Assembly (NCBI RefSeq): GCF_036365525.1
Contig: NC_090375.1
Span: 96,474,512 to 96,538,511, forward strand
DNA: 64,000 nt
Source of the DNA: Heterodontus francisci
Lineage: Eukaryota
Reading direction: 5' to 3'
The position numbers were made by a program, and so were the translations under genes. Within the stretch, counting starts at the first letter, position 1; each line of letters begins with the position of its first letter. A model generated the notes under the pieces. That model was not told the origin of the DNA and did no database searches. It was given only the letters and a program-made list of their open reading frames with translations. Shown one piece after another: positions 1-64,000 of the stretch.

Positions 1-1953
1 GCACTGTAAATGCGCAGCACTGTGGCATTGGGATGACATAGTTACACGGCCATTCAGCCATCTCAATGCAGCATTCACCCATCACAGAATATGGGGTTCG
101 GGTACATGCAAACTGTTCACTTCAATTTAGTCATTGTTGCTTGGTGTTGCCTCATGCATGGGTCTACAACCTGGACTCACATTTCATGGGTGCCTTTTAA
201 TTCTGAATCATGGAGTGACCCTTCCTTATTCATTCCTCTGCTGCCTTTGTTGCTGTAGAACCCCTCCTTTTTGCCTTTGTCTTCAACCTGCCTGATGCCT
301 GCACATGTGCGTTTAAAAATTGCAACTGTATGCACGATGCTGGCGCTAGGATCTGTCCGTTACTGTTAATTGGCCAGCTCCTTGCCTGCCTGCAGGCCTC
401 TAATTGGCTGTTTTTGATACAATGCCGTAGGAAGTCCCACCACCTGCCTGTGCGTGCCAATGACCCACATTTCCACCTGATGTTGAGCTGTCCGCCTGAT
501 CGGTAAAATTCAGATTTCAGTCTCATGCAGGAACGTGGCCACAGTGAAAGACTTTGTGGGTCCTTGATTGCTGGAAATGGACTGAAGATCTTCAGCAAGC
601 AATTAACATATTTGGAGGTGGGCAGGTGAGTGTGGTTACTGCTGCCATCTGTGTTCTGGATTCAGAAAAGATTTTGAAAGACCTTCTTGGTTTGCAAATC
701 CTGATGAGTGGGTACCTGCATTATAGGAAACAGATGTTTTCTGTAATGTCTCATTCTGAGACCCTCCAAATTAACATCTCTTCATTTTCTCCTCTTCATA
801 ACAAAGGAATAAATGATTTCCTTTGCAAACTCCATGCTGCCAGTCTACAGCTGTACTTTTTGCAGAGCTAACTAAAAGTAATAGGAAAAGTTCTGATAGA
901 ACATCCAAAGTAACAAATAGACCAACATACAGGCACAGTAGTTACAGCAAACAAAATAGCCTCCTCCAAGCAGTATCTACTTCAAGAACACCTTGCTGGT
1001 GCCCTTACTTTCATTAATATAGTAATTATTTGAGGTAGATTTGGGCAGAAGTTGGGGAAACGGGTTGGAGAGGTTTGCCACACCTACTTGACACCATTTA
1101 AATATGGCAGGCTGGATATCTGATGGGTCTTAAAGGGGACTATCAGCACCTCCCTCTGCAACAGGTCTTCCCAGTATTTCTTGTTGATTCCTCCTCATGG
1201 GAAGAGACAGCAAGAGCCTAATGAACAAGAGAAACCCTCCATCCTCCACATTCCCAGCCCCAGTAGACATTTTTTCTCTATTATTTTCCTAAGTGGAGTA
1301 GATGGGGTAGAGGTATCACCAGCATTCTTTTGGCACTTAGAGCTTGTAGACATTCCACTGAGACTAAGAACACACATGTCCCCATATGGAAGGCAGGTGT
1401 CAAAGTATGTGTGGGAACAGTGCTATCTCTCTTACAGATTTATATCGTTCTGCACAAATATGCCAGTGATAAGGAATACAGCAAAGGCAGGAGCAGCTTT
1501 TGATACTTACCTTGCCACTCTTTGTCAAGTCACTCAATTTCTTACAGGATTGAAGTGACATAGAGGCGGTTGAAAAAGGTGACACTGTTACCGTTGTGAT
1601 AATTGCCCTCTCTTCCTTCCTCCAAATATGCTCTCCTTTCTGCTCCTGACTTCTGGCAATGGCACTTCCAGCTTGCTCTCAGAGAAACTGGCAGACCATC
1701 TTTCTCTTTTTCTCGCTGGCTGGCAATTTTCAGGTTCCAACACTGTATTATCTCCTTGCACGCATGCAAATTTTCACTTGGAGTTGTGAATAATTATGAT
1801 AGTGAGCTAACCCTGGAAATGTGCATGTTGGTAGCATGCTACCAATCCGCCAAGAGTTGCACACCTTTTAAAACACTCTGAACTGAAAATCACCTATTTA
1901 ATTAAATTATAAATAAATCAAATAAAATAATTGCTTTTCAAAAATATGATTAC

Positions 1954-2119
1954 CTTCTTTCAGCATTTTAATAGCAACAGGTACATTGTCATTCCAGATG
2001 CCTTGCCACACTTCTCCATAATTACCAGATCCTATGCACTTTACTAAAGTGAATTCTTCTTTTGGTCTTTCCCATTTGTCCACAGTGTTATATGATAAGT
2101 GACGAAGAGATGGCTTTTT
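1954..2119 (-). CDS. PTK6: PTK6-family kinase exon 4 (linker and kinase subdomains I-II), 166 bp; not in the ORF track
   Basis: tttatcaacag| acceptor. Reads KKPSLRHLSYNTVDKWERPKEEFTLVKCIGSGNYGEVWQGIWNDNVPVAIKMLKE, then G|gtaatc donor. WERPKEEFTL resembles PTK6 WERPREEFTL. GxGxxG and VAIK are intact. No exon 5 found in 1-1953. Confidence 0.94.
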
Positions 2120-2410
2120 CTGTTGATAAATAATTACTGATTTAGGAAGAACATGTCAATTTAGATAAATACCGGTCAGAATGGGATATACAAACATATG
2201 AGCAATAACGGACCGGTAAAGACCCTCTGGTCCATCCACCTTGTAGCTCACAATTGTGATGCTTTGTGTATCATAATATATACTCTGAACCCACCCGAAT
2301 CCATTTGATTTCCTGAGAAGGGCAAAGAAATAGATAAAAATGCAGGCTAATTTGGGGAAAATGTCTGGGAAATTCCTCTCCTATCCATTTCGGTGATCAA
2401 AACTACATTG

Positions 2411-3437
2411 GAACATAAGAACAAGAGTAGGCCTTTTAATCCTTTGAGCCTATTACGTCATTCAGTGAGATCGTGGCTGATCTACGACCTAACTCCAAAA
2501 ACCTGCCTTTGCCCCATATTACTCAACACCTTTGGCTGATGAAAAGTTTTTAATGTCAGTTTTATAATTAGCAGTTGATCTACATCAATTGCCATTTGCT
2601 GAAGAGATTTCCAAACTTCTACTACCCGTTGTGTGAAGAAGTGTTTCCTAATTCCACTCCAGTAAGGTCTGGTACGAATGTTTAGGTTATGTCCCCTAAT
2701 GCTAGACTCCCCAACTAGCGGAAATAGTTTTTCCCAATCTACTTATATGTTCCACTTAATATCTTGAAAACTTCAGTCAACTCACCCCTTGATCTTCTAA
2801 ATTTCAGGAAATACAACACTAGTTTGTTTAATCTCTCCTTGTAGCTTGACCCTTAGACATCAGGGTATCATCTTCGTAAAACTACATTGCACTCCCTCCA
2901 AGGCCAATATATTCTTCCTGAGGTACGGAGCCCAGAACTGCTCGCAGTGCTCCAGGTGTGATCTAACCAGCATGTTGTATAGCTGAAGCATGACTACTAC
3001 CCCCTTGCATTCTATTCCTCCAGATAAAAATACCAGTATTCCATTAGCCTTTTTGATTATTTTCTGTACCTGTTCATGACATTTTAATGATCTGTGTACC
3101 TGGACTCCCATGTCTTTTTGGACGTTCACAGTTTATAGTATTTTACCATTTAGCAAGTACACGGTTCTATCCATTTTAGGTCCAATGTGGATGACTTCAC
3201 ATTTGCCTACATTTAAATCCATTTGCCACAGTTTTTCCCATTCACTTAATCTATCCATTTTGCTTCCATTATTACTGCTTACTATACCACCTATCTTTGT
3301 GTCAGCAGCAAATTTGGATATGTGACTTTCTATCTCAGCATCTAAGTCATTAATGAATAGTGAATAGTTGAGGCCCCAAAACAGATCCTTGCGGGATACT
3401 ACTAGACACATCCTGCCAATTAGAGTACCTGCCTATG
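2411..3437 (-). mobile_element. CR1 LINE, 5'-truncated and degraded
   Basis: RT fragments FINDLD...SKFAADTK and LVRSHLEHCEQFWAPY in broken frames; CR1-type 3' stem and tail near 2411-2445. Confidence 0.88.
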
Positions 3438-3494
3438 GTCCAGGAGATCACTCTGGCTCCGAATTCCCTGAAGTACCTATTTTTATTAAGTGGC

Positions 3495-3815
3495 CGTCAG
3501 GCAAGCCCCGCACCTGCCAAGAATGAGGAAAATTAATTTCGCCACATGAACATTGATTTTGAACTGTTGTTGGTGAAGAAAGAACTTATTTTTAAAAAAA
3601 ATTGAAGACTTTGGCTGGAGAGAGACATTAGCATATCAATAGACAGTACTTCAAAGGACAAAGGGGCTATTCCCTCCTCCAATTTAATCCACAATGGACT
3701 TTTAATTCCCAGACATTGAAGGTGGAAAGGCTAGCATTCCAGGTTAACTGCTAAAATGGCCAAATACACAAACAGATGTGGTCGGACCAGTTTGGGTCGA
3801 ATGCTTTTCCTTGAA
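3495..3815 (+). mobile_element. Partial LTR, same family as the solo LTRs at 7529 and 53389
   Basis: gtcaggcaagcccc..cacctgccaagaatgaggaaaattaattt matches the start of 7529 and the reverse complement of about 54000-54317. Confidence 0.7.
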
Positions 3816-3957
3816 GGGTACATGAATATTGTGCATTCGACCTGCCCACATGCACTTATCCAAGTTATACATCAAATGCAAGTCATGAGCCCAATATCAC
3901 AACACGTTAAGATCTGCCCGAAGCCGACAAGCATTGTCTGCATTCCTAATATTCATA

Positions 3958-4775
3958 AAATTATAGAATGATTATAGCACAGAAGGAAGTCATTCAGCCT
4001 GTTGTGTCCACACTGGCTCTCTGCAAGAGTTACTCAGCGAGTCCCACTCCCCTGCCCTTACCCCATAGTCCTGCAAATTTTTCTTTCTTTAGATGCTTAT
4101 CCAATTTTGAAAGCCATGATTCGATCAACCACCACCACATTCTAATGCAGTGCATCCCAGATCCTAACCACTCCCTGAGTAAAAAGATTCTTCCTCATGT
4201 CATCTTTGGTTCTTTTGCTAATCACTTTAAATCGGTGGCTCCCTGGTTCTCCACCCTTCTGCTAATCTACACCTTCCAGACCCCTCATGATTCTGAACAC
4301 CTCTATCAAATCTCATCCCAATCTTCTCTTCTGTAGGGAGAACAACCCCAGCATCTACAATCTATCCAGGTAACTGAAGTCCCTCATCCCTGGAACCATT
4401 CTTGTAAAGCTCTCCTGCACCCTCTCTAAAGCCTTCACATCCTTCCTAAAGTGTGATGCCCAGAATCGGACACAATACTCCAGTTGAGGCCAAACCAGTC
4501 TTTTATAAAGGTTCATCATAACTTCCTTACTTTTATACTCTCTGGCTCGTTTTATAAAGCCCAGGATCCCATATGCCTTTTTAACTACTTTCTCAATGTC
4601 TCCTGCCAACCTCAATGATTTGTGCACATATAACCCCATTTCACTTGCATAGATCTTAGTCTCATTTGCAAATTTGCAGATCGTGCCCCAAACACCTATA
4701 TCCAGATCATTAATAAAAATAGTAAAGAACAACAGTCCCAACACTGATCACTGTGTGATGCCACTGGTGACCTCT
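3958..4775 (-). mobile_element. CR1 LINE 3' fragment with internal deletion
   Basis: FINDLD..CKFANETK joined to LVWPQLEYCVRFWASHFRKD; CR1 3' UTR at about 3960-4030. Confidence 0.85.
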
Positions 4776-5863
4776 CTCCAAATAGGTCTTCCGTTTGTAC
4801 TCTATTTCAAGCTCATCACCACCCAGTGGGGTTAGCCAATTTAACCTCTCCAAATCATGTCCCATTTTCGTGATGTTTGCTCTTCTAAAATCTGGTACTA
4901 GTTGCAGATTCTCAGTACTTTTTGTTCTAAAAACCAACTAAAACCATATAATTTTGTGGTGACTGTTGCCCTGATGTTCCCCTACGTGGAGGCCTGATAT
5001 GAGGTCAGATTTGCTACCAAATAATAGATCTAATTTATGATTAACCCTAGTTATTTCATTAACATGCTGACTCAGGAAACAGGCTGGAATATTTTCACCG
5101 GATAAGTTTATAACATGTTACAGATGAAATTTTAAAATACTGCAGAAAGATTTCACCAAAGAATCATAAAAATTACAGCAAAGGGCATTTTGTCCACTGT
5201 TCCTTTGTCAAGTGGAAGTATCTACTCTAGTCTTATTTTCCTTATATCTTTTCTGTGTTTTTCCTTTGCAAGCATTTCCATAATTTTCTTTTAAGCAATG
5301 ATTTGATTTAACGATTTGATTTAACTGTTACTTTAGCATGCCCATCCTAACATATAGTTGATTGTATATTGTGATACTGTCAAACTGGTAAAATAAAACG
5401 CTGGGAAACACCATTTTTTTCAAGGGTGTAAAGCAGAGGAACCCATTATACCGGATATCTGATATTCTTGTATTTAACTTACACTTCTGCAGTATTTGCC
5501 GATTCATTTTCCTGCATGAATTCACATGATTTGACACTGAATTCATTCCTTACTATTGCCTTTGCCTCTGCTATTAACAAACAATAACCAAAGTGGTATC
5601 ATCACACTGAGCCAGCTAATGGAAACTCTAGGGTCTGGAAATCCATGCCCATGTCCAGCTGGGCATAAGCTGTTCCTATTTTCTCCAGTGGAGTCAATAC
5701 TGGAGGGCATGATCTCACTGGGATTATGTTCTGAGAATTTTTGGGGCCAAGCTAATTAACATCCTGTCACTTTCTCATTTCCTCATAATCCTGAGAGAAC
5801 TGAAAGAACAGCATTTTAAGATTCTGTATAAATTATTTGAATATATTCTGCTTTTGAACTTAC

Positions 5864-6027
5864 CTTTTTGCTTGACCTATTTAATTTAACACCATAGTGT
5901 ATAGCATTATGTTTATAATGCTCAACCAGTTCATGAATCGAGTCAAAATCTGAATCTTTTGTTATGTGAAATCGACCATTTTCCTTTTGCAAAATCACAA
6001 CATGAATGACCGATCCTCCAACAGTAG
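5864..6027 (-). CDS. PTK6: PTK6-family kinase exon 3 (C-terminal half of SH2), 164 bp
   Basis: ttttttttcag| acceptor. Reads (A)TVGGSVIHVVILQKENGRFHITKDSDFDSIHELVEHYKHNAIHYGVKLNRSSKK. AAG|gtaagt donor, phase 0. Confidence 0.93.
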
Positions 6028-6211
6028 CTGAAAAAAAATTCCAATTAATAATCAATCACCACATTTATATTTATATCGGATGCTGTGAATGTTATAATTC
6101 TCGGTGCTGGAGGAAAGACTGGTGTGTTAATTTTCACTTCTATTGCCTGGCAATAATAGTGAGGCAATAGCCTCAAAATGGTAGACATACCACCCCTCTA
6201 ACACCAACAAA

Positions 6212-8425
6212 GAGTCATAGAGTTGTTTACGACATAGAAAGAAGCCATTTGGCCCATCGAGTCCATATTGGTTCTCTGCAGAGCAATCCAGTCAGTCCCA
6301 CTCCTTTATTTGATCCTTGCAGCCCTGCAAGCTTATTTCCTTCAAGTGCCTATCCAATTTTCTTTTAAATTCATTGACTATCTCTGCTTCCACCACCCTG
6401 ATGGGCATCTCTTGCCCAAACAGAAGAACACAAGAAATAGGAGCAGGAATAAACCATATTGCCCATTGAGCCTGCTCTATCATTCAATACGATCATGGCT
6501 GATCTTAGGCTTCAATTCCACTTTCCCGCCCACTCGCCATTTCCCTTGATTCTTTGAGAGACCAAAAATCTGTCTATCCCAGCCTTAAATGTATTCAACG
6601 ATGGAGCATCCACAACCCTCTGAGATAGAGATTTCCAAAGATTCACAACCCTTTGAGTGAAGTAATTTCTCCTCATCTCAGTCCTGAATGATCGGCCCCT
6701 TATCCTGAGAGCATTCTCCGTGTTTTAGATTCCCCGACCAGTGGAAACAATCTCTCAGTGCTACCCTATCCAGACTCTTCAGAATCTTGAATGTTTCAAT
6801 GAGATCATGTCTCATTCTTCTAAACTCCAGAGAATATAGGCCCAATTTACACAGCCTCTCATCATAGGACAACCCCCCCCTCATCCCAGGGACCAATTTA
6901 GCTGTACCACCTCCAATACAAGTATATCCTTTCTTAAATGTGGAGACCAAAACTGAACACAGTACCCCTCACCAAAAGCCTGTACAATAGCAGCATTCCC
7001 AAAACCTTCAATCTGTGTCCCTTGTCCTTGTACGATCAGTTAATGGGAACAGTTTTTCCTTGTCTAATTTATATAAGGCTGACATAATCTTGTACACTTC
7101 TATTAAAACTCCCCTCAATCTCTTTTGCTCCAGGAAGATCAACCCCAGATTTTCCAACCTAACCTTGTAACTAAAATCTGCCATGGAACCATTTTAGTAA
7201 ATGTCCTCTGAACCCTCTCAAGGACCCTCACATCCTTCCAAAAGTGTGGTAACCAGAACTGGACACAATAATCTAGTTGGGACCTAACCAGAACTTTATA
7301 AAGGTTCAGCGAAACTTCCCTGCTTTTGTACTCAATGACTCTGTTTATGAAGCCCAAAATCCCAAATGCTTTACTAACCACTCTTTTTATAGGTCTTGCC
7401 ACCTTCAAAGATAGATGCACATGCATCCCCAGGACCCTCTGTTCCTGCACACTCTTTAGAACTGTGCCATTACGTATATATTGCCTCACCCTATTCCTTC
7501 TAATGCGTTACCTCACACTTGTCTGCATTGTCATGCAGGCTCCCACCTGCCAAGTCTGAGGCATATTAATTTTGTCATATGAACACTGATTTTAAACCGA
7601 TGCTGGGAAGAAGAGAAGGCCTGTTACAATGGCTGCCATACACTTAGCTGAAAAACATTTGCATAATAACACAGTGCTTGTGGAAACAAAAGGACCATTC
7701 CCTGGCACATTCAACCCACAATGAATTTTGATCACCAGACATTGAAGGTTGAAGGAACAGCATTCCAGAGACTGCTAAGGTGATAAAATCCACAAAAGCC
7801 AGGATTGGTTAAACCAGCTAGTCACATGACTAACTGGCTGGTCCAGGGTTTTTTGAACTAGCCACAGAGTTTATGAACTGGGAAAGACTGTTTGCTCCTG
7901 AGTGAGAAGACCTCTCCTGTCTGCTCCCATCTCGTTCTCACAAGCCTTTGGACCCACTGAGGACACATGAGCATCAAGAGAGAAAAGTCTCCTACATCAA
8001 ATAAGGTTTAAGAAGAAAACTGGGCCCCAACAAAAAGCAAGACCTACCTACAATCAAGGACTTTACAGCGAGCTCGAAGAACAGTAACCAAAACCTTCTT
8101 CAGATATTGCCTCAAACTTTTCCACTTTATTTCTTTTGCTCTTTTCTGTCTCTATCTGCATGTGTGCATTGCGTATGCATGCATGGGCACGTCGTGTATC
8201 CGTAGGCTAGTTTCTTTGTCTTATAATTGGAAGTCAGTGAACAAGGATTCACTAAGGGGGAGGTAAAAACATGGTGTGTTTAAAATTAAACCCTGTTACG
8301 GTAAGACCAGGTGAAGGCTGAGAGAGAACCCTAGACCCCGTTCTCATCGGGTCGCAACAGTATTAAATTCAATCTACCACTTGTCTTCCCATTCTGCTAG
8401 TCTATTTATGCCCTGTTGCAGGCTG
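6212..8425 (-). mobile_element. CR1 LINE 3' fragment interrupted by a second CR1 (about 6425-6990) and a solo LTR (7529-8359)
   Basis: 3' tail at 6212-6260; RT C-terminus in ORF 7139-7489. The nested CR1 has its own tail at about 6425-6450 and ORF 6678-6950. Confidence 0.82.
7529..8359 (+). mobile_element. Solo LTR, about 830 bp
   Basis: TGTCA...AACA termini; 4-bp TSD gcat/gtat; removing it rejoins the host CR1. Homologous inverted copy at 53389-54317. Strand is nominal. Confidence 0.85.
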
Positions 8426-9840
8426 TTTTTTTATTCGTTCATGAGATGTGGGCATCGCTAGCTAGGCCAGCATTTAGTGCCCATTCCTAATTGCCCTTGA
8501 GAAGGTGGTGGTGAGTGGCCTTCTTGAACCGCTGCAGTCCATGTGGGGTAGGTACACCCACAGTGCTGTTACGAAGGGAGTTCCAGGATTTTGACCCAGC
8601 AACAGTGAAGGAATGGACATATCATTCCAAGCCAGGATGGTGTATGGCTTGGAGGGGAACTTGCAGGTGGTGATGTTCCCATGCATTTTCTGCCCTTGTC
8701 CTGCTAGGTGGTAGAGGTCACGGGTTTGGAAGATGCTGTCTAAGGAGCCTAGGTGCATTGCTGCACTGCATCCTGTAGATGTTACACACTGCTGCCACTG
8801 TGCGTCGGTGGTGGAAGGAGTGAATGTTTGTGGATGGGGTGCCAATCAAGTGAGTTGCTTTGTCTTGGATGGTGTCGAGCTTCTTGAGTGTTGTTGGAGC
8901 TGCACCCATCCAGGCAAGTGGAGAGCAATCCATCACACTCATGACTTGTGCCTTGTAGATGGTGGACAGGCTTTGGAAGTCAGGAGGTGAATTACTCGCC
9001 ACAGGATTCCTAGCCTCTGACCCGCTCTTGTAGCCATGGTATTTATATGACTACTCCAGTTCCTGGTCAATGGTAACCCCGAGGATGTTGATAGCGAAGA
9101 ATTCAGCGATCGTAATGCCATTGAATGTTAAGGGGAGATGAGCAGATTCTCTCTTGTTGGAGATGGTCATTGCCTGGCACTTGTGTGGCATGAATGTTAC
9201 TTGTCACTTACCAGTCCAAGCCAGGATATTATGCAGGTCTTACTGCATTTCTACCTGGACTGCTTCAGTATCTGAGCAGTTGCGAATGGTGCTGAACATT
9301 GTGCAATCAGTGAACGTCCCCACTTCTGACCTTATGATTGAAGGAAGGTGATTGATGAAGCAGCTGAAGATGGTTGGGCCTAGGACACTGCCCTGAGGAA
9401 CTCCTGCAGTGATGTCCTGGAGCTGAGATGATTGACCTCCAACAACCACAACCATCTTCCTTTGTGCTAGGTATGACTCCAACCAGTGGAGAGTTTTCTC
9501 CCTGATTCCCATTGACTCCAGTTTTGCTAGGGCTCCTTGATGCCATACTTGGTCAAATGCTGCTTTAACGTCAAAGGCAGTCATCTCACCTCTGTCCACC
9601 ATTTACAAGGCACAAGGCAGTCATCTCACCTCACTTCTTGAGTTCAGCTCTTTTTTCCATTTCTGAACCAAGGCTGTAATGAGGTCAGGGGCTGAGTGGC
9701 CCTGACAGAACCCAAACTGAGCTTCACTGAGCAGGTTATTGCTGAGTAAGTGCCGCTTGATAGCACTGTTGACAACTCCTTCCATCACTTTACTGATGAT
9801 TGAGAGTAGACTGATGGGGCGGTAATTGGCCGGGTTGGAC

Positions 9841-10167
9841 TTTATTTTATTTTTTATTTAGAGATACAGCACTGAAACAGGCCCTTCGACCCACCGAGTC
9901 TGTGCCGACCAACAACCACCCATTTATACTAACCCTATAGTAATCCCATATTCACTACCACCTACCTACACTAGGGGCAATTTACAATGGCCAATTTACC
10001 TATCACCTGCAAGTCTTTTGGCTGTGGGAGGAAACCGGAGCACCCGGCGAAAACCCACGCGGTCACAGGGAGAACTTGCAAACTCCGCACAGGCAGTATC
10101 CAGAATCGAACCCTGGTCCCTGGAGCTGTGAGGCTGTGGTGCTAACCACTGCGCCACTGTGCCGCCC
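9841..10167 (-). mobile_element. HE1-like tRNA-derived V-SINE, full length
   Basis: Reverse complement starts GGGCGGCACAGTGGCGCAGTGG (A box), then GGTTCGATTC (B box), central domain, CR1-like tail gaagggcctgtttcagtgctgtatctct and (TAAA)n. Confidence 0.9.
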
Positions 10168-10213
10168 GCTCTTTTTGTACCTGGGCAGTTTTCCACATTG
10201 CCAGGTAGATACC

Positions 10214-10371
10214 TGGTATGGGTGGGTGGGGGGGAAATGTAGGGACGGGTGGGGATGTGGTAGGAATATGGGTTTAATGTAGGATTGGTGTAGATGGGTG
10301 GTTGATGGTCAGTGCGGACTCGGTGGGCCGAAGGGCCTGTTTCAGTGCTGTATCTCTAAACTAAAACTAAA
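10214..10371 (+). mobile_element. HE1-like SINE 3' fragment
   Basis: gggccgaagggcctgtttcagtgctgtatctctaaactaaaac tail; flanked by an atacc direct repeat. Confidence 0.8.
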
Positions 10372-10697
10372 CATACCAATGTTGTAGCTGTACTGGAACA
10401 GCTTGGCTAGGGACGCGGCAAGTTCTGTAGCACAGGTCTTCAGTATTATTCCCTGAATGTTGTCAGGGCCCATAGCCTTTTCAGTTTCCAGTGCCTTCAG
10501 TCATTTCTTGATATCATGTGGAGTGAATCGAGTTGGCTGAAGACTGGCATCAGTGATGCTGGGGACCTCGGGAGGAGGCTGAGACGGATCAACCACGCAG
10601 CACTTCTGGCTGTAGCTTGTTGCAAATGCTTCAGCCTTATCTTTTGAGGATGGGGATTTTTGTGTTGTTAGTTGTTTAATTGTCCACCACAATTCAT

Positions 10698-12727
10698 GTT
10701 CATATCATCCTCATTGTTTGCTACTCCTCCAAGTTTGGTATCATCAGCAAATTTTGAAATTCCACTCTATATTGCAAGATCCAAGTCAGTTATATATACC
10801 AATAAAATGCAGTGGTCCTAGCAGTGACCCTTGAGGAACACCACTGTCTACCTTCCTCCAGTCTGAAAAACAACTATTTACCGCAACTCACTGTTTTCTG
10901 TCCTTAAGCCAATTTGTTTTTATCCAATTGGACACTGTTCCACCTATTGCATGAGCCTTAATTTTATTAACCAGCCTTTTATGTGGCACTTTATCAAATG
11001 CTTTCATAAAATCCATATAAACAACATCCACCACATTCCCTTCATCAACCTTCTCTGTTACTTCATCAAAGAATTCAATTAGATTAGTCAAGCAAGATCT
11101 GTCATTTACAAATTCATGCTGGCTATCCTTAATTAATTCAAACCTCTCTAAGTACCTGTTAATTTTATCTCCTGATTATTGTTCATATAATCTTACCCAC
11201 TACTGATGTTAAACTAACTGGTCTGTAGTTGCTAGGATTATCCTTACACCCTTTCTTGAATAAGGGTGTCACATTTGCCACTCTCTATTCCTCTGTCACC
11301 TGCTGCATATCCAGGGAAGATTGGATAGCCCTTTGCTATCTCCACCCCCACGTCCTATTGCAACCTGGGATGCAAGCCATCTGGACCAGGTGCCTTATCT
11401 ACCCTAAGCATAGCCAGCCTTTCCAGTACCTCTTCCCTCTCAATTTTTACCCTATCCATTGCCTCTACTCTCTACTCTCTCCACTTCGATCGATATTTTG
11501 TCAGATTCCTCTTCCTTAGTAAACACTGATGCAAAGTACTCATTAAGTATATGAGCCTTGCCCTGTGCCTCTAAGTATATATTGCCCTCTTTGTCCCTAA
11601 TAGGCCCCACTCCACCTCTTACTGCTCGCTTACTATTTACATACCGGTAGAAGATCTTTGGGTTCCCTTTTATGTTAACTGCCATTCTATTCTCATATTC
11701 TCTCTTTGCCAGTCTTATTTTCCTCTTCACCTCGCCTCTTAATTTATTGTATATGGCCTGGTTCTCACTTGAAGAATTCACCTGACATACATCATACATA
11801 ATCGACATACATAATCTCTATCTCCCTCATCATCCAAGGTGCCCTGTTTTTGTTCCCCTACCTTTTGCCCTTGTTGGAATGTACCTGGTCTATACCTGAA
11901 GCATCTCTTTTTTAATGATAACCTATTGTTCCATTATAGCTTTTCCTGTCAGTCTACTGTTCTATTTTATCCTGGTTCGATCCCTTCTCATTGCATTGCA
12001 ATTAGCCCTCTTCCAATCTAACTGTTCTACCTACCTTGTTCTTTGTTTTCTGCATTACAAGTGTAAACCTTATGATACGATGATCACTCTTATCCATGTG
12101 CACCCCGACAGACACTTGGTCCACTTGGCCCACCTCATTTGCCAGCACCAGATCCAACAATGCCTCCTTTCTAGTTGGGCCGAAAAATTACTGATCAAGG
12201 AAGGTCTCCTTAATGCATTTGAGGAATTCCTCCTCCTCCTCACCTTTTACTCTAAAATTATCCCTATCGATATTTGGGCAATAAAAGTCCCCCCGGTATC
12301 TCCACTCCATAGTTCTTTCACATCTCTGTGATTTCCCTGCAGATTTGCTCCTCTATCTCTCTCTCACATTATTTGGAGGCCTATAGAATAACCCGAGTAG
12401 CTTGATCAGACCCTTTTTGCTTCTCAACTCTAACCAAATGAAATCGGTTCTTGCCCCCTCAAGGACATCCCCTCTTTCCAACACTACAATGTCTTCCCTA
12501 ATCAGTACTACCACCCCACCTCCCTATTCTCCTTCTCTGTCCTTTCTGAACACTTTATATTCTTGTATATTAAGCACCCAGTCCTCACCATTTTTAAGCC
12601 ACGTTTCTGTTATCGCCACTTCATATGTCCACACTGCTATTTGCGCTTGTAGCTCACCAGCATTATTTACCAAACATTGTGCATTAGAATGCATGCATTG
12701 TAATCCTGTCTTTGCATTCACCATAGC
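10698..12727 (-). mobile_element. CR1 LINE ORF2 fragment (endonuclease to RT), degraded
   Basis: VAITETWLK (APE endonuclease), NPKIFYRYV, TNLIEFFDEV..VVYMDFMKAFDKVPH. Confidence 0.9.
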
Positions 12728-15700
12728 CCTTCCTGGAACAATTCCAGTGTCCGGGATGAGCATGTGTGCAGGAAGTGTCTCCAGCTGCAGCTCCTGGAAG
12801 CCCAGGTTTCGGAGCTGGAGTGGTGGCTGGGGACACTGTGGAGCATCCGCGAGGTGGAGAGTATCGTGGATAGCACGTATAGAAAGGTGGTCACACTGCT
12901 GTCTCAGACTCCACAGGCAGGAGGGGAATGGGTGACCAGCAGGCAGATCAAGAGGACGAGGCAGGCAGTGCAGGAATCTCCTGTGGCTATTCCCCTGCAT
13001 AGTGCTTTGGATACTGTTGGGGGGGGAATGGCCTCTCAGGGGAAAGCAGCAACAGCCCAATTCATTGCACCATGTTTGGCACTGGGGAGGAGTAAAAAGT
13101 GTGGGAATGCAATAGTTATAGGGGATTCAATTGTAAGGGGAATAGATAGACATTTCTGTGGCTGCAAACAAGACTCCAGAATGGTATGTTGCCTCCCTGG
13201 TGCTAGGGTCAAGGATGTCTCAGAGCGGTTACAGGACATTCTGAAGGGGGAGGGTGAACAGCCAGTGGTCGTGGTACACATTGGTACAAACTACATAGGT
13301 AAAAAAAAGGAATGAGGTCCTAAAAGCTGAATATAGGGAGTTAGGAAGTAAGTTGAAAAGTAGGACCTCAAAGATAGTGATTTCAGGATTATTACCAGTG
13401 GTTCCACATGCTAATCAGAGTAGAAATAGCAGGATATATTGGATGAATACGTAGCTCAAGAGATGGTGTGAGGGGGAGGGTTTTAGATTCCTGGGACATT
13501 GGACATTCTGGGGGAGGTGGGATCAGTACAAACTGGATGGGTTACACCTAGGCAGGGCCGGGACTGATGTCCTAGGGGGAGTATTTGCCAGAGTGGTTGG
13601 GGAGGGTTTAAACTAAAATGGCAGGGGGATGGGAACCTTTGCAAGGAGTCAGAGGAGGGGGGATGAAGGGCAAAAACAAAAGACAGTAAGGGGAATAAGA
13701 AAAGTGACAGAGAAATCAAGGGCCAGAATCAAACAGGGCCACAGTAAAAAATAGTGGGAAGGGAACAAATAATGTGAAAAAGACAAGCCTTAAGGCTTTG
13801 TGCCTTAACACATGTAGCATTCGCAATAAAGTGGATGAACTAACCACGCAAATAGATGTAAACGGGTATGATATAGTCGTGATTACGGAGACATGGCTGC
13901 AGGGTGACCAGGGATGGGAAATGAACATCCATGGGTATTCAGTTTTTAGGAAGGACAGACAAAAGTATAAGGCAGTGGAGTTGCATTGCTGGTTAAAGAA
14001 GAAATTAACGCATTACTGAGGAAGGATATTAGCTCTGATGATGTGGAATCAGTTTGGGTAGAGCTACGAAACACTTAGGGGCAAAAAACGTTAGTGGGTG
14101 TTGTATATAGACCCCCAAACTGTAGTGGTGATGTTGGGAAGGGCATTAAACAGGAAATTAGAGACGTATGCGATAAAGGAACATCTGTAATTGTGGGTGA
14201 CTTCAATCTGCATATAGATTGGGCAAATCAAATTAGTCACAATACTGTAGAGGAGAAATTCACGGAGTGCATACGGGATGGTTTTCTGGACCAATACGTT
14301 GAGGAATCAACTAGAGAACAGGCAATCCTAGACTGGGTATTGTGTAATGAGAGAAGAATAATTGACAATCACGTTGTGCGAGACCCCTTGGGGATGAGTG
14401 ACAATAATATGATAGAATTCTTCATCACGATGGAGAGTGATGTAGTTGATTCTGAGACTAGGGTCCTGAATCTTAATAAAAGAAACTACGAAGGTATGAG
14501 GCGCGAGTTGGCTATGATGGATTGGGAAACGTTACTTAAAGGAATGACAGTGGATAGGCAATGGCAAACATTCAAAGAGTGCATGGATGAACTGCAACAA
14601 TTGTTTTTTCCTGTCTGGCGCAAAAGTAAAACGGGAAAGGTAGCCAAACCATGGCTTACAAGGGAAATTAGAGATAGCATTAGATCCAAGGAAGATGCAT
14701 ACAAATTCGCCTGAAAAAACAACAGACCTGAGGATTGGGAGCAGTTTAGAATTCAGCAAAGGAGGACCAAGGGATTGATTAAGAAGGGGAAAATAGAGTA
14801 TGAGAGTAAGCTTGCAGGGAACATAAAACTGACGGTACAAGTTTCTGTAGGTATGTGAAGAAAAAGGATGGGTGAAGACAAATGAAGGTCCCTTACAGTC
14901 AGAAACAGGGGAATTTAGTATGGGGAACAAAGAAATGGCTGACCAACTAAATGCATAGTTGGTTCTGTCTTCACAAAGGAGGACACAAATATCATACCAG
15001 AAATGCTGGGGAACACAGGGTTTAGTGAGAGGGAGAAACCGAAGGAAATCAGTATTAGTAGAGAAATGGTGTTGGGGAAATTGATGGGTTTGAAGGCCGA
15101 TAAATCTCCTGGGCCTGATAATCTACATCCCAGTGTACTTAAGGAAGTGGCCCTAGAAATAGTGGATGCATTGGTGGTCATCTTCCAAGATTCTGCAGAC
15201 TCTGGAACAGTTCCTACAGATTGGAGGGTAGCTAATGTAACCCCACTATTTAAAAAGGGAGGTAGAGAGAAAGCAGGGAATTATAGACCAGTCAGCCTGA
15301 CGTCAGTAGTGGGGAAAATTCTAGAGTCCATTATCAAAGATTTTATAGCACAGCACTTAGAGAACAGTGGTAGAATCGGATAGAGTCAGAATGGATTTAC
15401 GAAAGGGAAACCATGCTTGACAAATCTGTTAGAATTCTTTGAGGATGTAACTAGTAGAGTTAATGAGGGGGAGCCAGTGGATGTGGTTTATTTGGACTTT
15501 CAGAAAGCTTTCGACAAAGTCCCAGGTAAGAGGTTAGCATGTAAAATTAAAGCGCATGGGATTGGGGTAGTGTATTGCAATGGATAGAAAATTGGTTGGC
15601 AGACAGGAAACAAAGAGTAGGAATAAACGGGTCTTTTTCTGAATGGCAGATAGTGACTAGTGGGGTAGCGCAGGGATCGGTGCTGGGACCCCAGCTATTC

Positions 15701-16165
15701 ACAATATATATTAATGATTTAGATGAGGGAACTAAATGTAATATCTCCAAATTTGCAGCTGACACAAAATTGGGTGGCAGGGTGAGTTGTGAAGAGGATG
15801 CAGAGAGGCTTCAGGCTGATTTGGACAAGTGGAGTGTGTGGGCTAATGCATGGAAGATGCAGTATAATGTGGATAAATGTGAGGTTATCCACTTTGGTAT
15901 TAAAAACAGGAAGGCAGATTATTATCTGAACGGCTATAAACTGAGAGAGGGGAATATGCAACGAGACCTGGGTGTTCTCGTAGAACAGTCACTGGAAGGT
16001 AAGCATGCAGGTGCAACAGGCAGTAAAAAGGGCAAATGGCATGTTGGCCTTCATAGCGAGAGGATTCGAGTACAGAAGCAGGGATGTCTTGCTGCAATTA
16101 TACAGGGCCTTGGTGAGGCCACACCTGGAATATTGTGTGCAGTTTTGGTCTCCTTATCTGAGGAA

Positions 16166-16991
16166 CCGCATGACGGCTCTCGAGCTGCGGATGGACTCAC
16201 TTTGGAGCATGCGCGATGCTGAGGAGGTCGTGGATAGCACGTTTAGTGAATTGGCCACACCGCAGATTAGGATTTCTGAGGGAGAAAGGGAATGGGTGAC
16301 CAAAAGGCAGAGAAAGAGCAGGAAGGCAGCGCAGGAGTCCCCTGCGGTCATCTCCCTCCAAAACAAGTATACCGTTTTGGATACCGTTGAGGGAGATGGC
16401 TCACCAGGGGAAGGCAGCAGTAGCCAGGTCCATGGCACCGTGGCTGGCTCTGCTGTTCAGAAGGGCGGGAAAAAGAGTGGAAGGGCTATAGTCGTAGGGG
16501 ATTCGATTGTAAGGGGAGTAGATAGGCGGTTCTGTGGTCGAAAACGAGGCTCCCGAATGGTATGTTGCCTCCCAGGTGCACGGGTCAGGGATGTCTCAGA
16601 TCGGCTGCAGAACATTCTAAAGGGGGAGGGTGAACAGCCAGTTGTCATTGTGCACATAGGCACTAATGATATAGGTAAAAAACGGGATGAGGTCCTACAA
16701 GCAGAGTTTAGGGAGTTAGGAGCCAAGTTAAAAAGTAGGACCTCAGAGGTAGTAATCTCAGGATTACTACCAGTGCCACGTGATAGTCAGAGTAAAAATG
16801 AAAGAATAGTCAGGATGAATGCGTGGCTTGAGAGATGGTGCAGGAAGGAGGGGTTCAGATTTTTGGGACATTGGGACCGGTTCTGGGGGAGGTGGGACTA
16901 TTACAAATTGGACGGTCTACACCTGGGCCGGACTGGAACCAATGTCCTTGGAGGTGCTTTTGCTAACGCTGTTGGGGAGGGTTTAAACTAA
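16166..16991 (+). CDS. CR1 ORF1p, SGNH/GDSL esterase domain (partial)
   Basis: Blocks VVGDSIV, CLPGA, HIGTND and DGLHL are all present; a coiled-coil-like segment precedes them. Confidence 0.9.
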
Positions 16992-19945
16992 TGTGGCAGG
17001 GGGATGGGAACCAATTGAGGTCAGTTGACAGTAAGGAGGTAGTAACAAAAGCCTGTAAGGAACTAGATAATGAAGTCAGTGCGACTAAGGGGAAGAGCAG
17101 GCAGGGAGCAGATGATGAATATAAAGGGACTGGTGGTCTGAGGTGCATTTGTTTTAATGCAAGAAGTGTAGTAGGTAAGGCAGATGAACTTAGGGCTTGG
17201 ATTAATACCTGGGAGTATGATGTTATTGCTATTACTGAGACTTGGTTGAGGGAAGGGCATGATTGGCAACTAAATATCCCAGGATATCGATGCTTCAGGC
17301 GGGATAGAGAGGGAGGTAAAAGGGGTGGAGGAGTTGCATTACTGGTCAAAGAGGATATCACAGCTGTGCTGAAGGAGGGCACTATGGAGGACTCGAGCAG
17401 TGAGGCAATATGGACAGAACTCAGAAATAGGAAGGGTGCGGTAACAATGTTGGGGCTGTACTACAGGCCTCCCAACAGCGAGCGTGAGATGGAGGTACAA
17501 ATATGTAAACAGATTATGGAAAGATGTAGGAGCAACAGGGTGGTGGTGATAGGAGATTTTAATTTTCCCAACATTGACTGGGATTCGCTTAGTGTTAGAG
17601 GTCCAGATGGAGCAGAATTTGTAAGGAGCATCCAGGAGGGTTTTCTAGAGCAGTATGTAAATAGTCCAACTCGGGAAGGGGCCATACTGGACCTGGTGTT
17701 GGGGAATGAGCCCGGCCAGGTTGTTGAAGTTTCAGTAGGGGACTACTTTGGGAATAGTGATCACAATTCCGTAAGCTTTAAAATACTCATGGACAAAGAC
17801 GAGAGTGGTCCTAAAGGAAGAGTGCTAAATTGGGGGAAGGCCAACTATACCAAAATTCGGCAGGAGCTGGGAAATGCAGATTGGGAGCAGCTGTTTGAAG
17901 GTAAATCCACATGTGATATGTGGGAGGCTTTTAAAGAGAGGTTGATTAGCGTGCAGGAGAGACATGTTCCTGTGAAAATGAGGGATAGAAATGGCAAGAT
18001 TAGGGAACCATGGATGACAGGTGAAATTGTGAGACTAGCTAAGAGGAAAAAGGAAGCATACATAAGGTCTAGGCGGCTGATGAAAGACGAAGCTTTGAAA
18101 GAATATCGGGAATGTAGGACCAATCTGAAACGAGGAATTAAGAGGGCTAAAAGGGGTCATGAAATATCTTTAGCAAACAGGGTTAAGTAAAATCCCAAAG
18201 CCTTTTATTCATATATAAGGAGAAAGAGGGTAACTCGAGAAAGGATTGGCCCACTAAAGGACAAAGGAGGAATGTTATGCTTGGACTCAGAGAAAATGGG
18301 TGAGATTCTAAACGAGTACTTTGCATCGGTATTCACCGAGGAGAGGGACATGACGGATGTTGAGGTTAGGAACAGATGTTTGATTACTCTAGGTCAAGTC
18401 GGCATAAGGAGGGAGGAAGTGTTGGGTATTCTAAAGGGCATTAAGGTGGACAAGTCCCCAGGTCCGGATGGGATCTATCCCAGGTTACTGAGGGAAGCGA
18501 GAGAGGAAATAGCTGGGGCCTTAACAGATATCTTTGCAGCATCCTTAAACACGGGTGAGGTCCCGGAGGACTGGAGAATTGCTAATGTTGTCCCCTTGTT
18601 TAAGAAGGGTAGCAGGGATAATCCAGGTAATTATAGACCGGTGAGCCTGACGTCAGTGGTAGGGAAGCTGCTGGAGAAGATACTGAGGGATAGGATCTAT
18701 TCCCATTTGGAAGAAAATGGGCTCATCAGTGATAGGCAACATGGTTTTGTGCAGGGAAGGTCATGTCTTACCAACTTAATAGAATTCTTTGAGGAAGTGA
18801 CAAAGTTGATTGATGAGGGAAGGGCTGTCGATGTCATATACATGGACTTCAGTAAGGCGTTTGATAAGGTTCCCCATGGCAGGCTGATGGAGAAAGTGAA
18901 GGCGCTTGGGGTCCAAGGTGTACTAGCTAGATGGATAAAGAACTGGCTGGGCAACAGGAGACAGAGAGTAGCAGTAGAAGGGAGTTTCTCAAAATGGAGA
19001 CGTGTGACCAGTGGTGTTCCACAGGGATCCGTGCTGGGACCACTGTTGTTTGTGATATACATTAATGATTTGGAGGAAAGTATAGGTGGACTGATTAGCA
19101 AGTTTGCAGACGACACTAAGATTGGTGGAGTAGCAGATAGTGAAGGGGACTGTCAGAGAATACAGCAGAATATAAATAGATTGGAGAGTTGGGCAGAGAA
19201 ATGGCAGATGGAGTTCAATCAGGGCAAATGCGAGGTGATGCATTTTGGAAGATCCAATTCAAGAGTGAACTATACAGTAAATGGAAAAGTCCTGGGGAAA
19301 ATTGATGTCCAGAGAGATTTGGGTGTTCAGGTCCACTGTTCCCTGAAGGTGGCAACGCAGGTAAATAGAGTGGTCAAGAAGGCATACGGCATGCTTTCCT
19401 TCATCGGACGGGGCATTGAGTACAAGAGTTGGCAGGTCATGTTACAGTTGTATAGGACTTTGGTTCGGCCACATTTGGAATACTGCGTGCAGTTCTGGTC
19501 GCCACATTATCAAAAGGATGTGGATGCTTTGGAGAGGGTGCAGAGGAGGTTCACCAGGATGTTGCCTGGTATGGAGGGCGCTAGCTATGAAGAGAGGTTG
19601 AGTAGATTAGGATTATTTTCATTAGAAAGACGGAGGTTGAGGGGGGACCTGATTGAGGTGTACAAAATCATGAGAGGTATAGACAGGGTGGACAGCAAGA
19701 GGCTTTTTCCCAGAGTGGGGGTTTCAATTACTAGAGGACACGAGTTCAAAGTGAAAGGGGAAAAGTTTAGGGGGGATATGCGTGGAAAGTTCTTTACGCA
19801 GAGGGTGGTGGGCACCTGGAACGCATTGCCAGCGGAGGTGGTAGATGCGGGCACGATGGAGTCTTTTAAGATGTATCTAGACAGATACATGAATGGGCAG
19901 GAAGAAAAGAGATACAGAACCTTAGAAAATAGGCGACATGTTTAG
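16991..19945 (+). pseudogene. CR1 ORF2p (APE endonuclease and RT), 984 codons with a single nonsense codon at 18188-18190
   Basis: ORFs 16991-18190 and 18272-19945 are in the same frame with no other stop between them. Motifs ITETW, GDFN, SDH, GVPQGSVLGP, KFADD. Confidence 0.93.
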
Positions 19946-20654
19946 AGAGAGGATCTGGATCGGCGCAGGCTTGGAGGGCCGAAGGGCCTGTTCCTGTGCT
20001 GTAATTATCTTTGTTCTTTGTTCTTTGTTCTTTGAAGGATGTTCTTGCTATAGACAGAGTGCAGCAAAGGTTTGCCAGACTGATCCCTGGGATGGCGGGA
20101 CTGACGTATGAGGAGAGATTGAGTCGGTTAGGATTATATTCGCTGGAGTTCAGAAGAATGAGGGGGGATCTCATAGAAACCTATAAAATTCTAACAGGAC
20201 TTGACAGGGTAGATGCAGGAAGGATGTTCCCAATGGTGGGGGAGTCCAGAACCAGTGTCATAGTCTAACGATACGGGGTAAACGTTTCAGGACTGAGATG
20301 AGGAGAAATTTCTTCACCCAGAGAGTGGTGAGCCAATGGAATTCGCTACCACAGAAAGCAGTTGAGGCCAAAACATTGTATGTTTTCAAGAAAGAGTTAA
20401 ATATAGCTGTTGGGGCGAAAGGGATCAAAGGATATGGGGGGATAAAACAGGTTACTGATTTGGATGATCAGCCATGATCATAATGAATGGCAGAGCAGGC
20501 TCAAAGGGCTGAATGGCCTACTCCTGCTCCTATTTTCTATGTTTCTATGTTCTCAGTCTGCTTCTATCTAATATGGAACTACTCCCATCTCTAGTCCTGT
20601 CCCACATTCTCACATTATGCAGCTTATTCCTCTTTTCTACTTCTATATGCTAGT

Positions 20655-20905
20655 GCCCATCCCGCTGCCAATTTAGTTTAAACCATCCCAAACCACCCTC
20701 GTGAACCTCTGCACAAGGACACCTGTCCCAGTCCTGTTGAGGTGCAACCCAATCTTTTTGAATAGGTGCCTTCCGCCCCAGAACTGGTCCCAATATCCCA
20801 AGAATCTTAAACCCTCCCTCCTGCACCATGCTTCAACCCATGCATTGATCCTCCCTATCTTCCTATTTCTACTCTCACTAGCACATGGCACTGGGAGTAA
20901 TATGG
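20655..20905 (-). mobile_element. CR1 ORF1 (esterase) C-terminal fragment
   Basis: LLPVPCASESRNRKIGRINAWVEAWCRREGLRFLG..GLHLN..GLN stop. Confidence 0.85.
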
Positions 20906-21469
20906 AGGCATGCACCATTTTGAAATGGGATGGTTGGACACTCAAAGGTCGAAATTACCCCCAATTTTTAAATTTTCCACTTAATGCCAGCATAAATTCC
21001 TCCAATGGATGAAATGCTAAGCAAAGTTCCCTTTGCAGCGATCCAATATTGCCAAGGCATCTCTTTGAAGCTGCTGCTTCCAACCCATTGTAACATCACT
21101 GCAAATGCAATGGAAATCTCAATTACATACCATTGACCTAGAAATTGGATCATGCTGTGCCACTTTATCGGCATAAAAACAGACACCTAAGATTCCATAT
21201 GGCAGCTAGTGTGTTGATGCGCATTTTGTGCCAAAAGTTCACCACCTGCCATTTTGGTAAAGACTCCTCAGTAGGTGTCCAGGGCACACACCAGAAACAG
21301 GCATTAGACCCTTTGCTTATGTACTAACCCGTTTATGAGGCCCCATTGCAAAATTATTTAGAACTACTATTTTTGTTGAAGTATATTTGCAAACTAGGAA
21401 TAAACAATCAGAGATACACAAACTTCAGATCCGGACCATTAAAAATATAATAGTATAAAAACTACTGAA

Positions 21470-22802
21470 GCTCTTGTTGGACTCCAACTGGAGTATTGTG
21501 TCTAGTTCTAGTCGCCACACTTTAGGAAGGATGTAAGGGTACAGAGGAGATTTACCAGAATGGTTCCAGCGATGGGGATTTTGGTCCTGGCAAGCTGGGC
21601 GCTGATGTAGACTGCGCATGCGCAGCACCATACTGACAGCAGGAGTCCGTTCTGTGCACGCGTAAAGCTGGGAGCACTCTGATGACGTCGGAGCTGGGCT
21701 GTGTTGCCAGCAGTCACTTTGTTTTACTTACAAGTTTAAGTTCGAAAAGCTGGTGTTGTACTTCTTGGAGCAAAGGAGATTGAAGGGAGATTTGATAGAG
21801 GTGTATAGATTATGACAGGCTTAGATAAGTTAGACAAGGAAAACTGATCCTATTAACTAATGGTACAAGCATTAGGGGACACAGACTGAAGATTTTGGAC
21901 AAGAGATGCAGGGGAAATGTGAGGAAGAACATTTTTTGCACAGTGGGTGGTAATGACCTGGAACTTGCTGCCCATGAGGGTGGTGGAAGTGGAATAATCG
22001 ATCATTTCAAAACAAATTGGTTGGGTGCTTGAAAGAAACAGACTGCAGGACTATAGGGATTGAGCGGGGGAGTGGTACTGACTGGATTGCTCCTTGGAGT
22101 GCTAACATGGACTCGATGGGCCGAATGGCCTCCTTCTCTGCCGTAAATGACTTTATGACTCTATGGGCTAGATTTTGTATGGTCCCCGACACCAGGAACG
22201 GTTGCGGGAGGGCATGAAGATCACTACAGATGAGGCCTGGTACTGACCCCGATGCAGGCAGGGTCCCGCCCGATCTCAACGGAGGTGGAGAGGCCTCATA
22301 GCGCCCCCCACCCACCCCCCCCACCCCCCCCCCCACCCCCCGCTTGGCGGCGGGACCACGATTTCCATATATAAATAAATTAACCTCTCTGAATTAATGA
22401 AGGTGCCATCGCCTCCTGATTTGCCTTTCCGATCTTCATCCTGGTGGCAGGCACTGCTGCGCCCTCGGATTCCCGTCTGGGGAAACGAGGCGCGACACCT
22501 GTGAGGAGGGGGGAGGAGATAAGTTTCGCCATGTGGGAGAGGGGGAGTGGGGTCAAACCTACCTGATTGGTCGAGGGTGTGATAGGAAGGGGTAAAGGAC
22601 AAAGGTTCTGAACTCTGTGGTGGGGGTGGGGGTGGGGGGGAAGGTCACCTAATCAAAGTAAGTACTTCGGGGGGTTGGGAAGGGCAGGAAAGACATGTAT
22701 TGATATTGGGAGGTTTCACTTGTCATTTAGGGCTGTAAGCCCTTTAAAAATGGCACTGGTGCACTGGCGCTGGATGCCGTTAAATTCAGCCCTATGACTC
22801 TG
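21470..22802 (+). mobile_element. CR1 3' fragment with a short internal insert (about 21583-21722) and a MITE in its tail
   Basis: caactggagtattgtgtc...; (ATGACTCT)n tail split by the MITE at 22165-22792. Confidence 0.8.
22165..22792. mobile_element. Non-autonomous TIR element (PIF/Harbinger-like MITE)
   Basis: TIRs GGGCTAGATTTT / TAAATTCAGCCC; exact 3-bp TSD TAT; GC-rich body similar to the copies at 38380 and 55619. Confidence 0.8.
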
Positions 22803-23091
22803 TACACACAGAGAAAAATTACCACCCAGCCATATTGCAAACAATACCATATCTCTCTTAATGAACTTAAGTCAGTAATCTAATCAAGCGATTTAATTGA
22901 TCAATATAACTACTTGGGTTTTACCTTTTACACCCTATGATGCTGTCTTAGCCCACTGAATGCATTACTGTCCTTTAATTTGCTGACAGAAGTCCAGTGT
23001 CTCTACTTGGTGGGTTCTGTGCTAATTATACATAGTGAAAGCAAGGCGGCCTATTTCTACTCCATTTTATACTTTGGTGTAGATTTCTTAC

Positions 23092-23213
23092 CTGATAATA
23101 CATATGAATCCTGTATCGTCTCACTTTTGCGGACAAGAAACAAGCCAACTTCTTGAGTGGAAGAAAGGAGATGGTTTTCTGCCTCGAATCGTGCCATTTT
23201 TCCACAATACCAG
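23092..23213 (-). CDS. PTK6: PTK6-family kinase exon 2 (N-terminal half of SH2), 122 bp; not in the ORF track
   Basis: ttcaatcatag| acceptor. C+TGG TAT TGT... reads (S)WYCGKMARFEAENHLLSSTQEVGLFLVRKSETIQDSYVLS with the FLVR motif. G|gtaag donor. Phases match exons 1 and 3. 122 bp matches human PTK6 exon 2 (from memory). Confidence 0.93.
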
Positions 23214-23904
23214 CTATGATTGAAATGAGTATGACATTTGATAAGCAGCGTAAGAGTTAACTTGCTGTTTTACAATGCAACAGGTTACTACATATAAATG
23301 GATTATTCGCTTTTGCACAGTTTGCAAATTTTCAGTGCACTGATGAAATCTACAACAAACTACAACTTGCAAAGTAGTATGAGAGATGTCCAGAAGATAT
23401 GGTGCTTATGCAGTTTTACCAATAAAGATATATCAATTCATATAAGAACACAACAAACCATAGAACAATGCCATTGGACCCAAAATACCTTTTCATTCAT
23501 AGATAATTTGCAAACTAACTGGTCATAGATTTATCTCTGAAACATAAACATTCTATAATCCTAATGTAATCAAGAGAAAACGCAAGATCTCCATTGAACT
23601 TGACACATACCTCCACAATTTATTATTAACTTAAACTCATGAGGTCACCCGATGAATCCAGATCAGAAAGGCCATTCAATCCATTTTAACTCATTCATTC
23701 AGAAAGACCTTACAGTCTCGCCAGTTTCCAAACACATTACTTAAATTACTGCAGGGTTTTTGATTCCACTACCTAACCAGAAGTCCATTTCATGTATTGA
23801 TCACTTGTTTGGGGTAGATTGTGACTTTGTCCAATATTGTAAATGGGTGATAGCAGTCAGCAGTCCATTTTACATCATCCTCAATTTTCATTTCCATTGA
23901 GAGC

Positions 23905-24548
23905 AATGGCTCTGCCCCTGCCTCAGTTCATCTGCTGCTGAAGCCCTCATCCATGCCTTTGTTGTCTTGAGACTTGACTATTCCAACACACACCTGGACA
24001 GCCTCCCATATCTACCCTCCGTAAACCTGAGGACATCCAAAACTCTGCTCCCTGTGACCTTACTCGTGCCAAGTCCTGTTCACCTAACACCCCAGTCCTT
24101 GCTGACTTAATTGGCTCCCTGTTAAGCAATGCCTCGATTTGAAAATTCTCATCCTTGTTTTCAAATCCCTCCATGGCCTTCCCCTCCCTACCTCTGTAAT
24201 CTTTTTCTGACCCACAACCCTCCGAAATATCTGAGCTCTTCTAATTCTCTTGAGCATCCCCAATTTTAATTGCTCTATCATCGGTGACCGTGCCTTTAGT
24301 TGCTAAAGCCCTAAGCTCTGGAATTCCCTTCCTAAACCTCTCTGCTTTCGTCCATTCCTAAACTTCTCTACCTTTCTTTCCTCCTTTAAGACACTCTCAA
24401 AAGCCACCGCTTTGACCAAGGTTTTGGTCATCTGCCCTAATTTCCTTATGCGCCTTGTTGTCATTTTTTTCTTAGTAACGTTCCTGTGAAGCACCTTGGG
24501 ATGTTTTATTATGTTAAAGGTGCTATAAAAATACAGGTTGTTGTTGTT
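23905..24548 (+). mobile_element. L2-like LINE 3' fragment
   Basis: ctcatccatgcctttgt..gacttgactattccaac (degraded LIHAFV.SRLDYSN); L2-type end ctgtgaagcaccttgggatg..aaaggtgctat with a (GTT)n tail. Confidence 0.78.
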
Positions 24549-25190
24549 GAGATGGATACTCCAGGCCAAAGTCCACTATCTACAACATCAAAGGGAAGTA
24601 ATTTAGTTTAAAAAATTAATGCTGTAAATATGAAATAACGACTGAAATTGCTGGAAATACACAAAAGGTTGATCAGTATCTGAAAGAGAAAGATAGTGCA
24701 CCATATCAATGTGACTCTTTAACCGAACCATTTACCAAAGAGCTGTGCCACGCTGTCATTCCTTTAGCAGATTATACCTACATCAGCACTACACTGATTA
24801 CTGCTGCTTAGACTGGACTTCCAAGTTCCTGAAGCTGTACCTCAGATTTCTATGTCAGTTCAGAATATCTTCACAGAATGCCACCATTTCTTTTGCTTGT
24901 GGCATTTCTGCCATACAATGTCATTACCTGGAATTCCCGGAGAGTGGGAAAGTCAGACACAGAGTTGACCGCCACTCGCTGTCAGTCGATTACTGGAGTT
25001 ACTATTAGACTATGGAAAATGTTGTGCACTTGTTAGCACCTCCACATGTTGCTTAGTTCTGAAAGGAATGGGAGGCTTAAAGCTGCCTCTGTTCACTCCT
25101 TGGTGCTGTGTGCTTAATTTCCAATGTAGTCCTTTCAACAGCACTTTATTAAAAAATTAAAAAAAATTTTAAGCTGGGAAGGCACACATA

Positions 25191-25898
25191 GGGCTGGATT
25201 TGTGGAGGAGGCGGGGCTCCCGGCTCTGGGCAGAAAAGGCAAGGGGAAATCTGCCACAGCCTTTTTGTGGCCCCACCCTTGTCACGATCCTCCATTATTC
25301 CGGAGGCGAAGTTTCCAGCGCTGGGCTCTCTGTCCCTTTAAAGACAAGGATCCTGCCTTCAAGAGCTGCTGGAAAAACACAGGGCTTGAAGCTCAGCAGT
25401 AGCGGTGGCCTTGGACTCAGGTCCAGCGATGGAACCCCAGACCTCAGCTAAGTAAGGCGGGGTCCCCCGGCCAGGCCAGACGCCTCGGTGAGGAGGGGTG
25501 GGGGGATGGTTGTAAAGTCCAGGGGGAGTGGGGTCCTGGGAGGTGCAATGTTTCCCAGCTGGGCCCTCCTTGGGCCACAGATTGCCCATGGAGGAGGGAC
25601 CACAGCCCCACACACAAGCGTGCAGGTGGTTTTTCAAGACATCTTCCCCTCGTGGCGGAGGCCCGTCCCACCGCCTCTGGTTAGATCCCAGCAGTGGGGG
25701 GAAGAGGCACTTAAGTAGCAGTTAATAGGCCACTAAGGGCCTCATTTGGCCTCTGGCCCTATCCTGTCCATGGGAAAATCGCTTGGCAGTGGGGCGGCGA
25801 CGGACCCTGTGCTACCCCATCTCCTCCTGTCACCCGTCGTGATTCTATGGGTGCCCACGCTGCTGACCCCACATCGGGGGACCCATAATATCCAGCCC
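25191..25898. mobile_element. PIF/Harbinger-like MITE, second subfamily
   Basis: TIRs GGGCTGGATTTT / AATATCCAGCCC; flanks ata/gta; body related to 31389-32127 in inverse orientation. Confidence 0.75.
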
Positions 25899-26404
25899 GT
25901 AATCTTCTCAGAACCGCCAGTGACAGGCAATGAATGACACATTTTCAGCATTATCCACAGCCCAAGAACAAATTTTTAAAAATGCAGCATACAGCAAGAT
26001 TCACCATGGCAATGAGATGAAAGAACTCTTTGGAGTAGAGTTTCCACAGGGACTCTCTTGATCTCCTACCATAACTTCAGCAGAAATCATAAATAAAGAT
26101 GTAATTGGCTGACAACTCCAGATCAAACCTTTTATCCTTGTGCCAAAACAATGCATATTATTGTAATAGCATAAGAAAGATTAAATAATACCTTATTGAA
26201 ATACAATCATACCTTTTATGCTAAAACCTGGAACTTAAAAAGTATACATAGTTTTATTTTTATACTTCATTATTTTAATAAGAGCTCCTGAAATAAAAAT
26301 AAATCTTGCATGGAGAGCACGCTTAGGGATTTCCTCAATGGTTTACTGACCTGCACAGATCAGGCAGGACCTAGGTTCAAACACGAATCAGTGCTGAGTC
26401 TACG

Positions 26405-26760
26405 TTTTAGTTTTAGTTTTAGAGATACAGCACTGAAACAGGCCCTTCGGCCCACCGAGTCTGTGCTGACCATCAACCACCCATTTATACTAATCCTACA
26501 CTAATCCCGTATTCCTACCACATCCTCACCTGTCCCTATATTTCCCTACCACCTACCTATACTAGGGGAAATTTATAATGGCCAATTAACCTACCAACCT
26601 GCAAGTCTTTTGGCTTGTGGGAGGAAACCGGAGCACCCGGAGAAAACCCACGCAGACACAGGGAGAACTTACAAACTCCACACAGGCAGTACCCGGAATT
26701 GAACCCGGGTCGCTGGAGCTGTGAGGCTGCGGTGCTAACCACTGTGCCACTGTGCCGCCC
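26405..26760 (-). mobile_element. HE1-like tRNA-derived V-SINE, full length
   Basis: GGGCGGCACAGTGGCACAGTGG head, GGTTCAATTC B box, CR1-like tail and (CTAAAA)n; 140 bp from kinase exon 1. Confidence 0.9.
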
Positions 26761-26899
26761 TGAGTTAGCTGATTTCAGCTGGTTTCAGCTGGTTGTATGA
26801 TATGAGTCTATATTTGGCCTTAACCTTCCTGGATTGCTACCAATTTCATGGTTCAAATGCAGCAGGTGAGATATTGTTTTACATGGGGTTAATACTCAC

Positions 26900-27372
26900 G
26901 ATTCTTCCTCCAAGCTCTTCTCTTTTGCAAGTATTTCGACAGGTACAAACCCAGAGCAGCAATTTTTGTGCTTGCATGATTCTCTAGAACCTTTCCAAAA
27001 TTTCTGAGTAAACCACCAATCCCCTTCTTTGCTGAGGATCTCCAGGCGCTCTCCTTTTCTCACGCTCAGCTCATCATGGGTCCTTGCCATATAATCAAAC
27101 TGTACTATATAAATCTCTGAGAAATGTGGAACTTCACTTCTGTCTTCCCTATTAATATCTGCATTTTCAGTACAACATGAGTTTTGTGCAGTCTGCTGAA
27201 CGGTGTTTGTTGCTGGGATGTGCAGTGGTCTAGCTTCGTGAGTACACTCTGCAGCTCCAGACCATTCATTTGTGGTCTGGCTTGTCAATCCTTGTGGCCT
27301 AACACTCTTCTCATCCTCCAAGGTGGAAAGATTTGCAGGATAGCTGAAACAACAACAGCATAGGACGGCCAT
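26900..27372 (-). CDS. PTK6: PTK6/BRK-family tyrosine kinase, coding exon 1 (unique N-terminus and SH3)
   Basis: ATG at 27372 in strong Kozak context (actATGg) with an upstream in-frame TAA. Encodes MAVLCCCCF...YIVQFDYMARTHDELSVRKGERLEILSKEGDWW...GFVP (SH3). Ends at TC|gtgagtat donor, phase 2. The symbol is a family-level call; it may be a divergent paralog. Confidence 0.88.
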
Positions 27373-27427
27373 AGTGCTGATGTGAATGAGTCTTTACAGC
27401 TCTTTGCCTTTGCAGAACTGCTTGTAC

Positions 27428-27547
27428 ATATATAGTTGCATTTTAAGCAAGTGGAAGTATAAGGTTGGAGTGAGGAAGTGCTTTTTACTTGAATGGGGAA
27501 TTCCTTTGTGGGTTTAAAATCATTTAGGATGTGTCATTTTCAAGGAA
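27428..27547 (-). promoter_or_regulatory. Putative proximal promoter of the kinase gene
   Basis: TATATAT (minus strand, 27434-27428) about 56 nt above the ATG. ETS cores GGAAGT at 27453 and GAGGAAGTG at 27472. kB consensus GGGGAATTCC at 27495-27504. GAS motif TTCAAGGAA at 27539-27547. Confidence 0.55.
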
Positions 27548-28763
27548 AAATATTTTTGTGCACATATAGTACAGAAGATTGGAAATCAAAAGAAGGAAAA
27601 CTAACATGCATTTGATATTGTAGTCTGCAAAGGTGGAAGGATAAGTTGATAAAAACGTAATAAAGGAGATATGGGGGCAATGTTCATCTGCCTACTGCTT
27701 TGTTCATGCTGGAAGCTGAAGTGAAAGGCGAAAGAGATTTTATTAAACAATGCTACTGCCCACTAGCTGTCTGACTCAATTTTCATACTGGAAATAAGAA
27801 GTCAGTGTTCCCACCTGAAACAGACAGGAGATTTATTTATTTAAATTTTATTCTTACAATGACTGTCAGAACCGAAAGCAAATTGCAGGCACCAATGGGT
27901 GGAGTGTGTGTCGAACAAGCTCAACCCAATGATATTGGACATGGTATGACACAATCAGCGGTCCTTACAGGGATCACAGCAGGCTGCTCCAAAAATGCTG
28001 CCAAAAGAACTGACGTATTAATTTTTATAGGGACAGGAAGTACAAGACTGCTCCTCCTTGATCTCTCCCTCTGTTGTCTGAGTGTGATGTCAAAGTTGAT
28101 GAACTCTGCAGATTTGTTGAAGAGCATGTCTGTGACCTATCGAATGGCAGCCCTGACTGGTCTCAGGTTGATGTTGCGCAGTACACTCATGTGCTGATCA
28201 GACACAATTTTCATGGGGCAGTGTGTGAGCTCCTCATACCCATTTCCACTGAAGGTATGGAGTGCTCTCCCGGCACACTTATAAGATAGAGAAGAACAGC
28301 ACCTCTGTTTTATAGGTGAATATCGCAGAGAATTTGTAGAATAAACATTTCTCGAGTGTTGGCAAAGTCTTGACAAAGTGTCCCAGAATGAATCCAAATG
28401 TGTTTCAGAGATACACAAGATTTTCAGTCATGGCCTGAAAATGTCTGGACAGGCCAACTTGTGGTGTGGCCTATTTGTCAGATTTATTTCCTCACCTTTC
28501 AGCATACAAAGATATTGTGATGCAAATTGCTGGAATTGCGAGCTGATAACAGGGCAGTGAGGTCAATGGAGCATCTGGGACATTGGTGAACAATGAGTCT
28601 AATAGTCTATCCCTTTGACCAATTACATTTAAGGATACAGAAAGAAACAGAGGAACATAGAGAAGAAAATATGGTGAAATAGCGTCAAATGAAAAATAGG
28701 AAGAAAAATAAAGTGAGGGGAAAAAGATTGGATTAAGAGTGAGAGAAAAAAAAAATTAAATTG

Positions 28764-29830
28764 TGTTATGGACAGTGGAAAGGGATGTGGGTGTTTCCCA
28801 CAGTTCACCTCCCAACTAACCACAATCATGTTTTGTTAAAATGATTCATTAGTCCCTGAGTGTCTTTTGGGTCAAATAAACAGATAAATGATAGGTTTCC
28901 TTGTAGGTTAAAAAGATAAGTATTTTTTACACAATTCCCGAAATGGGTTGTAACCTCACTCACACACATGCACAAAAATAAATAGATAGAGAGAAAAGGG
29001 TAGGATGTCACTTAAAGTCCAACGTGAGGTAAGTGTTGGTGGTTTACAGTAAACCTGTTGAATTTTCTCAGGAGGAATGATTTTTTAAAGGTGCAGGCCT
29101 TGATGTTTGTAGTCTTGAACTTGTTGAGGTGTTGTAGAGTTCTACTTGTTACAATTGAACCCAACGCTGATGGTGTGGATGTTATTACCTTCACAGATGG
29201 AGAGTCCCAAAAGTCACTTTGTGATGTCTCTGCTGTAGTTGCTGTTCCAGTTGTTCTTCTGCAGGGTTTTTCTTGCTTGGCTGGATTCTCTGGCTGGACT
29301 AGCTTTCTAAGGTGTTGGCTTGATCACCCCTCTCTCTCCAGAGGGCTACCTTTTAAAGATAAAAATCCATCACATTTGAGTTTCTATTAGGAGAACATGG
29401 CCCTCTCCCCTGGTGTAAGCGGACAATGGACCAGAATGTAGAAACCATGGCTATTGATTGATGTCTGAATGGGGACAATTCTGTTGACATGGTGCTACTT
29501 CACACCTATTCATTTTGGTTTGGGTTGTGAGTCAGTCTGTCTCCAGAATCCTTTGTTAGTTCATTCAAACTGATATGTTAATATGCAATAGTGTTCCTTT
29601 CAATTTCAAAGGGGTTCTCCCCAGAGCTATTTCAGACAAGTTTTATGAATTTCATCTTTACAGACAGGTTTGTTGATTTCTAGTACAGGAGGGATCACGT
29701 GACTGCTACTCCATTTTGACTGTAGTACAGGTATCCATGTTCTTGTGATTTTGTTTAACAGTTGACTTTTTAAATTCATATTTCTTCCATTTTATTGCTT
29801 ATTTCATCGAGCTTCCTTCCATGCATGACA
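28764..29830. mobile_element. Probable solo LTR, about 1.07 kb
   Basis: TGTTATG...CATGACA inverted termini; flanks attg/aatg (4-bp TSD with one mismatch); no recognisable coding content. Confidence 0.6.
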
Positions 29831-30446
29831 AATGTGAAAGGTTAAAACCTCAAGGAACAAAGGAGGAGTGAGACGTCAAGGGGTGAGACTCCACAATTTC
29901 TGGGTCTCTGAGGTTGAGTGGCATTTCAGGAACATATATCTTGTCATTAAAAGGATCTGTACATTGTTAGGCACCAGCTCTAACATCTGAGGTGACTTTA
30001 ATTTATTTCAGCAACTTAAGTGCAGCAATTTCTTGAAAGTCATTGGGAATCTTTGGAAGAGCCCACAATCCACTTCTGTGTTGTATTACGTGGTGACACC
30101 ACATCTGTAACAGCCACCTGTCTTGTTTAAATGACCACTGACATACTATATAGTACCTATATTTGCTGTGTGAGGTACAGAACAAACACAAGGAGGTCTA
30201 ATCACTTGTAGTCAATCGTGAGGATCTAACCCCTTACTCACAACAGGATCAGACGTGACAAAAGTTCAGTTGTGAAGCTACTTATTGAGACAAAGTCAGA
30301 ACAAGTTATTCAGTTTCATGCAATCTATGGCAATAAACTCGGGCAGTGATTTACAGTCTAACGTAGGCTATATACGTCCCACATTCATCCTGGACAGGGA
30401 GTGCACATCTTCCTTTGCAGCATTTAGTCTTCGAACTTCTCTTCTT

Positions 30447-30454
<8 letters not shown>

Positions 30455-30479
<25 letters not shown>
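30455..30479. repeat. (CT)n microsatellite
   Basis: About 12 CT units within a polypyrimidine tract. Confidence 0.9.
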
Positions 30480-31388
30480 ATCCAATGTCTTTGTTTTCAC
30501 GTCTCTGGTTCTCTCCACCGCATAAACCTGAACGGTAGAGTCTCTTTTATCCTGGCTCTGATCTAATTAACCCTCCGAGTGCCCAATCTTGTTCACCCCC
30601 ATAGCTATCGAGCCCTGTGCATGCCTTTCTTGACCAATCAGATATTTGTTAACATGGCTGTTGCCAACCTTACATAATTGCAGAATGCCTTTCATTACCA
30701 AACTATCTTATTCTCTCCTTCTCAAGGTCTTAACATCCTGTGCCTTTTTATCAACTTGAGAGAGAGCTGCTAGACAGTTCTCAGCCAGCTCTTCAAGGAT
30801 TTTTAGCTCCAGCTGCAGTGGGCTTGTTACAGTTTGACCCAATTTCTCATCGCCTCGAGACATTGTCATCTTTTGTATTATGCCCATTTTTCTACTATAT
30901 TATACTACAAGAGTTCTTTAGTAGGGTTAAATGTTTAAATATCTTACAACCCCTGCCCCCACCCTTGAGGGGAAGATATTCTTATTGATCCCTCATTAAT
31001 TATTTTTAAGCAAAGCTGCAAACTCTGAACTGTGTGTTTTGTGATTCATTTTTCATATTTAACATCTCAAATAACAAAGCATGATTATACCCATATGGAC
31101 AATAAAGGATTGGGCTAATAGCATAATCATAGAAAGTATTCAAAGCCATGGGTGCTGACTAACATTATATGCAGCCTCACATCAAGGATGTTCCCCTAAC
31201 TTCTCTATTTTCACCTGGGTCCTGTTGTTATTTTGTTTCATTCTTATGAGATGTTCCTGTGAAGTGGTAGTTCTTGTTATAATAGATTGGAAACTCAAAG
31301 ACAATGGGAGTATAGGATGTCTGAACAGTGCAATGGCTTTGAGGGCCTCACTCTGCATGGACAGATTGACCCTCAGTTCTATAATGTT

Positions 31389-32127
31389 GGGCTGAATTTT
31401 ACTCCACCCCAGCAGGTCAGATGGTGGTGTGGGGGCGATGTATAATTGAGCGGCAGGCTCCGGGAGGCCCACCCACCCCGCTTCTGCCTCCAGACAAGTG
31501 TATGGCGTTGGGCGGGGCGTGGGAAATGGCCCACCCACCCGAGGCCAATCAAGGCCCTTAAGTGGCCACTTAATGGTCACTTAAGGGACCCCACCTCCTC
31601 CACGGGTATTTTACCCGTGGCAAGTGGGTGTGCTGGGGACATGAAAGGCCGCCCAGTGATAGATGCCGGACTTTCCACGCCCCGGGGGGTGGGGACATGG
31701 CAGTCGGGCACAGGGTTCCCCATTGAGGGCTGTCCCTGCCTCCCAACTGACCCCTGGGACCCAAGACACCTCCCCTACCCCAAAACAACTACTCCAGCTT
31801 CACCAGGGAAGGACCGATCCACCTGGTGAGGCATGTCCCTACTTAACTTCCCTCCTCGATCCATGGCGTCGGCTGGGCTGCAGTCCCAGCAGTGGCCACC
31901 ACTCCCGGTGGTGCTGCTGGGACTAAGAGCTGCCAGCCCGCTGATTGGCCAGCAGCTCACTGAGGCGGGACCTCCTCCCTCAAGTAGGTGGAAGTCCCGT
32001 CTCGGGACAATTAAAGCCTGGGGACCCGTAAAATATGGGACGGATCTCCGGGCTAGGCAGAAGCAGGTTCACCACCGAATTTCCCATCAGAGTCCGGCTC
32101 CCGTCCATCCACTGTGAAATTCCGGCC
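31389..32127. mobile_element. PIF/Harbinger-like MITE
   Basis: GGGCTGAATTTT / GAAATTCCGGCC termini; gtt on both flanks. Confidence 0.75.
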
Positions 32128-33192
32128 GTTGTGTCCTCCTACCGGGGGTGCGACGTAATTACCTATTGCTGTTGTCTGTGTGGGCTTAAAACAGAAGGTT
32201 GACCATGGAATGGAGCACCGGTTACTCCCATGCAACATGACTAAGGCATTAGTTGCTACACAATAAGTCGCCATTCAGAGATACACATAGTTTCTTCATC
32301 ATTGTTTTCAGGGTTCTATTGCTCGTTTTCCGCCACTCCAGAATATGAGTAAATGCTTTCCCAGTAAAATGTGACCCTCGGTCACTGTAGACCTACAGTG
32401 GTACTCCCCACCTGCTAATCACCTCACTCATTAATGTTTTGAACTATTAGCACATAAGTACATAAAAATTAAAGTAACCAATCATGCATGGACTTAAAAG
32501 ATTCTCCAGCTCTCTCTTCACCTGTATCCACCTTGTGGATATTTCTTGCTAAGTATTAGACCTAGCCCTTAATTTTCTTAATCCAGGTTCCTTATCCCTC
32601 TTTATGCTAATTTTACTCCCTCTGACAAGTACCAGTATGTCGAATTCTTTCCTCGTTATTTTAAAGCTGGTTTCTCTCTCAATATCTTGATAATTTTTTA
32701 AAAATTGTCTCTCTCTACTGGCCACATTAAGCATTTCATGTTATCCTGTTGTCAAGTAACTGAGCATATCTGAGACGCGTTCTTCAGTGCATGTTAACCA
32801 TGCTTTCATCCATGTGAGTTACTTCATATGTGACAAATCACATCTGCACATTCACATTGGTATCCCAATATATAGCCACACATGTGCCATCTGATACAAA
32901 CCATTGTTGGACTTAGAGATAATCTTATCAAAAGATCAAGGAAGCCGGTGTCTGTCTGAGATCTTTGCTCATCTCCCCCTTCATGGTCCCAATGTCTTGG
33001 GTCGTGGCCAGACTATCAATGTCATTTACTTTAAAAAAATCGTAAGCAAGCATACAAATATCTCCAAAAGAAAACTATCAATTACAATTCTTAACTACAC
33101 TTCCATAACTCTTACTAAAATATACATGGATACCAGATTGATCTATCCTATTGAATATTCTCCATTTGGTAGTGTGATTTTTTTTTCCTATC

Positions 33193-33535
33193 TCGGCACA
33201 GTGGCGTAGTGGTTAGCACCAGAGCCTCACAGCTCCAGCGACCCGGGTTCAGTTCTGGGTACTGCCTGTGCTGAGTTTGCACGTTCTCCCTGTGACCGTG
33301 TGGGTTTCCGCCGGCTGCTCCGGTTTCCTCCCACAGCCAAAAACTTGCAGGTTGATAGGTAAATTGGCCATTGTAAAATTGCCCCTAGTGTAGGTAGGTG
33401 GTAGGAGAATGGTGGGGATGTGGTAGGGAATAAGGGGTTAATGTAGGAATAGTACAAATGGGTGGTTGTTGGTCGGCACAGACTCGGTGGGCCAAAGGGC
33501 CTGTTTCAGTGCTATATCTCTAAATAAATAAAAAA
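33193..33535 (+). mobile_element. HE1-like tRNA-derived V-SINE
   Basis: cggcacagtggcgtagtgg A box, gggttcagttc B box, tail gggcctgtttcagtgctatatctctaaataaataaaaa. Confidence 0.9.
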
Positions 33536-33827
33536 TCTATCTCTTGCCCTTAATCACTTGCTCTCATTCAGTTTTACACATCCCATTAGTTACCATTCAA
33601 TTTCATTCATGAGCCCTGAAGGAACTTTAGCATCCAATACAATCTTCTCATAATATCTTTAAAACTGAAATCAAACATTTCCACTTGATTCCAGGCATTA
33701 ACATATTATGTTTGTCTTGCGTCTGATGTTTTATCATTTCACAATTATCCCAAATTCAAATAGCAGTGTTGTTGGGCTGACAGATTTTGTCAATGTTTAA
33801 TTAATTTATCCCCCCCAAGAACTTCAT

Positions 33828-33938
33828 TTATTAACTTTGCTTCTCTCTCCACACATGCTGCCAGACTGCTGAGTATTTCCTGCACTTTTTATTTTTGTTT
33901 CAGATTTCCAGCATCTGCAGTATTTTGCTTTTATTTTA
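33828..33938. repeat. Penelope-like terminal repeat fragment
   Basis: Same sequence as 41375-41485 and 56704-56805 (..cagatttccagcatctgcagtattttgctttta). The Penelope assignment is inferred. Confidence 0.65.
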
Positions 33939-34904
33939 GGGTTAACCCCTCTGTTTGTTTTCAAGGGGAAAAGCAAAACATTCGCAGATGCATATAATTG
34001 CATCACTTTACATAAGTTTTTTTTAAAAACTTGACCGATGGAAAAAGAACCAAACTCCAAACTAAACTCCATTTTAAACAGTTTTTGTCCAAATCCTTTT
34101 TGTATCTTTTCTTCAACTTTGCCCAAATTTATCCTTAGGGATTGAAAACAACAAAAATCATTTGTAGCATTATCAAGTTCAAAGGATACTATTTCCATCA
34201 GGGAAGAGAGTATTTTAGAATAAACTCCAATTGTTTCCAAACTTTTAACTTCTTTTGTAACAGGTTTCTAACCCAAGGATTGTTTTTGGTACAACCGAGA
34301 TGTATAAACAACCAGAATTACCTCAAATGGGAGTGTGGAATTTGAGATCAGCCATGATCTTACTGAATGACGGAGCAGGTTAGAGAGGCCGAATGGCCTA
34401 CTTCTGCTCCTAATTCGTATGTGCTTATGTTCGTAAATATCCCAAATTCCAATCCAGACCATTAAGCATCTAAATTTCAAAACTGCCAAGCTTTAGATGT
34501 GTCAGCCTTATTATCTAGAATTAAAGGCCCTTGTATGGAGAGATTCTGAATCCAGAAGGAGATGATTAAAAAGTATGAGTTCTAAAGAACCAGACATAGA
34601 TCATCACAACCTCTGCAGGATACCAAGTTCCCGACGCATTATTGAGGACTCTGACTTTCTGTCCTGCTCACAATTGAGGTAATTCTGGTCCTGTTTGTAG
34701 TATAAAGGTCAGTGTGTAAAGAATACCTCCTACTATGATGTTGTAAGAGATCACATGTGAGAGAGATTTGAAGCTAGATGTAGTGTGGCTTTTGGTGGAG
34801 TCACACAGACTTGTGTGAAGATGTATATAATTCTAATATAATAAATACAAATGTTCTAACTAACCCAGACTGAAGCATCTCTATCAGCTAGACTAAGTAA
34901 GGTT

Positions 34905-35352
34905 CTTCTTCTTTCTTCTTTGGCCTCCTTGTTTTGGGAGACAATGGGTAAACGCCTCGAGGTGGTCAGTGGTTTGTGGAGCAGCGCCTGAAGTGGCTAT
35001 AAAGGCCAATACTAGAGTGACAGACTCTTCCACAGATGCTGCAGATAAAATTGGTTGTCAGGGCTGTTACACAGTTGGCTCTCCCCTTGCACTTCTGTCT
35101 TTTTTCCTGCCAACTGCTAAGTCTCTTCGATTAGCCACACTTTAGCCCCGCCTTTATGGCTGCCCGCCAGCTCTAGCGATCGCTGGCAACTGACTCCCAC
35201 GACTTGTGATCAATATCACAGGACTTCATGTCGCGTTTGCAGACGTCTTTAAAGCGGAGACATGGACGGCTGGTGGGTCTGATACCAGTGGTGAGCTCAC
35301 TGTAAAATGTGTCCTTGGGGATCCTGCCATCTTCCATGCGGCTCACATGGCC
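34905..35352 (-). mobile_element. RTE/BovB-like LINE 3' fragment inserted in the 5' LTR
   Basis: GHVSRMEDGRIPKDTFYSEL..RPCLRFKDVCKRDMK; (AAG)n tail; exact 10-bp TSD aagtaaggtt (34895-34904 and 35353-35362). Confidence 0.9.
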
Positions 35353-37161
35353 AAGTAAGGTTGCAGCGTACCAAACCAACATACAACATGGTGATCAGCA
35401 GTGAGATTGAGACCAACGAGGGTACCTTCCAGGCTACACCCAGGAGAAGAATTTGAAAATGTTCAAGAAGGTGACCTGAAAAAACAAGATCCAAAACTGC
35501 AGGACTCAAGAGGAGGCTGTAGAAAAGCTCCAGGACTCAAGACACAGAGAACTGGAGAATCAGTGGTAGAAACCTGGTCTGGTGAGCACAGGCTTGACTC
35601 AGAGAGCCAAGAACAGTTCGTGTATCTGGTGAGCTACCCTGAAAGAGGGTAAAAAATCCATCCATAATGGTATTAGGCAGGCAGCACCGGGTAAGTCCAT
35701 AGTGAGGACTGATCTGAGGTTGGCGTCATTACACATGGCATCTGGAGAAAACAAAAGCAAGCAACGAAGCTGCAAATTTTTGATTCGCTATGGGAAGAGA
35801 GTTAAAAGAGATAGCAATAAAGCTATATAACATAGTTAAAATAAGGAAGGAAGTAATCCTTAGTCTTGTGGAGATTTTGTAAACTGAAACAGCCATAGTG
35901 GGAATCAACGCAGAGTTGAGAAAAAAGCGTAGGCAACTTCCGACACTGGAGGGAAGAACCTGAAAGTGAAGGCAAAACTAATTAAAGCAATGGAAATTAG
36001 AAATTAGATTCTCAACTCCAGAGAGATTTGGAGACATAGAAGGACCAAATCAAACCCAAAATGGGTCATTTGGTGAAAAAGGTTCCTCAGATACAGAATA
36101 GCTTCTAAATTGGACAGTCAGTTTGAGACAGAACAAGTTAACACGTCATTCTATTCAATGGATGCTATAGCAGATGATATAATTGCAAGACAAGGTATTA
36201 ATGAAACTTCTGCCAAATTTGAAGAAATTTTAAAAGTTTTTGATTCTTAATTAATTTGTGGAGCAATAAGATTTTTGAAAGAGCAACGTTCAACAGAAGG
36301 GTCCAGAAACCGGGTGGAACAATTGATTCTTTCATCAATGACCTATACAGGCTTGCAGAAGGATATGAATATGGAGACCTTAAAGCAGAATTGATAAGAG
36401 ATCACATTGTTGTAGGCATTGCTGATGAATCCCTATCAGATCTATTGCCGTCTAAAGAAGACTTCACCTTGGACAAAGCTATACAGCTGGTGACACAAGG
36501 AGAGATCTGGAAGAACAACAGATCAATCCTGAGAGGTGAAGAAAGACCTTGGTTCAGGAAACCTCCAGCAACCGTACAGGTCCTTAACTAGAAGGCTGTG
36601 GATGACGCACCAGGAGGAACGGTACACTGCGAGGGGGAAGCAAAAGATGCCATTAAACCCTGCCAGTGCTGTGGCACCAAAGGTAACCATAGATGTAAAC
36701 AGTGTCCTGCAAACAAAGCAGAATGCTTCCCACTGTTAAAAAAAAAGGGCATTTTGGTAAAATGTGTCAGACAAAAAATCTACTTCCACAGGTGCAAAAG
36801 AAAAAACATTTAAGAATAAAGCAGTCAACGAAATTAAGGAAACCTTCTTCAGAAGAGCAACCAATATACTTTCTTGGAGAGATCAATGATCCTGGTCAGG
36901 CATTTGGTCTGCAGACATATATGTCAACTGACATATCACTAATTTTAAACTCGACACTGGAGCGAGTGTAACGATCTTAAAAAGCTATGGTTATCAACAC
37001 ATTTTCCACAACCAACAGAAACCCAATTACATTTGTATTTCTGTAGACTTAACTCAACTTAGTAAGGCTGTGACTGTGGAAGATTTTGTTTTATCCATCT
37101 ATCAATTGGTATCATGTCAGCACCGGAAATATTCCCGAGAATGGCGTTGAATAATCTACAG

Positions 37162-37635
37162 TAAAGGCCTACTTAGGTAGGGAAAAAGAAACCGACCCGA
37201 ACCCGACCAATCCACAGTGGACCTGAGCCCGACCCGGCCTGAGTCCCTCCAATTTTGCCCTGAGCCCGACCCGACCTGAGTCCGACTCGACTCGACCCAA
37301 CCCGAGCCTGATCCGACCATCCCTTTACTTACCTTCTGACTGGGAAGCTCCACGAAGCTGCAGCGCTTGCACGATGACGTCATAGTGACGTCACTCACTC
37401 ACTGCGCAGACTCAGTTTCGTCCCGGACTCCCAACTCAGGTAAGTTTTTTATTTTTAATACTTACCAGCAGAGCACTTACCCTGTGTGTCCGGCCTGACC
37501 TGACCCGAGCCCAAGCCGGACTTGGCCCGACCCGACCCGCGCCGAAAGTCGGACCCGGAAGAGGGGCCCGACCCGACCCAAACCCGACACATGTCATCGG
37601 GTTCCGTCAGGTTCGGGTTGGATAGCAGGTCTTTG
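37162..37635. mobile_element. hAT-like MITE with ACCCG/CCGAC subterminal repeats, inserted in Gypsy pol
   Basis: TIRs TAAAGGCCTACT / AGCAGGTCTTTG; arrays of ccgacccga; degenerate 8-bp TSD atctacag/tgctacat. Confidence 0.65.
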
Positions 37636-38379
37636 TGCTACATGGCCTTGAAGGTATAATCTGCCATATGGATGACATTTTAGTTCATGGAGAGTCCATA
37701 AGTGAACATAACCTAAGAGTTAGAGCAGTTTTGAAACATCTGCAGGACGAAGGACTAACACCCAATGAGAAGTGTGAGTTTTCAAAAAGTGCATTCATTT
37801 TTTAGGACGCATTGTCAGCTGTAGTGGCATAAAAGCAGACTCACAAAAGATGAGAGCCATCAGCAAATTTCCACTTCCTACTTCGATTCATGATTTTCAA
37901 CAGTTTCTTGGCATGGTCAATCAGCGGGCAAAATTCCTACCTAATTTAGCACTAGTTACTGAGTCTTTACCACAACGATTAAGAAAAGTTCAAGCATGCT
38001 AAGCTAGGATGCACATCAACAACAAGCATTTCAAAGGATCAAGCAGATGCTGATTTTGACGGATGTCTTTATAATCATTATAATCCATCACTTCCAACAA
38101 CTATTGTGGCTGACACCTCATTTTCAGGGATAGGGGCAGTCCTTTTCCAAGAACATCCAGATAGAAGTCGAAGACCTGTTTATTATGCGTCACAAGCATT
38201 GTTCACCACAGAGAAGAGATAAATCACAACAGAGAAAGAAGCTCTCGCAGTCACCTGCGCCTGTGAGAAGTTTTCAGACTACATTATAGGTTTAAAGATT
38301 GTCATAGAGACAGACCACAAACCCCTAGTTTCCTTACTTGATGAAAAAGAACTTGCTAAGATGCCTCCACGGATCCAGA

Positions 38380-39149
38380 GGGTTGAATTTTACTCACCCA
38401 CTCCCCCCCCCCCGCCAATGCTAGGGGGCATGGCGGCAGGGGGATGGGAAATGCCTCCAGGAGAGGCCCGCCACGGACCTTGATGCCGGGAAGTCCCGGC
38501 CCGATATTGCCAGTGGCTGAGAGGCCTGTGGCAGCCACTCCGCCGCTTTAAATTAATTAAAATGAATTCATTAATTACCATTACACTCCTGCCTTCTGTC
38601 CCGACTTGTGCCGGTGGCCGGTGCCCTCGCGCCTTTGGCTCCCCTGCTAGGGAATCGAGGCCGAACACTGGTGGGGAGGGAGGAGCAGGTAAATTTCTCA
38701 GTGTGGGGCGGGGTGGGGTCAAAGTCATATCACTGGTGTAGGGGATGGTGGGAAGGGTGAAAGTGTGAAGTTTATGCACTTTGGGGGGGGAAGGTTAGCT
38801 GGACAAGGTAAGTGTTTTGGGGGGCAAGTGAGGGCAAGTAATTAATTCTATGGTTATTGGGGGGGAAAGATAAATTTATTTAATTTTTTAAATCAATAGA
38901 TCGTTAAATATTTAAATTGAATGGCAGGTTTTGAAACCCTTTAAAAATGGCCTGCACACAGGTAGCTGACGCCATTGCTGGGGTGGACAGCCTGCCGCCT
39001 CCATGTCATTTGGGGGGGGGTGGTGGGGTGCGGTCCGCCCTGGCTAGCTAAATGAGCTGTTGCGCTTAATATCGCGGTGGCTCTGGAATGTGTGGCCCAC
39101 ATGGGCGGGCCGCCATTGTTTTCGGCGGCGGAAATATAAATTTCAGTCC
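38380..39149. mobile_element. PIF/Harbinger-like MITE interrupting Gypsy RNase H
   Basis: GGGTTGAATTTT / AAATTTCAGTCC; flanks aga/aaa; removing it restores PPRIQRFWLRLMRF. Confidence 0.82.
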
Positions 39150-39320
39150 AAAGATTCTGGTTGAGGCTCATGAGGTTCACATATGATACAATGTATGTGC
39201 AGGGCAAGCAACAAACAACAGCAGATGCATTGTCCAGAGTGACGGTTGATCATCCGACTCAACAGGATGTGAACTTCATTGACAAAATTGAGTCATACTC
39301 GCAGGTCACTGCATCACAAT

Positions 39321-41340
39321 TGTTGCATGACTGATTTAAGAGTGATGTCCCTTTGAGAACTCATCATGCTAATGAGCTAAGTATCAGGATTCAATCATGT
39401 GACTAAGACATAGTTACTCTGGAACTGTAACACCCTAGACAAAGGTTCTGCATATAGTTTGCTCTGTATTGTGTATACTAGTTTCGCTGTTAATAAACCT
39501 TTTAGAGATCTTCAAGGAACTGGAATCCTGTACCTCATTGTGTTGCTTATGATAACACTAAGAACGCATGGCATGGTGGCAACTGTGGTGAAAAGACAAG
39601 ATATAAGCTTGAAGACTCTGGTAAAACAGCAATCAAAATTTAAAAGCAGTACAGACAACAGAAGAGAAAATTTGAAGCAACAAGTGAAGACACTTTAAAA
39701 CAAGGACCTGAAAAGAGTGAAAGAAAGCTACATATCTTAGAAAGCTGAGAATCATAGAACGGAAGCGTGGCTGAGAGGCAAGCGATCAGGTGAGTCATTG
39801 TGCCGACGATCGAGAAATCCTGGTTTAAAAAAAAAGCCCTTGAAGAGTTTTAAAAAAAAAAAAATCATTTTCTAAAGGCTCCATGTAAGCCAGAGGGAAA
39901 AAAGGGGGGTAACCCTGAAAAGCACACAAACTTAAAAAAAACAAAGTCTGAGAGTGAAACAAAAGCACGAGAAACCCTGAACTCTGCAGAGTCTTCTTTA
40001 AAGCAGTCAAGCTGAATAAATCATTAAACCAGTCAAGCGTGAAGAACATAGATAAATGCTAGCAAAAAAAAAGCAATGGGGAAAGCCCTTGAACTGCCTA
40101 TTGAATAGCTGTGTAAACATACAAACTGAAGTGCTCAAAGTAAAATAAAGAGAGAACACTGTCAAGTACCTGTTGCACTCTATCAAAGGATCTAATCAAC
40201 AAAGGGAATTTCTTAAAGGAGGAACAGCACAGAGTTAATCGAACAAGTTTTAAAACCAGTTTCAATCCACAAATAGAAAAGTCATGATAAGTACAGTGCT
40301 GAAGACATACACAGAGCTGAATAAAGTTAAATATAGAGCAGAAAGCAAAAGAACAGCAGAAAGATGCAAATCAAATTCCCCAGCATGAAGTGGAAGACCA
40401 TTATTAACGGAGTTCAAACTTTTTAAACAAAGAATGCAGTTTTGCTTCACAGACCAAGCAGTTGTAGAACCAGAGAAGCAGGCTACTGATAGCAGTTGGA
40501 AATGATGGATTATACAGAATCAATACCTTTGGCTTATCTGAAGAGGGCCAGAAAGATCCCGCAAAGATACAGAAAGTGCTAGAAGATCAGCTTCGTGTAA
40601 GACTGAATTTTAGAATTCATCACCTGAAATTGATGTCCTACAGGCAACAGTCACAGGAATCAATAGATCAATTCATCAGTAAATGCCTTATTAAGGACAC
40701 CAAAAGTGACTTTTCAGAAACTGAGCTGTTGGACCGAATAATGGAGCTGGTGATTGTCTCAACACTTTTTGAAGCATTTCAGAACGGCCTCTTGGGAAAA
40801 AAGAAAGGTCACAGCATTGATGCACTGCTTGAAAATGGCAGGAAACATGAATCCATTGTAGCTGGATAACAGCATCTGCAAGCATTAGGTGCAACTGACA
40901 GTATTGGCACAATAACCAGGTTGCAAACAGCAAGCGGGCTGTGTGGAAAGTGTGGTTTGTCCCACTCACCATGAAGTTGTCCTGCATTTCAAGACCTGTG
41001 CAAGGCGTGCAGTGAAAAAGGACACTGAGCCCGGCTACGCAAGAAATCTGGCTCCAAAGATGCAGCCAGAAGTCATAATAGGACACAAACAAACAGAAAA
41101 CAGGTGCAGCAACAGAGAAACAGCAGCAAGGAGAGCACCAGAGACCTGTCTAAAAGTAAGATGATACACGACGTCCACAGTGAAATAGTCCCGAAATAAG
41201 GCACAGAGTGGAGCAATTCTCAGCCAGAAGATGAGCAGGCGTTTCACATTGTGAACCTGACACATTGTGTACCTGACACATTGTGTTGATGAAGTCAAAC
41301 AACTGGAAGATTTTGCTACTAATAACATCATTTACCCAAA
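39321..41340 (+). mobile_element. Gypsy family B 5' part (LTR, PBS, gag remnant) nested in family A
   Basis: TGTTGCA-starting LTR with AATAAA; tggtggcaactgtgg PBS-like motif at about 39574; gag LRVRLNFRIHHLKLMSYRQ..DRIMELVI; zinc-knuckle remnant CGKCG..H..CP. Confidence 0.72.
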
Positions 41341-41485
41341 GAACAGTTCTGAAGAAGGGTCACTGACCTGAAACATTAACTCTGCTTCTCTCTCCACAGA
41401 TGCTGCCAGACCTGATGAGTATTTCCAGCATTTCTTGTTTTTATTTCGGATTTCCAGCATCCGCAGTATTTTGCTTTTATTTTAG
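41341..41485 (+). repeat. Penelope-like terminal repeat with a minimal hammerhead motif
   Basis: AGTT-CTGAAGA-A-GGGTC-ACT-GACCT-GAAAC-ATT-AACT at 41345-41381. Confidence 0.65.
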
Positions 41486-44400
41486 AGTTGTGAAGCCTCC
41501 TGACCAGAATTAATCTATGAAGTCAGAGACTTGGGCGGAGATAGGGTAGTATGTAAATTTAAAGTGAATGTATGTAAATATGTATCGGGATAAAGACGAG
41601 GAGGTAGATGTAGTATAAGGGTCTGAAAGGGTTAATCTTGAGAGTGTTTAAAGAACACCTTCCACCATGATGATGTAAGAGATCACATGTGAGAGAGACT
41701 TAAAGAAGATGCAGCATGCTTTTGGTGGAGTCCCACAGACTGACGTGAAGATGGATATAGTTCTAATAGAATAAATATCAATGTGCTAACGAACTAACAA
41801 GACTGAGGTATTTCAATCAGTTAGGCTAAGTAAGATGGCAGCGTACCAAAGCAACATACAACACTGCTTGCCTTCATCTTTCCTTGTTCAGAATGAAGTA
41901 TATTCTTTACTGTGGGAAACTTGGAGAGATGATGACTGGGCAGGGTAGTTCTTACCTGCCTTCCAAACATCTACTCTACAGGCGACGGTAAGCTCATGTC
42001 CGATGGAGTAACCTGGAGGTGCAGCATTGCAACCTTGAGATATTGTCCCATCTGCCAACACTTCAAATTTAGCAATTTGATGGGGAACACAATGCATTCA
42101 GCCATGCCGTTGGACATTGGATAATGCGACGATGATGTCCTGTGACAGACCCCAACCTGGCACATATGTCTTGGAATGGTCTACTTGCAGGTTGCAGCCC
42201 ATTATCGGAGATAATTTCTTCTGACATGCCAAATAGGTTGAACAGAGCACTGACTGTATTAGCAACCACTGCACTTGACGTATTTTGTAGCTGTCTGATA
42301 TTCGGAAACTTGGTGAAGTAATCCATAACAAGAAAGAAATCATCACCTTGAATGTGAAATAAATCTGTGCCAATCTTCACCCATGGATGTGAAAGTGTTT
42401 CATGTGGAATCAAGGGTTCCTTCTGTTATTTGGCTGACAATTTTGGCATTCCTTACAGGATTTCACCAGCGTCTCAACATCACTGTTGATACCTGGCCAG
42501 CAGACCGTCTCTCTGGCAAGACGTCTGGTACATTTTATTCCTAAATGCCCTTGATGCAGTTGAATTAGAATATCAGAATGCAGAGCTTCGGGTATCAGGA
42601 CTTGTTTTCCTTTGAAATTCACCCCTTGTGATATACCAAGCCTGTCTCGATACGGCCGGAAACAGCGTAGATGTTTGGTTACTTCCTGTATGGTCCCAGG
42701 CCATCCTTCCACAATCACCTCCCAACTATGATAGGGTAGGGTCACGTACTGTCTCATCTCTTAGTTGCTCACATTTGTGGAGTCCAAAACTCATGGGGTT
42801 GATCTTCAGGACATTCTCAATCTCAGTATCCACACTGTGGACATGCAAATCTAGTGAGACATCTGCATTTTTATTTGGGTTAGGCAACCGGCTCAGGGTG
42901 TCTGATGTGACCATTTTTCTGCCTGGTTTATACTGGGTGTCACAATCCTAGCCCTGGACCTTCACCAAAAGTCTCTACAACCGTGGAGGAGCACTCGTAA
43001 GCTGTTTGTGCCAGGTGGTTTCAAGTGACTTGTGGTCAGTCTCCATGGTAAAATGTTTTCCGAACAGGTAGGTGTGAAACTTAACGATACCAAAAACCAG
43101 AGCTAAGGTTTCATGTGCGATGTTAGAGTAATTGGATTGGGTTTGCAAAAAACTCTTTGCGAAGGCGATTAGGTGCATAATCCCTTCTGGGAGGCATTGC
43201 CCTGGAGCAGGGTCTCTTTGGTCAGGTTGTAATACAGTAGCACACTGTCTTGATTTGACAGAGCTAACTTTAAGGACTCAAACACCTGCTGGTGGTCGTC
43301 CTGCCACAAGTAAGGGGTATCTGTTCGCAGCAGTTCCCTAGGCGGTGCTGCTCGCTCAGCGAAATTGGGGATCTACGGGGCCCAAATGTTGAACACACTG
43401 TGGTAGGTCTTCCCAGTCCTGAGGAGTTGGCATGGCTCTGATATCTTCGGGCTGGGCGTATTCCCGTGGCAGAATATACGACCCAAAGAAGTTGATGTGC
43501 CCAACGTTGATCTGGCACTTCTTGCTATTAAACACAAGGCTCTCATGATGAGCAGCCAGCATTAGCAAATGCATGTTTCAATCATGCTCTGCCTTGATAC
43601 ACTGTACAGATACAGCCCTGGACATTTTCTGTTATCCTGTTCATGTATTGTTGGAAAATGTCCTGGGTGACGCACAGACCAATCGGTAACTGTCTGAAAT
43701 AGTATCTGCCGAATGGTGTTCTAGCTGAGATATCTTGGCTAAGTTGACAGACCAGTAGCCATGCTTCACATTGAGCTATGAAAATTACAGTTAACTTAGG
43801 ATTCAACTGCTCCAGGGTCGGGATTTTATGCGAGCATGATCTTATTGAATGATGGAGGGGCTGAATGGCCTATTTCTGCTCCTAAGTTCTTTGTTCGTAT
43901 GTTCGTATCTCTTGAGGGCTAAATTTAGTTGTCGCGGGTCCAAGTAGATCCTGAGATTGCCCTCTTTCTTCAGCACATAGGTAATGGAGCTGCACCAATT
44001 GGAATGCTGGTGCACTCTGCGATGACTCCATTACGCTCCATCTCATCCAGCTCCACTTTAAGCTTTGCTTGAATATGCATGCTGCACTTCCTTGGTGCGT
44101 CGATAGTAGGAATTGCATCTTCCCTCACGTGCAATATGGCATCACCCTTGAAATCGCTGATTGCATCAAACCTGTCTGGGTAGTTTCAGATCTCTAACTG
44201 ACTCAATGCACTCCGTGTTGCAACCTTTCGGTGCGATGCTGTATTGTGATTATTCATAAATCTTGGCACACCTTAAGTCCTGCGACAGCTGGTCCAGTTG
44301 TGTTTACAATATAAAACATTTGCGGTAGCCATTCGGAGCTCCCAAAGCTGCATGGCAAAGTTACCGTTCCAATGTACTTGATTGGAGAACAATTGTAGAC

Positions 44401-44571
44401 AGTCAGCCTGGATATAATGGGTCGCAGCAAAGATTCCCATTTCTTTCGGTACATGTCCTTCAGTATATGGATGGGAAAAATATTTGCACATGCTCTGGTG
44501 TTGATTTTTACTCTGAGCTTGTCACTCTTCTGTGGACATATAATCCGGATCATGGCAAATACTTTAGATTG

Positions 44572-45423
44572 CGAAATAGCATTGACATGGAACAGGACAT
44601 AGATAGGCTAGCAGAAAGGACAGACAGGAGGCAGATGGAATTGAATACAGATAAGTGTGAGGTGATGTATTTTGGCAGAAGGAATAGGGAGAGGCAAGAT
44701 GCACTTAATGGCACAGTTCTAAAGAGTGTGCAGGAACAGAGAGTGCACGTGCATTGATCTTTGAAGGTAGCAGGAAATATTGAGAGAGTGATTAATAAAG
44801 CATATGGGATCTTAGGCTTCACAAATAGAGGCATTGAGTACAAAAGCAGGGAAGTTATGCGGAACCTCTATAAAGCACTGGTTAAACCCCAACTGGAGTA
44901 TTGTGTCCAGTTCTAGTTACCACACTTTAGGAAGGATCTGAGGGTTCTTGAAAAGTTGCAGAGGCAATTTACCAGAATGCTTCCAGGGATGGAGGATGTT
45001 AGTTACAAGGTTAGGTTGGAAAAGCTGGGTTTGTTCTCCTTAGAACAAAAGAGATTGAGGAGAGATTAGCAGGCTTAGATAAGTTAGACAAGGAAAAACT
45101 GCTCCCATTAACTAATGGTACAAGGAACTAGGGGACACAGATTGAAGGTTTTGGGCAAACGATGCAGGGGGAAATATGAGGAAGCACTTTTTTATGCAGT
45201 GGGTGGTAATGGCCTAGAACTTGCTGCTCACAAATGTGGTGGAAGTGGAGACAATCTATGATTTCAAAAGGGAATTGGATGGCCATCTGAAGGAAATAAA
45301 CTTGCAGGGCTACAGGGATAGAGCAGGGACTAAGACTATCTGGATAACTCTGTGAAGAGCTGATACGGACTTGATGGGCTGAATAGTCTCCTTCTGTACC
45401 ATAAATGACTCTATGACTCTATG
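44572..45423 (+). mobile_element. CR1 3' fragment
   Basis: QMELNTDKCEVMYFG...; (ATGACTCT)n tail at 45404-45423. Confidence 0.87.
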
Positions 45424-45548
45424 TTGATCCAAATTAACTATGCAAAATGCTTGCTCACTGTTCACATGAATGCATTCTTCACCCTTGTCCTCCTGACAAT
45501 CTGTCTCTCTGCTGACCTGATGTACCTGTTTGGGTTTTTTGTGGTTTG

Positions 45549-46562
45549 TGTTACGATCATCTGGTTCATGGCTCGTATTAATACTTTAGAGGTCACTTTT
45601 AGTTAAATATGTACTTAGAAGAATTTCAAAAGCTTGCAGACCACCCAAGATTTAAAGTTCAAAAATCTGCTTGCAGAAACAGAGTGAGCGAGGTGAAAGC
45701 TATAAAACCACAAGTGGCCTTATTTAGTTGGGCAGACAGAACTAATAAGTCTGGAAGGGTTTGCTCTGTCATTGTCAGCAATATCAATTATTTATGTGGG
45801 CATCAGAAATCAAAGAGAAGATTTGGAGTTATAAATAATTATTTAAAATTGTTATCTGGGACATCCCATATGTACCAAATTGCTATGGAGATAGATGTTG
45901 CTCAGGAGTTGCCTTTTGGGGTCAGGTGTTTTTTTGATGTGTGCTTGCAGATAGTCAATGAGTTGGCTTCAGACAGTCAGTTGGCTTTTGGAAAGCTGTT
46001 GATTTTGGAAGACAGCTGGACTCAGGAGCAGAGAGGCCATCAGCAAACAGGGGTGTTTCTGTTTTGAGGCAGGCCCATGCTCAAGCTGGGAAATCCAGGG
46101 TCATGAGGTGTTGAAGGTGAACTGGAGGGTTTGCCTAGCCAAAGCTAGGGGGAGAATTCCCAGGAAATCTCAAACCTCAGAGGACAGCTGAGAAATTAAG
46201 GAAATTGAAGTGAATTCCTAAGAGCTGTGGTACTCTTTGGATTGGTCCCAGGAGAAGTGAACAAACTGCCAAAATCCTGTAACGTATAGGGAAAATTCTT
46301 GGGGTGGAAGTAACAGTCAAATGAGTATGTTCTATTGAGATTTAAAATTTGAAATAGTCACCTTCATGTTCTGTTAAGATTTTAAGTTTAAAATATAAGT
46401 GCTTCCAAATTGTAGTGTTAAGTTAGTCATGTTTTGCTTTGTTTAACTCTTGGACAGTGAAGCTTTTGTTTAAAGCATCAAATCTTGTGGCACAATTCTT
46501 TCAGGAATAACTGAGAATTTGACTTTTTAAAAAAGGTTATGGTCACTAACAGGATTGTAACA
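45549..46562. mobile_element. Probable solo LTR, about 1.0 kb
   Basis: TGTTACGATC...GATTGTAACA inverted termini; flanks tttg/gttg. Confidence 0.7.
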
Positions 46563-46969
46563 GTTGGCATACCTTTTATTGAGTTTGCCATCCTGTCATG
46601 CAAATGTTCTCTTTGCATGTGATCTGTTACCATTCCTGTGTGCAGTATCTGAGCTTGGCCTTCTGCACTGCCTTGCCCGATGTCCTCGCATGCCACAAGC
46701 TGTGCCATGGTCCTGGTACGTCGGAGAACTTCAAATTTGGTGAGTCAGGCCATATTTGCCACAAGGTTTAGCAGACATTTGAGCCTTGGGTACCATACCA
46801 ATTGTTGTAGCAGCCTCAAATGCTTTTAACTGTTGGCGACCAGCCATGGTGGCTTCAAATTTCCTTCCATCATTGAGTAGTGCATCTACGGTAATCCCTT
46901 TCTTCTTTTCTGGCAGGCCTTTTTGAAAGGCTTCCATTGGGGTAGACACGATTTCTAGATCTCTCTTTA

Positions 46970-47527
46970 CCCCCAAAATATCAAGAGAAGACCTGGCTGC
47001 GACTGAGGACTCCCCACCACCACCCTAAGCCTACAGACCACTACAGCCAGCACCCAGGGGAAGAGAATCAACAACCCATTCTGCCTATAGGAGCCCTGAT
47101 CAATGCAAGCAAACCACCGTGCATGTGCCCCACTGAGTACTTCAAGACTACAACTTCAGCTGAGGACCATTGGACTTGCACACTGTACTTAAATTCCATT
47201 TATTTTGGACTTAAATCTAACCACCAAATCTGTTTCCCTCTGTAATCTATTTGTGTGTGTGCGACTCTCGTGTGAATGTGTAGCATATTTTTAGTATTTT
47301 AAATCGGGTTAGAGTGTTAAGTTTAATAAACTTATCTCTTTCTTGTTTAAACTCAAGAAAATCTGTCTGATTGGTTCTTTTGCAATTACGTTGGAGGAAC
47401 AAGGTCAACCAATCATGGAGGTGATAAGCAAAACCTCTGTTTTAAAAAAGGAATAAACCCTGTTGTGGTCAAACAAGAGGAAGGGTGAAAAGGGAGTCTG
47501 TGACCTCCTCCTTACCTGCCCGTAACA
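46970..47527 (+). mobile_element. LTR 3' part, related to the 7529 family
   Basis: AATAAA signals and a ..taaaccctgttg..cgtaaca end resembling 8285-8359. Confidence 0.5.
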
Positions 47528-50161
47528 ATGCAAAATGGAATATGTCCCCTTTGCAACTTCTTAGGCCAAGTCCAACCCAGGTGACCTGGCATTTAGGGCT
47601 ACTGAGGTAGATTTTTCAAGTAGGAGACAATTTAAACTACCCAACAAAGCAAAAACAAGTGTTTCAATGTCATTTTCAGGTCATGTTTGTTAGTTGTTTT
47701 GCTTTATTTGCTGCTCAACCTCCTCCTCGAAGGAGCCACAAATGGGTGCAATGAGCAGATTGCATTATTTTGTTCATTATTTGTTAATTATTTCAATCTG
47801 GAGAGGCAGCGTACTTTGTGAGTGGACTTTCAGAGCAATGTAAAGATTGTGGAAGCTCGATTTATGCGTGGTGTAACTTGTGATCAAAATTTCGCGATCT
47901 TTTCAACTGGGTTGGACGATTGCACTGTTAGTGAAAAATCTAGGCCTATCTCTTAATCGATCTTCAAATTGGAGATGTGCACATAGGGGCACGTGCGAAA
48001 GACATAATAGCCAGTTCACCTCACCAGGAGGTCCTACTGTTCAACCTCTGGACTATGGCATTTTTTAGGTATTTGGCAGTACAGGCACACTCTTAATCAT
48101 AAGATGCTCAGATGATTATTGGAGCGAGCAGCACCATTGTACCCATGAAAGTATCTACAACAGACCCAAAACTTGCAGTAGATATCTTGTCTGCAGTTCA
48201 ATGAGTGAGGCACAATAACAACTGCAATGATATTTATATTAATATACTTCATTTTAAACATTGAGCACTGCACTGCTTATTCCATGATGTTGGAACTGCT
48301 TACCTTTCTTTTGGAGCTTACTGACTCAGAGCCTGTTTATTGCATCTTAAGTTTGTGAATATTAATTATGTACTTTTACTTGGTTTTCCCTTAACACAAG
48401 GGTTTATTGCTATATTTTCTACAATAGAGCATGATTATTATATTATAATATATTATATAAATGACATAAGGGGATATGAGGATAGTACGGGAAAAAGGCA
48501 TTGAAGCGAATGATCTACCATGATCATATTGAATGGCGGAGCAGGCTCGATGGGCTGAACGGCCTACTCCTGCTCCAATGTTTCTATGTTCCTGTATTCC
48601 TACACAAGTATAGAAAACATTAACTGCTAATGATGGCAACTGGCCAAAGAACATATTTACAGCCACTCTTTTATTTGGATGTTGTTCTGCACCGATAGCC
48701 TCGCTACTTTTAGCATTAGAATCAATATTCAGTCTTACAAAGGATATTTTCAGCAGCTTTGTTTAACTGCAAATATTTTCCCACAGATTGCACATAAGGT
48801 GGAGGGGTGACCCTTTATCCCACTGGAGATTCAAGTAACTGGGGAACTTTAGTCTGAACTTTTTTCAGTCATGAATATTCTGTCGTGTCATTTCTAAGGT
48901 TTTACATTTCCTAGATAATCATGAGAAGCTCTGAAAAACTGAAACTAAAGGAAATTGCAGATTATTATTTTAGTATAAGTGCTTTTTATATCTAATTACT
49001 GTGATCAAATCATTAAAAGAATACATTCGGAGAAATATTTGTATTTTCATTGTTCAATGACCCAGCATTATTGGTCTGCCTTCTCTGTAGAAAGAGGTGA
49101 TCAGCTGGTGTTACTCATGGTGTTACTTAGTGCCTTCAGGAAGAAATTTAATACCAATTCGACCTATGCCAAGTTTTGGGATTTCAGTGGAACCACCTAC
49201 TTCCAGTTTAGGGGCTCCAAGAAAGAAGGGAAATCTGTCATGAGAAGTATCCATCTAGGGAATGGGAACAATGAAAATTTGAAAATCTTATGTAAATTAG
49301 GAGGTTTCAAAATGATCTTCAGTGTCACTTACTGCAGAAATACTCCCCGACCTACTCTTTCTTTTTCAATGTTTCCAGCCTATGGCCTGGAATCTTAGCC
49401 CCCAGTTTATAAAGACGATCAAGAAGTGACTAAATGTACAATCCCATCAGTCGCAAGTCCAGGATTGCTGATTTCAGTCAGTTTTGCCAAAATGGAAACC
49501 TATAATATCATCAGAAACTAGTAGGTCAAGCGTCAGTTGTAGTCAGAACCAACAAAAAAAGATGCCTGCTAATACAGTCAGAGCCAATGCCAATAATGAC
49601 ACAGTTAACTGTTAACTCAGAATATGAAAGAATAAATATAAACTAAATGGAAATTTGAAACCAAATTTGAAATGCTGGAAACCCTCGGGCAGAACACAGC
49701 AGATGGGTGGATCAGTCCTTCTTCTGCCTATTTGTTCTTTAGCATCATGTCCTGCTTTAAACTAAACTAGAAAGCTTAAAATTAGTTTTTGCGTTGTTTT
49801 TCTTAAATAGGCCCATCTGCTTCCTCCTTTTGTTTGGAAGGCAAGAAAGTATGGGCCAAGGATTTTCTCAAAGCTGCTGCCATCCCATTCTATTATCAAT
49901 AAGAGGAAGTTATTTTATCTGTTTTGCATACATGAGTGTTTCTACTAATTGTTCCTTCTTTTTCTTCTGAGAAAGACTCAATTCCTACCCAGAACTTGTC
50001 TTGACCAGAATTTGCCCCATCAAATCACAATTACCTGATTGATTAAAGCTGGAATTAGAGCTAATGGGTCTTCGTGATTTCAAATGCTCTGACATCAGAG
50101 TTACAACACTGCAAATCAATATTTTAGAAGCTATTACATTCATGTAGTACTATATAAAACA

Positions 50162-53100
50162 GGGGAGGCAGTGGTGTAGTGGTATTGTCACTGGAATAGT
50201 AGCCCAGAGACCCAGGGTATTTCTCTGGGGACATAGGTTCGAATCTCACCACAGCACAGGATGGAATTTGAATTCAATTAATAAATCTGGAATTTAAAAA
50301 AAAGCTAGTCTAATGATGGCCCATCTGATTCACTAATGTCCTTTAGGGAAGGAAATCTGCTGTCCTTACCTGGTCTGGCCTACATGTGACTCCAAACTCA
50401 CAGCAATGTGGTTGACTCTGAAATGGTCTAGCAAGCTACTCAGTTGGATCTAACCGCTATGAAGTCAATAAAACAGAATGAAACCAGGTGGACCACCCGG
50501 CATCAACCTAGGCACCTGAAACAGCAATGGCAAATCTAGCCCTGTCGACCCTGACAAAGCCCTCCTTACTAACAACTGGGGGCTGGTGCCAAAGTTGGGA
50601 GAGCTGTCCCACAGACTAGTCAAGCAACAGCCTAACATAGTCATACTCACGGAATCATATCTTACAGACAATGTCCCAGACTCTGCCATCACTATCCCCG
50701 GGTATGTCCTGTCCCACCGGCAGGACAGACCCAGCAGAGGTGGTGGCACTGTGGTATACAGTCGGGACGGAGCTGCCCTGGGAGTCCTTAACATGACTCC
50801 AGACACCATGAAGTCTCTGGAAAGGAGAGCTTCTGCTGATTACCATCTACTGCCCTCCCTCAGCTGATAAATCAGTACTCCTCCATGTTGATCACCACTT
50901 GGAGGAAGCACTGAGGCTGGCAAGGGCACAGCATGTACTCTGGGTGGGGGACTTCAATGTCCATCACCAAGAGTGGCTCGGTAGCACCACTACTGACCGG
51001 GCTAGCCATGTCCTAAAGGACATAACTGCTAGACTGGGTCTGCAGCAGATGGTGAGGGAACCAACATGAGGGAAAAACATACTTGACCTCATCCTCACCA
51101 ATCTGCCTGCCACAGATGCATCTGTCCATGATAGTATTGGTAGGAGTGACCACCGCAGTCCTTGTAGAGAGGAAGTCTCACCTATACATTGAGGACATCC
51201 TCCATCGTGTTGTGTGGCACTACCACCATGCTAAATGGGATAGATTTTGAACAGATCTAGCAATGCAAAACTGGACATCCATGAGGACCACCAGCAGCAG
51301 TAGAATTGTACTCAACCACAATTTGTAACCTTATGACCCGGCATATTCCCCACTCTACCATTACCATCAAGCCAGGAGACCAACCCTGGTTCAATGAAGA
51401 GAGCAGGAGGGCATGCCAGGAGCAGCACCAAGCATACCTCAAAATGAGGTGTCAACCTGGTGAAGCGACAGCACAGGACTATCTGCATGCCAAACTGCAT
51501 AAGCAACATGTGATGGACAGAGCTAAGCGATCCCATAACCAACAGATCAGATCTAAGCTCTGCAGTCTTGCTGCATCCAGCCATAACTGGTGGTGGATAA
51601 TTAAACAACTAACCGGACAATTATCCCCATTCTCAATGATGGGGGAGCCCAGCACATCAGTGCGAAAGATAAACCTGATAAGTCATTTGCAACAATCTTC
51701 AGCCAGAAATGCTGAGTTGATGATCCATCTTGGCCTCCTCCTGAAGTCCCCAGCACCACGGATGCCAGACTTCAGCCAATTTGATTCAATCCGCGTGATC
51801 TCAAGAAATGACTGAAGGCACTGGATACTGCAAAGGCTATGGACCCCGACAATATTCCGGCAAAAGAACTGAAGATCTGTGCTCCAGAACTTGCCATGCT
51901 CCTAGCCAAGCTGTTCCAGTACAGCTACAACACTGGCATCTACCCGGCAATGTGAAAAATTGCCCTGGTATGTCCTGTACACAAAAAGCAGGACAAATCC
52001 AACCCGGCCAATTACCACCCCATCAGTCTACTCTTAATCATGAGTAAAATGATGGAAGGTGTCATCGACAGTGATATCAAGCAGCACTTGCTTAGAAATG
52101 ATCAGTGAAGCTCAGTTTGGGTTCCGCCAGGGCCACTCAGCTCCTGACCTCATTACAGCCTTGGTTCAAACATGGACAAAAGAGGTGAGGTGAGTGTGAC
52201 TGCCCTTGACATCAAGGCAGCATTTGACTGAATATGGCATCAAGGAGCCCTAGCAAAACTGGAGTCAATGGGAATCAGGGGGAAAACTCTGCCCTGGTTG
52301 GAGTTATACCTAGTGCAAAGGAAGATGGTTGTAGCTGTTGGAGGTCAATCATCTGAGCTCCAGGACATCACTGCAGGAGTTCCTCAGAGTAGTGTCCTTG
52401 GCCCAACCATCTTCAGCTGCTTCATCAATGACCTTCCTTCAATCATAAGGTCAGAAGTGGGGATGTTTGCTGATGATTGCACAATGTTCAGCACCATTCA
52501 TGACTCCTCAGATACTGAAGCAGTCTGTGTAGAAATGCAGCAAGACCTGAAAAATACCCAGGCTTAGGCTGATAAGTGGCAAGTAACACTCACGCCACAC
52601 AAGTGCCAGGCAATGACCATCTCCAACAAGAAAGAATCTAACCATCTCCCCTTGACATTCAACAGCATTACCATCGCTGAATCCCCCACTATCAACATCC
52701 TGGGGGTTACCATTGACCAGAAATTGAACTGGAGTAGTCATATAAATACTGTGGCTACAAGAGCGGTGCAGAGGCTCGGAACCCTGTGGTGAGTAATTCA
52801 CCTCCTGACTCCCCAAAGCCTGTCCACCATCTACAAGGCACAAGTCAGGAGTGTGATGGAATACTCTCCACTTGCCTGGATGGGTGCAGCTCCGACAACA
52901 CTCAAGAAGCTCGACACCATCCAGGACAAAGCAGTCCACTTGATTGGCACCTCATCTACAAACATTCTCTCCCTCCAACGCCAACGCACAGTGGCAGCAG
53001 TGTGTACTGTCTACAAGGTGCACTGCAGCAACGCAGCAAGGCTCCTTAGACAGCACCTTCCAAACCCGTGACCTCTACCAACTAGAAGGACAAGGGCAGC

Positions 53101-53349
53101 AAATGTATGGGAATGCCACCACCTCCAAGTCACTCACCATCCTGACTTGGAAGTATATTGCCGTTCCTTCACTGTTGCTGAGTCAAAATCCTGGAACTCC
53201 CTTCCTAACAGCACTGTGGGTGTACCTCACATGGAGAGCAGCGGTTCAGGTAGGCAGCTCACCACCACCTTCTCAAGGGCAATTAGGGATGGGCAATAAA
53301 TGCTAGCCTAGCCAGCAATGCCCACATCCCATGAAAGAATTTAAAAAAA
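50162..53349 (+). mobile_element. Full-length single-ORF LINE (CR1/L2 group) with a tRNA-derived 5' head; ORF decayed
   Basis: A box TGGTGTAGTGG (50172-50182); B box GGTTCGAATCT (50236-50246). ATG at 50478 is in frame with APE LLTNNWGL..VILTESYL (TGA at 50517). GDFN, SDH, GVPQSSVLGP and MFADD follow. 3' end gggcaattagggatgggcaataaatgct with A-tail. Confidence 0.88.
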
Positions 53350-53388
53350 GCAATTAAAGCTGAAAAGCTAAAGGTTGGATTTTCCTCT

Positions 53389-54317
53389 TGTTACAACCAG
53401 GTGAGAAAGGTGTCCAGGGATCTTTTATTGTCTTCACCTGGTCTTATTGTAACAGGGTTTAATTTTAAATACACCGTGTTTTGAGCTCCCCCTTTGGTGA
53501 CCATCCTTGTTCACTACTTTCCAATTATAAGGCAAAGAAATGACCATCAGCAGGCTTTCTTGGGTTTAAAGAAGAAAAGTGAAACTTATTAAACTTAAAC
53601 TTAATCTCTGATACAGTTAACACCTACGGATATACGACTCTAGCATGCACATGTGATACACACATGCAAATAGGGACAGAAAAGAGCAGAAGAAAAATAA
53701 AATGGAGAGGTTTGAGACAATATCAGAAGAGTTTCTTGTTTACTGTGCTTTGAGCTCACTGTAGTCCTTTTGTAAGTAGTCTTGCTTTTTGTTGGGGCCC
53801 AATATTCTTCTTAAAACTTGTTCACTGTAGGAGACTTTTCTCTCTTAGGGTTCATGTGTCTTCAATGGTTTCCAAAGCTTGTGAGAAAGAGATGGGAGCA
53901 GACAGGAGAGAGGTCTTCTCAGTCCAGCAGAAAAGTGCTTACCGATTTCAAATTCCTTGTTGGAATTTCAAATTCAAAAAACTTCAAGTCAGCCAGCCGT
54001 GTGTCCAAACTGGTCCGACCACGTGTGTTTGTGTATTCGTCCATTTTAGCAGTTAACCTGGAATGCTAGCCTTTCCACCTTCAATGTCTGGTAATCAAAA
54101 GTCCATTGTGGATTAAATTGGAGCAGCGAATAGCCCCTTTGTTCTTTGAAGTACTGTCTGTCGACATGCTAATATCCAGCCAAAGGCTCCAATTGTTTTT
54201 TTTAAAGCAAGTTCTTTCTTCACCAACAACTGTTTAGAATCAATGTTCATCTGGCAAAATTAATTTTCCTCATTCTTGGCAGGTGGTGGGGGGGGTGGTG
54301 GGGGTGCTTGCCTGACA
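53389..54317 (-). mobile_element. Solo LTR (7529 family, inverted)
   Basis: TGTTAC...TGACA termini; flanks ctct/ctat; colinear with the reverse complement of 7529-8359. Confidence 0.85.
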
Positions 54318-56572
54318 CTATTTTATTGCTTGACTTCAGTGTGGCTGGGGTTGGATAAAGGGTGGAAAACAATGCAGCGTAAAATAGGGTGGGGTGTAAA
54401 ACAAGCACCTGACCCATGTCACCAGGCACCTATGTTAAAAGGATAGCTAGTATCCTTGTTCCAAAAATATCTTGAACAATTTTCTGCCAGAGGTGATGGC
54501 ATCTGGCTTATTACAGGGGACTGTTTATAAATAATATTTAAATGATGTCGTCACATCAAGGGCTCGATTTCTCTCTCACTGGTAGTTTACTGGTTGGCCT
54601 GCCCACCTAATACTGCTGGAAATCCACATAATGTTTCTGGAGGGAGCCTCATTCGATAGACTGGGCAGGATTCTAGCTCCTGACTGCTTCTTTATCACTG
54701 AGATGGAGAAGCATGCAATCCAGCTGCAGCATTTAAATGGTTGTTGCTTATTAAAAGGCTTGTAGCTCTTGAATTGGAGGAAGTGAGGAAAAAGATGTAA
54801 GACCCTCTCCCTGTTCTAAAGGTTCTCGCCTTTACTCTGGGTATCAATGGCACACAACAACTTGGATACTGTTCCACTAGATGTGGTACACTTTATTATC
54901 CCACTAAGCAATGGTACATACTCAAGATAATACTGGTTGCTTAGCAGCTGCGTGAGCTGGAGTCCATCTCGGTGGCCAATCCGCCGACAAATCTTCCATG
55001 TGCGACTTCCGGATGGCCGACCTCGCCACCCTAACCACTGAAGCAAAGATGTTCCTGTGGACTCTTTCTTTATACCTTTTTTTAGTTATGGCTCTGTTCT
55101 ATATGAGGTAAAGCCTGTCTTTAACTCCTTTAATTGGTCTGCAATTACCTCACTGTCTTTTGGAAAAACAAGGTATATGGCTACAGGCACGGGTCGCACG
55201 TAGAAATTTCAAGGCCCACTGCTTCAGATAACAAAGACAGTTTCTCTGCTATGCTATCTCTAGCACGTTATCAATATTGAGACTGAAACAGACATTTTCT
55301 TATGCTCTTAATGAGCAAGGCCTGAATCTCTTCCCAGATGCTCGCATGTTTGCAGTTTAATTATTTTTGCTGACCTTGCTAATTCAGACAAGGCTCTGTC
55401 ATGACCAGAATTGCCCACCTTCCCATGCATTTTCAAGCCCACAATACAGTTCATTCGATGCATTTGGTCTGGGTACTCCGATGCTCCATGTAGTCACAAT
55501 GAGACAGACTACACACACACTGGATTTCACCACAACTGATCTACATTCATGAATACAAAAGAAATAAAGGAAAAGTTACATGGTTAAAAAGTGATTGTAC
55601 ATGAAAAGGTAAAATAATGGGCTGAATTTTACAGCTCCCCCTGACATCAGGGGTCGTGGCGGGGGGCTGGAAAATGCCTCCGGAGAAGGCCCACCATGGG
55701 CCTCGAGGCCGGGAAGGCCCAGCCCAATATTGCCAGCGGGGATGAGACCTCGTGGCGGCCACCCCGGCGCTCGGTGGTAGAAGCCAAATAAGCATATTTT
55801 AAATTACTGAGTAAATGACCTAACCGCTCCCATGTTTTTGGTGCCGGTGGCCGGCACTCCTGTGCCTTCAGGTCCCCATCTGGGGATCCGAGGTGGGACA
55901 CAGGTGGGGAGGGGGAGCAGATAAGTTTTTCAGTGGGGGGTGGGGAGCGGCATCAGAGTGTAGGGGATGGCGGAAAGGGGTAAAGTTTAAAGTTTCTGAA
56001 CTTGGTGGGGGGGAAGGTCAGGTGCACAAGGTAAGTGTTTTGTGGAGGGAGAGGGCAGGTAATTATTTCCATGGTTATTTGGTGGGGGGTGGGGGGTGGG
56101 AGAGGGTCAGGATCAATTTATTTAATTTTTTAATTTCACTGTCGCTTTAAATATTCAGATTAAATGGAAGGGTTCAAAGCCCTTTAAAAACGGCATCAGC
56201 ACCTGCACAAAGGCTGCTGACACCATTGCCGGGGACAGAATGCCCGCCCCCTCCACATCATCGGTCCGCCCTGACCATTTAAATGAGCCGTCACGCTGAA
56301 TATCGCAAATGTAAACTGCAGCCTGTTATGACCAAGGCGGGAGTAATGCGCTGTTAATTCCGTCCCACTACTGCACGGGTCATAGCATATTAGTAAAGTT
56401 TCCCACCTACTGGAAAATAGCCAAATTAAACACTCTATTTGTCCACCCAGAATAAAGCACACCAAACCAGGTTTCTTTAAACAACAACAAAATGAACTAT
56501 GTATTAATAACTTAAGTCTTAAACAATAATGAGATAACCCTCATGCACACAAACATACATAAAAAAAGTTAA

Positions 56573-56805
56573 TATAAAAACAAGAAATGCTGGAATCACT
56601 CAGCAGGTCTGGCAGCATCTGTGGAAAGAGAAGCAGAGTTAACGTTTCGGGTCAGTGACCCTTCTTCGGAACTGTTCCGAAGAAGGGTCACTGACCCGAA
56701 ACGTTAACTCTGCTTCTCTTTCCACAGATGCTGCCAGACCTGCTGAGTGATTCCAGCATTTCTTGTTTTTATTTCAGATTTCCAGCATCCGCAGTATTTT
56801 GCTTT
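56573..56805. mobile_element. Palindromic Penelope-like mini-element with hammerhead motifs
   Basis: Perfect inverted repeat 56574-56672 / 56674-56772 with a 1-nt spacer; exact 17-bp TSD tacataaaaaaagttaa (56556-56572 and 56806-56822). Confidence 0.85.
56674..56709 (+). ncRNA. Candidate minimal type I hammerhead ribozyme (mirror copy on the minus strand at about 56637-56673)
   Basis: GTT-CCGAAGA-A-GGGTC(ACT)GACCC-GAAAC-GTT-AAC: core with U4C, extra A after A9, 5-bp helix II, palindromic ACGU in place of helix III. Confidence 0.55.
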
Positions 56806-59065
56806 TACATAAAAAAAGTTAACTGGTTTTTAAAAGGATGTTTTGGATTACAACTGTTTCTTAGGAATAATAAAATAATTAGGTTGTTACATTCTGGTAG
56901 AATATTTCTGGGTCAGTGAGATGTCCCAGAGTTGAATAGTCAGATGCCACAGTAAGTCTCTCTAGGTGAGGTTGATGAACAGTCTGTGATGGGTAGGCAT
57001 TCACGGCACTTCATCTGCAGCAGACGTCACACATATCTTTCAGCAAAGGGTGTAGCAACAGCTCCATTTTAGTTTTGAAATAGCAGTCTAGCAATAGAAG
57101 CTTATTTGAACTTTCAGGATCTCCCAAAACATAAGAGGCCACAGGAATCATTCCTAAGGCAGAGATTTTTCAGAGATTGGAGGCAATAGGCACCGGTTAC
57201 CTTTAAAATGCAGGACTTCCTCTCAGCAAAGGAGCCTTTCTCCACAGAGAGCAGCATCTTCTCTTTTCCTGGGTGTCTTCCTCTCCAGGGGTCTTTTCTC
57301 TCTCCAGGCAGACCACAGCCACTATCTCAAATGTAGTATTTCTTTTTACAAGAGAGGCAAGCATTCTATCTCAGGGAGAGGTCTTTTTTCTCTGGTCTGC
57401 AAAAACACAGGTTCCAACCAGTTTTTTCTGCCTCCTGCCTGTCCAGTTCACTGGTCTTTTACAATGCAGAGGTGAAACTGAAACGCTAACAATCAAGTCA
57501 TGTGACCTGTCATTTCCCTTTCTGTTGTTTGGAACAGGTGTCTTGCAGTCAGTTCAAACACCAAGTTTCAGCATTCAATGTTCACATAAAATCCTTTTCT
57601 CTCAGTCTTTTCAAAACACAGAATTCCAAGCTTTCAAAATAAAAAAAACCCACTTGTGACAAGCCCAATCTATTGGCTTACACAGAAATAGGCTTACAGT
57701 GGCAGAAAGAGTAGCAGCATCAGGGGGGCTACACAGTGGTCCATATGGTATTTAAGGCCCTGTAGAATGTTTGACATAGTTCTTTGGAATATTTCTGGTG
57801 CTGGTGTTATACTGAATGGAATAACGAAGGTTGTCAATAGCCTTGACTTCTTAGTCAATGGAACTTGCCAAAGCCACTATTCATGTCAAGTTTTGTGAAC
57901 ATGGTACTTTTGGATTACTTTGCCAAGTTTTCATCTACTGAGGACATCGGATGAACTTCTCTTGCCACAGCCTTATTAAGTTAATTATGCACAAATGCAT
58001 AGAGAACTGTTAGGTTTAGGAACTGGAAACATTTCCGAACACCACTCTGTAGGTTCAGTGACAGGAGAAATGATTCCCATTCTGGTAATTTCTTCTAACT
58101 GATGTTGGACTTGCTTCATTAGTTGGTGTGGTATCTTCCCAGGCATGAAAAGACATGTAGGTTTAACGCCTTTTCTCAAAGCAATGTTGTATTCGGTCTT
58201 CAGTCTTCCTAGACCAGTAAATAATTTTGAAAAGTCTTTTTGGAAGTGACTCCTGGATTCTTGTTGCTTAACTTCTTCCACTTTTCTTATAAGATGAAGG
58301 TCAATACAAGCTCTTCTACTTAAGAGAATTCCTCTGCTTTCCCTTGTACTGGAGTATTATCTGTAGCTTTCCCTTGATTTTCAGTGCAATCCCTCCTGGG
58401 CCATGTAACTGAGTTTCTGTTGGTTGCAGGTAACCGTGATAACCACGGTTCATTACTTAATAAGACCATTATACTTGCTCCAGTGTCTAGTTTAAAATAG
58501 GTGATATGTCCGTTGACATATATATCTACAGACCAAAATGCCTGATTAGGATCATTGATCTCACCAAGGAAGTTTTCTGATTTACCTCCTGATGGAGATT
58601 GTTCAACTTCATTAACAGCACTATGCTTGAAGACTTTTTTTTTGAACTTGTGGGAGTAGAGATTTTAACTATGGCACATCTTCACAAAATGGCCTATTTT
58701 CTTACAGTGGAAGCATTCTGATTTGTCTGCAGGACACTATTCATGCTTGTGGGTCTTTCTGGCACCAAAGCACTGACAGGGTTTCATGGCATCTTGCACT
58801 CTGCACCCCCACCCCCCGCCCCCCTTCCCCACCTCACTGTACCTTCTTTTCTGGTGCTTCTTTTACTGCCCTGTGATTAAGGAACTGTATGGTCACTGGA
58901 CGTTTCCTGAACCAAGGTCTTTCTTCACCTCTCAGGATTGTTCTGTTCTTCTTCCAGGACTCTGTTTGTCTCGCCAGCTGTATTGCTTTGTCTGGGGTGA
59001 GTTCTTCCTTAGACTGCAATAAATCTGATAGGGATTCATCAGCTATACTTACTGCAATGTGGTCT

Positions 59066-59135
59066 CTAATAAAAGCAAAATACTGCAGATGCTGGAAATC
59101 TGAAATAAAAACAAGAGATGCTGGAAATACTCAGT
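59066..59135. repeat. Penelope-like terminal repeat fragment, opposite orientation
   Basis: taataaaagcaaaatactgcagatgctggaaatctgaaataaaaacaagagatgctgg. Confidence 0.65.
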
Positions 59136-59159
59136 AGGTGAGCAGTACAGTAGCCTGCC

Positions 59160-61113
59160 ATTTGGAAAATGACCCATTTATCCCTACTCTTTGTTTCCTG
59201 TCTGCCAACCAATATTCTATCCATCGCAATACACTACCCCAATCCCATGAGCTTTAATTTTACATGCTAATCTCTTAAGTGGGACTTTGTTGAAAGCCTT
59301 CTGACAATCCAAATAAACCACATCCACTGGCTCCCCCTCATCAACTCTACTGGTTGCATCCTTGAAGAATTCTAGTAGATTTGTCAAGCATGATTTCCCT
59401 TTTGTAAATCCATGCTGACTCTGCCCGATTCTACCACTGTTCTCTGCTATAAAATTTCTGATAATGGACTCGAGAACTTTCCCCACTACCGACGTCAGGC
59501 TGACTGGTCTATAATTCCCTGCTTTCTCTCTACCTCCCTTTTTAAATAGTGGGGTTGCATTAGCTACCCTCCAATCTGTAGGAACTGTTCCAGAGTCTAC
59601 AGAATCTTGGAAGATGACCACCAATGCATCCACTATTTCTAGGGCCACTTCCTTAAGTACTCTGGGATGCATATCATCAGGCCCTGGCGATTTATCGGCC
59701 TTCAATCCCATCAATTTCCCCAACACCATTTCTCTACTCATCCTGATTTCCTTCAGTTCCTCTCTCTCACTAAGCCCTGTGTTCTGCAACATTTCTGGTA
59801 TGATATTTGTGTCCTCCGTTATGAAGACAGAACCAAAGTATGCATTTAGTTGGCCAGCCATTTCTTTGTTCCCCATAATAAATTCCCCTGTTTCTGACTG
59901 TAAGGGACCTACATTTGTCTTCACCAATCTTTTTCTCTTCACATACCGATAGAAACTTTTACAGTCAGTTTTTATGTTCCCCGCAAGCTTGCTCTCGTAC
60001 TCTATTTTCCCCTTCTTAATCAATCCCTTGGTCCTCCTTTGCAGAATTCTAAACTGCTCCCAATCCTCCGGTCTGTTGTTTTTCCTGGCAAATTTATATG
60101 CCTCTTCCTTGGATCTTTTGTTATCTCTAATTTCCCTTGTAAGCCATGGTTTGGCTACCTTTCCCGTTTTACTTTTTTTTTTATTTCCAAAATATACTTT
60201 ATTCATAAAAATCTGTAAAAATTACATTGCCAAACAGTTTCCAAACAGCACCAAAAAATACAAACATTGCAAGGGAGATCAGTTTCCTTCAATACCGTCA
60301 TGAGTTTCTTCCCAACCCTTCTGTTTCACAATTGTCATGTCAATTACAGTTTTACATTTACAGCAATTGAGAATATTAACGATACAGTTCAAGGGGTTTC
60401 CCATTGATCCAGCCCCTCAGTCCATCTTGGCGGGGGAACCTTACACTGTGGTCTTTCCCCATTGAGCCTTTGCTGCGGCTGCCCCAAGCTTTAGTGCGTC
60501 CCTCAGCACGTAGTCCTGGACCTTGGAATGTGCCAGTCTGCAACATTCGGTGGTGGACAACTCTTTGCGCTGGAAGACCAGCAAGTTTCGGGCAGACCAA
60601 AGGGCGTCTTTCACCGAATTGATCGTCCTCCAGCAGCAGTTGATGTTTGTCTCGGTGTGCGTCCCTGGGAACAGCCCGTAGAGCACAGACTCCTGTGTTA
60701 CAGAGCTGCTTGGGATGAACCTTGACAAAAACCACTGCATCTCTTTCCACACCTGCTTTGCAAAGGCACATTCCAGGAGGAGGTGGGCGGCACCGTTCTA
60801 CTTTTGTGCCAGACAGGGATAAGCAATGGTTGCGATTCATCCATGCGCTCTTTAAATGTTTGCCATTGCCTATCCACTGTCAGCCCTTTAAGTAACGTTT
60901 CCCAATCCGTCATAGCCAACTCGCGCCTCATACCTTTGTAGTTTCCTTTACTAAGATTCAGGACCCTAGTCTCAGATCAACTACGTCACTCTCCATCTTG
61001 ATGAAGAATTCTATCATATTATGGTGGCTCATCCCCAAGGGGTCTCGCACCACTAGATTGTTAATTATTCCTCTCTCATTACACAATACCCAGTCTAGGA
61101 TGGCCTGTTCTCT
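59160..61113 (-). mobile_element. CR1 ORF2 internal fragment, same subfamily as the 12730 element
   Basis: ORF 59217-60206 is nearly identical to the 14620-15580 translation (KADKSPGPD..LKEVALEIVDALVVIFQDS). Confidence 0.92.
60177..60792 (-). mobile_element. Tx1/L1-group LINE 3' fragment inserted into the CR1
   Basis: AHLLLECAFAKQVWKE..LWSARN C-terminus; AATAAA plus poly(A); 13-bp TSD ccgttttactttt/ccgttctactttt. Confidence 0.85.
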
Positions 61114-62090
61114 AGGTTTCCGCCAGCATGACCAATTTTGAGTTTGATTTGGTCCTTCTATGTGTCCAAACCTCTCTGGTATAGTGAATTTAAGATCCAT
61201 GGCTTTCTATTTGGTTTATTTTCTTTTTTTAAATTTACCCTCCAGTATCAGAATTTTCGCACACTTTTCAGCCTCGTGCTGACTCCCGCTATGGTCATTT
61301 TTTCTCCCTGTGAAATCTTGTTGCTAGACTCCATTTCTTTCTTTCTTCAAACAAGTTTTGTAGCATTTCTGCTGCACTCTTTTTACTCCCATCACTTAGA
61401 GTATTGAGTATTTGCCGCCCCTTTTCTTTCGCTAGCTGTCGCCACGTGTAGTAGTGCCAACCTTGGATCCACCCTTGCTAAGGACTTTTGGTTTTCCCAG
61501 TGCTGCCCAACTAGTATCGTTAGAAACAAAATTTTTTACCCTCTTTTGGGGTTGCTCACCAGATCCCCAACCATTGCTTGTTTCTTTGACATGAAGCCTG
61601 CGAACACTGGACCAGAATTTTTCACAGACTACCTGTCTCTGTGGTGCAGCCTGAGTGCCTCTACAAGTTGATTCCTTGATTCTCTATGTCTCCTTTGTCC
61701 TGGAGCTTTTCCTACAGTCCCTACTCAACTTCTGCCATTTTGGTGCTTTTTTCAGGTTAGCCTTCTTGAAAGTGTTTCTTCAAATTCTTCTGGGTGCTGT
61801 ATGGTAAGAACTACTGCTGTTCAACATATTGCATGTTTGGTTAGTCTGCTGCCACCTTAGTATATTTGTTTAGTCTAGCTAAGAGAGATTACTGAGTCTT
61901 CATTAATTTTAACATTAACTCTTCTATTACATTCTAACTATATACAGCTTTACATAAGTCTGTATGATTTCTCTGAAGCCATGCTGCATCTCCGTCCAGT
62001 TTCTCTCACGTGTGATCTCCTACATCATCATGGTGGGAGGTATTCCTTACGCTGTCTCAAACATTAACCATTTCAAAACCTTATACGACA

Positions 62091-63237
62091 CTACCTTCTG
62101 GATTGCTGCTGTAAACTGAACCTTTATTATCGATTCCCTCTAGTGGCACACCGTGCATGCTACACAAAGCATGTATGGTGGCTTCAAATGAACAATACAC
62201 CACATTTCAAATGAACAATAAATGAAAAATACACTACATCCCTCCCCTTCTTGGTAAATGAGAGTTTCAATAGTTTCCTTACATTGTTCTCTTTGGACAT
62301 TACTTCAGTTTGTAACATAATCACCTAAGTATGGTTGACGTTTCCGCTCATGAGTAGGATATCGATGTATGACATCAAGTGTTGTCTCTTGCTTCATCTG
62401 AAATGTCAATGTCTGGATTGGACACAACGCTGGTGGATGGTGTTTGCAACATTTTGAAGAATGACTCGTTTTGTGTGATGATTTGTGAACCACACTTAGC
62501 AGTGATCAGTAAACCTTTCTTGTTGGTCACAACATATGGCTGGATGTCATGGGGGTTGTTTGCTTTCCAACATAACCATCACAATTTACAAGCATTTTGT
62601 CTCCTGTCTTTAGCGGTGTAGTTCTGAATTTCAGTTTTACTCTGCGTTTGCTTTCATGCAATCTTTCTGTTCTTGATCACGCTCATGTGCGTGTTGATCA
62701 TTCGCTTTGCAGGGTAGATCGGGAAGACATGTGTGCATTGGATGTGTGAAGATGAGTATAGCTGGAGGCTTTCCAGTGGTCGAGTGAGGAGCCGCTCTGC
62801 AATTGAGAAGAAAACGAAACAACTCCTGCTTCCACAACTTGCTCTCAGCAGTTGCTGTACAGATCACAGTTTCAAGTTACGCGTGAATCTCTCAACTCCT
62901 CCATTAGCTCTTAGCCAACAGGATGTGATATTTCGCTGAGTGAAACCCAGGTAATTTGCAAATTTACTGAACTCATTGTTGTTGAATGGGGTCCATTGTT
63001 GCTTCTCACTGTTTGAGGGACTCCAAACCAAGCAAAAATCTTGTCAAACTTTGAGGTGACTGCTTTTGCTGAGGTAGACGTAACTGTTTCTGTGACTGGG
63101 AATCTGCTGTAATTGTCAGTGACAAGAGAAAAGTGCTCATCAGTGGGCAAGTCTGCAAAGTCTACACTAGCTTCAGTCCAGGGGCCTTCAGGCAGCTCAG
63201 GCATGTTGAGTGGCTCACAAAGATTTGATGTTGTGGT
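62091..63237 (-). mobile_element. Gypsy family C integrase remnant, PPT and partial 3' LTR
   Basis: PEGPWTEASVDF..DNYSRFP..FGVPQTVRSNNGP; PPT aagaaggggaggga (62252-62239) abuts TGTAG at 62238. Confidence 0.8.
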
Positions 63238-64000
63238 TTTTTTATTCTTTCATGGGATTTGGGCTTGGCCAGCATTTATTGCCCATCCCTAATTGCCCTT
63301 GAGAAGATGATGAACTACCTTTTTGAATAGCTGCAGTCATGTGGTGTAGGTACACCCACAGTGCTGTTAGGAAGGGAGTTCCAGGATTTTGACCCAATGA
63401 TGATGAAGAAACAATGATATAGTTCCAAGTCAGGATGGTGTGTGACTTGGAGGGGAACTTGCAGGTGGTGGTGTTTCCATGCATTTGCTGCCCTTGTCCT
63501 TCTAGTTGGCAGAGGTCGGGGGTTTGGAAGGTGCTGTCTAAGGAGCCTTGGTGCATTGCTGCAATGCATCTTGTAGATGGTACACACTGCTGCCACTGTG
63601 CGTCGGTGGTGGAGGGAGTGAATGTTTGTAGATGGGGTGCCAATCAAGCGGGCTGCTTTGTCCTGGATGGTGTCGAGCTTCTTGAGAGTTGTTGGAGCTG
63701 CACCCATCCAGGCAAGTGGAAAGTATTCCATCACACTCCTGACTTGTGCCTTGTAGATGGTGGACAGGCTTTGGGAAGTCAGGAGGTGAGTTACTCGCCT
63801 CAGGATTCCTAGCCTCTGACCTGCTCTTATTGCCACGGTATTTATATGGCTAGTCCAGTTCAATTTCTGGTCCACAGTAATCCCTAGGATGTTGATAGTG
63901 GGGGATTCAGCGATGGTAATGCTGTTGAATGTCAAGGGGAGATGGTTAGATTCTCTCTTGTTGGAGATGGTCATTGCCTGGCACTTGTGTGGCGCGAATT
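63237..64000 (-). mobile_element. 3' part of a third copy of the tRNA-headed LINE family (runs off the window)
   Basis: ORF 63315-63974 YKAQVRSVMEYFPLAWMGAAPTTLKKLDTIQDKAARLI; same 3' tail as 53275-53349. Confidence 0.9.

Follow-up and report, generated by a model that had tools for sequence, protein, structure and literature searches.

LINEs code for protein and use RNA polymerase II (Pol II), and SINEs are non-coding and use RNA polymerase III (Pol III); this is the working division between the two kinds of retrotransposon. In a window of 64,000 nt from Heterodontus francisci (NC_090375.1, positions 96,474,512 to 96,538,511, forward strand), the element at 50162-53349 joins a tRNA-like head to a LINE reading frame. 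The initial annotation proposed that its family is a coding LINE transcribed end to end by Pol III. Is the head part of the element, and was it used as a promoter? If the proposal is true, a coding LINE run by Pol III breaks the division between LINEs and SINEs.

The element and its tRNA-derived head

The element (Table 1) is a dead copy of Zenon, an abundant LINE of sharks and rays that belongs to the CR1 group, lacks ORF1 and ends in an A tail. Zenon elements of sharks and rays were described as ORF1-less and A-tailed by Stuart et al. 2026 (PMC13343379), and CarCar_Zenon-1, RhiTyp_Zenon-1, ScyCan_Zenon-1, SquAca_Zenon-1/2/3 and HypSab_Zenon-1 in the consulted parts of that paper belong to the same family as the Heterodontus element. 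They have in common a length of ~3.3 kb (3244-3314 for the five main published elasmobranch consensuses), no ORF1, an AP endonuclease (APE) with a reverse transcriptase (RT), and an A tail. Over the first 400 nt, compared by eye, the published consensuses are near-identical to the Heterodontus consensus, including the head. The consulted parts of the paper make no mention of a tRNA head, Pol III boxes, T-run avoidance, the lack of an AUG or SINEs descended from the element; the words "tRNA" and "polymerase III" have 0 occurrences in its text, and "tRNA" has 0 in its supplement. The Zenon family is already known and the absence of ORF1 is ordinary for the clade; the tRNA head seems to have gone unremarked. 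A search of titles and abstract openings, mostly outside subscription journals, found no description of a Pol III-driven coding LINE.

The consensus frame and the Pfam matches to APE and RT confirmed the single frame without ORF1 noticed in the initial annotation. A canonical CR1 was rejected, as the element has no esterase ORF1, shares 26% identity with ORF2 of the genome's CR1 and belongs to a separate clade. Specifically, a quick RT tree, built without a labelled Zenon protein, placed it in a clade of 22 rows (SH-aLRT 98) apart from the genome's CR1 and bird CR1. The nearest proteins among the matches listed were single-ORF elements on contigs of 3-4.7 kb, with 40-47% identity, and the viral contigs searched gave one weak match.

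Table 1. Positions of the features in the 64,000-nt window
Feature	Position	Strand	Remarks
Full-length decayed Zenon LINE copy (elasmobranch family)	50162..53349	+	6.8% from family consensus, 15 indels, many stops
tRNA-derived head	50162..50257	+	aligns to genomic tRNA-Thr(AGT) gene with 20-nt insertion
Pol III box A TGGTGTAGTGG	50172..50182	+	sequence; starts 10 nt behind 5' end
Anticodon-like stem-loop	50191..50207	+	consensus loop equals tRNA-Thr(AGT) loop; two changes in the 50162-53349 copy
Inserted hairpin between boxes	50211..50229	+	loop with TATTT in 13/26 young copies
Pol III box B GGTTCGAATCT	50236..50246	+	sequence
Leader body	50261..50447	+	whole in both derived SINEs; candidate cap-independent entry site
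Single ORF, broken in this copy	50444..53286	+	basic N-terminus, APE, RT; start near 50444 inferred from frame conservation
AP-endonuclease region, approximate limits	50571..51160	+	Pfam PF14529/PF03372 on sister copy L090, mapped
Sole internal TTTT	51245..51248	+	post-insertion CpG decay
Reverse-transcriptase region, approximate limits	51950..52720	+	Pfam PF00078 on sister copies L082, L086
3' end common to derived SINEs	53253..53349	+	young SINE from 53253, old SINE from 53273; T3A7 tail
AATAAA	53296-53301	+	within shared 3' end
5'-truncated copy, same Zenon family	8426..10697	-	interrupted by SINE insertions
3' part of another Zenon copy	63237..64000	-	window edge cuts copy

We searched the 6-Gb genome with the head and the ORF start as the query and obtained 10,774 candidates, of which 40 were scored, a query-biased sample. 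Among the matches listed, 35 of the 39 others start within the first 18 nt and then continue into the ORF, and 36 of the 43 loci fetched are full-length, with head and tail. Another search was seeded with an old copy, and most of its matches were young copies. The young consensus was built from 26 copies, after 10 had been dropped for insertions, rearrangements or a lost 5' end; it has 3,298 nt, a mean divergence of copies of 4.4% and one open frame of 975 codons (nt 308-3232). As a control free of head bias, 30 copies were picked via an internal ORF motif and judged by eye. Twelve align back to nt 81 or earlier, five keep leader pieces and 13 are truncated inside the ORF; an alternative shared 5' end was found in none of the 30. 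An older subfamily was retrieved with diagnostic motifs, and its consensus is headed too.

These data bear on the alternative that a SINE and a truncated LINE came to lie side by side here by chance. The genome does contain SINEs with this head, and at one locus (L309) a whole SINE stands before a truncated LINE. However, the head-ORF junction is the same in 36/43 loci and in five other species, and neither a tail nor a duplication lies between head and ORF. Across the copies compared, the head is shown to be fixed family-wide, not confined to this copy; the shared junction refutes chance juxtaposition, to which we give practically no weight. Regular target site duplications are not supported, since a flank word of at least 7 nt is common in 2/36 copies compared with 6/200 mismatched pairs.

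The predicted boxes A and B and the long arm between them are present, and both boxes are intact in both subfamilies. Aligned to a tRNA-Thr(AGT) gene, the consensus head scored 56.7 against 34.8 for the best of 1000 shuffles. The head of the 50162-53349 copy scored 40.8, against a best shuffle of 42.1 and a mean of 16.7. Compared with tRNA-Thr(AGT) of the same genome, the one isotype compared, the anticodon loop and T arm of the consensus are identical. ARAGORN and Rfam did not call the head as a tRNA. Most of 55 copies share a sharp 5' end 10 nt before box A; positions 1-3 are G in 40, 46 and 50 of the 55, and no base has a majority at -1.

By eye, over the first 400 nt of the published sequences consulted, seven consensuses from five sharks and rays begin with the same head, unannotated, and two hagfish and one coelacanth Zenon are headless, with runs of four or more T (T4+) in this region. 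Probably an ORF1-less Zenon gained the head in the shark-ray ancestor.

T-run depletion on the sense strand

The sense strand of the 50162-53349 copy has one TTTT, compared with 15 A4+, 9 C4+ and 8 G4+ runs. The initial annotation explained this single run by CpG decay, and the 26 aligned copies bear it out: the site reads GATTTCGA in 11, GATTTTGA in 9, GATTTCAA in 5 and GATTTAGA in 1. As had also been noticed, the two other copies in the window have no sense TTTT outside the SINEs (the second has one TVTTT), and T-runs lie in the neighbouring CR1 at the positions given, for example 16860-16864 and 17641-17644. The expectation of 6-9 TTTT per 3.2 kb in the initial annotation was too high: base shuffles gave 5.8 for the copy (1 observed, P=0.022) and 4.5 for the consensus (0 observed, P=0.01), and synonymous shuffles of the consensus with the element's own codon usage gave 2.1.

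How strong the TTTT deficit appears depends on the control. The consensus lacks TTTT altogether and has TTT seven times; its runs of at least four number 14 for A, 13 for C and 7 for G. The absence of TTTT compares with 5.2 expected under uniform synonymous choice (P=0.005) and 6.3 under the codon usage of the genome's CR1 (P=0.0005), but it falls short of significance when codons are shuffled at the element's own usage (P=0.09) or dinucleotides are shuffled (1.6 expected, P=0.18). Shorter runs are depleted beyond codon usage: compared with synonymous shuffles, the ORF has 4 TTT against 12.8 and 76 TT against 96.9 (0 of 5000 shuffles each). TTTT and TVTTT are the minimal Pol III terminators according to the consulted parts of PMC8466645, and the ORF contains neither, against 4.0 expected in synonymous shuffles (P=0.007); in dinucleotide shuffles, the P value is 0.11 for the young and 0.01 for the old consensus. 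Thus, the codon shuffles left TTTT alone short of significance and showed TTT and the minimal terminators to be depleted.

The choice of synonymous codons follows the same pattern. A synonymous T is used at 157/333 isolated sites, 45/145 sites making TT and 4/39 sites making T3+ (isolated against T3+-making sites, Fisher P=4e-6). Runs of A, C and G, pyrimidine tracts, and splice-like and poly(A) signals are as frequent as expected, and on these counts we rejected the idea that the cause is an avoidance of splice acceptors or poly(A) signals. TA is depleted too (P=0.003). The older consensus also has neither TTTT nor TVTTT, but the two consensuses are not independent tests of T avoidance, because they are only 4.4% apart. 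Decaying copies contain 0.92 internal T4+ runs on average; therefore, mutation makes T-runs easily. Furthermore, the protein is poor in phenylalanine (1.85%): each of the 90 homologues 900-1100 aa long, out of the 120 listed, has more (median 4.4%).

For comparison, a young CR1 of the same genome has 19 terminators against 19.4 expected and uses T at 20/29 TTTT-making sites. We also examined 80 metagenome loci, 48 of which have a long ORF and an RT motif. Their observed/expected ratio for TTT is 0.54-1.22, against 0.31 in the shark element, and 47/48 carry 8-63 terminators each, most of these controls being richer in T (~0.3 compared with 0.20). Zero terminators occur in one distant relative, the GC-rich L158, in which no head was detected. 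L101, the sole metagenome locus to fall in the clade of the shark element, carries 20 TTTT, and neither box A nor box B was matched in it. Taken together, the depletion is clear in TT, TTT and TVTTT, the absence of TTTT alone is weak, and the depletion is specific to T and to the strand.

An ordinary Zenon LINE, transcribed by Pol II or by read-through, could carry a captured tRNA-like piece as an RNA structure or relic and lose T-runs under some other pressure on U-rich RNA. The non-significant TTTT absence is compatible with this, as is the loop of the inserted hairpin: TATTT, the sole terminator-like run of the young head, occurs there in half of the young copies, and TATTT stopped 42-50% of transcripts in mammalian assays, according to the consulted parts of PMC8466645. 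The pairing of that hairpin is kept across subfamilies, which points to a function at the RNA level, and the lepidopteran Zenon has no Pol III promoter in the consulted parts of PMC6740152. An AATAAA and an A tail are present as well, and LINEs as a rule use Pol II. On the other side, the depletion is T- and strand-specific and is seen neither in the CR1 of the same genome nor in L101. Both boxes are also intact in both subfamilies, and box A begins 10 nt behind the 5' end. We regard this explanation as unlikely, although it deserves serious consideration.

Reading frame, leader and proposed mechanism

The consensuses of the young and older subfamilies differ with dS 0.135 and dN 0.016, giving dN/dS 0.12 between headed lineages, and therefore the ORF was functional in them. 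This shows that purifying selection acted on the ORF in elements that bore the head. Its start is unusual. In the young consensus an in-frame AUG first appears at codon 285, beyond the endonuclease, and no conserved in-frame AUG was found before the endonuclease in consensuses or copies. Ten upstream AUGs are present in the young consensus, and the ORF is opened by none. Two candidate starts were rejected: the older majority has an in-frame ATG at nt 344, but old copies do not keep it constantly, and the out-of-frame ATG at nt 354 of the consensus, with 46 codons, is missing from most of the oldest copies. The frame is kept from nt 320 into the ORF in 37/40 pattern-matched copies. We infer a non-AUG start near consensus nt 320. 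Ten upstream AUGs without an in-frame one make cap-dependent scanning unlikely, and this also argues against transcription by Pol II.

The leader at 50320-50447 differs between subfamilies at 4/144 sites. Its folding is within chance (z -1.42 and -1.75), Rfam has no ribozyme or IRES family matching head or leader, and a crude home-made descriptor found no HDV-like ribozyme in the leader. The leader may act as an IRES-like element.

A further alternative assumes two RNAs per locus: Pol III makes the template that is retrotranscribed, and a capped Pol II or read-through RNA of the same or other copies makes the protein. No uncapped translation is then needed, and the boxes and T-run avoidance are still explained. 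Element fragments are abundant in presumed RNA assemblies, which may be DNA or host read-through. Nevertheless, a capped RNA would still meet the upstream AUGs and the missing start codon, and purifying selection is easier if the copied RNA is the translated RNA. We consider this alternative quite improbable.

AATAAA lies 40 nt before the short A tail in LINE copies, and AACAAA in the old SINE; the AATAAA suits Pol II equally. The tails are short, typically 7-10 in most copies. No 3' terminator was found in the consensus. Among 69 pattern-matched copies, T4+ occurs at the tail in 6/69 and T2 or more in 29/69. The idea that these T-runs are remnants of terminators was rejected, because the sum of T and A stays at ~10 and LINE copies show no clear trend with age. 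They probably grew after insertion, as reported for the SINEs B2, Dip and Ves in the consulted parts of PMC8466645. T-runs at the tail border could give terminators to some copies, and are uninformative on the polymerase.

Our main reading is that the active ancestors of this Zenon family were transcribed end to end by Pol III and translated without cap or AUG, and we put its probability at about 0.6. In this mechanism, TFIIIC would bind boxes A and B, and Pol III would start at nt 1. A body free of T-runs would allow Pol III to run through 3.3 kb, and a T-run would end transcription, either in the flanking DNA or, for some copies, within the tail. The leader would recruit ribosomes to the non-AUG start near consensus nt 320, and the protein would insert its own RNA through target-primed reverse transcription, which is established for non-LTR elements. 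As in a type-2 Pol III unit, the 5' end lies a short fixed distance before box A and neither consensus has a TTTT, with the one TATTT in the young head as the exception. The proposal made for this locus has thus kept its anatomy, its T-run depletion and its SINE origin (see below), and transcription by Pol III itself is held as probable.

The complete picture is an autonomous coding retrotransposon with a 3.3-kb Pol III RNA, a captured tRNA promoter and uncapped non-AUG translation, kept across sharks and rays, with its low phenylalanine content shaped by terminator avoidance and SINEs arising by single deletions. We put this combination forward tentatively, at slightly under even odds. If true, it would provide a natural 3.3-kb Pol III messenger, and uncapped non-AUG translation would be testable on a defined vertebrate leader.

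Derived SINEs and comparison with known systems

The suggestion that the element could be the parent of a SINE by internal deletion is borne out by two families. In the young SINE family, nt 1-322 are joined to 3202-3298, and the junction is spanned by 40/40 matches listed. Sixteen copies were fetched; they diverge by 4% from the young LINE and agree with it at 16/21 head and 4/4 tail sites. In the old SINE family, nt 1-323 are joined to 3222-3298 (28 copies aligned, 14% from their consensus); its diagnostic head sites match the old LINE at 17/21 and the young LINE at 2. Both junctions recur among joints in contigs of other sequencing runs. At the level of these alignments, the young family is shown to stem from the LINE by internal deletion, and the old one likely does too. 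The LINE has the boxed tRNA head of a SINE2 but is neither short nor non-coding (3.3 kb, 975-codon frame), whereas both deletion families are short, non-coding and tRNA-headed, as SINE2 elements are. A SINE can thus be born directly, when a headed LINE undergoes a single deletion, and this is seen twice here.

Judged from its sequence, the element belongs to a known LINE family with SINE-like control features that seem to be unreported. A report of 1995 is said to have found the human L1 promoter to be Pol III-dependent. The leader and tail may resemble the amniote fossil SINE AmnSINE2.

The following comparisons draw on the consulted parts of the papers cited. Like the shark LINE, lepidopteran Zenon has repeatedly given rise to short deletion derivatives that keep the 5' and 3' parts (Persaeus, PMC6740152). 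However, Persaeus is described there with no tRNA homology and no Pol III promoter, whereas the shark deletion products are tRNA-headed from birth. Bov-tA, CoeSINE4 and SINE2-1_ACar (PMC5786205, PMC4494074) likewise combine a tRNA head, a LINE 5' part and a LINE 3' end. In these SINEs, the head joined an already deleted, non-coding RTE or Vingi, whereas the shark head sits on an intact coding CR1-Zenon LINE. RTE-1_DAn and related elements (PMC5786205) are LINEs with tRNA-like sequence in another clade and host, and are a possible precedent.

R2, L1Tc and those RTE elements whose leaders hold HDV-like ribozymes (PMC6765202) also lack ORF1, and a structured leader is believed to mediate translation of their RNA, which is uncapped, as is proposed here; R2 and L1Tc are precedents for translation of uncapped retrotransposon RNA. 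Their RNA is cut from Pol I or Pol II transcripts; such a ribozyme was not found in the shark element. Finally, the T+ SINEs B2, Dip and Ves (PMC8466645) resemble the shark element at the 3' end: AATAAA lies close to it, the A tail is short, and T-runs lengthen at the tail border. They are non-coding and have a terminator in their consensus, whereas the consensus of the coding shark Zenon has none.

Deletion junctions, tails and neighbours of Zenon copies

We identified a third internal deletion junction of Zenon, the ORF1-less LINE with a tRNA-derived head, in one young copy (last 128 bases of locus L297, minus strand), where nt 321/322 is joined to nt 3219. The breakpoints of all three Zenon deletions fall at consensus nt 321-323, and this position coincides with the predicted start of the ORF.

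Across about 150 copy 3' ends, the T-run and the A-run of the tail together remained near 10 letters, ranging from T1A9 to T5A5, and no long tails were found among them. Furthermore, young Zenon copies or derived SINEs were observed within or immediately adjoining older Zenon sequence at five loci (L298:688-3035, L306:1024-3033, L271, L300 and L325). This arrangement may reflect a preference of Zenon for insertion into its own kind.

Relatives with low Phe or lacking TTTT and TVTTT

Phe is near 2% in the related proteins P0103, P0079 and P0112, which share a subclade with shark Zenon, and also in P0076 and P0102. These relatives may represent a second lineage with T-run avoidance. Neither TTTT nor TVTTT occurs in the distant LINE ORF of locus L158, and the sequence upstream of this ORF showed no match to box A or box B.

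Other features of the window and locus L158

Features located in the window and at L158
Feature	Position	Strand	Basis
CR1 element, very young	window 15984-19945	+	identity among genome copies
Distant LINE ORF, GC-rich (63%)	L158:1310-4685		sequence
Open frame	window 26896-27393	-	open-frame content
Insertion inside truncated Zenon copy, carrying a different tRNA-headed SINE	window 9844-10372	-	sequence

Among the matches listed, the CR1 element showed 99-100% identity in 40/40 copies. Its ORF2 is intact over 992 codons in sister copies and carries one stop in the window copy; ATTTA is absent from this ORF (0 observed vs 5.2 expected, P=0.002). The upstream ORF presumably resembles an esterase-type ORF1. 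We take the open frame to include an apparent SH3-domain exon of a host gene, and the tRNA-headed SINE within the insertion is, we assume, similar to the shark V-SINE type.

Follow-up and report, generated by a model that had tools for sequence, protein, structure and literature searches.

The 233-nt insert at positions 56573–56805 of the window (the whole 64,000-nt stretch of DNA analysed here) is likely to be a dead-on-arrival, heavily 5′-truncated copy of an abundant Penelope-like (PLE) family, composed of two head-to-head pLTR 3′ ends, one of them with a 33-nt tail, within a 17-bp target-site duplication (TSD). That it belongs to the PLE class and carries its ribozyme as a passenger we hold to be highly probable, while the route by which it would have arisen, twin priming followed by snap-back of a cDNA, is proposed tentatively, at a little under an even chance. 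A Penelope-type origin had been suggested in an earlier note on this DNA and is supported here, since a truncated head-to-head repeat with a tail, a TSD and a hammerhead is the published PLE pattern. The insert is largely ordinary, a single scrap among very many PLE copies; its value is that it preserves PLE integration in clean and minimal form, with two nicks, two reverse transcriptase starts and a single junction, and the PLE papers cited below term the last steps of that process unresolved.

Architecture of the insert and its repeat family

The arms at 56574–56672 and 56674–56772 are perfectly complementary over 99 bp about a central T at 56673, as the earlier note described, and among the best 20 palindrome entries listed for the window this fold-back is the only one with arms of at least 12 bp. 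The 33-nt unique end (56773–56805) and the exact duplication of TACATAAAAAAAGTTAA, at 56556–56572 and again at 56806–56822, were also correctly recognised; the duplication encloses both arms, and a true insertion with a TSD is supported. Only one further window locus has an exact 17-mer recurring within 300 bp, a tandem duplication near 9574–9632. The target is AT-rich, with A or T at 15 of the 17 positions. The short arm carries the repeat unit in the sense orientation on the minus strand and stops at the inner 3′ end of the family; the long arm carries the identical 99 nt in the sense orientation on the plus strand and continues through the tail to the outer 3′ end. Both arms thus read antisense, as cDNA, inward from their own copy of the TSD. 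A single extra T at 56573, between the TSD and the short arm, is either an untemplated base or a substitution (150 of 276 family reads in one public run, X14, have an A there). The claim that the insert is young holds in relative terms, and its age is only bounded: there are 0 mismatches at 116 paired sites, corresponding to no more than 2.5% divergence (95% limit). An ATG-started open frame of 26 codons (56728–56805, plus strand) lies 3′ of a pyrimidine tract and a CAG and may correspond to the opening codons of the ORF of the parent element.

BLAST identifies four further copies in the window. One, at 41341–41479 (plus strand), is older, matches at 124 of 132 nt, has a CUGA core, begins at the same point as the 56674 arm and has a 5-bp inverted stub around 41345; two shorter 5′-truncated copies with the tail lie at 33831–33933 (plus) and 59068–59139 (minus), and an old diverged copy (72% over 75 nt) at 24619–24690 (minus). 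The three of these copies that were examined for a TSD show no clear one. The repeat is very abundant, with 50,772 of the 11,989,820 X14 reads falling on a 661-bp stretch at a depth of about 12,000–24,000 on the element versus about 40–400 on the flanks, and a second organism (X12) has the family too. Two short family motifs have no match in metagenome, prokaryote-genome and viral contigs or in phages.

At 56674, 2,608 and 7,187 X14 reads depart into a single conserved upstream sequence (agreement 0.63 and 0.78), and the X12 consensus upstream of this point is the same. These 9,795 reads, together with the differing start points of the window copies, point to 5′ truncation, and judged by them the unit in the insert is a piece of a longer conserved repeat; a motif from the upstream part has no match in the window with up to two mismatches allowed. 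The inner 3′ end is marked by loose read ends at 56576 (892 reads) and at the mirror position 56773 (1,608 reads), and the outer one by loose ends at 56806/56807 (2,798 and 10,230 reads), beyond which conserved sequence continues for a few letters at most. Sequence past 56773 and past 56806/7 is heterogeneous (agreement 0.36–0.46). The family therefore has two alternative 3′ ends about 33 nt apart, an optional tail of the 30–40-nt kind.

Hammerhead motifs and their probable fate

A descriptor (core C[CT]GANGAH, helix II, GAAA-NN-UH and a helix I of at least 3 bp) matches the window only at 56677 (plus), 56669 (minus) and 41349 (plus), with no match in each of 60 shuffles; with a strict CUGA core the site at 41349 is the sole match remaining. 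The hammerhead on each strand reported in the earlier note is accordingly recovered as a predicted minimal type I motif, in which ACGU replaces helix III. On the plus strand the motif spans 56674–56708, with a U4C core, a helix II of 5 bp and a predicted cut after 56705, exactly where the earlier note had placed it; its mirror on the minus strand spans 56637–56673, again with U4C, and the predicted cut falls between 56641 and 56640. Helix I is corrected to 3 bp on the plus strand and 4 bp on the minus. The G-C pair closing helix II, the GAAA, the palindromic 15.2/16.2 positions, the UH and helix I are all present, but the CUGANGAH core of the PLE minimal hammerhead is not, both arms having CCGAAGAA while the copy at 41349 has CUGANGAH. 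The motif thus agrees with the published PLE consensus except at U4, as far as Fig. S3 of PMC4209133 presents it. The G-C pair at the base of helix II is G-U in the 41346 copy and in about half of the X14 reads, and for another subfamily A-U is hinted at by an X1 consensus of low agreement (0.45).

An Rfam search, one of the checks proposed for these motifs, returned 14 matches between 54000 and 59500 at E values up to 10, with no hammerhead model among them; all are sub-threshold and hairpin-driven (mir-5928, mir-350, 23S-methyl) and were discarded as fold artefacts. The monomer motifs have no folding advantage over shuffled sequences (z from −0.5 up to +0.2), as expected of so small a motif. 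The suggestion that U4C is a weakening change is supported by a considerable decrease in hammerhead activity in vitro, according to the section of PMC3088659 available; the available section of PMC3376415 has nothing on its effect. ADAR editing was considered as the source of U4C and dropped, because, of the eight positions at which the 41346 copy differs, three contrast CpG with TpG/CpA, and CpG decay in that older copy accounts for them equally well.

In the available parts of PMC4209133, metazoan PLE minimal hammerheads resemble those of the insert in the U-rich sequence upstream, a helix I of 3–4 bp, an extra base after A9, the G-C pair closing helix II and GAAA-CG-UU. Pairs on opposite strands, as in the insert, are also described there, at distances of 100–700 bp, whereas the two motifs here abut and carry U4C; no cartilaginous fish is among the alignment rows examined in its Fig. 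S3. There is also a likeness to Poseidon PAc of Anolis carolinensis (PMC11167929), in the placing of a hammerhead close to an ATG, in a tail downstream of it that is delimited by two 3′ ends and in the use of both target strands, although in PAc the cut site is 26 nt downstream of the start codon, and the candidate ATG of the insert lies 22 nt after the predicted cut.

The hairpin and hammerhead folds had been presented as alternatives, yet they are not comparable in stability, the hammerhead-constrained fold lying above the hairpin by 55.6 (plus) and 55.9 (minus) kcal/mol. On either strand the antisense arm would be transcribed before the sense motif, so that a perfect complement precedes each hammerhead, and because of this and the folding cost of about 56 kcal/mol the hammerheads are probably inert in read-through RNA. 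They would be passengers, each trapped inside a 99-bp hairpin. The further proposal of a dsRNA substrate for Dicer or ADAR is physically plausible on condition that the insert is transcribed, and if many young perfect hairpins sit within transcribed regions they would constitute an endogenous source of dsRNA for the lineage.

The insert shares with non-LTR (animal) retrozymes its lack of coding capacity, the type I hammerhead and a relationship to PLEs (bioRxiv 10.64898/2026.07.22.740005). Retrozymes are head-to-tail tandem units with at least two hammerheads on the same strand (bioRxiv 10.64898/2026.07.22.740005), whereas the insert is a head-to-head pair with one motif per strand, and since the motifs are not in tandem any one transcript contains a single sense hammerhead and no dimer in cis. 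The description as a retrozyme-like derivative is thus unsupported, the unit being a truncated piece of a longer repeat with motifs on opposite strands.

Integration and head-to-head junctions

PLE insertions can consist of an inverted 5′-truncated copy with a 30–40-bp tail (PMC8557442), and rotifer PLEs form head-to-head repeats with palindromic junctions, a 31-bp tail and TSDs of 8–10 bp (PMC3846280). During PLE integration both strands of AT-rich targets are nicked and extended, the tail is bounded by two reverse transcriptase starts, and ribozyme cleavage is dispensable (PMC11167929). The insert resembles the complex insertions of EN+ PLEs (Penelope/Poseidon and Neptune; PMC3846280, PMC8557442, PMC2377424) in its head-to-head repeat, palindromic junction, TSD, tail of 30–40 nt on one side only, strong 5′ truncation and AT-rich target; it differs in retaining no ORF, only 99 and 132 nt of the element, and in a TSD of 17 bp rather than the 8–10 bp of the rotifer examples (PMC3846280).

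We propose that the endonuclease of the element would nick both strands of the AT-rich target 17 nt apart, and that each free 3′ end would prime cDNA synthesis on RNA of the element from start sites 33 nt apart, the inner site for one cDNA and the outer for the other. The short-arm cDNA would then pass the 5′ edge of the hammerhead by two bases, fold back at C-T-G and copy itself; the resulting sense-strand end could anneal with the long-arm cDNA, and repair would fix a perfect palindrome. The central base points to this order of events. The loose-end consensus gives C and A as the native letters at −2 and −1 of 56674, the same two letters are found at 41344–41345, and the base at 56673 is native to the family only when read on the minus strand within the short arm, which simple fold-back of the long-arm cDNA would not predict. 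The snap-back step draws on this one base of one copy.

Other copies are joined head-to-head at varied points. At 86% likeness, a method by which copies folding exactly at 56673 yield no joint, at least 18 distinct joints crossing the centre were found (27 rows listed), one of them symmetric at a point other than 56673. The junction letters are known in 10 of the 18 joints listed, the letters between the two sides being unknown in the other eight; inverted 5′-truncated copies are therefore seen at 56673 and at no fewer than 10 other junctions with known letters, in four of which an arm ends within 3 nt of the 56673 centre. An asymmetric junction of 56661 to 56720 is represented by an X1 contig of depth 507, versus 6–11 for flank contigs, and by eight X14 reads with eight starts, so that some fold-backs may be multi-copy. 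The junctions hint that folding may favour the 5′ edge of the hammerhead, and this is the only lead that is not routine. More speculatively, and with doubt well outweighing confidence, symmetric fold-backs could arise by twin priming and cDNA snap-back at preferred points, represented here by a C-W-G triplet that marks the 5′ edge of hammerhead helix I and at which the cDNA would stall, some re-amplifying as units, possibly in a subfamily with a U4C master. If so, many thousands of miniature insertions would form a natural data set on the last steps of PLE integration, the centre base revealing which cDNA folded back.

The same junction depth, the four arm ends close to the centre and the shared start point and inverted stub of the 41341 copy could instead reflect a self-propagating, non-autonomous, retrozyme-like fold-back unit. 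In that case the palindrome would be transcribed as a whole, its hammerheads would process the RNA, and PLE proteins would re-insert it. We consider this unlikely, because about 9,800 X14 reads continue into native upstream sequence at 56674, the junctions vary, both outer ends are the two 3′ ends of the family as fresh priming predicts, and the motifs carry U4C, lie on opposite strands and would be trapped in the hairpin. Hairpin-forming DNA can undergo homogenisation, and the perfect identity of the arms about a one-base centre would also follow if a plain truncated insertion had become palindromic later at the DNA level, by fold-back repair or intrastrand conversion, in which case arm identity would say nothing about insertion. 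This is very unlikely given that the TSD encloses both arms, that the short arm stops at the inner 3′ end, neither at the end of the tail nor in the flank, and that its centre base is native to the family and missing from the long arm.

Coding sequences and integrity of the locus

Linkage to an ORF with GIY-YIG and reverse transcriptase domains, one of the checks proposed in the earlier note, was sought and not obtained. No GIY-YIG was found in the 150 longest of the 203 window ORFs of at least 75 aa, and neither domain among the 31 matches of the arm peptide in a representative protein library, mostly short predicted ORFs crossing repeat copies (those to P0009 and P0028 look like low-complexity chance matches). 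Among longer proteins the arm peptide gave no scoring match, and a peptide search of the ESM Atlas was uninformative (best score 0.79). AP-endonuclease LINEs are abundant in the window, and LINE reverse transcriptases are plentiful among its ORFs; a TSD of 17 bp is compatible with LINE integration. These features, together with the failure to link a PLE ORF, would speak for a SINE-like, non-PLE repeat mobilised by a LINE with L1-style twin priming, a reading as improbable as later palindrome formation. L1 twin priming leaves inverted segments that are adjacent and not identical, while a hammerhead, a tail and head-to-head duplication of one 3′ segment are the PLE signature; in addition the window lacks a tRNA gene, the 3′ end of the insert is neither poly(A) nor tandem, and a BLAST comparison of the unit with the window yields no LINE end.

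Two scans were set aside, one for a solo LTR in the flank, which is unproven (three TGT..ACA pairs with 4-bp repeats within the scanned space), and one for sigma-70 promoters and terminators, irrelevant to this host. None of the contigs listed spans the locus, and an empty allele of it was not seen among them; in one X1 contig 56567 is followed, after 23 letters, by 56841, a spacing equal to that of the empty site. This contig probably represents a paralogous flank that lacks the insert; its 23-letter filler differs in sequence from that of the window. A chimeric fold-back read or misjoined repeat in the assembly, which the lack of a spanning contig would allow, is scarcely credible given the exact 17-bp TSD, a one-arm tail that agrees with the family-wide ends, a family-native centre base, that probable paralogous empty site and raw reads of other copies with similar junctions.

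Anatomy and affinities of the insertion

The fold-back insertion is real, and an earlier note had described its palindrome, unique end, target-site duplication (TSD) and coordinates exactly: a 233-nt insert (56573–56805) has a 17-bp direct repeat on both sides, and its arms (56574–56672 and 56674–56772) pair without a mismatch along 99 bp, with T56673 at the centre and a 33-nt tail (56773–56805) directly after the right arm. The insertion had also been called recent, and it is young among repeats (0 mismatches at 116 paired sites, divergence no more than 2.5%) but not necessarily recent in years. None of the contigs listed from the public runs spans the locus. Window-wide, exact 17-mers recur within 300 bp at a single further place, an exact 19-bp direct repeat, 40 bp apart, at 9574–9632.

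It is well supported that the anatomy of the insert works like that of a Penelope-like element (PLE) insertion, and assignment to the PLEs rests on structure and motif. Inverted terminal repeats (pLTRs), a 31-bp tail and 8–10-bp TSDs are described in PMC3846280, and PMC2377424, PMC9977147 and PMC8969392 concur in describing a 34–37-bp repeat, inverted pLTRs and insertions truncated to very short lengths. At AT-rich sites the protein of the anole PLE Poseidon, a predicted dimer, cuts a nick in each target strand and extends both; its reverse transcription begins at two internal positions, which mark the limits of the tail, and hammerhead cleavage is not needed for insertion in vitro (PMC11167929). 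The proposed Penelope derivation agrees with published anatomy but gains no link to a coding element: no GIY-YIG domain is present in the 150 longest of the 203 window ORFs, and neither reverse transcriptase (RT) nor GIY-YIG is found in any of the 31 protein matches to the arm-encoded peptide. The comparison with retrozymes fails on their tandem arrangement, as defined in bioRxiv 10.64898/2026.07.22.740005.

Four further family copies lie in the window, 72–94% identical and with differing start points, and the tail end is the terminus of three of them. The unit's peptide matches predicted proteins of Scyliorhinus torazame and Heterodontus francisci (2 named among 10 looked up), and the family is therefore chondrichthyan; we found no account of it in the open literature, and repeat libraries may hold one. 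Four public runs were aligned to 56350–57010 at 86% likeness. In X14, a raw-read run, 50,772 of 11,989,820 reads match, nearly all within the element, a total that gives no copy number because the library is a capture library. The alternative letter is absent in about 43–50% of reads at each of 56697, 56720, 56749 and 56750, and 4,407 matched reads are at least 99% alike, so that this copy sits within a young subfamily of large size and shares its letters with other members. We note that 56704–56730, with a branch-point-like TTAAC, a pyrimidine tract and CAG ahead of an ATG, resembles a splice acceptor; because two named shark gene models (P0006 and P0008) contain the repeat's peptide, annotation pipelines may exonise the repeat.

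Hammerhead motifs and predicted fold

A minimal-hammerhead descriptor modelled on the published consensus bears out the motif on each strand, matching at 56677 (+) and 56669 (−) with no match in 60 shuffles; the third match in the window, at 41349 (+), lies in an older family copy (41341–41479, +). No hammerhead model is among the 14 weak Rfam matches. Minimal hammerheads of pLTRs are mainly truncated single copies, with some close opposite-strand pairs; their monomers show no cleavage and their dimers weak cleavage (PMC4209133).

Core position 4 is a C in both palindrome motifs, and the suggestion that this change (U4C) weakens activity agrees with PMC3088659, where it is reported to reduce activity in vitro and yet to be tolerated in a viroid. 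Since all three arm CpGs read TpG or CpA in the older copy, its U4 may itself be a product of CpG decay; C4 is a possible consensus of the subfamily.

Whichever strand is read, the sense motif follows the antisense arm, and a read-through transcript is predicted to form one hairpin (−198 kcal/mol, z −26.7). The earlier note's alternative folds are thus unequal, the hairpin being predicted to form but the hammerhead costing 55.6 and 55.9 kcal/mol when forced; with one sense motif per transcript, no hammerhead dimer is available in cis. The end of each TSD copy with its next base (56572–56573 and 56822–56823) gives GTTAAC, a hexamer also found at the hammerhead cut site, a likeness that is probably chance in AT-rich DNA.

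Ends, junctions and a proposed route of formation

At 56674, 2,608 and 7,187 X14 reads diverge and share a single conserved continuation upstream (agreement 0.63 and 0.78), present also in X12, the run of a second organism; the arms accordingly derive from a longer repeat by 5′ truncation. At the inner 3′ end 1,608 X14 reads depart at 56773 (892 at its mirror, 56576), and at the outer end 2,798 and 10,230 depart at 56806 and 56807, in both cases into unrelated flanks (agreement 0.36–0.46). The two 3′ ends of the family, about 33 nt apart, are the short- and long-arm ends at this locus.

Read inward from each TSD copy, the strand begins antisense, as cDNA would, at one of these two ends. This geometry suggests priming from both target nicks, one cDNA per nick, and L1 twin priming has a priming geometry of comparable kind. 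Two such cDNAs, both antisense, cannot anneal to each other. The family letters immediately upstream of the fold are C and A, so the centre T56673 is native to the short arm and non-native to the long arm. In the simplest route, which we infer, the short-arm cDNA would reach C-T-G, fold back and copy itself, and the new sense end would anneal to the long-arm cDNA, although the one-base loop is strained. In the copy at 41341 it is the long arm that carries the native centre, with four additional inverted bases that are non-native, and this looks like a snap-back that aborted at the same fold point.

Among the 27 rows listed from two tables (which hold 420 and 259 further rows), 18 distinct joints cross the centre, counts that exclude copies folding at 56673 itself, where no joint arises. 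Junction letters are known for 10 of the 18; one of these joints has its symmetry about a different point, a single base separating the sides, and the remainder are asymmetric. That symmetric junction also lies at C-W-G, in copies with a T at 56697, bringing the cases behind the snap-back reading to three. A possible alternative is that two cDNAs, both halted at a single position, were joined through microhomology. Another is antisense self-priming, the reading given in PMC3846280 to abundant head-to-head repeats with junction palindromes.

An asymmetric head-to-head joint from 56661 to 56720, with 3-nt microhomology, occurs in eight X14 reads from eight starts, and its contig in run X1 has a depth of 507 (flank contigs 6–11); the joint may have recurred or been amplified, depth being no measure of copy number. 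A preferred fold point is possible, as is re-amplification of fold-back units.

Flanks and other features

In one X1 contig 56567 is followed by 56841 across 23 letters, as many as would remain without the insert and one TSD copy; because these letters differ from those of the window, the contig probably represents a paralogous flanking repeat and not an allele. The flank is itself repetitive by read depth (56324–57661), and its TGT..ACA termini, flanked on each side by AGCC, suggest that the insert landed in a solo LTR of about 1.09 kb, the pair being one of three such in the scanned space. Around the older copy, away from its ends, a 9-bp direct repeat, ATGAAGTCA, at 41289–41297 and 41517–41525 may have arisen by chance or be the TSD of a larger insertion.

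Elsewhere, a young-looking LINE (15984–19945, +) with GDSL-esterase, AP-endonuclease and RT domains is nested among older similar LINEs, and a stop near 18190 breaks its long frame. Degraded fragments of LTR retrotransposons, with RNase H and integrase (zinc finger and core) sequence, lie at 38223–38480 (+), 42072–43277 (−) and 62914–63249 (−), and an SH3 exon-like frame at 26899–27393 (−; Pfam SH3_1, E 4e-9) may be the first exon of a Src-related kinase.
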